Position numbers and translations under genes: made by a program
The notes under the pieces: model-generated
Told to the model about the DNA's origin: nothing
Databases searched by the model: none
Seen by the model: the letters and a program-made list of their open reading frames with translations, nothing else
Assembly: GCA_044231675.1 (NCBI GenBank)
Contig: CM094664.1
Location: 14,296,162 to 14,360,161, forward strand
Direction: 5' to 3'
Length of the DNA: 64,000 bases
Origin: Synchiropus picturatus
Lineage: Eukaryota
Shown here: piece after piece, positions 1-64,000 of the stretch
How the letters are laid out: every line of letters starts with the position of its first letter
How positions within the stretch are numbered: the stretch's first letter is position 1

Positions 1-348
1 CAAAGAAGGACGCGGCATGTGCACTGTCGGATGTGCTGTCCTGACGGCCAACTGCGCCACCTGGTGGTGACAGCTAGGAAACACAGCAAGTATGTTGACA
101 AGTCAAACGAAGACCCTTAGAAATTTAAAGAAGTACTTATGTAATGGTCTGACTCGTGTCACCTGCAGGGACATGTACCGCTGTGCCCGGAACAGTGAGT
201 GGGGGGATCTGGTGCCACTGGTTCTCAACCTGGAGGACGACAATCAAAACACTTCTCAACAGTGACTCCCCAATAAACTTGTGAAAGAATCAGTGCGACA
301 ACAGTTCATGACTTCTGATTTTATTTCTTTATACATCGATATAAACAT

Positions 349-773
349 TCAGCAGCCAACAATCTCTTTAAGCGCAGAGGTCAGGTCCGGGTATTGGTAC
401 TGAAACCCGATCTCCAGAGTTCTTTTCGGCACCACTTTCTGGCCCTCGGTGAGAATGACGGCTCGCTCAGAACCCAACAGGCCGTTGAGCACGAAGCTTG
501 GCACGGGGAAGATGGTGGGCCGCCTCAAGAGCCGACCCAGCTCTTTAGTGAACTCGTAGTTGGTGTTCAAAGCTGGGGCCACACCGTTCAGGACTTGAGG
601 ATGAGCAGAGCCGTCTGGTGGACTTTCAAGGCTGTGGGTGATGATCCCTGCCAGGTCCGACACGTGGATCCACGGGAACGGTTGACTCCCGGACCCCAGG
701 GTGCCACCAACACCCAGTTTGAAGGGAAGCATCATTTGCTTGATGGCGCCACCATCCCGACCCAACACTGCCC
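349..773 (-). CDS. sdr39u1: sdr39u1 exon 6 (last; includes stop 349-351)
   Basis: Encodes AVLGRDGGAIKQMMLPFKLGVGGTLGSGSQPFPWIHVSDLAGIITHSLE...GFQYQYPDLTSALKEIVGC*. The acceptor is ccag. An AATAAA signal on the minus strand lies about 25 nt downstream, near 323-328. Confidence 0.85.
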
Positions 774-2400
774 CTGGTGGAGGAATCAAGAGGAGTTTAC
801 ATCTTTAAATCGTCATGAATTATTAAGCACACAGAAATGTCTATTTAATTATGAAATTATCCTGCAATAATAGCGGGAAAGTTTAATATCAGTAAGGGGT
901 GCTGTTTGGGGAGAGTCAGCCCATCAATGATGTAGTTGCAAATAAGGGTATCAATGGGGAAAGCACAATACATTTACAATAATAACGGGTCAAAAACTTG
1001 ACAGAATAATCACTGACACCTACCAGGTCTGATGACGACTTGTTTCGTTGTTGTCACAGTTTCGGGCAGAAGTGCAGCAGCTTCCCACTCCTGGACCAGC
1101 CTGGACAGAAGGTCGAACGGCTTCCACTCGCTGTCTTCCGTATACTTGGCCGTCAGACTGGGCTTGTAGCAAGCTGTAGGAGAGTCACTCAAGAGTTTAA
1201 CTGGTGCTGTTTCTGCTTCTTGAATCAGGCTCCAGACAAGCAGACGGTTCTCCAAAAAAAACTTCTCAATTTAAACACATATTGCTTGATGCATCCCATT
1301 TGGTGGACATCCCGAAAAACACAAGTAGGATGAGCTGTAATAACTGAGCCAGGACAAAACATTTGTCATCTCATAGGAGTTCTTATTTGTACGGCAATAC
1401 AGAGAGACTCACCTACGCCTGTGACCAGGACCCAGGACTTTGGCGGGGTGGAGGACGCTGCGATGGCTTCAGCCAGAGCTTTGGTTGTGTCAAGGCGACT
1501 TGAGAACAAGTCCTTCTTATAGTTCTCATTCCACCTAGAAGCAAATATATTGAATTCTCTTAGCTGAGAAAGACGTTTACATAAAGCTAAGATAACAAGT
1601 TCTATTCTATTGGATGCCTCACACCCAACACCTGACTGTGTTACTTCATCTGATAATATAATCGGATATAAAATCCACGTGAAAACTGTTTTGTGATACA
1701 TTATAAACTTCTAGTAGAGCTGATAGTCACCACCGCAGAGGGTTCAAGACTTCCTCTCCAGCCAAGTTGACAGCTCCGTCACACGGTGGGAGTCCACTAG
1801 ACTGCAGTTGACTCTGCCAAGGAGACACAGTTTGGTGAGAAGCTACAATTAAAGCACTGCGATGTCAAACGGCAGGTGATGTACCCAGGTGATCCTGCCA
1901 GGACCGGGCTGGCGAGATATCACTGTGACTTCATGACCTTTGCCACGGAGCAGCCGTGTGAGTTCTCGGCCCACAAAGCCAGATCCTCCTCCTGCAGAGA
2001 TGATACAGCGAACCCCTCACACTTCTTCAATGCCAACACTTTCAAATAAAAGCAATTACACTTAATCCAATGCGTCAGTAAGAATAATATATCAATATTC
2101 GTATATATATCAATATCAATATTCAATAGAAAAGTGGCAGTGATGAAAACATTGCGCATGCGTACAAATACATGACCGTCAAATTTGCAGGTACAGATTG
2201 TTGGCATTTATGTAGAATTAGTGTACGCGCAGGGAAAACTGATCAACATGACACCAAACAATCGAGGAGTGAGAATCGTAGTTGCAGCTTCGTCATGTAA
2301 CACGCAATGCTAACATGAGCTAACAGCTAGCGTTCCGTTGTTTTGACCTCGAACAGCATGAAATAAATGGCAGAAAATACTCACCGACAAGAACTTTCAT
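349..2400 (-). CDS. sdr39u1: sdr39u1 (epimerase family protein SDR39U1) gene span, 6 coding exons
   Basis: Translated exons align along the full length of human SDR39U1: MKVLVGGGSGFVGRELTRLL...GRITW / NENYKKDLFSSRLDTTKALAEAIAASSTPPKSWVLVTGV / ACYKPSLTAKYTEDSEW...QVVIRPG / AVLGRDGGAIKQMMLPFKLGVGG...GFQYQYPDLTSALKEIV. Every junction has a canonical GT/AG and phases are consistent, giving a CDS of 900 nt. Confidence 0.85.
1024..1173 (-). CDS. sdr39u1: sdr39u1 exon 5
   Basis: Encodes ACYKPSLTAKYTEDSEWKPFDLLSRLVQEWEAAALLPETVTTTKQVVIRPG. Anchored on ORF 1010..1255; the donor is gtaggt. Confidence 0.8.
1413..1534 (-). CDS. sdr39u1: sdr39u1 exon 4
   Basis: Encodes WNENYKKDLFSSRLDTTKALAEAIAASSTPPKSWVLVTGV. 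Anchored on ORF 1366..1701; the donor is gtgagt. Confidence 0.8.
1734..1813 (-). CDS. sdr39u1: sdr39u1 exon 3
   Basis: Encodes SQLQSSGLPPCDGAVNLAGEEVLNPLR, matching human AVNLAGENILNPLRRW. Ends in phase 2. Confidence 0.65.
1885..1991 (-). CDS. sdr39u1: sdr39u1 exon 2 (Rossmann GGGSGFVG motif)
   Basis: Encodes GGSGFVGRELTRLLRGKGHEVTVISRQPGPGRITW. The acceptor is ctgcag and the donor is gtacat. Confidence 0.75.
2385..2400 (-). CDS. sdr39u1: sdr39u1 exon 1 (ATG AAA GTT CTT GTC G, donor GTGAG)
   Basis: The reverse complement of ctcaccgacaagaactttcat is atgaaagttcttgtcg|gtgag. It joins in frame to exon 2 to give MKVLVGGGSGF. Confidence 0.7.
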
Positions 2401-3130
2401 GGCCACTCAGAAACACTCCAGACACCAGCCTAGAGAAGCCCTTTTCACAGGTGAGCCGTTGCTATATGGAGGGTCTGACCCTGGCATGGACTTCATCCAC
2501 CGGGACTCCGTAGCCGAGCGACATGTGACGTCATTTTGTAGTCCTGAACAACCTCTTATGAAATCTTATGACCGTTTATCACGAACCAAGTTTAGGAACT
2601 ATGTAAATGTCAGTGTTTCAACGTTGGCATAATAAAAGAACTGATAATCATTAATAGAACGAACAATTTGAGGGATATGAAACATTCTTACAAATTTGCT
2701 TAATTTAATTTAAGAGTGTAATTTCTCAAATTAATTTCGTGAATACGTTTGTTTGAGCACCCGAAAATCTTGTGTTATGCAAGGATCAAAGCATCAAAAC
2801 TACTTCAACTAAACAAATAAATACGTATTTAATAACAACGCATCATGAATGACAGTTTTGTAATTTAGCTACTTGGTTTAATTAATTCTATTTTTTATTC
2901 AATTATTATTATTATTATGTACCTGTGTGTTCACGCTTTAAGCCACACATAAGATTTAACAATGAAACTATATCTCGTTTTCATTTCCACCATGTAATTA
3001 TTCACAATATGAATAGTTTGTTAATATCTAAGGTTTAAAATGAAACATATATTTTTTTAACCGGATGACAATCGTCCACCGTCGTTCCAAAACAGGAAGT
3101 GTCTGTCGTCGCAGTCACGTGATTGTGTGG

Positions 3131-3800
3131 CATAAAAGACGGCGCGGGTTCGTTCTCGTTCTTTCGTCCTCCCGTCCGTGGGTAGCGGAGGGACAGCGCT
3201 TCGACTTCTCCTTCCGTTGCAGGCCACACGTGGTGAGCGAAATTATGTCCAGCGTCATTTGTTTAATTAATCAGGCTGTTAATTCTGTAGTTGCGGCCAC
3301 TTCCTGCTTTTATTCGGCCGCCGCATGGCTGACAACGTGCTGGACGGTTCTCTTGAGAGTAAAGTTCCAACGATCGCACGATTCAGAACTTGAATTTAGA
3401 CTTTTTTAAATAATGGGAGTAAATGACAGTGAGCTGCAGCAAGCTCCTTTTTCAAAGCCTTTATTTGAATAGACTTGAAGTCAAACCTGGATGATGAGTT
3501 GCATGTGAGTCCGTGTTTCACCTGAAACCTCATGATTATCCTTCACTGCACTGATTCGGTTTGACCCACTTGTGCGAGAGTATTGACGTTTATATATATT
3601 TTTATCCCATGTTAACACTTCCTGTCGTTAATGTTCCAGGTCGTTTGTGCTGACTGGATCTGGGCGGATGGTGAGTGTTCACTGTGTCCTTTGTAGCGTC
3701 TGACGTCATCTCTGCTCCACTCACCTCTGTTTACTCTATGCAGGTGTGGATCGCGTTTGGAAAGCCTCGTCAACAACTCATAGCACCCTCTAATAAATGG
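3131..3800 (+). other. candidate short spliced non-coding or micro-ORF transcript, divergent from sdr39u1
   Basis: A TATA-like cataaaag near 3131 is followed by a possible exon ending ccacacgtg|gtgagc at about 3232. A second candidate exon runs ttccag|GTCGTTTGTGCTGACTGGATCTGGGCGGATG|gtgagt at about 3640-3670. The last is ctctatgcag|GTGTGGATCGCG...CCTCTAATAAATGG at about 3745-3800, where an AATAAA is followed by a genomic A9 run. The longest spliced ORF is about 20 aa. Confidence 0.2.
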
Positions 3801-4024
3801 TAAAAAAAAAGTAGTGTTTCAAATTATATTTTTGTTGTCAGATTTCTTGCATGAAATGCTGTTTTTCACCTGAAAAGATTTCAATTTGGTGTTAAATAAA
3901 GCTGATCTTGAACAAACAATTGTGTTTTGAAATTTTTTTTAAAGTGGAACTTGGATGTTATAAAGGCCCTTAAATCTAAATTCTCAGGGATTTCCTTTAT
4001 CCATCTTTTAAGAGGTAAAGATTA

Positions 4025-4100
4025 ATGCTGTTTAAAAAATCGATTTTCCGATTCTGAATCGATTCGTAGATGGATTCCATAAAATCGATTCGTAGGTCCA
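4025..4100. repeat. cluster of AATCGAT(T) motifs, a possible subterminal repeat of the hAT remnant (left)
   Basis: aaaatcgattttccgattctgaatcgattcgtagatggattccataaaatcgattcgtag carries at least four copies of (G)AATCGATT(C). Confidence 0.4.
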
Positions 4101-4139
4101 AAGATCGGATTAATTAAAGTTTTAACACATATTCTCCGG

Positions 4140-4720
4140 GTGAAGTCCAACCCCTTTGACGCAGGCGCGCACCTGGGACACCAAAGTCAAAACATGCCTC
4201 CTCAGATTGGCAACACTAGCAACGTGCCGAGTTTGAAAACGCTTGAAGGTGTTGCAGTATTGCGGAAATATGACCCACCTCACGCATCACGTGACGCGAC
4301 ATCACCCAGCGTTCCTGTCCAAGCCATCCACCCGGCCACAACAGATGAAACCCGAGCGAACTTTACCACTACCGGGTCATTCTGCACACTGTGTCAAAAT
4401 AACTGAAGCGATTGCCGGCTTAATTGGCAAAGATATGCGCCCGTCGTTGAAAACGAGGGCTTCAGGCGGCCAATGAAAGTAACAGAGCCACACTACGTTA
4501 TGGTGTCTCGCAAACGTCTATTATCCCAAACACGCACCAGTCAGTCAAAGACGTGAAAAGTAAGCTTCAGTCAGCAGTCAGGGTGGGCATTACAAGTGAT
4601 ACGTGGACATCTTCGCAATCTTACACGAATCTGACAACTGACTATATTGATGAGTGGAACCTCTTCTCGTACGTACTACAGACCACAGAACTGTTCACAT
4701 ACTGCACAATGACCAGCAGG
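4140..4720 (+). mobile_element. degenerate hAT-superfamily DNA transposon remnant (fragmented transposase ORFs)
   Basis: Translation of 4560-4720 gives ...TSDTWTSSQSYTNLTTDYIDEWNLFSYVLQTTELF, which matches the conserved hAT transposase block (tDmWTS...SY..lTaHwId.dW.L.s.vL.f). Upstream ORFs contain His/Cys-rich BED-finger-like fragments. The reading frame is broken by stops, so the element is not intact. Confidence 0.5.
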
Positions 4721-5039
4721 TTGCTGTGAAGTCAGTAACCAGCACTCTGTTTACATTTTCACTGGCTGAGAATATCTTTCTTTCATTTTGATAACATAAA
4801 AATGCATTAGTATTAAACAGCAGCATCATGGGGGTGAATTTTTAATGTCATATTTCTAATAATGCACCAGTCCCATGAGCAGTCACATCTGGCCTTCTGT
4901 GTCTGGATCTTTATTATCATTTACTACCAATCCTTCATTAATTTCCTGTTGAATGTCAATATGATACTAGTATTAATATGTTGCGTAACATGTGATTATG
5001 GCAACAGCTCAGATAATGGTTTAAATACTAACCTGAATC

Positions 5040-5140
5040 GAGATCGAATCGGATCGAATTGAATCGTGATAATCGATTCTAAGTCATGAGAATCGGAATC
5101 GAATCGATTATTGAAATTAGAATCGATACCCAGCCATAGT
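5040..5140. repeat. cluster of GAATCGA/AATCGAT motifs, a possible subterminal repeat of the hAT remnant (right)
   Basis: gaatcgagatcgaatcggatcgaattgaatcgtgataatcgattctaag...gaatcggaatcgaatcgattattgaaattagaatcgatac carries more than ten copies of the same motif seen at 4025-4100, bracketing the transposase fragment. Confidence 0.4.
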
Positions 5141-5771
5141 AAAGATGCATTTTATTTTGTCTGACTCAAATGTCCAAACAGTTGCTCTCCAAGTCAAATG
5201 GTTTCTTTTGGTAACATTTCTATGAAGGCAAATGTACGTTAGAATTCAGGACAGAGATTGCCTGAAAATTTTGCAGTATATTCAATGGTGAAAGGCCTCA
5301 TACTTTAATTTTTTTTAAATATCTAGTTAAACATGTACATATCCAGAATATGGAAGATGACATTTCCTGCTCAATTTTAATCCAATTAAGGAATATTTTC
5401 TATTTAAAAAGACTAGCAAACTGAAAGCTTGAGTTTGCTAGTCAACAGGTTTGTTGTAGCTGATATTTAGACAATGCTGGTATTTTCTCATTATGAAAAA
5501 AGGGCTTTATCTTGAAGGTTCATTATACGATTGTTTAACCATTGAAGAGAAAATATGTATAACACTGGTAAATGTGATGTCAGCACATGACTAAATCCTT
5601 TCCTCAATGATGCCCATTTCACAAGTTTCCAGAACATGTTGCGCAATGTGTTTAAATAAAATCATTCACTTTGTTTATAAAATACAAAACTTATTTACAG
5701 TCAATGGTAATACAGTTTTGTTTTCTTTACGCGTTTACATTCATATCATCGACCACTGTGGCCCTAACCAC

Positions 5772-5830
5772 AAGTGGACGCAGCCCGGACTCGAACCGGT
5801 GACTCTCGGTGCGTTGGCCGCCTGCCGCCT
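5772..5830 (-). other. tRNA-derived (SINE-like) fragment carrying a pol III B-box, GGTTCGAGTCC
   Basis: On the minus strand this reads ...caccGGTTCGAGTCCgggctgcgtccac. That is a perfect T-arm/B-box consensus with a partial acceptor stem. No complete cloverleaf or A-box is present, so this is a fragment and not a tRNA gene. It sits in the ltb4r 3' flank. Confidence 0.35.
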
Positions 5831-5837
5831 CTCCAGT

Positions 5838-6095
5838 TCAGTTTTTATTTTCGTATAACTGCGATCTTCCGTTCTGTGCTGAAGACCCCGAGCTAGAGTC
5901 CATGGTGCCGAGGCCCACGCCCTCTTTGTTCCCCATCCGGCTCTTCCCGGTCTGGTCGGAGGATGTCCCCTCGAACAGCCGAGCCATGAAGGCCAGCCCG
6001 TTCTTTCGGATGTAGGACTTGCCGGCGAAGGTGTAGAGGACTGGGTTGGCACAGCTGCTGATGAAGGCCAGAGCTGAGGTCACGACCCGACTGGA
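5838..6095 (-). CDS. ltb4r: ltb4r-like segment C (TM7 plus C-tail, stop 5838-5840)
   Basis: Encodes (LDHITK)SSRVVTSALAFISSCANPVLYTFAGKSYIRKNGLAFMARLFEGTSSDQTGKSRMGNKEG... The upstream boundary is ambiguous: the acceptor is either ttccag at about 6114 or aag at about 6095. Confidence 0.55.
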   Translation of the reverse strand, partial: SSRVVTSALAFISSCANPVLYTFAGKSYIRKNGLAFMARLFEGTSSDQTGKSRMGNKEGVGLGTMDSSSGSSAQNGRSQLYENKN

Positions 6096-7336
6096 CTTGG
6101 TGATGTGGTCCAACCTGGAAGAGCAACACAACCCGAGTCAGCTTCACACATTGATCGTCCACTCTTCATCAGAAACTCACGTGTCTCGTCCGTCTGAGTC
6201 TGGTTTGTACCACCGTGACGCCACCTGGACAATGAATGCTCTTTAGAAACAAGATAACCCCGCCAGGGAACACGACCCGGGCCTCACCACCGAGCCCCAC
6301 TCGCACCTGCATCATGTTGATCACATGGTACGGCAGCCAGAAAAGACCAAAAGTGACCACGATGGCCAGGATGAGGTTCTCGCTGCGGACCTTCCTGCGG
6401 AACTTGGTCTTCCTCAGGCGTCTCAGGATCAGAACGTAGCTGGTGATGATGATGGTGTAGGGGATGATGAACCCCACCACCGTCTCAAAGGTGTAATGGA
6501 ACCTCACCTGTTTGAGTCAAGAAAAGTTGAACTCTAACAGCTAAAAGAAGCTTCTTGGCGGGTTTTGCTTTGAATGCTGGGAACTATTAAGGGACTGGAG
6601 GGTTGATGGAGACACAACCAAGTCAGATGAGGACTAAGACTTTCTAATCTTAGAATCTTAAAACTGTTGCTGAAAGACTCAAGTCACAGGAAGTGTGAAC
6701 ACGTGCCGGCCATAGCTTATCAGTCAGGATACTCAAAACTGGAACTTGAGAGAATGACTTATGACTTACATGTCGGTCCTCTGTGTGCTCCGGTGCACAC
6801 ACCAGCCTGGTTTTATTCCTCTCGTCTTTGTCCTCCCGGACGCTTCGGAACACCAGTGATGGGATGGAGATGAGCATCACCAGAATCCACATGCCCACGA
6901 TCACCCTGATCACCACCTTCTTGTTGATCCTGGAGGACACCCGGCGGGGGTACACCACCACCACCAGCCGGTGCAGGCTCATGAGCATGATCGTGAAGAT
7001 GGAGGCGTACATGTTGGTGTTGCACAGGTAGAAGAGGCCCTTGCACATGACCTCGCCGAACACCCAGGACTGCTTGGCCAGGTAGATGATGAAGAAGATG
7101 GTGAGTGCCATGAGGACGCCGTCGGCGCACGCCAGGTTGAGGATGAGGAAGGTGGTGACGGAGCGTTGCCGCGCCCGGGCCAGGATGCTCCAGACAATGA
7201 AGAAGTTCCCAGGGACGCCAAGGAGGAAGACCAGGCCGAGGATGAGGGCGCCCAGCGCAGTGGAGAAGTCGTTGCTGACCACACTCTCCGACTCTGGATT
7301 GGTGTCATTGAAGATCGCTTGGCTGATGTTGTACAT
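5838..7336 (-). CDS. ltb4r: leukotriene B4 receptor-like class A GPCR (ltb4r-like); the CDS is in three segments
   Basis: The 7TM protein aligns with human LTB4R across all helices: GVPGNFFIVWSIL (TM1), LNLACAD (TM2), NMYASIFTIMLMSLHRLVVVVYP (TM3/DRY-like), FWLPYHVINM (TM6), NPVLYTF (TM7 NPxxY), and an N-glycosylated N-terminus MYNISQAIFNDTNPE. Human LTB4R has an intronless CDS, but here it is interrupted; see findings. Confidence 0.85.
6181..6507 (-). CDS. ltb4r: ltb4r-like segment B (TM5-TM6-ECL3), acceptor aaacag
   Basis: Starts VRFHYTFETVVGFIIPYTIIITSYVLILRRLRKTKFRRK...FWLPYHVINMMQV. The 3' end of the segment is uncertain; the frame reaches a stop at 6169 after a GTGAGT at 6180. Confidence 0.6.
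6770..7336 (-). CDS. ltb4r: ltb4r-like segment A (start codon to ECL2, ends ...CAPEHTEDRH, donor gtaagt)
   Basis: The ATG of MYNISQ lies at 7336-7334 on the minus strand. There is a phase-0 GTAAGT donor directly after the His codon at 6770. The alignment EDRH|VRFHYTFETV against human EGHR|AFHLIFEAV is gapless across the junction. Confidence 0.8.
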
Positions 7337-8369
7337 TCTAGGAGGATTTCCGACATTACAAATAATGGGTTCACGTGAATAAACAAACAGATTTGCTGTC
7401 AAACATATTCCTGACACTTGAATGTAAAAAGAAACGTAAACATTTTTCGACTTCTAACTCCAGTGGCATCGTGGACTTTCCAAAATTTCCACTCATCGGC
7501 AACTTAAAACTTTAGCTTGTCATCCTGATGGAATTTAGATTTTCTTGTAAATCAAACCTGCGCTGCCTGGCAACAGACCAACAGCGATTACACAGCAAAG
7601 ACTAATAAGGCGCTTGCTGCCCCTCAAAAATTCAGTATTGAGCCATGAAGTCACTCGACGTGCTAAAACACGCCATTGCAGAATTTCAACACTCATTCAT
7701 TACACTTTTTCATACTTGGTTTGTTTCTCTTTCACCGGCGGGAGCAGGAACAGCCCAATTAAGTACTGAGAAATTATGATCCCATATCAGCAGAGCATTG
7801 AGACAGGAAGTCAGCGGCGTACTTATTCCTCTTAAAATGTATTTTTGGAGCTCTTGTTTGATTTATGTGAGGCTGAGCTAGTAAACAAAGTGAAGAGCAT
7901 TTCTGGGGACAAACACTCCCCTCTGATGGTGAGTGGAATGACAAAGTGCGTAACATTTATATTATTACTTAAAGTCAATAAATAAGTGTGTGGGCGTAAT
8001 TGATGCATGTTTTGACCTCCAGGGCATAAAAGAAAGAAAGCTAGTCAAACACAGTTAAAAGCCTTTGATGTTGCATTTTTTATTTTAATTTCCAGTTTTT
8101 GGTGACTGGCTGTACCAATTACTAGCACTGCTTGAATACTTCAAAACAACACACTCAGTTACAGCAATTCTGGATTTTACTAACCACTACTTCTATTGCT
8201 TCTTGCACTTATCACTTTTTACTTTGATTCTATTCTATTCCTGATACTACAACTAGTTCTTCCACTGGTAAAAGTTATCTGACCACTCTTGAACGTCTTT
8301 CAAACTAGTACCTCGTGGGTTAGTACTAGAGCAACTGACAACAGTCAAAATGAATGAATATATCATGTG

Positions 8370-8850
8370 CATCTACATCTTCTACTTTTATTACTTTGTT
8401 TTTACTTTTACTACAAGGACTATTGCATCTACTACTATGATTACTACTTTACTGCTACTAATTCTGCTTTTACTACTACCTTTATCGCTGTTGCTGCTCT
8501 CTCAACTATTACTGTCGCCTTTGCTCTACTAACACCCTTGATAGTACTTCTACCACCATAACCACCACTGCTTCTACCGCCACAGGTACTACAGCTTCAA
8601 GCATGATGGTTACTGATGCAACAACCACTACATTGACAGCTCCTCCAAATACTACTGCAGCAGCATATATTCTTTCCATAAAATCTTACAACCTCTATCA
8701 CTACGACTGCAATAACTGAAACCAGGATGAGTTTGAGTGGCATAATGAAAAATATATTTTCCATACAACTATGTTCATATGAGTACATTTACAACAGCAG
8801 CTACAAGTATTAGCACCCCTACTACTTCTACAACTACACTAAAAGGATAG
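8370..8850. repeat. TAC/CTA-rich low-complexity, minisatellite-like tract
   Basis: Runs of tactactac, ctgctgct and actactact give only low-complexity ORFs (LLLLL.. and YYY..) in every frame. Confidence 0.6.
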
Positions 8851-10746
8851 TATCAGTCAAAGGCAGCAAGTACTGTAGGTTTGTAAAGTAAAGGAAGAGT
8901 GTCAGGAAGTAGATTTAATCACAGTGAAGTGAACAACACCATTATGTTTGTTTACTTACTGGTTAGAATGGAATCCTCCACAAGCTGAAATTGTTATCAG
9001 ATTTTAAAACCAAACTGAGCCACTGCTGTTAAACCTGCTGGTAAACATTGCTACTCTTTTTGGAAGAGTAGCGATGTGATGTATAGGAGCAGAAAAGATC
9101 ACTGACCTGTCAGATTGAAACGGTCCTCTCAATGCTGCCTCTTCCTCTCCTGCCAGGGCCTCTCTGACATCGTCGTCCTCGAACCTCTGACTCACGTCCT
9201 GACCCACAAGCTGTAACACGCTGCTGCAGAGAGCGACTCAGAGGTGTGTCCTGTCCAACACTCTCACTACCTCCACTCCCCTGCACTTGATCAGACATGA
9301 AAACATCATTCTCCATGGAAACATATCCCTGGGCCACATGTTTATAAAGTAAAATATTTCGTCTCCCCTGGGCGTCTTTTTCTACTGTGAACCAGGGCTG
9401 TGATGAAACCCCCAGCTAGAACATGACTGCATCTATCGTCAGTCGACAAGTCACTAGTTACTGACTCCGCCAGATAAATGTCCTGGTGAAGGTTTCCAAT
9501 CGTGTTACAAGTCATATTGCATCAATAGGCACCTGAGGTGACCTCTACAGTGACCTCTAGTGAGCCACATTTTAACTATAAAACACAATAAACTGCAAGA
9601 TGTAACAAATGAAATGGATGTGATTTGATGAATGAATGATATTTCACGTAGGTTGTTGTGATCATAAGAATGATTTTAGGAATTTATCTGTGACGTTCAT
9701 CATCATTTGCTCTTGAAGAGCTGACGTGTAGCCATAGTTACCATCCTTTAATCTCAAGCAGAACGTCCCACCAGACCCACTTCCTGTGCAGTTACAGGGT
9801 TCTTATCTTAATGTGACGCTTGATGACACACAAAAGGCTCAATAAAACTGTGCTCCACCACAAAAGACTTGCCCGTCTTGCCTCAGTCACCCTCTGATTG
9901 CAAACACATCTTTAGTGGAACGTCTTCAGCAGAAAGTGTGGAGGAATCCAGGTAGAATGTGAGTAAATGATCAGGATAAATGAAAAAAAAAGGGCACCTA
10001 TGCTTTTAGTAAAGAAACATAATAATTAAAAACACTTTATTAATGGATTAATTTATGGATGCTAAATGAAAAAAATGTAAAATCTCGTCAAAGACATGGG
10101 AAACTTCATGAAACTTCAATAGATAAAGCAATAGTTTTTTTATGAAAATGTGACATATTCAGAGAACATTTAAACATAAAGTGTGATGATCATAACCGAC
10201 CATATAATAAAATCTAAATTTTCGAATATAATATTTAAGTGCAGTGCATGAATAAATAATGTCTTTAAACATTCCAAATAGACTAAATCTTAATTTTTCT
10301 TTTAAAATTTTAACAGATTTTACAAACCTTTTAACTCCAGATTAGACTAAAACGGCAAGGAAGGTACTCATCTTCTCGTGCGACTGAACACAACACATCA
10401 ATAATCCACCTTTTACGTCGTTAAACTGTGTCTAGTCTACACAGGTTCAAGTTTCCACTCATCGTCCCCGCAGGCGCTGCGGCACTGTTCTCACGTCGAC
10501 CACTAGACGGCAGCAAATACAAACTGGTAGACGTCACCATAACGTCAGTCTGCATCATTTGAAACATCCGCGAATTCTCACGAAGAATAATCACATCAGT
10601 GTTTTAAAAGGTTTTTTTTTCCTTTGTAGCTTCAAATGTCCCGAATGATACAAGGGAGAAACTCAAAAACAAATTGAAAAGAAAAAGTAAACGGTTATAA
10701 ATTGAATAGTGTATAAAGATTATTATTATTTAATGCATTCCCATTC

Positions 10747-10765
10747 CATAATTCACACACACACG

Positions 10766-10803
<38 letters not shown>
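10747..10803. repeat. compound microsatellite (CA)n(TA)n
   Basis: cacacacacgcacacacacacacacacatatatatatatatatata. Confidence 0.9.
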
Positions 10804-11149
10804 ATTTGGTTGTTTTCCACTTTTTAACACTTTAAATCTAAGTTTTTATGGTCAAATTTGACTTTATTTTACTGTAGTAATTCCATTCTGCTGGTCTTGA
10901 CCACGATTGGTCATGTGGGTCAGTCTGGATTAGCTCAGTCATTGACCACTGAAGGTCACACTGGTCCCGATCTGAAACCTTCCTGTGCTGTCTCTGACAA
11001 GGTTGATGCTGAGGGTTGGAATGGGTGGTCGGGGCCTGCGTCCCCAAAAAGTTTAGTTCCGGTCCTGCTGGTAGCACTTTTACTGCCAGCAACAACTTGT
11101 GACGCGTCCAGGATCCGGCCCACACAGACCCGGAGAGAGGGAGGCAGGG

Positions 11150-11430
11150 AGAGTGAAGCCCCCTGTGTAATGACTGTGAGAACTGGAGGAGGACGAGGGG
11201 CGGAGGGGGGAGTCAAGCGGGGAGGCGGGGGAGTCAGGGGGAAGGAGGAAGAAGGAGCGGGTCAGAGCCAGATAGTGTTTATTTAAGTTTTTCGTCTCCT
11301 GACTCAGACAGAGAGCAGACGAGAGAGGATAATGAGAACCAGATCTTCGGTGGAGAGGAAGAGGAGGGAGGAGAAGAAAGGGGGAGGGAAGAGGAAAAGT
11401 GACAGCCAGGAAGAGGAGAGAGCCTGTCAT
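11150..11430. repeat. GA-rich polypurine/polypyrimidine tract about 1 kb upstream of the nfatc4 start
   Basis: ggaggaggacgaggggcggaggggggagtcaagcggggaggcgggggagtcagggggaaggaggaagaagg ... ggagaggaagaggagggaggagaagaaagggggagggaagaggaaaag. A second block lies at 12030-12110. Confidence 0.8.
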
Positions 11431-11999
11431 TTATTGCTTATTAAAAATGTAAAGCAAAGGCCACAAACAAATCAGCTTCCAGACTTTGTTCGGGACAATT
11501 TAATTTAAAAAATGACTCACAGAGGGGTCCAGGTTCTGAGAAGGGAGTTGGACTTGGAGGACACCGGGACTGACTTTTCCACACATTTTTACTGAGGAAA
11601 AAAAAAAAACTTTCTTTTTTTTTTAAATGAAAATGTACATGGCTGCTTTAAATGTTTTTGTAGACAGAGGCGAGGAACAAGTTCTACGCTACTCTTTGAG
11701 GGCCACTCTGCAGTTCACAACTCGAGACATCCTGCGAACCATGGAGACCCCATGGTCTCAAAAACTTGCACCTCCAAAAATCAGTGGCATCAAATGACCC
11801 TGCATGTATTTTTCATAAAGTTTTCCAAAACTTTCTTACATTGCTGGCCTAGATTTTTTTAAACAGGGGCCTATTCTATTGGTCTTTCCAAAAAATAAGG
11901 GTTGAGTCCGACCCCATGTTGACCTGGTGGCCAGGCAGCTGATCTTTGATAGTTGAGGAGATAATCTTACACTTCAAGGACCCAGTATGATGGAGAGAT

Positions 12000-12460
12000 T
12001 TGATAAAAGGAAAAGCACTGCTGTGCCTTTTGTGAGAGTCCTCGGAAGAAGGGAGGGCGGAAGGAGGAGAGAGGAGGGAGAGGGAGTAGGGGGGCTCGTG
12101 ACGGACAGGCAGGAGGTCCTATTGGAGACCTGGAGCTGGGAAACCCACCCAAAGGCAATTAAGGGTAAAGGACGACAAAAATATTTGATAAACTTTTTTT
12201 CTGGAGCGCGGATGTGGTGATGGAGCCGGATTCAAAGAGCCGGATCTTTGACGACCGTCATCTGGAACTCCTAAAGAGACGATCGGATTAGATCTGGACC
12301 ACGTCTGGAAGTTGCTCTCCGATCAAGCATCGCGTGGAACGGAAAGATGTCCTGGATGAGGACCTAACTTTTCTCTCTCTTTTTTTTTTTTGGAGTGGAC
12401 GCGTATTGGATCCGCAGAAGAACCGAAGGAAGAATCTAGACCCCGGGAAGCCGGTGGGCG
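12000..12460 (+). promoter_or_regulatory. nfatc4: putative nfatc4 proximal promoter and 5'UTR (GA-rich, GC-rich)
   Basis: Lies directly upstream of the nfatc4 ATG at 12461. GAGA-rich blocks (gaggagagaggagggagagggag) sit beside CpG-rich sequence. The TSS itself is not determinable from sequence. Confidence 0.35.
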
Positions 12461-12632
12461 ATGGGGGCCGCACCGGGCTCCGGCTGGGAGGAGGGCGAGT
12501 TCGAGTTCAAGTTGGTGTTTGAGGAGGACCAGAACCAGGGGCCCGACCCGGTGACCGCAGCCCGGCCGGAGAGCTCCTCACCCGGCGAGGAGAGCGAGAG
12601 CGCGCCGCTGCTTCAAGACTCGAGCGGCATGG
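12461..12632 (+). CDS. nfatc4: nfatc4 exon 1 (ATG)
   Basis: ORF 12461 encodes [24 protein letters not shown]...LLQDSSGM. The donor is G|gtgaga, phase 1. Confidence 0.8.
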
Positions 12633-15600
12633 GTGAGAAAACCCTCCATCCGAACCCGAAGTCCGTGTGTGGGAATGTGTGCGTGTTTGTGCGTGACTCC
12701 ATCTGTAAGCACACTTCTACCGTGTGTTTGTTCTCGTGTGTGTGTGGTATGCGTCCACATGTGTATTAATGCTGGTGTGTGTGTGTGTGTGTGTTCGAGA
12801 CCCAGACTCAATGTGTTTCTCATCAGCTGTGCGTGTGAGCGGAGTTAACAGCTGCCATCTGGGAGGAACCTCAACCTCAGCTAAACCTCCCTGACTGCGC
12901 CGCGCGTCCGCAACCCTCCCAACCACATATTCAACTTTGTCGCAAACTTCGATCCACTTCCCTTAGACAACAAACATAAAGCGTCACCGTTTACTGCTCC
13001 TTTCTTCACTTAACTTTATGAACCTTCTCGTATCAAAGTCAAGGCCCAGGGGCCAAATCCGGTCCGTCACTTTATGTGTTTCAAGTGCACCAAAAGCCAG
13101 ATGAAAGCTGGTGACGCGGATGTGCATCAGGAAGAGTGTCACTTGTTTCATGAGGTGATGGAGAGACCACGAACCACAGAGAGGTGCCTGAAAAGCAAAG
13201 TGCAGCACGGGCCCTTTGGCTGTATTCATGTGGCTCTGATGAAGTTAATGAAAAACTGGAAAAATAAATTGATTTTTCACCATTAATTTCTATTTAAATT
13301 ATAGTAAAGGTATAACCCATTAAGTCTTTATTTTCTTTTAGTTCATTTTAGGTGTCTTTTTGTCTTCCTGCATCGCTACAACTATTATATTCAAGAGTTA
13401 AATAAAATTAAGTTCAATTGAAATTAATTCTATTAAGAGTAATAACCATTTGTATTTATTGTTGCTCAAAATAAAAAATAAAATGTCATCTGATATTGAG
13501 ATTTTTATTGTAAGACATTTACTTTCATACATTGAGAATCTTTTAATAATATGAATGTAAAATTAACTCAAATAATATACTTTGAGTATATAATGCTTTG
13601 TGTGGTTTTATTTTTGGATTTTTTTATTTGAACCTTTGTTTTTGAGTCTTTTGCTGACAGGGCCTCATTGTGGCACCTTCTGAAATGTAATGGAGTCATA
13701 TGTTCGGAATGTTCCCCAGACTAGATGGAAAGCAGTTTGTTTTCGTTGTAATTCATTTATTCTAAAGTTCTACATCCTGTTTACGTTCGGGGACACCATC
13801 TTGGATTGCGAGTTGCGAGAATTCTCCAATATCCAATGTCGGATGACGTCATCCTGGGAATTTCTCACTTCTGAGGGCAACTGGAACGCAGCAAAAGTCC
13901 TTCATAAATCCCTGGATTTGATCTGAGTCGGTATGACTTGAGTTGCTCGACAGGAATGACACCGTGCACATGGTCAGAGTGAGTCTCTCAGAGTGTCGAC
14001 AGGGTTTAACTTCCTCCATATTTAGAGCTTCATCTGAGTCTAGAAACCCCTGATCGATCACAAAAACTGTTTAACCGTGCTCTAAAGAAACAGGAAGTGA
14101 TGTCAGCTTGATGCTAGTGACCAGCCGACCTTGAGAGCTGAACCACTATCAACTGTGTTGACTCTTAATGACTCAAAAAATAACAGAAACTGGCCTGAAA
14201 CTATATTAAAATCACAATGAATTGAATAACTATTGATTCAAGTGTAAATGTGCAAGATGACTGAAGGGCACTTCCATGAGCATCAAGCAGCAAATCTGGG
14301 GAGTCAGGACATTCACATTGTCATTGATGTTTGTCGAGTCCGACTGACGTATTCAGGTCACTCGTGCTGAGCGTTTTAATAAGTTGCTGAAAATGAGTCT
14401 GGAGCTGAGGAGTGACGTCGTGGAGTTGTAATTGACGATCCAGTCTGGTGTCCTGTCCCACAGTTTTGTTGTTATCAAGCGCTGACTGGTCCGCACACCT
14501 GAAACAAGAGTGGTGGAGCCGATCCTGTCCGCAGCTGAGTGATTCTCCAGCCGCGCTTCCACGTGCCTGGCTCTTTTTCTGTTCCTGCTTCTGTTCGTGT
14601 AAACAAGCCGTCATCTACTTTCCATCTTGGGTCCTTCCAGCAAACACCTTGCAACTCCTGCTGTCCGTCCATCCTGTTTCTCAAATGAGAGCATCTAAAG
14701 AGTCACTTGCTAGTTTTACGACCACGACCACATCACTTCGGTCCACCAGATACTGCGTCATGACTCACCAGGGACATCGCAAACTCTCCTGAAGAAAACA
14801 TGACACCACTGCTGCTTTATAAATGGCACCAATAACGGAGATGTTATACAGGCTAGTAGCCGCTGACGGTTCAATTTGAAGTTGTATTTTCAAGTTTCAG
14901 AAATGTTCACAAGCTTCGAAGCTGCACTTTTTAAGATTCTGTTTGTGATTTACAACAGAAATGCTGCCTCTTTATTGGAGTATTGATGTCTGTGTTGGCT
15001 CCTTAAAGTGGAATGTTTTACTTTTTTCTTCTTACTTTTTTCTTGCAGAGAGGCGGAAGATATGATGTTGTCTGAAAAGTATAAAGAACTAGCTATGACC
15101 TTTGTGCTTAGCTAGTCAGGATCATTGCATCTGAGCTTGTGGTCTGGTTTTTTTTAGCAATCCCTACTTTTTAGGCTCACAATTTTTCCTCCACTGTTTT
15201 CCATGGAAACTAAATGTGATTTACGCAAAAACTAGCCGACCAAGCCTTCCTAGCAGTCACTTAGCTGCCGCCATGTTCTTTTGACAGTCACGTTTCACAC
15301 GTCGCATTTCATTGGTCACATTTTTGTGGCGAGAAGTGGATGAGTGCTGCTGATCTGGTCCTTGGTGTGAGCATCTGCAACACAGAAGCGCACTGGTGTT
15401 GAGGAGGACAGTTCAGAGTGGGTGTTCAATGGAAGGGAATGCGTCTTTGTGCCCCTTGTGTTGGGAGGCGGAGTTGCATTTTTGCTAGCAGTTGACCGCT
15501 AATATGTCCAGTTTAAGCCCTTATTTCCTGTCAAAGACGCTGCAATGGCGGGCCAGGACTGAAGGCACAACGGGCCATTCAACGCGCCGAAGTCTGAGCG

Positions 15601-18600
15601 GAGTAACGGTTAAAAAGAAAGCAACTCACATGGAAATGTTTACGAGTTTGACTCCGCAGTTCAGTCGGAGCAGTTGGACGGATCGATCCAATAACTGTCG
15701 GTTCTCTTGGCTGACGGGCGTCACAACCTTCTGAATCATAAGAAGCAGCATGAGTTGCCTCTGCGCTTAAGCTTTAATCACTTGGAAATATTCTCAATGC
15801 CAGGAAACTTTTGAACAGATTTTTTTTTTGTTGTTGTTTTACCGCAAGTCTTAATGTGCTGGCAGTCGCCGTAGCGAGCAGCGCTGACCAAAAACCCGCC
15901 GGTGCGCCGCTTCAGCGCTCACCAACATCCGACCACGAAGCTGACCCTCCGCGGGCCGACACCCAACAAGATGCCGTCATGTGATTAGAATTTGTTTTAT
16001 TAATGAATCGGCAGTTTAATGAGGGAAAATGGAGCTCTGCAAGCCGGGCTGGCCTCAAGTGTGGAGTTTAACGCCCAGAAGGGTTGGCGGGGGGTGCTCA
16101 GTAAATTGTTGCCACATGACTGTCGAGATTACAACCGAAGGCTGCGCAACGTCCATCATCTTTTATAGTTTCTGGCCAATCTTCAGATCTGAAATGGAAT
16201 TACTAATGGAGCAAGACTGCATCAGAAAGCTTCCTTTATGGACCTTCTGTGGAGCATGTAAATGCAGCTTTCAAGAGTGAGCTACTTCTGTCATCTGTGT
16301 TCTTCATGAGGAGCATCACTGAAACTGTCTTCTCTTATCTGAGGTCAGATCATAGAGGCAGCACCCAAAGTGAGCAGTTTTACAGTCAGATCTGTCGCCA
16401 GGGAATGTCACTGGATGAGTAGTCGGAATTGTTGAGTTGGGTCTTGTGTGGACCAGAATTGAAGTGACTTGAGGTTCATTCATTTTAAACCTCTTATTCT
16501 GACACATGGTCTGGATTACAAACTCAAGGAAAATTGTTGTGTAATGAATGAGGTAGGCACGTTGGAGCATTCCCTAAAATGTATTTTGCAAAATTCAGTT
16601 TGACATCTCATGAGTCCCTCTCATGCTAGAGGAGCTGGGTGAGCAGGATCTCCAAGACATTTCGATTTGCATGGAGAAGGATAGCCTACTTCTTTTGTCC
16701 TTTGACTTTACCTGACGCTTGTTGCAGTGACGGAGAACCACGTCAGCGCAGGTCACTCTATCAGCATCTCCACCCCGCCATCGCCATCCAGTCAGAGGGC
16801 AGGGATGCACTCACCACCACCGCGGAGAGCTCTGGTGAGGGAGTTCAGCGGGACGTATGAGAGTCTTCCAGCACGGTCCGTTCAGGTGAGGCGACGTTAC
16901 AGGTATCTAAGTCATGACCTGCTCACTTTGATGCCCTAGCTGTTGTGACCTCCAGGTCTCAGAGTCTCGGGTGGTTGAATGTCCAAGCATCCAGATCACC
17001 ACCATATCGCCAGAGGACGACCCGGGTTCCACGGCCCCCAGTTACTGGGACATGGGAGGAGGAGGTCGCTGGGAGCGTGAGCGTCTCTTCCTGCCCCTGC
17101 TGGACCCATTCAGTTACAGAGACCGCTGCCCCGGCTCACTCAGCCCCAGTCCCGCCTCCAGTCCATCGTCCCGGGGCTGGCTGAGTCCTGCCTCCAGCTG
17201 CGACTCACTGCTGGTGGAGGAGGAGGAGCTCAGCGAAACCAACGTCCACTATGGGCTCTCGCCATCCTCCAGGCCGACCTCACCAGGAGGGAAGAAGCGT
17301 CGCAACACGCCGCTCTCCTCCCCTTGCACCTCCAGGAGGGGGAGCTCTTCTGAGGAACATCAGGGCTACACCCAGGAAGGTGACTCCAACCCCTCGTCAC
17401 AGGCGCTGCCTACCAGCTGCGACCTCAACATCCCGCAGAAAACAAGAAAGACGTCTTTGGAGCAGGTGAGAGTGTTTCAGCGCTCAGATGGTCCCCCGTA
17501 TCTTCACGTACACCTCGTCTCCAGCTGTCCTCCAGGGAAGTGGATCCAGAGCAAGCTCCTGGACACTGTGCCCCATGTCTGCTGCCCGAGACCCTGCAGA
17601 CCCGGAGAGAGCCCCCTTCCACAGGCATGGACTACCTCTCAGTTCCCCCGGCTCTCGCCTGGGGCCGGACCAGAGCCACCGCCCACAGTCCCCTCTTCAG
17701 GTACGAAACCAGGTCACTCCTGTTGCCAGGCTTCCTGTGACTTTTTGTTGTATGTTTATATATGTTTGTTAATATGTTTTTTGAGCTCACACCTTCACAC
17801 CTTCTTCCTCTTCACAGGTCCAATGCTCTGCCACCGCTCGACTGGCCGCTGCCCTCCCAGTTCGACCAGTACGAGTTGCGCATGGAGGTGCAGCCGCGTC
17901 CTCATCACCGGGCCCACTATGAGACCGAGGGGAGCAGGGGAGCGGTGAAGGCTGCTCCCTCCGGCCACCCGGTGGTGAAGGTGAGTACCTGCAAATTAAA
18001 GTATTTTTCGCAATGCATCAAATACAGCGATCATTTCTCTCTGTCAGCTGTGTGGCTACACGGAGAGGAAGCCGCTGTCCCTGCAGGTCTTCGTCGGTAC
18101 TGCAGACGATCGCTCCATCCGACCGCATCCGTTCTACCAGATACACAGGTGCAGCAAACACACTGTACAATCGTAGAGTTCGGTCGCGTTGGATGACTCA
18201 GTGGTGTTTGTGTCTCAGAGTGACAGGCAAGATGGTGGGTACCGCCAGTCATGAGAGCGTCCAGGCCGGAACCAAGCTGCTCGACATCCCGCTGAACCCC
18301 GAGAACAACATGACGGCACTGTGAGTCCTCTCAACAGTGTATTACACACATCAAACACTACTGTGGACTCAGCTCCTCAACGTTCCGCCACAGCATTGAC
18401 TGCGCTGGCATTCTGAAGCTGAGGAATTCCGACATTGAGCTGAGGAAAGGCGAGACGGACGTGGGGAGGAAGAACACTCGCGTCCGCCTGGTCTTCCGAA
18501 CTCACCTGCACCTGACGCACCCGGCTGCCCCGCCCGGACGAGTGTTGGCGCTCCAAGTGGCCTCGCTGCCCATCGAGTGCTGTGAGTCTAACGCGTCAAT

Positions 18601-20996
18601 CACGGGAGACATGACTTGATGAGTTGGCACAAGTCTTAACCGACTCGTCTGGTCCACCAGCTCAGCGTTCTGCCCAGGAACTTCCCATCATCGAGTCAGT
18701 CAGCATCACTTCCTGTTCAGTGGAGGGAGGGGAGGAGCTTCTGCTGAGTGGAAACAACTTCCTGCCAATATCCCGGGTGTTGTTCATGGAGCGCGGGACA
18801 GGTAAGGATCAGCCATGATGCTGAGCAGGAGAGATCTCTGTCAGGAGTCTCATCCTGAGGAGAGAAGCATTTGCAGGCGAGATTTAAGGCCTTCAATGCC
18901 TGCGTGAGCTGGTTCCTCTGAGATCTGGTTATTTTATGAAAGTAAATCCTAACTTGGCGGACAGAGCTGCAGACCATTTTCTGCCTTGCTAAATGTGCTT
19001 GTAAATTTAATAAGCTTTGTGTGCTGAGTTCTGAAGCAACTTCATGACTCTTTGTGAAACTTGAGATGTTGGCTTACAGACGACAAGATGCTTTTTTCGA
19101 TGGATAACATAACATCACACCTTCATGAATGAGACCTGAGCATGGGAGTGTAGTGTAGCTTAGCCTGGAGGTTTAACAGTGCAGAGGTTTCTCTGCATGA
19201 AGGTTGCGTGTATCCCGGTCCAGGAGCCCGTCTTGATCACCATCCAGAATCTTGACCCAACAGTCAGGAATTCACTTGGCTCAAGTGGGAGTTTAAAAGG
19301 GTTTAAAAGAGGCACTCCAGTTTCCTCCCACAGTCCCTTGGTGTTAATTTGTGATTCTTAAGTGCTCAAAAATGTAAATGCAGGTTTCTTTCTTTCCCCC
19401 CTCCTGGGCTGCTGGCACCATGTGACCCTGGCTTGAGGGAACAAGTGGTCGACCATTAACTTTCATTGATAACACATTTCCATCTCTGGTTCTGGTGTCG
19501 GTACCAGGTCAGATCAGCACCCACAATGATGCTGATCATGCAGTTTTGGCTGATGGTCGTCGGCTTGTTTTACAGTTTTATGTTGTGTAACCACGCACTG
19601 GTCTGTCAATCTATCATTGTAGTGTGTACATTTTACCACCCCAACAAAGTGAGTCATATGGGGGAACAGCACATCTGATCATCAGGGACCGCCAAGAAAT
19701 CTTAGTGAAATTACTGTTTTTGTCTACTGGAAAAATGTGTGTGTGTTTGAGGACTTGGATTTATACTATTTGACTGGCACACTGAGTCACAGTGTGATGT
19801 CATCAGCAGTGGCAGGAAGTGACACGAGAGCACTCTGCCAGTGGTTGATGCACATGACTGACTCTGCTGTGTTTGACCCCGGTTAGATGGGAAGCTGCAG
19901 TGGGAGGAGGAGGCTCACGTCGACCGTGACAACAGTAATGAGGTAAACCCTGTTCCTGCACGAGTGACCTCCGACCCCTACTCTGACTGGCCGCCTGTGT
20001 TTGCAGTGTTTGCTGTGTGTTCGAGTGCCGGCCTACAGCGACCTCTCAGTCAGCCGCCCGGTGTCTGTTAGCCTGTACGTTTCCAATGGGAAGAGGAAAC
20101 GGAGCAGCACTCACTGCTTCAAATACCTGCCGAGTGAGTCGCGATGATGATGCTCATGATGACGAAGATGAAGGGACTAGTGAGGTTCTTTCCTACTCTG
20201 CAGTCATGTTCAAGGAGGAGGACCCGCTGTTGTCCCGGCTGCAGGTCCCACCTCTGGACGGTGGTCATGGGGGTCAGTCCAGAATGGACCGGGTCTTCAC
20301 GATGACCGAGGAGCAGGGTCTGGGCTTCCACCTGCCCCCCTACCCCACCACCTACTCCCCTCCGTGCCCGGCCATCAGCTACCAGGACGAAGAGGACCCG
20401 GGCAGGTCCTCCATGTCTGAGCGACACCCCAGCTTTGAGAACCTGGAGCTGGGCTTTACCGAGCTGCTGCCCCCTCTGTACCACCGTGGCCAGCAACCCT
20501 CCTCACCCTCTCCATCTCCATGGCTGGACTCTCCCTACCTCTCCTCCTCCCCCTCCCCGTCGCACTCCTCCTCTCTCAGTCCGTTCCCAGCCGGCAGCCC
20601 CATCTCCACCTCCCCTCTGCCTCCCATCCCCACCTCTCCTTACCCCCAGTTCTCTACCTATCCTCAGGAAATGTGTCCCTCCCCTCCCCTGCAGCCCAGC
20701 TCCTACCAGGACATGTGTCCCACGCCCTACTCCCACTACGACGTCTGGGATCAACAAGGGAAGGCGCTTGGTCTTGGTGGCGAGACCAAGTCTCAGGAGT
20801 GCCCCCTGGAGTTCAGCAGCTCCACATCAATGCACCACATCACATTTGAAGAGGGTGAGTGACTGAGCCGGCGCTGAGGCTTCAGTTATCTGCTCCTGCT
20901 CTGACTTCTCCTCTTCTCGCCGGCAGTGTCGGAGTTCATCGGAGAGGACATCCAGTCGTACCAGCCCAGCTCACACGTCAACAACCAGCCGAACTG
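12461..20996 (+). CDS. nfatc4: nfatc4 (nuclear factor of activated T cells 4) gene span, 13 coding exons, 2616 nt CDS (~871 aa)
   Basis: The N-terminus [23 protein letters not shown] matches human MGAASCEDEELEFKLVFGEE. Other landmarks are GMHSPPP, the calcineurin-docking [13 protein letters not shown]-repeat/SRR regions, the NLS KKRR, and the Rel-homology domain [37 protein letters not shown] ... [34 protein letters not shown] ... [10 protein letters not shown]. The C-terminal mini-exon [10 protein letters not shown] matches human EEVSEIIGRDL. Confidence 0.9.
16728..16885 (+). CDS. nfatc4: nfatc4 exon 2
   Basis: Encodes (V)[52 protein letters not shown]. The acceptor is ttgcag and the donor is gtgagg. 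Confidence 0.8.
16956..17465 (+). CDS. nfatc4: nfatc4 exon 3 (regulatory domain: PxIxIT, SRR/SP motifs, NLS)
   Basis: Encodes [22 protein letters not shown]...[19 protein letters not shown]...[13 protein letters not shown]...[12 protein letters not shown]. The donor is gtgaga. Confidence 0.85.
16983..17000 (+). other. nfatc4: calcineurin docking motif PxIxIT (PSIQIT) encoded in nfatc4 exon 3
   Basis: [11 protein letters not shown] corresponds to human NFATC4 CPSIRITSISP, which is the conserved SPRIEIT-type site. Confidence 0.7.
17525..17700 (+). CDS. nfatc4: nfatc4 exon 4
   Basis: Encodes ...[26 protein letters not shown], matching human GMDYLAVPSPLAWSKARIGGHSPIFRT. The donor is AG|gtacga. 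Confidence 0.7.
17818..17980 (+). CDS. nfatc4: nfatc4 exon 5 (RHD N-terminal start)
   Basis: Encodes [54 protein letters not shown]. Confidence 0.85.
18048..18148 (+). CDS. nfatc4: nfatc4 exon 6
   Basis: Encodes [33 protein letters not shown](R). Confidence 0.8.
18219..18320 (+). CDS. nfatc4: nfatc4 exon 7
   Basis: Encodes [33 protein letters not shown]. Confidence 0.8.
18394..18581 (+). CDS. nfatc4: nfatc4 exon 8 (RHD DNA-contact region)
   Basis: Encodes [62 protein letters not shown]. Confidence 0.8.
18661..18801 (+). CDS. nfatc4: nfatc4 exon 9 (IPT domain)
   Basis: Encodes [46 protein letters not shown]. Confidence 0.8.
19887..19942 (+). CDS. nfatc4: nfatc4 exon 10
   Basis: Encodes [19 protein letters not shown]. 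The acceptor is ggttag and the donor is gtaaac. Confidence 0.75.
20007..20133 (+). CDS. nfatc4: nfatc4 exon 11
   Basis: Encodes [42 protein letters not shown], matching human VSRPVQVYFYVSNGRRKRS. Confidence 0.7.
20204..20854 (+). CDS. nfatc4: nfatc4 exon 12 (C-terminal S/P-rich transactivation domain)
   Basis: Encodes [17 protein letters not shown]...[29 protein letters not shown]...MHHITFEE. Anchored by ORF 20017..20862. Confidence 0.8.
20926..20996 (+). CDS. nfatc4: nfatc4 exon 13 (terminal mini-exon, stop 20994-20996)
   Basis: Encodes [23 protein letters not shown], matching the human C-terminus EEVSEIIGRDLSGFP. Confidence 0.75.
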
Positions 20997-23023
20997 AGCG
21001 GCTTTTGACAATCCTCCACTGTGCACTTACTCCTTTGTTACCGGAGATTAACCTGATGAGTTTTTATAAAGCGAACTTAAGTTGTTTTCAATATAAATTA
21101 TACATGAACCCTTTTTTGTCTTCGGTCTGTCTCTTTGAGGAGCAACTTCTGTTGCCGACGTGGCCTTTAGGAGCTTGTGCTATGTAGCCCCATCCATTCT
21201 GTCTGCAATAACATCACAGTGTTGTCAACATGAGAGGGAGGAGAGTTTGGGACAGGATGACAAGGGTGTCTCGCTGGATGCTGGACCAATGGCGGCGCTG
21301 TAAGTACCACACTGTCTCAGCTGTCAGAAGTTCTTGGGGTCGTAGCAGTGCAGCTGCAACTAGTGATGACGAGGTGTAAAACCTTTCCTGTCTCCGCACT
21401 GGACCGTGGTAGAGTGTCACAGGGGAGGTGCTCGCTCTCTACACCTCCGAGGCTGGAGCGCTCACTCCAGGGTTTGATGTCCTGTTGTGGGCTGGAGCTG
21501 GGACAGGGATGAGGTGAGTCTCGGACAGAGCGTGACTTGGTTTATGACTTTGTCACAGCCAAACTGCACAGATGTGCACATTCAGAGCTGGACACGCACC
21601 GGGCACCTCTTCACTTCTGTAGAGACGTCACTCACTCGGCAACCCCTCCCACATGCAGCGGCCACACACATAGAGGAACAGCGCACCTGCAGCAGACACT
21701 CTACATTCACTCCTACAAAAGCCTATTTTAAGGCTTGGAACGCATTATTTCTTTTTCCGTTCATTGTAATGGGAAAAATCGATTTCGAACAATTCGCTTC
21801 TCGGACGGCCTTGGATTGTGATCGAGAACTGATGTACCACTGTATCTTAAAAAATAACTTCTGTTAGAGATTACACTGGTATCACAGAAAAATATGTTTC
21901 GCAAAACGAATTTGTCTCAATATACTGACGTCAGCGGAAAAGCGATGACGTTTCAATGTTTTAAAATTGCATTTTTTTCTAAACACATGCACCATACTCC
22001 ATACATTAGTGTTTAGCTGAAGAGGTGAGGTTCCATTTGACTGTAAATTACAATATGTACTCTCACATTGTAAGACGCCGAACTGATCAGACCCCGAGAA
22101 AATCTGGACCCTACAACGTGAACTGGTTTGCCGAGGCCCGATTGAGGTGGAGACTGGATCGCGCCCCCTGGTGGACGCTTTCACAACACCGCTCAGAAAA
22201 ACAAGACGAGTGAGGTTTGTACAACTGAGTTTCAGTCTCCCTCACTCATCTGCTCTCGCGTTCGTCCGTCGTCCAGCGGAACAAAGAGATGAAAGCAGAA
22301 TGGATCTGAAAAGAACGGCGTCATTCCTCCTGCTGACACTTTTACTGGTCCATATGCTTCCTCACTGCCTTAAATGGAAACGAGAAGAACCGAGGACCGA
22401 TGCTGGACGCAGCGTTTCCGAGCTCTGAACGTCTTTTATGACGAGTTTGGAATCTGTTGCTGTAAATCTTCGCTGACGCCCGAGTGTTTCTCTTCCAACT
22501 TTTCTCTCGCGACTTGAGAGCACTTGGAGTTCAGCAGTGGAGCTGAAGAACTTCATACATGACATCCATTATCACTCGAACCTCACCAGAATTAGTCATG
22601 CTCTTTTAAAACCTTTCTCCCATATGTTAACCTAAATGATACAGAATAACATGCTTTTTCATCCTGGTTAATGAATGTTTTACTCACATCACTTCACTGT
22701 TATGTTTCCAAGATGTTATGGCCATTTATTTGTTGCATATTTAATATATTTAGTCAGCTATATATTAAAAAGATATGTTTATAAATGCACCAAAACCTCA
22801 AGTTATTATTTTTCCATATAACGCAATAGTCATTTCCGTATTTTTTTTCAATATTATTGGACTATTTGTTTAAATTATATCGATTGTGAGTTACAATATT
22901 ATCAACTTATTTCATGCATATTTCTCGGTGATTTCTTTGTTTGAGGAGAGGAAGGTGAGAAAAGAGGAAGTAAGTGGATGAGTATAATTTTTCGTCTCTT
23001 AGTAACGAACTTCAAAGTTCAGG

Positions 23024-23302
23024 TTAATGCAAGACACGAGTACTTCCCAAAGAAGCCAGCAGGTGTCGCTGTTGCAACACCACACGCCGCTGACTCGAGT
23101 TGACGGACAGGCCCAGGTTCCGTTGGATGGAGACTCGGATCTTCACGGAGGACGGTGACGACGGACGTGAGTAGGAAGATCGAGTCCCGGCGGAGGAGCG
23201 GACCAACTTTGGAAGCTTGTTGCTACCGTTTGAGCCCGGAACTTCTAAATTTGGCTCCAACATCTGAGTGGTGATCATTCTTCTGAGTTTGTTATCTGAC
23301 AT
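23024..23302 (-). other. orphan 92-aa ORF (basic, Ser/Arg-rich) in the nfatc4-myadm intergenic region
   Basis: MSDNKLRRMITTQMLEPNLEVPGSNGSNKLPKLVRSSAGTRSSYSRPSSPSSVKIRVSIQRNLGLSVNSSQRRVVLQQRHLLASLGSTRVLH. It has an ATG start with A at -3 (ttaaATGtc). Nothing in it matches a family I recognise. Confidence 0.15.
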
Positions 23303-24861
23303 TTAAAAAAGAGAATGTCAAAATATACCTCGTGGATTGAAAAGCTCAAGGCCCAGAAATTTAATAGTCTGAACAGAATCTGGTTTCAGTTTTCGTAGGG
23401 CAATTTTACTGTTCAGTATCTGTGGTTAATCTTACAATACATTACTGTCCTCCTCCTCCTCCACCCACGCGTAACACATGAGACATCAGGCTGTTCCCCT
23501 CCAAACACTAACACACATCCTCTTCAGATTCCCTCCTATCTGACACTAGATTCTTTGGAAGTTTCCAATCATTAAAATTCTACCTCTGTTTGCTAGGAAA
23601 AAGGCTGTTGAGGTGTTTGCAGCCAACCATGTGGATTTAAAGCTCTTGTGAGCCACGTAAATTGGCTCATTTGGGTCTAAATTTTGGAGAAACTGACCAC
23701 CCAGTAATGTTAAACTGGCTCTGCTGTGAGTCTCTGCTGGATCACAGGCTGTCACTGATCAGCTGCCATGACATGTCGAGCGGCGGTTCTGCTCCAAATG
23801 TTTGCTGGATCACCATCCAATGATGTCCCCTGCTCAGGAATGCTATTGGTCAGAATCCTTTCCTTATGAGTGAAAGAGCAACAGTGTTTCTCACTGTCGA
23901 ACTTTTGCACTTCCTCACGTCGCTGTTGCCGAGGTAACTGTTCGTCTTTTGTTGTGTTGAGCAGCAGGAGTTGCAAAAGTTGTCTTCCTGTGTCTGACTT
24001 CATTTCTGAACTTGATGAAGTCAGGACTGAAAAAGCTTGATGTGTAGGAGTGTGCAACCGAGCCACCGTTATTTTAAAACTGCGATAACAAAGAAGGTGG
24101 AAGCTAAAAAAAGGAGTCCTGGTGGAAAAAAACCCCATCATGATTGTCTTGACCTTTAAACAAAGTTGAATGCAAAAAACTTGCAACTGTCGAGATAAAA
24201 AGATGATGCTGAAAAAGTTTAGAGGCAAAGTGCAAAAATGTTTTTAAGGTCACTGAGAGGTCGCCAAAGGTCACCACTGCATTGGAAGTCTCTATGATGG
24301 AATGTAACAGGACTGCCATGTTTGGTGATGAACAACTGTCTGTACATCTGCTTGTGATCGAGATTCTTCTGCAGCTCTTCTACAGGTCAGACCAGGACAT
24401 GCTCGAGTGTTTTTCATCCTCCTGTCCTCCCTTCAAATTCAAAGTCTTCTTTGAAGTTTATATTTTATCATCAGTGCAGATCAGTGTCTCTAAATCACAC
24501 TCACACTGCAACAAGCCGTGAAAGACAAAGTCTGCAACATCATAATGAAATGAAGGTCATTTCAAAATGGAATGAGCTTTCTAACCTTGAGATACTTGTA
24601 GGAATCATATTAAGCCTTATTTACCAAAAGTGTCCATTTATTTTCACATCCAAATAAATATATAATTTCATATGCTTTAATGTATTGAACTCAATAGTTT
24701 CTGAGCTTCATGTAAAATTGCATTTTGTTTAAGTTATTATAAATAATATATTCAACAATTCCCTGCTGAAATTAATAATAAGAAGTAATGAATAATCAAT
24801 GAAAATTTGGTTAAAGAAAATGTAAAATTAGACTACAATTTATACATTCAAATAAAAAAAA

Positions 24862-25057
24862 TATATAATATAATATAATATAATATAATATAATATAATA
24901 TAATATTATATTATATTATATTATATTATATTATATTATATTATATTATATTATATTATATTATATTATATTATATTATATTATATTATATTATATTATA
25001 TTATATTATATTATATTATATTATATTATATTATATTATATTATATTATATTATTAA
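24862..25057. repeat. palindromic pentanucleotide microsatellite: (ATAAT)~9 immediately followed by its reverse complement (ATTAT)~30
   Basis: ...aatataatataatataatataatataatataatataatat|tatattatattatattatattat... The unit flips to its exact reverse complement near 24905, giving a perfect inverted repeat about 45 bp per arm and a long (ATTAT)n tail. Confidence 0.9.
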
Positions 25058-26499
25058 AGAAATTGGTTGCTATTGAATTTTTTTAAATAAAATAAACATA
25101 GAACGATGGTCGAAATGAACATCAATGGAGGACAAACACAGACACTTGTCTGTTGTGTGGTTTTATTCAAATACTGGATTACATGCTCCAACAACACTGA
25201 CGTGCGGTCGAACTGTGGAGTACAAAAAGTGTCTTGTGTGTCGTTTCTACTTTTCATTTGGTCTCAACAGCAGTCCAAAACAAAGATGTCAGCAGATCAT
25301 TCAGGGAGCGACAATATTTAAACCAGGTGCTCTAATATATTCTTTCAGTTGATTGTAGCTTGCAAATATACACACACACACATTTATATATATACGTCTT
25401 TTACAGGAGCAGGAAGCTGTATATTGTACTTCAAGTATTAAAACGTGGGACCTGTTTGGAGAAATACAAAACTGGTTAGCTGCTTGTTTGAAGTCATTAC
25501 ACAATTTACTAAATTCTTTTGAAAAGCGAGGCGGACAGATTTAATATTAGTTGCAGCTGCTTGGCAGAATATATTCAACAAAACATAGACGGTTTGTGTC
25601 ATCGCCATGCTTTATGTTTGCATGCACTTTCCGCCCTTCGGCAAGTGATCACGGAAGGTTTCTGACCGTATGACCCAACAGCGTGTTCCAGCTCATGTGT
25701 GTCGCGTTTTTACGCATCAGAAATGATCGGAATATTAACACTGACTTTCCTTGATATTTGGTTTTTATCCTCACGCAGGACGTCTCATTCACACTGAATC
25801 AAATGAAGCACATTCTCAACTGCAAAATTAAGGACAAGGTTTTTTTGCTTTTAAAAGCACTAGCTTTGATGGCTAATGTGGCTAACTTGCCTACCTAACC
25901 TGCTTAATAACGGCCACTGCTGGTCTGAGGCAAATAGTTTTATCAGGTCAGCTCATAATATCATATCCATAATGTCATATTCTGGCAGTGATATAGCTCC
26001 ATTTGTTATTACTCTGTTTGTTGTTCATTTAAATGGAGTGTTAGCATTGTTAGCTATCACTGTGCTACTTTGATATGCCATAAAAACAGACAGAAAAATA
26101 CTGATGTATTTCCTTTGTAAATGTAAGAACATGTAATCGTGGCAGTAGAAGCGTCTATGCTTCAAATAGCATGTTCATATAATGAGAAATATTGAGTCAG
26201 ATTCTGCATTATCAGACCTCAAGCTAACTTAATAGACTGTAAAAATAGATGTAAAAAATATATTGCATGTGAAAATGATATCGTCCTCACATTTCCTTAT
26301 TTTAAGCATTTTAGTGCTTAGAATTCAGGGTATGAAAAACAGCTCCCGAAACTATTTGGCATGTAAACATGCATGTGGACTTAATACGTCCAAGAGCGAA
26401 ATATAAAAGCCTTCTAAATTCTAACAGTTGAAAAAGAATGCGCCAAATTTAAATCACCGTGGATCAAACCGCTGCCTGACATCTCTCTGTTTTCTCCTC

Positions 26500-27381
26500 T
26501 CAGGCACTGACAAACACCAGGCGTGCGGAGTAGATCAGGTCGGCCAGGTAGAGGATGAAGTTGGCGGCGGTGAGCACAGCGATCGCCACGTACTTGTCCC
26601 ACACGCACAGTCCCACGTAGCTGCTGCAGTTGGGGGGCCTCTGTTTTGAACCGCCGTGCTTGGGGTCAAAGCTGAAAATGGGCCAGATGATGGTCGCTGA
26701 CAGGTACAGGACCACGGCCAGGAGAGCGTAGGAGGAGAGGAAGCGGGCGAACGGGAACGGCAGGCAGCCAGTGCACTCGCCGACGCACACGATGATGATG
26801 ATGGCGGACAGGATGAAGCAGATGCAGTACACTGCCAGGCAGTATCTGAGGGCGTCGTGACGGTCGTACAGATTGTTGTCGCTGATGAAGACGAAGATGA
26901 CGCAGGCGATGAAGGTCTCGCAGACTTTGAGTAGGCCGGGAGCCGTGGCCATGTAGCCAGCGACCTCACCCGGGCGTGCCTTGCTGATGCTGACCTCGAC
27001 CATGTAGGCGATGGTGGCCAGGCAGGAGAAGACGGTGGAGACGATGCGGAAGTCGCGGACTTCGCTAGGTCCCATGGAGCCCTTGAGGTAGTATAGTGGG
27101 AAGATGATGGAGGCTGACAGGCAGAGCAGGGCAGCGAAGCAGGCGAAGGTAATGGGGAAGTTCTTCCAGGACACAGGGGCTCTGGTCTGCAGGCCGAACA
27201 GCTCCACCAGGAGGACGAGGAGAGTTCCAGCAAAGCTAAATGCCCAACAGAAGATGCACCAGTCACCGACACCGCGGTCCATTCTGGCCCCGTGGACAGC
27301 AACGGAGAAGGAGATGCAGGTGAAGACCAGCGCCGCCAGCCGGGTCCACAGAAGGGAGCTGGATTGCAGGACGATTGGCAT
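26500..27381 (-). CDS. myeloid-associated differentiation marker-like (MYADM family, 8-TM double-MARVEL protein), single-exon CDS of 293 aa
   Basis: [28 protein letters not shown]...[29 protein letters not shown]...[32 protein letters not shown]...[31 protein letters not shown] aligns closely with human MYADM ([24 protein letters not shown]; [48 protein letters not shown]). The ATG lies at 27381-27379 on the minus strand. Confidence 0.8.
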
Positions 27382-29399
27382 GTTGATTTTTGACTCTGGA
27401 TCTTCACAAAAACTGCGAGTAGAAAACAACATCTCATTAAGTGCGACCTCGAAAGACTGAAACGTTCTTTCATCAGTCTTGAATCTGCAATTTCACCGCA
27501 TGGTTGGTTAGAACAGATGACTCACGGCAGTCATCCACAAACTCAACTGCGTGACTGTTTCGCCAACAGGCACTTGTTTATTCGAGACATTTGTGTTTGT
27601 TACACACAGCATGGTGGTTGTTGGTCACTCCTGACTTGGATTATGCATTTGCTAGAGGAGTCTAGTGTCGTGTACATCAGGTGACTGAGTGTCCAATAAC
27701 TTCTGGGTCCACTTACGCTCGCACTTTCTGGCATTTATTTTACAAGATTACAATTAACATCCAACCGCATGAGGGCACCAGGCAGCTGCTGCAAACAGGC
27801 CATGTTCCGAGGAGCACAATGCCTGGATTGTATTCGTGGGAAAAACAAGTGAAAGCATGAAAACACAATTTCAGACCACAAATAATGACTCCACTGTGGC
27901 TGCGGCACATTTACATCTGGCTGGGTAATCTGGAGAACAGGCCGTATCAGAATCAACAGCATTCTTGCAACAAGATAGCTGACCGTCTCGATTGGGAGGC
28001 GGCCTCTGCGCTCAGACCTCCGCTGAGCTATTGGATAGTCTGCAGCCGACCATAAAACAGAAGTCTGCCCTGTATATAGTCATTTACGGAATTTGACACG
28101 ACCTTTTACGTTGACACAGTTGGCCTGGTCCACTTGTTTTAGCCTCTACAAATGGCATCCCACTGCTGTGAGAGTGAAACAGGAACGCACCTTGCATTGT
28201 TTGCAAAAAAGTTTACTAACGTCTTCATAAAGCCAACCATGATCTTTGTGACCAAGGCAGAGGAAGTGTTGCTTTGCAAAGAAGCTGTTGCTACTGACTA
28301 CAAAACACAGTGAGTGAACACGGAGAATCGAAGACTCCACTTGTGACCACGACCACACACCCCTTCAACGTGTTCTCATCACCACACTGTTTGACGTGCA
28401 GAATGAAGCTCACTGTCCAGATGTACACACTCCCCAAAATGTTCCTGAGGTTGTTCACACTCAGTCCCTTCCGAAATAAACAGACAGGAATCTCAATCAA
28501 AGCGGGTTCTAATGCTCCACTTGAACTTATATACATAGCTAGACTTCTTCTTCCTAATAAAATGCCACTCATTTCATCAGAAAAGTGTGGAGTGGACAGG
28601 ATAATGCTACGTGTGACGCCAAATCCGCTGGAGTTGTTGTGTCTCTGAGACATCATCCATGAACATTTGTGTAGACGATTGTTGAAAGTATAATTCATCC
28701 ATCCCCCACCTCCCCACCCTCGAGCTGTCGTTGAAGTTTCCACTAAGAATTATTAACCCCGCCCCCCCCCAAATCCCAGATGATGTCACCATTTTCTCCT
28801 CGACAGTTGGTGAAAGATTTGTGTGGACAGGTGGTCATTCATCCACCGACTCAGTCGCCCAGTCGCCGGCAGTCTCCCTGCTGGGTCTTTAACTCAATAA
28901 CCAATTCTGCTCGTGATTCAATCGGAGGTGGGTCATGGCAGCCAACGTCTGCTCCCTGACATCTTCCTCCTCTCCAGTGGATTTATCTTGGCGACTTGAG
29001 ACGATCGGATTGTGAGGCAGACGAGTAACAATGTCTGGAATCACATTTTCACCAAGACCTCTTGGCTCCAGCTGTCAGGCTCATGAGGATTTGTGTTTCG
29101 ATCGGTTCAGGCTGGATCACCAGCGAGGAGAAGACACCAGAGGAGACTACACTGCTTTACAAAGAAGCTTGACAAAAATTGACTAGATTCATTTGATTCC
29201 AATTAGATATGGAATCAGATGTTGTTTTTTTAGCCATAAAAAATGGGAAATCACTTTTTACTTGATAAACCAAAGTTAGCTTTTATCTCCACCCAACCAC
29301 TTTGTTAGTTCAGGTTGCAGGGGCAGCAGCCTCAGTGAAGAGGCCCAGACTCTCAAAAGAATGTCCACTTTTAGTTTGACTCAATAGACCACACCCTAA

Positions 29400-29800
29400 G
29401 GTCTGTGATCTTGTTCTTTGGGTCACCACAAAGCTGGTGACCACAGTGAGATGAATATCCACCAATGAAGAGGGCTGCCTTATGACTCAACTCTTTCTTC
29501 ACCACAGACAGTCCTCAACTTTCCCTCACTTGGGAAGTTATTTGGACCACCTGGTCATTCCTCCCCAACTGAAAACCATTGTCTTTGACTTAGAGGATCA
29601 AATCCATCCACTCCATTCGGCTGGAAGTCATTACAGTGAGACTTGGAGGTCCCTGCACCCAATAGGCCAAGATCATCTGCATGAGAACCTGAGGTCACAA
29701 ACTGAAGAGTATATCTCAACCTTGGCCTCCCATCTTTCTGAGAAATGCAGTTTTGCTGGTGATAGATTCGGCCTTGAGTTACACAGGGAATGAAGAGTCT
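29400..29800 (-). mobile_element. degenerate LINE reverse-transcriptase fragment
   Basis: Minus-strand translation gives ...NCISQKDGRPRLRYTLQFVTSGSHADDLGLLGAGTS..., an RT block with the xADD (YxDD-type) catalytic motif followed by LL. It is riddled with stops and no intact ORF remains. Confidence 0.35.
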
Positions 29801-32800
29801 ATGTTGCTGGGTTCATTTGACCTTCTGTCCTCTTGAATTGTGGTCTCTCTGGAACAACATCCTACCTCTCGTGGAGGTCTCCCAGTGTATTCTGTCCACC
29901 TCTGAGCTTCTTTTTCACATGCTGATTTAACACTCTGTTAACTTTAGCTTAGTTGCTGAACTGGAAAGAATATATGACACGTGCTCCATGAAGTTTTCCA
30001 ACTGCAAGTCACTCTTTCATCACACAACAGAGCCAGCAACTCGAAGAAAGGCTCTTCTTTTCCTCCAACTCTGGGGGTATACGATGGAGATTTTTATGAT
30101 GCAGAAACGCTGTCGAGTTCTCTGCCTACACTCCCAGCCTCCCGTGACGACGCCACCGCCCACTTGGCTCCACAAGCTCCAAGCTCTTGTTCCCAGTTTA
30201 CACAGGGAGACAGTTATGGTCCAGGAGAGAGGCCTTGTTTACATTAGTCCCATTAAACACCCGTTTAAAGAGTGGCGGCTGCTTAGGTGAAAATCCGGAC
30301 GGGGTTGAGGTATGAAGACAGGGTGCAGGGCCAGAAAGGGAGGGGTGTGCTTTGCTGGATGTTTCCTGGAGCTTGAACAAGTCAAGTCCACAACCTATGT
30401 GGACCATGACACTTCCAGCTCAAACATTAAAACTCCAGGGAGGGAAGGCGTTACTCTTTCGATCACCTGTAGTCTACTGTTAGTCTTTGTTTTGGCATCT
30501 CATATTAGGTCCACCATGGTTAGCCTTCCAACTGCACACTCTATTTGTCCAGATTCTGACACAACCCACCTTCTTCCCAACTCCTCTTGAGTTGTGGGTT
30601 CACTTCCTTCATACCTGTTTAGGTTCCACCAACCTTCATGTTAACCCTTTGGGTGCACTGCGGTCCCCCCACCCCAGTTTTGTTCTCAAAAAACACAGTT
30701 TGAAAGAGAGCATGGAAGAAATACTTTCAGACAGATGTGCACCGTATGTTTGAGTTTGAATCCAAGTGAGGTGTTTGCCGTGAAAAGGACACTCCCGGAG
30801 CAAGGATGGGATCAGAACCCTGCTTCTCCTTTAAGCATCTACCCTGGGTGAGTGGTTCCTCCTCTACTCATTGTAGTCGATGACCACAATGACTGACTGT
30901 TTAAATGTCAGAGGGATTTTGGTGGGGTGGGGCCCGGGACAGGCCCTTCATAAATCAGAATATTTTGGGGGAGGGCTGTAGCTATGCTGGGAGGAACTCT
31001 GGGGAAGCCCTAAGCCTCAGCCACAGACGGACACCGTTTTAAACAGGGTGATGGAGTAGAATAGCAGGAGAGTGACTCACCGTGGGGCCCCTTCTCTTTC
31101 AGCGCCACACCCCCCCCATCGTCCCCTTCCTCCCTCCATTCTGGTAAGATTTTCCAAGGCGTTGATGACTTCCAGATGTGTTCTAGTCTGGCTGCTGCTG
31201 AACAACTAGGAACTTTGTCATATTTGCCAATTTCTTTCCTCCCTCTTCATAGTTCTCCCTCGCTTTTCCATCATCGTCCCTCCCCCACCCCCTCCGCGGT
31301 GCTCCCACTCCAGCCTTAAAGTCAGACTAGCAATTACCCGTCATGTAAACCACTCAAAATAAACGTAAAGGCCGGGTCATGATGGAAAAATCAATCCCGC
31401 CATTACTGCGCGCCCAGGAGAAGCATTAGAGGCCAGATAAAGGGAGGACAGAGAAATAGCAGGAGGCAAAAGTGTCGTTGGGGAGAGAAGCGAGGAAAAC
31501 GTGACAGGACGACACGAACACTTCCTCAGATGGAGCCTTGCTGAAAATAGGCGCAGCATTCGGCAGGATGTGACACCGTCACGGCGCTCGTAAACAAACA
31601 TTCACATCTTGTTGTCACGGTCGAACATGACTAATTCAATTTGGCCCCCGATTCACTTAGGACAACAGCTCAGTCTGTGTGGCTCACAGCGAAGAAAGCA
31701 ACTTCCCCTCCCGGCTGTTTGAATTCAAAATCTGATCGTAGGTGAGAATCAGAAGGAGGCAATTTGACAAGCACATGGTGGTGGAGAGGAAACGCGAGGG
31801 TGACAGATGTGTGCTCTGCTCGCGCTCATTCATTGACAGCGGCGGTGGGTGTGCCGCGTGCCACACCCTGCCTCCACAAACTGATGCACAAACAGGTAGC
31901 GGTAAGGTAGAGCCAAAGGCCGCACTTGGAAAAGTAGAATAAACATCATTCAAATTAACTTTTTATCCACATTCTTCAGATTTCCATTCAGATCTCTTGG
32001 GCAGGCAGCTTATCAAACCAAATGCAAACAGTTTGTCGTTAGGAAACAACATTCCTGGGAAAAGCAACAAGTTCCCTCACGTACACAAAAGACAAAAACA
32101 ACAACTCCTTCAGTGCCTTTACCTGTTTGTTGTCTTCAGTTGCTCCAACACATTCAGAGGTTGAGAGTGCGACTCCGGACTGCAGCTGCCTGACTTGACT
32201 GAGCCGTAGCTTGAAAAAAAAAGGTGGGGGCTGTTCCCCGCCCAGCAAACCAAATTAGGCGTCAGATGTATTCAACATTTCTCACATCTGTCCCAAACCC
32301 TCGCCTGCTCCACCCTCGTAGCGCGGGACACACACGTGCACATGCAGACTTACTACAGAGCGTCGACTGCAAGCAGGCTTTTTGCATTCTTTTTACAAAA
32401 AAATCAACAGATGTGGAGCAGAACAACATGGAGCAGAGCTTGATGATGAGTTGCCTTAAAAGGAAAGTGCACAAAAGAGCAAACAATCTGTGTTCATTCT
32501 TAATTCACCCTTTAAAAGAATAAAATAAAAACAAACACTGGGAGTAACGTTTTTGCCATGAATAGTGCTGTTCACTAGTATGGAAAAGATAGAAATCAAG
32601 TCACAAAAACAGAATAAAATAAAATGATTATTCACAAATCAAAAACACAAACTTTTTTTTACTTTTACAAGTATTATTGCAGTTGTTTTTTCATCCCTTA
32701 AGTCTCCATCCTTCCAACTATTTTCATCTAATGTTGGTCAGATGTCCCTTTCCCAGAACCTTCTGTTCTTGAAGAATGCTGTGGCGTTCTAGGGCCACCT

Positions 32801-33589
32801 GAACATGTGAAGTCTCCAGATGGTGACTGAACTTCTATCTCTAAGACGGAGAACTTGTTCTCACAGGTGATAGTAAAGATCCATGGCTCAATCCCTCATT
32901 CGTGAAGAGCCCAAGATATTGAACACTTCCACCTAGGGAGGACCTCATCTCCGACCTGAGACTCTGAGTAACTGTGCACAGTGACTTCAACATCTGCTGC
33001 ATGCTGATCAGTTAAGTAACTTAAAGTTTCAATAATATCTATTACATATATTAAAGTAATACATGAATTGCCAAATGTAGCATTCTTTCCTTGTAGTTCA
33101 GATTAGTATTTATGGTAGTATTTGGTAATCCCCTCCAGGTGAGGTCACTTAAAAGTGATGTAATTGTCGTTGGAACTTCCCTTCATCGGTCGAGTATCTC
33201 TGTTTCCTGACTCACGTCTCTCTCCGCTTGTGTTGTTCTGTGTTGCCCAGCAACCAAGTAGCTCTTTCCCCTGACAACTGCTCTTGTTTAGCTGCGGACA
33301 GTCGAAAGTTTCCTGATCATGTGAGAATGAGAATAATCTAACTCCAGCATTCTCCCCAGATTCAGTTAGACCCTAATGTGATTCTGTTGTTCTTGAGTCT
33401 GAGAATGTTGAACCAGAACGTGTGTGTTGTCAACCCTGCTCTCTTATTCAGGAGCATGGTGAATGGGGGTGACATCATTTTGAAGAAGTGATGGTTGCAT
33501 ATGAAAGGAATCCCGAGGGACACCGTCCAGTTGTGGTCACTGACTTTATTATCTCTGAACTGGAGGGTTAGATGACAGGAGGTTTGATA

Positions 33590-33760
33590 AGTGGGATGAT
33601 GCACATGAAGATTCTTAGATAGACGGAAGGGTGGGTCGATGGATGAGTAATCGGTTGTGTAAATGGATAGAATGTAAATGGATAGAAAAATGGCTTAATG
33701 GGTGTGTGGATCGATGGCGAAATAAATTCATGGTTGATTCATATGAAATGGCAAGATGAA
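33590..33760. repeat. degenerate GGATG/ATGGAT minisatellite
   Basis: gatggatgagtaatcggttgtgtaaatggatagaatgtaaatggatagaaaaatgg...ggatcgatgg. Confidence 0.6.
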
Positions 33761-33959
33761 GGGTTGTTTTGAATGAAAATGGTCCGACTAACACAATGGA
33801 GACAGTCGTTTTGTGGTGACTTGAGGGAAATGCAAAAACAAACATATGCTAGAGATCGATGAATATATGAGGATAAATAGGACTGGTTTTGATAAGTGGA
33901 GGTGAGCAGTTGCTTTTGTCTGATATTTATATTAAAGGTGGATTGACAGTTTACTTCAG

Positions 33960-34091
33960 GATCTTGCAATTTCCGAGTTTTGTCACTAGATGGCGCCGCG
34001 CAAGCTGTGTCGCCGCGTGACGCAAAGATTGCGCGACTTTACTGGACGTCCACGTTGGTCACGTGACGCTGCTGTTTGGAAGAGAAGCAAC
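33960..34091 (+). promoter_or_regulatory. pex19: putative pex19 core promoter with two CACGTG-type E-box palindromes
   Basis: ggcgccgcgcaagctgtgtcgccGCGTGACgcaaagattgcgcgactttactggacgtccacgttgGTCACGTGACgctgctgtttggaag ends about 25 nt before the ATG at 34092. The 10-bp palindrome GTCACGTGAC lies at about 34057-34066. Confidence 0.4.
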
Positions 34092-34155
34092 ATGGCGTCA
34101 GAGTCCGGAGAGTCTCCCACCGGGCATGATGCCGAACTGGACGAGTTGTTGAACA
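34092..34155 (+). CDS. pex19: pex19 exon 1
   Basis: Encodes MASESGESPTGHDAELDELLN. The donor is A|gtaagc. Confidence 0.75.
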
Positions 34156-36468
34156 GTAAGCACGAATGAAAGCTTCATTCTTAACGTCTTTTGCTGCCCG
34201 CTCAGATTCGGGTGCGTGGCTTGACAGTGCGACACGTTCCCTCGTCTTGTGTCGCTGTTGTCGTCACGGAGTCGATGCATGTCCAAGTTACTTGACTGAG
34301 CCTGGGACTTCACTTCGGAGAAGTCATCTGAAGTCATCTGAAGTTGAACTCCGCTGTCGACTTACTAATGCGGTCACTGTTGCACGTCGATTGTTGTCAT
34401 TCAGCTATGTGGGTCAGTAACCACACATTTGCCCTTGAATGAACCGACTAATCTCTGTACAATTGCATCAATTGAGCGACGATGCAGTGTGTCACACTGT
34501 ATTGGTAATTGGTCTAAAGCGACACGTCATCATACCACGTCGATTCCTTCTTCCACGTTACCAATTATTTACATCTTTGTATGACTGCAATATTGTGTTT
34601 ACCACAGTCATCTTTGTCACGTCAGTCACAACAGTCACGGTCTTTGGACCGTTGAGACTTGTTTACCTGAAATGCAAATGTGTGTTGACTTTATTTAATG
34701 ACTATTGTACTAACTGTAATTGAACCACTGGATTAAAACTATAACCGATAATGAGAATATAATATAAATGTCCGTCAATTTAACCAAATATTGAAATTAA
34801 AAAGATTATGGCCCAATGTTTTGTCACTAACTTGCCAGTTAATTCAAACGTTCCTTGGTCTGCCAGCACAGATGTGTCTTATCTCCATGTTCTTAATCTT
34901 CAGATGCACTGGATGACTTTGACAAACAGCCCATACCTCCGGTCCCTGACCAGGCTGCGGCCCCTTCCTCCTCCAGCAAGGGACCAGAGAAGGTTTGTGT
35001 TCAAGTAGCTGCTAGTTTTTTTGTCAAAAAGCATCACGTCTCCCGGTGTTGAAGCTGTGATTTGGTTCAAAACCTGTCAAATCGTTTCAGATTGGCCCTT
35101 GCTAGTTCTTGCATGTTGGTTTATTAGCTAGCGATCACATTAATTTTCCACAGTGTGCTCAATAAACACATTCACTGCTCAGATCCAAAAGTTACTAAAC
35201 TTGTGCTTGCTTTTGTGTGTATAGCCGCCGCTGCTGGAGGACTGTAAGCTCTTTGAGACCCTGTTTGAGGGCGAGATGGCCGCCCAGGCCAGAGAGGAGT
35301 GGGAGAAAGCCATGAACGAGCTGGCCCAGGAGGAACCAGACCTGCTGCAGCATTTTAATAAACTGTCCGAAGCGGCGGGGAAAGTTGGCACAGACACTGC
35401 CTCTCAACAAGAATTCACCTCTTGTCTCAAAGACACGCTTAAAGGACTGGCTAAGAATGCTGACAACCTGCAGGTGAGCCACTGACAGAAGCATGAGACA
35501 GGAGTGGAGCGTGTCTGACCGCTAACTTCAGTCCTCAGGTCTGGCCGGGGATGATCTTGTTAAAGCTCTGGAAGGTTTAGGACTGGAAGGTGATGGGGAA
35601 GGCGAAGGCGACGAAGCAAACATCCTTCCCATCATGCAGTCCATCATGCAGAACATCCTCTCAAAGGACGTGCTCTACCCATCCCTCAAAGAGATCACTA
35701 CCAAGGTTTGTGTTCGATCTCTCTTTGTCCAGACGCCAGTATGCTAAATATCTTCCTCCACTTGAGCAGTACCCCGAGTGGCTGGAGGCCAACAAGTCCA
35801 GCCTCAGCCCAGAGGACTACCAGCGCTACGAGCAGCAGGCCAAAGTCATGGGGGAAATCTGTGAGCATTTTGAGAAGGAAGAAGGAGAAGAAGACAAGGA
35901 CATTATGTTCGAGCAAACCATGGACCTGATGCAAAAGGTTTGTCTCATTTAGCCTTAGACTTAGCTTAAACTTTTGAGGTTATATTGCTAAATTCTGGCC
36001 TTGTTGTGGACATGAATGTTGAGGCTTCCTTCTGAAGAAAATCTTGGAAAGGTCGTGTTGTTTTGTCATGTTACAGAACTGTTTCTTTTTTATGGCAGTT
36101 ACAAGAACTCGGCCAGCCACCTAAGGAGCTTGCGGGATCTGCAGTAAGTTCCTCAATTTGAATGTTACATTTGTTGCCTCTGTTTACGGTTTTACGGGTG
36201 GCACAGTTCATAAACTATGAGGGAGATTTAAGAGTGGTTATGAAAAAGTAAACCGGTAGATAGACATGGAAGGACACAAGCTGTGTAAGGTAACCTGCCT
36301 AAAACGGGAACATGAACTCCCGCTATGAACCAGAGCAAAAATGTGAGTAACCAAAAACGTTTCTTGACTTCTCCCCTGCAGCCTCCAGGCTTCAACTTTG
36401 ATATGGACTCCCTGAATCTCCCGGGTGGTGCTGAGGGCGGGGCGGCAGATCAGTGTTCCATCATGTGA
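34092..36468 (+). CDS. pex19: pex19 (peroxisomal biogenesis factor 19) gene span, 7 exons, 876 nt CDS (~291 aa)
   Basis: ALDDFDK, EEPDLLQHFNKLSEAAGKVGTDTASQQEFTSCLKDTLKGLAKNADNLQ, NILPIMQSIMQNILSKDVLYPSLKEIT, YPEWLEANKSSLSPEDYQRYEQQ, LQELGQPPKELAG and the C-terminal CAAX box CSIM match human PEX19 exon by exon. Confidence 0.9.
34904..34992 (+). CDS. pex19: pex19 exon 2
   Basis: Encodes (N)ALDDFDKQPIPPVPDQAAAPSSSSKGPEK. The donor is gtttgt. Confidence 0.75.
35225..35473 (+). CDS. pex19: pex19 exon 3
   Basis: Encodes PPLLEDCKLFETLFEGEMAAQAREEWEKAMNELAQEEPDLLQHFNKLSEAAGKVGTDTASQQEFTSCLKDTLKGLAKNADNLQ. Confidence 0.85.
35532..35705 (+). CDS. pex19: pex19 exon 4
   Basis: Encodes SSGLAGDDLVKALEGLGLEGDGEGEGDEANILPIMQSIMQNILSKDVLYPSLKEITTK. 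Confidence 0.8.
35770..35937 (+). CDS. pex19: pex19 exon 5
   Basis: Encodes YPEWLEANKSSLSPEDYQRYEQQAKVMGEICEHFEKEEGEEDKDIMFEQTMDLMQK. Confidence 0.85.
36099..36143 (+). CDS. pex19: pex19 exon 6
   Basis: Encodes LQELGQPPKELAGSA. The donor is gtaagt. Confidence 0.75.
36382..36468 (+). CDS. pex19: pex19 exon 7 (farnesylation CAAX box CSIM, stop 36466-36468)
   Basis: Encodes PPGFNFDMDSLNLPGGAEGGAADQCSIM*, matching human PPGLNFDLDALNLSGPPGASGEQCLIM. Confidence 0.85.
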   Translation, partial: PPGFNFDMDSLNLPGGAEGGAADQCSIM

Positions 36469-37899
36469 TGGTCCTGCCTTTCGGAGCGTCACGGTCCACC
36501 GAGCCTTCACCTGTTCGTGTCAGCAATGAGGAGGCGGCGATGTGAACGAGCCCCCAGACTATCAGGAGAGTTTGTGGTGGCAGGGAACCACCAACCAGCA
36601 GGGAACACACACTTATTGAACACTTTTAACTCAGCAGTCTCTGGTCTGATTTTTAACCAGTCCCTGTCAATGCGCCCGACCACTGCCGTCGATTTTATAA
36701 ACCTAAAGGAAACTTGTAACTGCTGCTGCTGCACTGTGTGAGCTGGCCCGACCGGGTCGTGGTGATGTGCAGGTTTAGGGCATCTATAGTTCATTTCATT
36801 AACTATTAACGTATTTAATTGAATTAATTAATTAATGGTTGAATATTTGTCATCCTTTTTAACATTTTCCAGCCAAACCTACAATGATCCTCCTGTTGTG
36901 ACTGAGAGGATGATTTCCTGATGCCTTCTGCTCCAGTGAATTTAGTGTGAACTCCCTGTGCAGAGTGCTTCCCATAGATCTGGGCTGTTTTAAAGTGCTG
37001 AAGCGTTGAGTGGCGTGTAATGGATTGTTTACATCACAGCATGTGTCTTCAGTTATCAGTTTAAAATCACATTAAGTGTCATTCCAATAGATTCTATTGC
37101 CAGGGTGGAGCCTGGAAAGTGCACTCCATCGCCTGAGAGGATGGATTGTTTGCATTATTCCTCAGCTGATGATGCAGCAGAGATGAGTCGAGAAATTGCT
37201 GTGTGTATGGGGTGACAAAAGAACTGGCTGGAGATCAGATTCACTTCCGTCATGACGCCTTCGTCAATCAACTGTCAGTGGCACAAAGAAGTTCATCATC
37301 CAGTGCAGAATTTTCTTTGTACTTGTAAATAAAAAAGAAGTTAAGGAAATTGTACTCATTTGTTGTGCCTATGTTCCCATGTGATCTGTTTCTTCATAAT
37401 GTCAGGTATTCTGTCCTTTTGAATTGTTAAAAATTGAATCTATTATTTGAGTGTAATCTCATACTGAATGTAAAATATAACAACCATGAGCCATACTTAA
37501 TAATGATAAAAATATTGTTTTTATTAAAATATACAGAATATCGACTGTATTTTTATTATAGTGTATGTATTTTCAAGTTCATGGTATGCTATCTTTCAAT
37601 CTTTCTAAATGCACCTTCTTTAATTGTATATGTTTAAAACAAGTATATGTTAAAGATAAATCTGTTACCGGATTTTTACACGTAAAACACGCCCCTTAAT
37701 GGTCAATGTGATTTAATTTGAAATGTTGTAACAGATTTTGTGAGCAAGAGCAAAATATATTCTAAAATATATTATTTCAGTACAGTCTCCCAAACCATAA
37801 TATCATCATTCGACCGACTGTAACTCTTTTTAAAAATCTCAACATAAACAAGACTGATGTGGCAAAGTAAATCAGACTGTAGAGAACTGAATCGCATAG

Positions 37900-38168
37900 A
37901 TCCGCTCTATTGAAGCGGTGCCTGTTGCAGTTCATTGCGTTGCAGCTCTGTATGGTATATGTCTATACTCCGCCGCCGTGGAGCTTTCTGCGTCATTGAA
38001 AAACTTTATTGTTCAAAACCGGAAGACAAAACTGGATACGTGTCAGGAAGCGGAGCTCGAGCCGAAGGCCACTGGACTCTGCTTCCTTGCAGCCTTTAAC
38101 ATTTTTATATCTCTGCGTCTGCTGGGATATAACTTGCAAAAGGATTAGACAAGTCCTCGCTAGTGACC
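37900..38168 (+). promoter_or_regulatory. copa: putative copa promoter and 5'UTR
   Basis: This is the interval between the pex19 polyadenylation signal (aataaa near 37328) and the copa ATG at 38169. No introns are evident here. Confidence 0.3.
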
Positions 38169-46921
<8,753 letters not shown>

Positions 46922-48060
46922 GCGAGAAGACAGGAATCTGTTCAACAAATCCACAATATAGATTTAACTATGTGAGAGTGTATGTCTTCACAGTGATAAG
47001 AGTTTCAATTCCTTCTGCTCCTCTGTGTTTTTCTCTGCATTGGCTTCATCTTAACAACTGCTGCAACACTTCTGCTTTTGTCTTGAGATAAAACAATCCC
47101 AACTTCTATGTATGAAAGAAATAAAACAATGCCACAAGCTGGACTGTTTCTGTGCACAGTGATTCAGAATCCGCATTCAGCTTCCTGTTTATGGCAACCA
47201 CGTGTTGCAACACTCAGTCTGCACATTTGTTCCTTTCCTGCCCTCTGATGAAGGAGCTAACCTCTGCAATCGGGACCCAAATGGAAATCAATTTGTTTGT
47301 AATATATATATGTATGTCTAGTTGCAAGGAGACTTCAAAGATTGTTTGGTTTGCTAAAGCAGGTACATCGCTGTGTGTGATGAGAAGAGGATTGACGTGA
47401 AAAATTTTACTACGGTAACAAAGAGTCTCAATGTAAGTTATGTTTCTGTAGTGTAGTGCACCTGTTACGCCTTTGGGTGGTGGCAACCTCATGAGAATGT
47501 TTATGTTCGTTTGAGTTGCTTCTCATGTTTGTTCAATGTGACTTGCCGTAGAGGTGGGCACGACGAGTCACTGAAGGTAGAACACGTTTAGAAACTGAGA
47601 TCTTATTGAGTGTTCTGTGGTCTGTTTAGAGTTGGTTATTAATTGGAAAATATATTTCGTATTCACTTAATATCTGTGTGTTTGGCTGCATGTGAAGTGT
47701 GCTATTTTGTTAAATTTATTGTGAATGTGAGTGTTCGCTGTCTGCTCTGCAGTTAAGGCTAAAGAGAGAAAAAGAAATAAAAGACACCGAATCTTCTCAA
47801 CACCATCTGCGACCGCCTCTTCGTCTCACCCCATCCACTACATAAAGACCACTACAACGCAGAGTCAAGGAGGGCTACATGTCCATTCGAAAGTACACTT
47901 TCCACTTATCAACTGTGTCTTAAGTGTGCAGACATGTTATTTTCAGAAGTGGAGCGGATCTATATTAGGGGCGTGGCCAGAAGCGGAACTGAAGAGGCGA
48001 AGCCCGGACGATTTCCATGTCAACACTTCCTGTTGTGTTGTTCCTGTGTGAACCAGGAAG

Positions 48061-48118
48061 ATGGACTTTCTCACAATCAAGTGCATCGTTAACTTATTAT
48101 TATGTGGATTTTTAATCG
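48061..48118 (+). CDS. ncstn: ncstn exon 1 (signal peptide)
   Basis: Encodes [19 protein letters not shown](G). The donor is gtaagt. Confidence 0.75.
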
Positions 48119-51100
48119 GTAAGTGACGAGCCTGACCCTTCGGTGATATATCCCCTCTTTGTTATATGAACGTAGAGTGTTTCCCGTGTCCGGAACTTTA
48201 TCCGTTTCGCTTCTTTTGTGTTCGAAGTTAGCCGGATGCTAAGCTAACGACATAGCTGTCTCTTTAGCCAAATCGTTGCTGCTGATAGTTTGAACAACTG
48301 CAGTCAATGGATTAGTGTTGTTTCACATTCGACTTCTTTACAGTGTCTCAAGTTATTGAAGCGCCAGGTTTCACTACTTGAAGAGCCGGGTCTGAGCTCC
48401 TGACTAGAGCGTGACTGCTCGTGATTCCGCCCAGAGCTCCGGGATTAAAACCCACGACGTCATTCGTAGTTTAAGGATTCATTCCAATCCAATGTCGAGA
48501 ATATCAACGGTTGTTTCAGTAAACTGTTATGTTGCGTTGGAAGGAGCCATAATGTATTCGCTTCAACTACATGAAGTTGGACTAATATAAACCATGAAAG
48601 CGTCATTTATACCACTTAAACATCCTTATTGTGCCAGCACACCGTCTCAAAATTGAGAAAAGGGTGTCGGACAACGGACATATGGCCCAAGCTTTAATAT
48701 GGTTAGTCAGATTACACAAACTTAATAAATAAATAAATAAAGTGAAAAGATAAGTCAGAAGTCCATTCCAATAGCCATCTTAGTTCACCACAGTAATACA
48801 ATGAACATGTCGAGATGACAAAAGTACAATAAGATATATATCAGAGTTTGAAGAAACAAAAACATTTTGTTTTAAAAGTAGTGTAAAAGACAGAAGAAAG
48901 TCATTTGAAGACTCCAACTGATGTGAGGCCACGTTAAACCTGCTGACGTCTAGAGTATGAAAGCTTTGATTCCAATTCAGAAGTATTTAGCAATGACTGA
49001 CGGCGATATCCGTCCACGGTTCAACAGATGTTTGTTCTCTCTCAGGCGTCAGCAGCACCGCAGTGGAGGACAAGATTTACGTGGCGCTCAATACGTCCGT
49101 CTCATGTGTACGATTGCTGAATGCAACTCATCAGATCGGCTGCCAGTGTGAGTACTCCCAACTTCCCCCGTCCTGCGGCTGCATGGTTTTGGAGAGATTG
49201 ACTTTGCTTCTCTCCCGTATTCAGCATCATTGTCGGGGAATGTCGGCATTCTTCACGTGCTGGAGTCGGAGGAGAACCTGGAGTTTGTCCTGAGTACTGG
49301 ACGCACCCCTCCCTACTTGGTCATCATTGAGTCACACCTCTTCACCAGGTACTAGTTGCTGCAAATGGGAACCTGTGGGGCAGCCACTGGGACTCTGGAA
49401 TCAGTGGCTCATGCACACACACAGGAAGAGGAAATGCTCCTGACACTGTATTAATGGAAGCTCTGGCAAATGCACAGCCTGCAGACGCAGGCAGAAAACC
49501 AAGCATAACAAAGGACACTTTCATGTATTATGACAGACACACAACCGTAGTAAGAAACACGTTATACACTCATGGTGGAGCTGATCTCCTTGTGTTTGTG
49601 TCCGACAGGTCCGTCATGCTGAAACTCAAGAACAGTACAGACAGGGTGGCGGGTGTCGCGTTGGTGGCCCCCAGCATGAACCCAGCCACAAACTTCTCCC
49701 CACATGTGACCTGCCCCAATGAGAACACGGGTGGGTTCCGTGTGAGGCTTAGTTATTCATATATTACGTCCCGTATTGACGGCTACGTTCTTTTGTACTT
49801 GTGTGTTTTCATGCATTAATGTTTGAAGTGCTGAAACTGTTTTTATCTTCTAAAAGTTCACTTTTGTGATTGAAACTGATGCACCAGTAACTTGAGGTGA
49901 TATGTGGGTTGACCTTTGCCCCCTCCCTCAGGTGTGTATTCAGAGACCTACGGCCCAGAATTAGCTCACTGCAACGTAACGGTGTGGAACCCTGAAGGAA
50001 ACGGACTTTCCTACGAGGATTTCAGATTCCCCATCTTCTTGCTGAAAGACGACAACGACACCACCAGGATTCGACAGGTAAAGTCTGCTTGTATAAAAGA
50101 TGTCATGAGTTTGTGTATTTTTCCCTTCAGTTAGCTCTCAAGCCCGACAAACTATTATTCATTTGAGGTAAAAAATGTCTGTACTCCAGTGCTACATGGA
50201 CCACAACATGCCGGTGAATGGCAGTGAGCCGCAGTACCCGCTGTGTGCCATGGAGCTCCGCTCCCACATGTCCGCCGTCATCGACACGCCCACCTGCATG
50301 AGGAGGAGCGCCGACACCTTCAGCCTCAGTTCTGGTATTTCCCCATCAGACTCACTTCAGATCTGTCGTCGATAGAGAAGAGAATGCTGAAGATGGTGGT
50401 GTCTTTGGCCTCCACAGATAAGGTTTGCGATCCGCTGGGCAACTACAACGTCTGGGCCTCCACCAGACCCATCAACAACACGGCCAAAGGTCACAAGATT
50501 GGCGAGAGTGTGGTCATCGCAGCTGCCAGAGTGAGTGTGTGAGACTCGGAGCTCTCCTAGCAAAACCTTCTGACTCCGTTTCCTCTGCAGATCGACAGCC
50601 ACTCCTTCTTCTTCAGCATCGCGCCCGGAGCACAGAGCGCAGCCTCTGGCTTCATCACCCTGCTGGCTGCCGCTCACGCGCTACGTAATGCCACACAGGC
50701 ATCTCAGCCAAACCGCACCATCCTCTACACCTTCTTCAATGGGGTCAGTTCTTCATGCAGCACCTCCACTGACCTCACCACGCTCACTGGCTTCCCTTCC
50801 TCCAGGAAACATTCGACTACATCGGCAGCTCCAGGATGGTGTACGACATGGAGAACCAGCAGTTCCCGGTGGACCTGGACAACATTCACTCGGTGCTGGA
50901 GGTGGGACAGGTGAGTGTCGGGGGGCTGGTGTCTGAAAGCAGCTTCCAGTTTGTCTCATCTTAACTCGGTCCTCGTGTGACTTCAGTTATTTATTTTTCT
51001 CTTTTTTTTTATAATCTTCATGTCTTTAAAATATTTCTTGAATTGACGTCATCATGTGAGGAGTCATGTGACATGGGGGTGATTCAAGAGGTGATCTTCC

Positions 51101-53063
51101 TGCAGGTTGGTCTCCAGACTGAGCCCCGACTATGGCTCCACTCAGATCCAGTTTCCAGGAGGAACAGCACCGTCAACGATGAGGTTTGTTCTCTGCCGTG
51201 TCCAAGCTCACTCATTTCCTTTCCATTTCTTCTGAACCTCATCTTTCCTCTGCTCATGCTTCCAGGTGACAAATCTGATGGCCAACCTCCACTCCTCGGC
51301 CGCAGCCCTGGGCATCACGGTGGGTGAGCCACCCGTCTCCCAGCCTCTCCCGCCTGCCTCCCTGCAGCGCTTCCTTCTGGCCCGGCCAGTCCCGGGGGTC
51401 GTGATCGAGGACCACCAGTCAACCTACGCCAATAGGTGAGAAGCCCATAACGCTCCATGCAGACGTGCGAGACGCCTCACTGTCGTGTCCGCAGGTTCTA
51501 CCAGAGCATGTACGACAACGCCCAGTACGTGAACGTCTCTTATCCGGCCAACCTGACGGCCGAACAACAGCTGCAGTTTGTCACTGACACGGCCAAGGTG
51601 CTTCCCAACAGTCACTCATGAGATTTTTGGAATTATTAAGTTAATCTTGTGACATTAACACACTCGTGCGTCCTCTCCTTGCAGTCTCTCGCTGACGTCG
51701 CCACCATGGTCGCCCGGTCTTTATACAAGCAGGCCGGAGGCTCAGACGCAGTGGCCAGTGGCATCAACGCCGACCCTCAGATGGTCAGTATTACAGGCCG
51801 AGAACTTCAGCAGTCGTTGTGTGACTCCTTCAATTCAAGTGACCTCGCAGCACCTGCCTGTGTTAGAGCCTTGTCTGGCTGTTTAACTGCTGTGTCGCTG
51901 TGGTGTGTGGCTGACTGATGGCATGGACTCCTGTGTTTGTTTCTCAGGTGACCCGGATCTTGTTCAGCTTCCTGGTGAGCTCCAACAACAGCTGGCTGCA
52001 GGAGATCATCCCAGCTGACTTCAGTGGCCACCTGAGTGAGTTTCAACTAACTCTGGCTTCAGCTGTGGCTCGTAAACCGACTCATCCAGTCCCTGCATGT
52101 GTCATTGTCGGAGTTAAACTGTAATTTTCATGTAAAAGAAAATATTGACGTTGCAGACAAGTCTTCAAAAAATACACCCAAATAAAAAATTTACTTCATT
52201 TGTCTATCAAGTAGCTATTACTGGTCGGTTACTACTCACGTATTTTGACCTCCTGTCATGTGGTAGCAGTTTAATGGTGAACCCTTGAGAGTGAGGTTGT
52301 TAGCTTAGCCTTACGCTCTCTCTCCTCTCAGAAAACGAACCCGCCGACCTCTACGTGGGAGCGTTCCAGCAGTCCATCCACGACAGCGTGGTCATGCTGC
52401 AGCACATGCTCGCCAACCTGACGGGCAGCACCGTCAACGTCACGCAGGAGGACTGTCAGAACCAGCGAGAAGATAAAGAGGATAAAGACAACAAACATGT
52501 ATGTGTTGATACGCCCCCTGCTGGTCGAATGAGAGTAACTATGAGTCTGTAACTACTCCGTTTCCAGCTTTACTACTACATGTGGGTTCAAGGGGCCGCC
52601 CCCACAAACAGCACCACCAGAGAGGGGTTCTGTGTTCGGTCCACCGCCCGGACCTCCAAAGCTGTGTCTCCCGCCATGGAGCTGCTGGGACAGTACAACT
52701 CCAGAAACTACTCTACGTGGACTGAGTCCCGGTGGAAGGAAATCAAAGGGCGCATCTTTCTGGTGGCCAGTCACGACCTGGAGGTGAGTGGCAGTCGTGG
52801 GGGAGGAGAGGTGGGTCACCCTGCGGAGCTTCACCATGAAGAGCCAGCGGACCCGTGGATCATCCGACTTGCTGGGGGGAGACCTCGGGGCAGACCCAGG
52901 ATGCAGCTCAGCCTGACCGTCTGTCTGCTCTCTACCTCAGATGCTGACTCTCGGCGTAGGTGTGGGCGTCCTGCTCACCTCCCTGCTGCTGACATACTTC
53001 CTCAGCTCCAAGGCCGAGGTCCTCTTCAGCTCGGGACGAGAACCCACCAACGCCACCTACTGA
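48061..53063 (+). CDS. ncstn: ncstn (nicastrin, gamma-secretase subunit) gene span, 17 exons, 2112 nt CDS (~703 aa)
   Basis: A signal peptide [20 protein letters not shown] is followed by [25 protein letters not shown]. Conserved nicastrin landmarks follow: CAMELRSHM, the DYIGS domain [60 protein letters not shown] and a C-terminal TM helix [40 protein letters not shown]. All of these align with human NCSTN. The exons are: 48061-48118, 49046-49147, 49225-49348, 49609-49730, 49932-50077, 50190-50334, 50418-50530, 50591-50743, 50806-50910, 51106-51183, 51266-51435, 51495-51597, 51685-51783, 51948-52035, 52332-52498, 52568-52783, 52941-53063. Confidence 0.9.
50806..50910 (+). CDS. ncstn: ncstn exon 9 (DYIGS motif)
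   Basis: Encodes [35 protein letters not shown], matching human [35 protein letters not shown]. Confidence 0.9.
52941..53063 (+). CDS. ncstn: ncstn exon 17 (TM helix plus short cytosolic tail, stop 53061-53063)
   Basis: Encodes [40 protein letters not shown], matching human [39 protein letters not shown]. Confidence 0.85.
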
Positions 53064-55039
53064 CGGAGGACTTCTACAACCACTGCTCCCTCATGACTAC
53101 TGGATCAAGTCTTTGGCTTCACGACACATGCCGGCACACGGAGCTGCCGCCTGTTTTTGAACTCACTCGGGAGGGGGACCAGGATTTGAACCCATAAGGG
53201 TCAGAAGACTGTAGTCGGTCATCGGTGTAAAGTTGTTCATAGCTCTCTGTGTGGAAGAATGTTGGGGTGTATTACTGGATGGGAGTGTGCGTGTGTGCGT
53301 GCGTAAGGTTCTATGTTTGTGCGCGTGTCTGTGCGTGATTCGCTTGTGATTTATTTTTTTTTTTCCCTGTGTGTGTGTGTTGCAAGGTGCAATACTGTGG
53401 CTATTTTCTTCTGTGTCTAACTTATCGAACCACTTTTTAATGAACAAGCATCAAATGACTCACTAACGCGAGACGTCTCCTCGTCTCAAGAACTAATTTA
53501 CAGTGGAAGCTCGGTTTTCAAACATCCCTGACTTCGAACAAATTGGAGTTTGAATGAAAATTTCGTTTGTTTTTAAGTGACTTTTTACTGAGATTTTTAG
53601 CCGACATGATTCCGATTCTAGGATACAATGGACACAAATAGCCTTGAGGATGAAATTAAACTTTTTTTCTAAAGTTTCTTTTTTTTTATTTCCATTTGGG
53701 TGGGATGCAGCGACGCCTAGTGGAGCTGTGACTGAAGGAGCTTGTAGAACAACCAATAACAGGGAAACAAAAGTATTAAATACAAAACCTTTAAAATCAT
53801 TCATAAAAACGGATGTTATTACCAATTAAAAGGTAGTTTATACTTAACATTAATTATAAAATAGAAATTTCAGTTTTAAGATGTAATTTAAAAGGTCAAA
53901 CCACAAACACAAAAGTTGTTAACTAAAACCTGGTAAATTAATAGATTTAACAGATTAATTCATGAGATGTACATAATAATTGTGTCTTAAAACGATAAAC
54001 AATATTTTACTCCTGATTTATTTTTACTTTATCACAAATATTTCAAATGTTTCTTTGGTAAGACGAAAGAAATGTATCCTGTATGTTTAACAGTATGGTA
54101 AAAGAAATGAGTAAATTTAGGAAAATGTCTCGCTGATGGCATTAATTTGAATTGCATTTGAAATGTACTTAAAACAAAGACGCCCCTCTCATGTCTGTGG
54201 AGTGTGACGACCCCCGCTGTGAGGAGATCTTCATCACCAGTTGTGACCTCACACTTTTGTTGTGTTTATTTGTCTGTGGAATTGAGGTCAAGGGGGGAGG
54301 ATGAGTTGGGGGAGGTTAAAAGTGGGAGACAGTTTGTGAACAAAATGGGGGTCAATGTGTTGCATATTCATCCCTTTCTGGATTCAAATGACCTCTAATC
54401 AACATTCGGACCGTGAATGCCTCAAGCGCTGACCCAGTCCTGGGTTCTGGTGCAGAGGTTAGGGGGCTTGGTTCTGGTGGTCTGAAGGGTCTCTAGGGAG
54501 GATCGGGACCCAATGTGGAGGTAGTAAGTGCTCGCCATTTATCTTGTTCTTCAGTCATTCTGGTTGCAGCAGAGTGCCAGGCGGGGATTAACCAAATGAT
54601 GGCGCCTGTTGGAAGCTTGACTTTTGAGCACTGAAAATATTTCAACCACAGAAGAAGAAAGCAATAAATCGACCTTAAAATTTAGACGTCAGTGTCGAAG
54701 TGGAAGAGCGGAGTTGAGTGGAAATAATTTGTGGAATTCACCTGTGATTCAAGGTGACATTTCATTGTATTAGTTTATTGTTTACATCAAGTTTGAACAT
54801 CATATTCAAACTTCAAAACCCGAAATGGGGGGAGGAGTTGAACCTGAAAATGTCTTTTCTGTGCTGACTGAAAACTGTCACTCAAAAAGTAGCTCTTAAA
54901 ATGAAAAAGAAAATGACCTTAAATTAGAATAAATCCTATCAGTCAATCAAATATAAAGTTTATTTATCGGATACAATACAAGGAAATTGTAATATTTCGA
55001 CATTTTGCATTTTGTCCCTCCCGCTCTCCCGTACATTCA

Positions 55040-55560
55040 CACCCCAGCCCAGACCCCCTGGGGCGGGGAAGCAGAGGCGGGGTCAGCGCGGAGCAGAGGC
55101 GGGGCGCACGGACCAGAGGCTGGGTGGAAAGAAAGTGGAAAGTGAGAGAAATACCTCAATGGACCTTCAGAACTAAGTAAGTGCTCTTTTATCCGACTTA
55201 AATGTGCTCTAAAGCTGCGCTGGTTGTGTGTTGGGCGCCGGGGGGAAGCGGCGCGGCTGCGGCTTCTGCGGTTCGCTGGAACAATGGAGGGAGGACGGTG
55301 GTGGTGGTGCTCGTCCTTTCTCCGAGCGAACTTGCACAGCCGCTATTGTCGCCGAGCCACGTCGCTCTCGGGTCCGCTGTGGCCACCGAAGCGCCGCGTT
55401 CGTCCGTAAACAAAGAACAGACGGAGGAGTAGTGGAGCCGCTCTGAGCATCCGCGGCTCCGCGACCCTCCTCCGGGCTTCTCCATTCATTTTCTGGTTCG
55501 GAGGGGGTCGGAGTCATCCTGGTTCCGGACCACCAGCAGCGGCCTGGGAGTCTCCATTGT
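55040..55560. promoter_or_regulatory. CpG island with no assignable coding sequence
   Basis: Dense CpG and GC content, for example ggggcggggaagcagaggcggggtcagcgcggagcagaggcggggcgcacgg...gcgccggggggaagcggcgcggctgcggcttctgcggttcgc. A possible exon end followed by gtaagt lies near 55185. The ORFs on both strands are low-complexity GC-codon artefacts. Confidence 0.6.
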
Positions 55561-58336
55561 CCCCGGAGAGCTCGTCCTTGTTTACCTTCCAGAAGTGGAT
55601 CTTGAATTTCTTCCTCCAGATCCAGTGTGGACGCTGAAACCGAGCCAGACCGAAGCGAAACCTTCTATAAATCGTTAAAAAATCTGTCCAAAAACGTTTC
55701 AATTCGACTGAAAAATACTTAAAAACTCGTAACATTAGCATACAGAAGTCATTTACATTCACAAGAAAAGTGTGTGTCTGTGGTCAACTCGTTATTTGAA
55801 TTTCAAAGTGCTCAAATTTAAAGTCGAAAAGTAAATACATCAACAAGTAACATTGCTGTCGTAGAATTCTGGAAAATACTGACAATAATGTTTCCAGAAA
55901 ATGGCCGCCTTTCCACACTGAAGCAACGTAGACATTAGCAAATGTAATAAGTAGACTTGTATAACACTACAATGTTTTTATTTTCTACATGATTCTGTTA
56001 AAATGTATCTGTTCAAAATTAAAATTACAGCACACGTTAGATTTTTGCATTAACAGGTAGCATTGAACTACAATGCGTTTTCTTTAAATGATCAACTGAT
56101 AAAAAAAGCCAACTGAAAATGTTCTTCTGAAAATATGAGCCTATATGCACGAGCACGTCTAGCTTCTTCAGTGCATTACAAGTTAAATTTGTGTGTCCTA
56201 ATAATTGTATCCCGTTTTCAACCAGGAATATTCCCATTAATATATGACATTTTAAATAAAATGGTCTCTGAGTATCATCTAATTGAGCTCATTTAGCAAA
56301 AGACGAAAACTAGTTTTGTTGCTATAGCAACACCAGGCTTGTATAATAATTGAAAAATACATTTGAAATAAACCTTGTGAGTTTTAAGCACCTAATGTTT
56401 GTGAGACGTATAGATGCCGTTAGTGTAAAACAAACAGGAGGGAAACAAAGACGCTCATAAAAAGCCACCAGGTCTATAAAAGCTCCGCAGCAGAAGGACC
56501 CAGGTCTCCTCGGGCTGCTCCTTTTAAAAACCACAGCCATCTACTCCTCACTTTGAAATACAAGAACCTGAAAAGGCCTGAAAGCACGGGCGGCTTTTAC
56601 TTTGCTAATATTTTGGCAACATATAAATCAGCTGATGCTTCGGTCGTTTGTTGTGGAAGTCGTGCAGATGGTTGAGGAGTTCAAACCGCGAGCTTCTCGC
56701 CGCGGTTATCACGTGATGTGTCTTAAATGGCGGTGGATAATAACTCACTGTTTTTTTGCCTTGAAAGGTGACTTAGAGATGTTACCCTGGTTAGAGATGT
56801 TTCCATCCATTATGAGAGCTAAGCCAAAAGACAAAGGTGGAGTTCTGAGGTTACCAGCTTTATAGTGAGAAGTACGCGCGAAACTCATTCATGCAGAAGA
56901 AACTGGGACTAGAACCGCAGTTGAGGTAGCGTCTCACTGTTAATCTATGACTTCCTGAGACTTTTCAGAAGATCTGAGACATAGAATAAATCCTTGTCTG
57001 GGTTCCCTGGACCCTGCCAGAAACCCCAGTTGTCCTCCCCCTCCACCGCTCCCCTCAACTCCAGCGGACGTGTTTAAAAGGTTCTGATTTAGCTCCACTG
57101 GACGTAAACAAAGACCCGGTCCAGTGCAGTTAGATTCAGAGGTGGAGATGAGCTTTTGATGTGGGCTTTTAAGGTCCTCCTGAACCAAGTCGGCATAGAT
57201 CAGCTGGAGCGCTTAAGAGTGACGGGTCGGAACCACCTGCTCATGTGGGTCCAGTTGTTGCCTCTGCTGTCACAGTGTGTGTGTGGCCTGCTGATTGTGT
57301 GCGGACTTATTTTCACAGTTGGTCCTCAAATGGCTTCCGAGGGCTCAGAGATGTTCCAGATTGCTCTTCCGGGCGACAGCTGCTGTCATGCTGCCGGCAG
57401 CGGAGAAATGTTTGACAGGTCCACCCGCCGCTGAGACAACAGTTTAAGGTCACATGACTTTAATTTAGTTTGTGGAGCTCCACTTCCTGTCAGTGGATTT
57501 GTCTGTGACTGACACTGGTCTGGTTCGGAGCTGATGATTCAGGATGGCTTCAGTTAGCAACAGTCGAAACAAACACACAAGTGGACTGACACAGCAGTGC
57601 GTTCGTACCTCTGTTAAATTCAGTTTCCTCTGACGTTAGCATAATGCTAGTGACAACAACTTGTATCACAATGTTCCTTAAAATATTCAACTGGAAAATG
57701 GAAAAGTAAACAATTAATATAAAGAAAACAAAAATGTATTAAAATAAATCTTTGTGAGGAACAGTATTGTTGGAAACATTCTGGTGACCTAAACCCGACA
57801 TTAGCGTGAGGTCACATTTAAACAATGACTTGAATGTAGCCATGAGTGAGGTGATGCTACCTAGCTAAATGTGATTTGCAGCGCTCAACTAGACTGCAGC
57901 CTAGTGGAGGGAGGTGGTTACATCGCACATCACTTCATGGACTTGTGCTGTTGGAGCATTTTTTGCTAGTTCTGTTTTGGAATTCAAGTTCAGAGTTGCG
58001 TGAATCCAAGTGGCAGCTGTCGTTTTTCAAGTTCTATTTTTTGATCCTGATTCTTCACACCGAGGCTGCGCTTTTCACCACTTTCTGATATGTCACTGCA
58101 CAACATAGTCGCCGGCTGCTGCAGGACTAGTGAGCTCAGTCTGTCTTCTGAAGAACCCAAATTAAAACGTCTTTAACGACGCCCAGCCGTAGCTGGCTTC
58201 GCCCCGGGGCCGCGAGTTTGATACATAAAAACCAACCATTAGTGAGTGAGCAGGTTCAAAAGCACTGCAGGAATATTTGGCTTGGGTTTGTGATGGAGAC
58301 AACCTCACCATTAATGGAGTCAGTCCAAGGGTTTCA

Positions 58337-58343
58337 TCTGAGA

Positions 58344-58388
<45 letters not shown>
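58337..58388. repeat. (AC)26 dinucleotide microsatellite
   Basis: cacacacacacacacacacacacacacacacacacacacacacacacacac. Confidence 0.95.
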
Positions 58389-58392
<4 letters not shown>

Positions 58393-61064
58393 TGATTCAC
58401 CCTCCGTCACACACAAGAATGTGCAGTGCAGAGTGAGTTGTCTTCTGACTCCACTTATGAGCTCACCTCATGAGTGTTTGGCTCTTAAGTGACCACTCGG
58501 GAACATTTGCTTGTCAGCAGCTTTGTTTTCAAGTCAGCCCGAGTGTTGGCACGACCAAGAAGGCTGTCACTGAAAACTTGATCCCCGAAGTGTCAGAATG
58601 ACCTCACGCAACTCAATTGTAGGTTTAAAAAAAAGAAAAATTAAAGATATAGTCAGAAAAAAATACTTAACTCACCAAGAAAAAGAAGAAAAATTATCTT
58701 AGTGCATAGTAAATGGAGACTTGAAGACATTTGTAATAGAATGTAAAAATGTGAGGTGTAATGAAAGGAAAAGAAGAAAAGGAATGGAGAAAAAGATTTG
58801 AATGAAGCTATTAGGAAATAATTGATGGGCAAAAATGAAAAAATGGTGGCCATTTTGGGTGTCTAACAAGGTCTTCGGATACATTCCTGAACATTGCACG
58901 GACTTCCTGAAAATGTTGTCATGTGACTAGAAAACAGTGGAGCACAGTGTCGTCCTCATTCTGTTTTTAAAAACAGTCTCCGGCAGCGGAGCGTGAATCA
59001 GTTGACATGAATTTAACATAAGTGGTTGTTGTGAGGCGGCTGGTGAAGCGGGACGCGGGTGAATAGAAACTAGATCCCTGCTGGACCACACCTTCAGTAG
59101 ATCCTGTGTTTCTCCATCTCCTCGCCGTCATGCTGTCACTCACGCTCGTGTGTCGTCGTCCTGTCTCACGACAAACGTCCATGGCTGCTACCTTTTTTTT
59201 TGGGAGAAGGGTCTAAAATCCCTGATATTCTCTACATGATTGACGGCGTCATCCTGCACCTCGTTCCCGTCCCCACCCTTGTCTTTGACACCGTTCATCC
59301 CTTCATTGTGTTCAAACCTGAAGTTCAACTCCAGCAGTCCCTCAAGTGCGGATACATTTACACATTGTCCAAGTGGTCATAATGATACAGCTGACTGGAG
59401 GAGTTTGAAAGGTGAAGAAGGATTCAGTGAATTTAACTAGAACAGCTTTTGGGCTGTGCAAGTTTGAGTCCTGAATGTGCCGCCGTTCACAAGTTAGACG
59501 GGATTAGTTGGGAATAATGGATGAATTAGCGTCATGTTTTTCAAGCTACAGGGCCGTCAACAATGCCCTTTGACTTTAAAGTCTGGATCAAAATGTAGCC
59601 TGGCTTCTTCTGCCTTACAAAATGACTGTTTTTCTGGCCTGGAAATTCAGTCCTCAGAAATAAAATTATTTGAAAACTAATTTTCTTAGTTTCAAGTAGC
59701 TATTAGCCTTTTTAGCTGTATGCTAACAGTGATATAGCACCTGTGCTCTTTTTTTAAAATTCCGACTTTAGCCGTCAACTTGTTAACTGGTGTAAGACAC
59801 CAGTTTTGTCAAGGAACAAGACAGTAACAAGTCCAAGGCCGTGGTGTTTTGACGCAATTTTTTCTTTGTTGATGACTTACTGATCTATTTAGTGGAAGAA
59901 AAATGAGTCCACCTCTCTGTGGCGCTGCTTCCCCCCCTCAACACCACATCAGTTAATCTCAGAAAGTCAAATATAGAATCAGATTTAAGATGAAATTCCC
60001 GCCACTCCAGCTGAGGCAGCGATGGCAGCGGCCATCCCTCTTCATTTTGCTCTTGTCCCACTGAGCCCCGCCCCCTTTTATCAATTAACCAGCGTGTGAC
60101 AGGCCGACATCCGTCATGTCGCCACCTCTCTTCAACCGATTCTCCAGCATGGAGATCTCTGTCAGCGAGGGCAGCGCAGGGTCGTGTTTCCACGACGACT
60201 GTCAACCTCTTACCCCCCCTCTGACTGAACGCCCTCTTTCATCACCATGGCAGCGGCGAGGTTCAGTTACCAAGGTGATGGGGAGAGTGCAGCGGGGAAT
60301 GTGAGACGGTGAGAGAGGAGGAGGAGGCCAAACAAGTTTAGTGAAAACACTGTAATCCAATATGGCTGCCTTTGTGCGCAAGCTATCGGCGGCTAAAGAT
60401 CACTTCTGGTGCGGCGTGATGATTAACCTCGGCCGAGATGTAAACACACACACTCGCACACACCTTCAGATCAGAGTTAATGTGTGTCAGTGGGTGGAGT
60501 CTGATCTTTGTGTCATTCTCTTTCTGGGAGGAAGGAACACAAATGAACGAAAAGCATTTTTCAGCTGGGAGATAATCATAATAATATAATAGCATTTTCT
60601 GATGAGTCAGCAAGAAGTGGAGTCGCTCAGACTCCTCACCACGTTTAACTTCTCAACTTCCTCCACCACTATTAAGTCTTCATAATATAAATGCTGCTTG
60701 CTCCATTTGTGAAACAGAAAGTGCTGTGACGTAGCTTGATGCGTTCTTCGGTGCCACATGACTTATTGTGACGTGTTTCTCTTCCAGATCCTGGCGTCCT
60801 GGTCACTCTCCTGTCTCCCTCTCCTCTTCCTGCTCCTCTCTTCGGCCTCCCCCGCTCTCCCCCTTCTCTCCCTCCCCCTCCGCGTCGGCCTCCAAGATAG
60901 ATTCCCTCAGGAGCAAAGTTGACCTGCTCAAGCTGCCGCTGCCGCTCTCGGGGAAGTCCATCTCCGAGCGCAAGAGTCAGCTGGGAGGCGTCGGGCGGCA
61001 GTGCGGCCCGGGCGGAGGAGGCGGAGGCGGGGCTCGTAAAGCCCGCTCACCCCCGACCCGAGAC

Positions 61065-61698
61065 ATGGACAACGAGTCGCAGTACTCGGGCTACTCCTAC
61101 AAGTCATCCCACTCCAGGAGTTCACGCAAACACAGGTAAACCCTGCGACCTGTCTTGTCTTCGCTTGAACTTCTGACTGGCTAGGATGTTAACTAGCAGA
61201 CCACCCAAAGCTGTGAAACTCCTGCTGTAGACTCCAGTGTCAACTTGTCGACGTGACGTGTTGCTGCCTGTCGCTGTGTTTGATGGAGCTTCCTCTCAGA
61301 CTGGATTATCTTATGTCAGCGCCTAATCTCTTGTCGGGAAAAGGTTTCAAACAGACTGTAACGTTTTCTACGGCAGAACCAGAAAGTTCTGCAGCAGATG
61401 CCTGCATGATATTTGTGTTGAACGTTGGCAACAAGGCAGAATGACTCTCTGACACACTCACACACACACACAATTATCTGCTCGCAGACACACACATAAT
61501 TATCTGCTCTCACACACACACATACACACACTCTCATGGTGGAGGTGCAGAGCTCGCTCAGACAAACACACAGACGTCTGGAAGTAATCATTGTGCTCTC
61601 AGTGGAGCAGTGACACAAACACACACTACCAGACTGATACACATGTATGACTACACATCATTGCAAAGCACCACTTCCCTTTGCCCCGGTTCGACGTT

Positions 61699-61731
<33 letters not shown>

Positions 61732-63910
61732 AACACGCACGGAGGCACGTAAACTGGAAGTAATTACAAACATACAGAGCGTTGCTGCACACACACACAT
61801 GATCTCACACACCGTTCCCCTCTCCGCCTGCATACAAATTAAAATGAGACAACAAGAGTCCCGACTCCGGCAGCCATGAAAAGTTTTTGATCTGAGAGAC
61901 ACAACGCTGTGGCGTGACGACGGTGCCTGTGTGTCATACAGGGAGCGGCGGGATCGGCATCGCTCGAAAAGCCGAGATGGAAGCAGCCGCGGAGACAAGT
62001 CGGTGACCATCCAGACCCCAGGAGAGCCGCTGCTGGACGCTGAGTCCACCCGAGGAGAGGAACGGGTCAGTTAACTGCATCTGTTCTGCAGGGGGCGCTC
62101 TAATGGATCGCTTTTGTTAATAGAAGAGCTATTGAGTCATTTTAGTTTGGCTTGAGAATGTCTTGGCTCGAGCTTTGTACGGTAACTCGTCCTTTTGCAA
62201 CAGGATGACAACTGGGGCGAGACCACCACCGTGGTCACGGGCACCTCGGAACACAGCATCTCCAATGAAGACCTGACCCGCCTCACCAAAGACCTGGAGG
62301 AGTCCACGCCGCTGGAGTGCAAGCGCTTCATCGGGCCGGCGTTGGGAGGCATCCTGAGCTTCTTCGCTCTGGTGACGCCGCTGGCCTTCCTCATCCTGCC
62401 GCAGGTCCTGTGGCGAGACTCCCTGGAGGCCTGCGGGACCCCCTGCGAGGGTCTGTACGTCTCTCTGGCCTTCAAGCTGCTGGTCCTGCTCATCTCCTCC
62501 TGGGCTCTGTTCCTGCGGCCACCACGGGCCACCCTGCCCCGCTTCTTCGTCTTCCGCTGCCTGCTCATGGTTCTGGTCTTCCTCTTCGTGGCCTCGTACT
62601 GGCTGTTCTATGGGGTCCGGGTGTTGGAGCCCCGCGAGCGAGACTACAGGGGCATTGTGGAGTATGCTGCATCGCTGGTGGACGCGCTGCTCTTCATCCA
62701 GTACCTGGCCCTGGTGCTGCTGGAGGTTCGACACCTGCAGCCCGCCTTCTGCCTCAAAGTGGTCCGCAGTACAGACGGCGCCAGCCGGTTCTACAACGTG
62801 GGCCATCTCAGGTGAGTTCCCCACATCTGTCAATAATATACAGGTCACAGGCTGACCTCTATACATGGGTCATTGCTTCCTCTCCAATTATGAGGGTCAT
62901 AACTCAAAGCTTTTTATTTGTATTCCAGTGTCCAGCGGGCTGCCGTCTGGGTTTTGGACCGATACTATAATGACTTTCCCGTGTACAACCCAGCGCTGGT
63001 CAACCTGCCCAAGTCCATCCTGTCCAAGAAGATGACGGGGTTCAAAGTTTACTCGCTGGATGGTAAGAAAACTGGTGATCATAATGACATAACTGAAAGT
63101 GTGACGTCAGAAAGCATCATGGCGGACCGACTCTGAGAAGTCGATTATTTTTAAAAAAAACATGAAATGGGAACTTTTAAAATTAGTACAGGAGCAAATA
63201 AGCTGAAACTGAAACTAATTTAAGTCGTGGCAACTTTTGAAAACAAACCGTCTGCCTTCCCCTTTGCCAACAGCGCCTCTTTGTGGTTTAGAAATATATT
63301 GCAGCATCATCTACGAGTCCTTTCGGGTCTATATTTATACCCTTCAGTTAGTTGAACAACAAAGGCTTGAATTGCTGTAATTATGTTCGTTTTTAAAGAT
63401 CAAACTTTAAGTCTAACTGGAGTCCTCACAAATCCTCCTGTTCTCTTTGCACAGAAAACACCACCAACAACTCCACCGGTCAGTCTCGGGCCATGATCGC
63501 CGCCGCTGCTCGCCGGAGAGACAACTCCCACAACGAGTTCTACTACGAGGAGGCTGAGATGGACCGCAGAGTCCGCAAGCGCAAGGCTCGGTACGCTTCG
63601 CTAACACGTTAGCATCTTGATGCCGCTCGGCTGCCTGATGACGGTGTGCCTGCTGTTGCTCTCCAGGCTGGTGGTGGCGGTGGAAGAAGCCTTCACGCAC
63701 ATCAAGCGTCTGCAGGAAGAAGAGATGACGTCGTCCCCCAAACACCCCAGAGAGGTGATGGATCCCCGAGAGGCAGCTCAGGCCATCTTCGCCCCGATGG
63801 CGCGGGCCATGCAGAAGTACCTGAGGACCACCCGGCAGCAGGCCTTCCACAGCATGGAGAGCATCCTGACGCACCTCCAGTTCTGCATCACCCACAACAT
63901 GACGCCCAAG
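61065..63910 (+). CDS. vangl2: vangl2 (VANGL planar cell polarity protein 2), first 6 coding exons; the gene continues past the window end
   Basis: [24 protein letters not shown] / [41 protein letters not shown] / [20 protein letters not shown]...four TM helices...[19 protein letters not shown] / [45 protein letters not shown] / [46 protein letters not shown] / [19 protein letters not shown]...[18 protein letters not shown] is about 90% identical to human VANGL2. The exons are: 61065-61135, 61942-62065, 62204-62811, 62929-63062, 63455-63590, 63667-63910. Confidence 0.9.
61455..61800. repeat. interrupted (CA)n-rich low-complexity tract in vangl2 intron 1, with a short tandem duplication
   Basis: cacacacacacaATTATCTGCTCgcagacacacacatAATTATCTGCTCtcacacacacacatacacacac ... 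ttcacacacacacacacacacacacacatacac. Confidence 0.8.
62204..62811 (+). CDS. vangl2: vangl2 exon 3 (four-TM core)
   Basis: Anchored by ORF 62195..62815. Encodes [72 protein letters not shown]...[16 protein letters not shown]. Confidence 0.9.
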
Positions 63911-64000
63911 GTACGTTTGGCCTCCTGAAGGAACTGATGTCATAGTTTAGAAAAGTGAGGAATGTCTGTTATTCAGTGTCAAAGGTCACAGATAGAGTAG

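What the first reader, a model, noticed from the sequence alone, without database searches (positions are those of the whole stretch)
5838..7336. ltb4r-like GPCR with spliceosomal introns inside a normally intronless coding region, including a possible 60-70 nt micro-intron or ECL3 insertion
Mammalian LTB4R and LTB4R2 have single-exon coding regions. Here the CDS is split. First, a roughly 270-bp phase-0 intron (gtaagt...aaacag) falls exactly between EDRH and VRFHYTFETV. The flanking protein aligns gaplessly to human EGHR|AFHLIFEAV, which is strong evidence for a genuine intron gain. Second, downstream of TM6 the frame hits a stop at 6169, immediately after a perfect GTGAGT at 6180. The TM7/NPxxY region (SSRVVTSALAFISSCANPVLY) resumes in another frame about 70 nt later, after a ttgctcttccag tract. 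No single donor/acceptor pair gives both canonical signals and a human-like ECL3 length. The GTGAGT..AAG solution inserts about 20 extra residues (IHCPGGVTVVQTRLRRTRH) into ECL3. The alternatives are a very short intron with non-consensus sites, or a frameshifting lesion, meaning a pseudogene or an assembly error.
Basis: partly seen in the sequence, partly recalled or inferred. Interest (0 to 1): 0.55.

Follow-up and report, generated by a model that had tools for sequence, protein, structure and literature searches.

The report
Ordinary fish ltb4r2b with micro-exon
This is an intact, already-annotated dragonet leukotriene/12-HHT receptor gene (ltb4r2b); the apparent frameshift is two tiny introns flanking a 44-base exon, a layout shared by all four teleost lineages examined, so the finding is ordinary.

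Summary
Together with the 262-nt first intron (6769..6508), this gives a 4-exon, 1089-nt ORF of 362 aa. That protein is 100% identical to GenBank "leukotriene B4 receptor 2b [Synchiropus picturatus]" and 98.6% identical to the S. splendidus RefSeq protein. The solved exon chain in S. splendidus is the same (567/201/44/277). The 201-nt and 44-nt exons are also present in Polymixia, a grenadier and a moray eel. A reedfish orthologue has only the middle intron. A shark BLT-like gene has no CDS intron, and a frog BLT1-like gene has none in the 7TM core. Intron 2 is therefore old in ray-finned fishes. Introns 1 and 3, and hence the micro-exon, were most simply added before the teleost radiation. 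The gene is under strong purifying selection (pN/pS about 0.10). The ECL3 insertion, a non-consensus micro-intron, a pseudogene and an assembly error are all rejected. "Intron gain relative to mammals" is supported, but the gain is ancient and already annotated.

The parts
6770..7336 (-). Coding exon 1 (567 nt). Runs from the start ATG at 7336..7334 and encodes the N-terminus through TM1-TM4 and most of ECL2, ending ...TEDRH.
   Evidence: The exon is the same length in S. splendidus and 97.7% identical without gaps.
6508..6769 (-). Intron 1 (262 nt, phase 0, GTAAGT...AAACAG).
   Evidence: Position and phase are the same in S. splendidus, Coryphaenoides, Polymixia and moray eel (alignment column 247). 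It is absent from reedfish ltb4r2b. Identity to S. splendidus is 95% with 8 gap columns.
6307..6507 (-). Coding exon 2 (201 nt). Encodes the end of ECL2, TM5, ICL3 and TM6, from VRFHY... to ...FWLPYHVINMMQ.
   Evidence: The exon is exactly 201 nt in all five teleost loci solved.
6225..6306 (-). Intron 2 (82 nt, phase 0, GTGCGA...TTGTCCAG).
   Evidence: The same alignment column (319) and phase are found in all teleost ltb4r2b genes, in reedfish ltb4r2b and in croaker and carp blt1-type genes. It is also 82 nt in S. splendidus, where the acceptor AG is kept (TTGTGCAG).
6181..6224 (-). Coding exon 3, a 44-nt micro-exon encoding VASRWYKPDSDGRD plus the first two bases of a Thr codon. This is the N-terminal half of ECL3.
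   Evidence: The exon is exactly 44 nt in S. splendidus, Coryphaenoides, Polymixia and eel. The peptide motif VAxEWYxxDSPxR is conserved across orthologues. The only difference from S. splendidus is synonymous in this frame.
6115..6180 (-). Intron 3 (66 nt, phase 2, GTGAGT...CTCTTCCAG). It has a CTGAC branch-point-like motif with its A 23 nt from the 3' splice site.
   Evidence: Position and phase are the same in all teleost ltb4r2b genes solved (column 333). It is absent from reedfish, whose 321-nt last exon is uninterrupted there.
5838..6114 (-). Coding exon 4 (277 nt including the stop TGA at 5840..5838). Encodes the rest of ECL3, TM7 with NPVLY, helix 8 and the C-terminal tail.
   Evidence: It is 98.6% identical to S. 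splendidus without gaps.

Best explanation
Window 7336..5838 (minus strand) is the intact, functional ltb4r2b gene of a Synchiropus dragonet, almost certainly S. picturatus. It encodes a BLT2-type class-A GPCR.

The coding region has four exons (567/201/44/277 nt) separated by three canonical U2-type GT-AG introns of 262, 82 and 66 nt. The 82- and 66-nt introns bracket a 44-nt exon that encodes the first half of extracellular loop 3. Splicing all three gives a 362-aa receptor with an ECL3 of normal length.

The evolutionary history I infer from intron mapping:
- Intron 2 (after TM6, phase 0, at a CAG|GT site) is old in ray-finned-fish BLT genes.
- Introns 1 and 3 arose after the polypteriform split but before the last common ancestor of living teleosts.
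- Intron 3 landed 44 nt downstream of intron 2 and so created the micro-exon.

The very short introns are most likely ordinary minimal introns of a small genome, but I did not measure intron sizes in neighbouring genes.

Function, by orthology to zebrafish Blt2b: a Gi/Gq-coupled receptor for 12-HHT, and more weakly for LTB4.

What is shown: the exon chain, its identity to deposited proteins, conservation of intron positions, and purifying selection. What is inferred: that the splicing occurs in this species, the timing of the intron gains, and the ligand.
For: - The exon chain gives a 1089-nt ORF with one terminal stop, and all six splice dinucleotides are canonical.
- The product is 362/362 identical to GenBank ltb4r2b of S. 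picturatus and 357/362 identical to RefSeq ltb4r2b of S. splendidus.
- The exon chain that reproduces the S. splendidus protein on its chromosome is 567/201/44/277 with introns of 270/82/66 nt.
- The 201-nt and 44-nt exons also occur in Coryphaenoides, Polymixia and Gymnothorax, where introns reach 41 kb.
- A Logan contig (SRR11928264, 1329 nt) carries an uninterrupted 361-codon orthologous ORF containing ...NMIQVAAEWYPDTSKTRHTLEHIYQSSRAVTSA. This is the spliced form.
- 83 of 85 orthologues have the same 22-residue ECL3 segment length.
- Human BLT1 (PDB 7vkt) aligns through ECL3 with E = 3.7e-70.
- Pfam 7tm_1 matches full length at 178.5 bits.
- Against S. splendidus there are 16 synonymous and 5 non-synonymous differences, giving pN/pS of 0.098. 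Exons have no indels, and introns are 94-95% identical.
- Reedfish ltb4r2b has exons of 756/321 nt with its one intron at the intron-2 column. Croaker and carp blt1 genes share that column and phase.
- Gene order is conserved. An RHD-domain gene lies upstream, and Epimerase/DUF1731, Rsm22 and PARP genes lie downstream in the collinear S. splendidus locus. This matches zebrafish blt2b lying between nfatc4 and sdr39u1 (PMC4349892).
Against: - There is no RNA evidence from this species. The transcript evidence comes from an unidentified relative that is 79% identical.
- The donor of intron 2 (GTGCGA) departs from consensus at +4 and +6, and I found no clean yUnAy branch point at the usual distance in that intron.
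- The timing of introns 1 and 3 rests on a single non-teleost ray-finned genome (reedfish). Loss in that lineage cannot be excluded, and gar, bowfin and sturgeon loci could not be fetched.
- The ligand assignment rests only on about 62% identity to cyprinid orthologues of the assayed zebrafish protein.
Confidence: 0.96

Rival explanations
1. Exon 2 reads through to the GTGAGT donor at 6180 and splices to an AAG acceptor at 6096, inserting about 21 residues (VRVGLGGEARVVFPGG...TRLRRTRH) into ECL3.
For: The model is in frame, gives 383 aa and still matches Pfam 7tm_1 at 167.8 bits. The read-through frame is also open in S. splendidus.
Against:
- 83 of 85 orthologues have the shorter ECL3.
- The deposited proteins of three dragonet species carry the Model A junction peptide, and the S. 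picturatus protein equals Model A in full.
- In this frame the peptide differs at 5 of 42 residues between the two Synchiropus genomes, against 5 of 362 in the real protein, so it evolves neutrally.
- The model deletes the conserved LDHITK residues.
- Its Pfam score is 11 bits lower than Model A's.
Confidence: 0.01
2. Pseudogene or assembly error: a frameshifting lesion between TM6 and TM7.
For: If only intron 1 is removed, or intron 1 plus GTGAGT..ttccag, the frame breaks and gives 2-4 stops (models D and E).
Against: - A fully canonical exon chain restores an intact ORF.
- The same exon lengths are found in an independent assembly of S. splendidus and in three distant teleosts.
- pN/pS is 0.098 and the exons carry no indels, while intron 1 carries 8 gap columns.
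Confidence: 0.01
3. The split coding region is a recent, lineage-specific intron gain in this dragonet or in compact-genome acanthopterygians, like the MC2R, MC5R and P2Y cases of Kumar et al. 2011.
For: The introns here are very short (82 and 66 nt). Intron insertions into otherwise intronless GPCRs of compact-genome fishes are documented (PMC3151243).
Against: - All three introns sit at identical positions and phases in Polymixia, a gadiform and a moray eel. The eel has introns of 7-41 kb, so the gains predate crown teleosts and are unrelated to genome compaction.
- Intron 2 is also present in reedfish and in teleost blt1 genes.
Confidence: 0.01

Closest known systems
Annotated ltb4r2b of Synchiropus picturatus (GenBank KAM8839077.1) and S. 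splendidus (RefSeq XP_053739832.1)
   Same: The protein is identical to the S. picturatus entry (362/362) and 98.6% identical to the S. splendidus entry. The exon chain on the S. splendidus chromosome is the same 567/201/44/277.
   Different: Nothing of substance differs. The window is simply this gene. Against S. splendidus, introns are about 5% diverged and intron 1 differs by 8 bases of indel.
Zebrafish Blt2b (ltb4r2b), characterised by Okuno et al. 2015 (PMC4349892)
   Same: Gene neighbourhood is the same (nfatc4 ... sdr39u1). Cyprinid ltb4r2b proteins share the cloned zebrafish C-terminus ...DVIRL and are about 62% identical to this protein. In the assays, Blt2b responded to 12-HHT at lower doses than to LTB4, through calcium, cAMP inhibition and GTPgammaS binding.
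   Different: Ligand and coupling were not tested for the dragonet protein. I did not examine the zebrafish gene structure, and the paper describes exons and introns only for blt1.
Human LTB4R (BLT1) and LTB4R2 (BLT2)
   Same: Both are class-A chemoattractant-type receptors. BLT1 is the best solved-structure match (7vkt, E = 3.7e-70) and aligns through every splice junction. The locus lies in a conserved 14q11.2-type neighbourhood.
   Different: The human BLT1 ORF lies on one exon (PMC2193224), whereas this CDS has three introns. Identity to tetrapod BLT proteins is only about 38-43%. The DRY position here reads HRL.
Intron insertions into normally intronless GPCRs of ray-finned fishes (MC2R, MC5R, P2Y, CHRM3; Kumar et al. 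2011, PMC3151243)
   Same: The phenomenon is of the same kind: fish orthologues carry position- and phase-conserved introns inside the 7TM coding region that tetrapod orthologues lack. Some are very short, and some sit at MAG|R proto-splice sites, as intron 2 does here (CAG|G).
   Different: BLT genes are not among the cases in that paper. Those insertions are dated after the zebrafish split and linked to genome compaction. The introns here predate crown teleosts and persist in a large-intron eel gene. Introns 1 and 3 do not sit at MAG|R sites (CAT|G and CAC|G).

Membership tests
BLT receptors, ltb4r2b orthogroup | Full-length rhodopsin-type 7TM domain | tested here: met
   Pfam 7tm_1 scores 178.5 bits over residues 43-298, covering profile positions 1-260 of 260.
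BLT receptors, ltb4r2b orthogroup | Closest relatives are BLT receptors, and best hits are named ltb4r2b | tested here: met
   Most named hits are ltb4r2b and the rest carry other BLT names or none. Identity is 100% to the S. picturatus ltb4r2b. The best PDB matches are the three BLT1 structures, far ahead of the apelin, C5a and chemokine receptors.
BLT receptors, ltb4r2b orthogroup | Conserved position between nfatc4 and sdr39u1 | tested here: met
   The collinear S. splendidus locus has an RHD-domain gene upstream and Epimerase/DUF1731, Rsm22 and PARP genes downstream. Zebrafish blt2b is drawn in a neighbourhood that includes nfatc4 and sdr39u1 (PMC4349892). The neighbours were identified by Pfam domains only.
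BLT receptors, ltb4r2b orthogroup | Activation by 12-HHT and LTB4 with Gi/Gq coupling | not testable with these tools
   Inferred from zebrafish Blt2b assays (PMC4349892) and about 62% identity to cyprinid orthologues.
Class-A GPCR canonical micro-switch motifs | D/E-R-Y at the end of TM3, NPxxY in TM7 and a CWxP-like motif in TM6 | tested here: inconclusive
   NPVLY and FWLPY are present. The DRY position reads HRL (window 6973..6965). That is typical of this orthogroup: H-R-L/M/F in 172 retrieved proteins, and D-R-L in reedfish, sturgeon and shark. It is therefore a family trait, not a defect.
U2-type GT-AG spliceosomal introns | GT...AG termini with a usable polypyrimidine/branch region, restoring one open frame | tested here: met
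   The termini are GTAAGT..CAG, GTGCGA..CAG and GTGAGT..CAG, and the spliced ORF is 1089 nt. Intron 3 has CTGAC 23 nt upstream of its 3' splice site. The branch site of intron 2 is not obvious.
U2-type GT-AG spliceosomal introns | Same position and phase in orthologues | tested here: met
   Alignment columns 247 (phase 0), 319 (phase 0) and 333 (phase 2) are shared by five teleost loci.
U2-type GT-AG spliceosomal introns | Spliced transcripts observed | tested here: inconclusive
   An intron-free 361-codon ORF lies on a 1329-nt Logan contig from a relative. Several other full-length orthologues sit on 1.2-2.4-kb Logan contigs. No reads from this species were available.
Compaction-linked intron insertions in acanthopterygian GPCRs (Kumar et al. 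2011) | Introns absent from zebrafish and tetrapods, and confined to compact-genome fishes | tested here: not met
   The introns are present in moray eel, where they measure 8.5, 41 and 7 kb, and in Polymixia and a gadiform. Intron 2 is also in reedfish and carp blt1.
Compaction-linked intron insertions in acanthopterygian GPCRs (Kumar et al. 2011) | Proto-splice site MAG|R at the insertion point | tested here: inconclusive
   Intron 2 sits at CAG|G, and the intronless frog gene has CAG|GT at the homologous codons. Introns 1 and 3 sit at CAT|G and CAC|G, and the uninterrupted reedfish sequence has no AG|G there.

The most novel reading that the evidence does not exclude
The stepwise history may be an undescribed example of ancient intron gain inside a chemoattractant GPCR. 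It runs from one old post-TM6 intron shared with blt1 to two further introns added on the teleost stem, one of them 44 nt downstream of the old one. The resulting micro-exon has kept its exact length in the four teleost lineages examined, in intron contexts from 66 nt to 41 kb. A more speculative extension: because 44 is not a multiple of 3, regulated skipping of this exon could yield a TM7-less, non-signalling isoform. My evidence neither shows nor excludes such skipping.
Probability: 0.1. Interest if true: 0.3.

Novelty: already known. Interest (0 to 1): 0.1.

Why it matters
It matters little for biology. The gene and its exon structure are already in GenBank and RefSeq for this genus.

The practical value is as a caution. 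A 44-nt coding exon between two near-minimal introns looks like a frameshift to a reader, and to some pipelines. Two Ensembl-derived predictions in UniProt garble this exon. Three other annotations, from Polypterus, sterlet and bowfin, mis-set the neighbouring boundary.

A minor evolutionary point also comes out. The BLT coding region is uninterrupted in human BLT1 and in the shark gene examined, and is uninterrupted across the 7TM core in the frog gene. It acquired introns in ray-finned fishes long before genome compaction, so this case does not fit the "compaction-driven" picture proposed for other fish GPCR introns.

Tried and rejected
- **Alternative splice models.** The acceptor CTAAAG at 6241 is out of frame and is CTAATG in S. 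splendidus. GTGAGT..ttccag alone is out of frame. No splicing downstream of intron 1 gives 4 stops.
- **Takifugu P0071 and Polypterus P0129 loci** are not on record.
I therefore could not place the gains of introns 1 and 3 relative to Holostei, Chondrostei or the teleost genome duplication. Discordant annotations gave a hint only for intron 2.
- **tRNA-like motif just 3' of the stop codon.** ARAGORN and Rfam found nothing, and the element is single-copy in the window.
- **Paralogues.** tblastn found no second BLT gene in the 64-kb window.
- **Repeat scans** of the 1.1-kb species-specific stretch downstream were uninformative.
- **Literature.** Searches found no paper describing the BLT2b gene structure in fish.
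- **Structure prediction** was judged unnecessary and was not run.

Full report
**Observation**

The gene lies on the minus strand.
- ATG at 7336.
- The donor CAT|GTAAGT, with the intron starting at 6769.
- The acceptor AAACAG|, with exon 2 starting at 6507.
- A perfect GTGAGT at 6180..6175, followed by an in-frame TGA at 6171..6169.
- The tract ttgctcttccag| ending at 6115.
- The NPVLY region downstream in another frame.
- The stop codon at 5840..5838.

The first intron is 262 nt and phase 0.

**Resolving the second junction**

The sequence has a second, unnoticed pair of signals: a donor ATGCAG|GTGCGA at 6306 and an acceptor TTGTCCAG| at 6225.

Using both pairs gives exons 7336..6770 (567 nt), 6507..6307 (201 nt), 6224..6181 (44 nt) and 6114..5838 (277 nt). 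The introns are 262, 82 and 66 nt. The 44-nt exon is entered in phase 0 and left in phase 2, which is the phase the ttccag|G acceptor needs. The spliced CDS is 1089 nt and 362 codons, with a single terminal stop.

The alternatives fared as follows:

| Model | Result |
|---|---|
| Acceptor CTAAAG at 6241 | Out of frame |
| GTGAGT..ttccag alone | Out of frame |
| No splicing after intron 1 | 4 stops |

**Test against real proteins**

A search of 5.8 billion proteins returned several hundred BLT-type receptors. The top hit was "leukotriene B4 receptor 2b [Synchiropus splendidus]", 362 aa, 99% identical over 100% of the query. Its sequence contains MMQVASRWYKPDSDGRDTLEHITKSS, which is the junctions of my model.

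The same 90% cluster holds the S. picturatus protein (KAM8839077.1), which is identical to my model at all 362 positions. It also holds the Neosynchiropus ocellatus protein, which has the same junctions. The window is therefore almost certainly S. picturatus, and this exon structure is already deposited.

Other protein-level results:
- Of 85 orthologues matching a TM6...TM7 anchor pattern, 83 have a 22-residue ECL3 segment, as here. The consensus is QVAAEWYPEDSPTREILDHISK.
- Human BLT1 (7vkt) aligns through all three junctions at E = 3.7e-70.

**Gene structure elsewhere**

I wrote a solver that finds the GT/GC-AG exon chain whose translation equals a given annotated protein, and applied it to fetched loci.

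| Species and gene | Exons (nt) | Introns (nt) |
|---|---|---|
| S. splendidus ltb4r2b | 567/201/44/277 | 270/82/66 |
| Coryphaenoides ltb4r2b | 588/201/44/217 | 4570/543/533 |
| Polymixia ltb4r2b | 561/201/44/271 | 1086/108/834 |
| Moray eel ltb4r2b | 663/201/44/364 | 8532/40959/6977 |
| Reedfish ltb4r2b | 756/321 | 13100 |
| Croaker blt1-type | 497/277/384 | 333/148 |
| Carp blt1-type | 518/274/372 | 2194/853 |
| Bullfrog BLT1-like | 12/1092 | 4390 |
| Bamboo shark BLT-like | 1083, single ORF | none |

On one protein alignment, the three introns fall at identical columns and phases in all teleost ltb4r2b genes: column 247 (phase 0), column 319 (phase 0) and column 333 (phase 2).

The single reedfish intron is at column 319, phase 0. 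The second intron of the croaker and carp blt1-type genes is also at column 319, phase 0. Their first intron lies elsewhere and they have no micro-exon. The human BLT1 ORF is uninterrupted (PMC2193224).

Discordant annotations in sterlet (an inserted VRHVFLSQ) and in Amia calva (an inserted VS, which reads like a translated GTGAGT) sit exactly at column 319. This hints that intron 2 is present there too.

The simplest reading is that intron 2 is old in actinopterygian BLT genes. Introns 1 and 3 were added after the polypteriform split and before crown teleosts, and intron 3 created the 44-nt exon. Loss of introns 1 and 3 in reedfish is not excluded.

**Is the gene functional?**

Against S. splendidus, exons are 97.7-98.6% identical with no gaps. 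Introns are 94-95% identical, with 8 gap columns in intron 1. All splice dinucleotides are conserved.

There are 16 synonymous and 5 non-synonymous differences, giving pN/pS of 0.098. The single difference in the micro-exon is synonymous in my frame.

A 1329-nt Logan contig from a relative carries an uninterrupted 361-codon orthologous ORF with the spliced ECL3. Direct RNA evidence for this species is lacking.

**Identity and function**

The collinear S. splendidus locus has an RHD-domain gene upstream and Epimerase/DUF1731, Rsm22 and PARP genes downstream. This matches the nfatc4 and sdr39u1 neighbourhood drawn for zebrafish blt2b (PMC4349892).

Cyprinid ltb4r2b proteins end in ...DVIRL, as does the cloned zebrafish Blt2b, and are about 62% identical to this protein. 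Zebrafish Blt2b responded to 12-HHT at lower doses than to LTB4 in calcium, cAMP, GTPgammaS and TGF-alpha shedding assays (PMC4349892). By orthology, the dragonet gene most likely encodes a 12-HHT/LTB4 receptor. That is an inference.

**Comparison with what is known**

Intron insertion into otherwise intronless GPCR genes of ray-finned fishes is documented for MC2R, MC5R, P2Y receptors and CHRM3, where it is attributed to genome compaction after the zebrafish split (PMC3151243). BLT genes are not mentioned there, and I found no paper on BLT2b gene structure in fish.

The present introns do not fit that scenario. They occur in an eel gene with introns of 7-41 kb. Only intron 2 sits at a MAG|R proto-splice site, and the intronless frog gene has CAG|GT at the homologous codons.

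**Verdict**

This is an ordinary, intact, already-annotated gene. The micro-intron, ECL3-insertion and pseudogene alternatives do not. Interest is low.

Noticed in passing
window 6973..6965 (minus strand), residues 122-124: The class-A DRY motif reads HRL. Across the retrieved proteins this position is H-R-L/M/F in most acanthomorph ltb4r2b genes. It is Q/N/Y-R-L in other teleosts, D-R-L in reedfish, sturgeon and shark, and D-R-W in teleost blt1. The acidic residue at 3.49 has been lost throughout teleost ltb4r2b, yet zebrafish Blt2b signals in the published assays.
   Followed up: partly
proteins P0114 (Myripristis), P0120 (Periophthalmus), P0129 (Polypterus), P0331 (Acipenser ruthenus), P0384 (Amia calva): These public annotations mis-handle this region. 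Two Ensembl-derived UniProt models replace the micro-exon peptide with unrelated residues. Polypterus loses homology right after exon 2. The sterlet and bowfin models carry small insertions at the intron-2 site.
   Followed up: partly
L005 (Gymnothorax javanicus) 11397..59376: In the moray eel, the same 44-nt exon sits between introns of 40,959 and 6,977 nt, against 82 and 66 nt in the window. The micro-exon is thus maintained in very different intron-length contexts.
   Followed up: no
window about 4022..5139: About 1.1 kb downstream of the gene, on the sdr39u1 side, has no aligned counterpart in the otherwise collinear S. splendidus locus. Repeat and tandem-repeat scans showed only short AT-rich GAATCG-like repeats near 5035-5127.
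   Followed up: partly
window 9499..9568 / L001 about 7550..7797: A 70-nt segment about 2.2 kb upstream of the start codon is single-copy in the window. It aligns three times, at an 89-nt spacing, in S. splendidus, so this is a copy-number difference in a tandem repeat.
   Followed up: no
window about 5770..5835 (minus strand), just 3' of the stop codon: The motif GGTTCGAGTCCGGGCTG resembles a tRNA T-arm/B-box. ARAGORN and Rfam report nothing, and the element is single-copy in the window.
   Followed up: yes
protein P0002 (Pseudoliparis swirei ltb4r2b, 542 aa): The annotated protein repeats the whole exon 2-4 region (VRFQYALETV ... through the C-terminal tail) twice in tandem. This suggests a partial tandem duplication or an assembly or annotation artefact in that species.
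   Followed up: no
alignment, ECL3: The teleost ltb4r2b ECL3 is two residues longer than in reedfish, sturgeons, paddlefish, bowfin and gars. The extra residues lie within the stretch encoded by the micro-exon.
   Followed up: no
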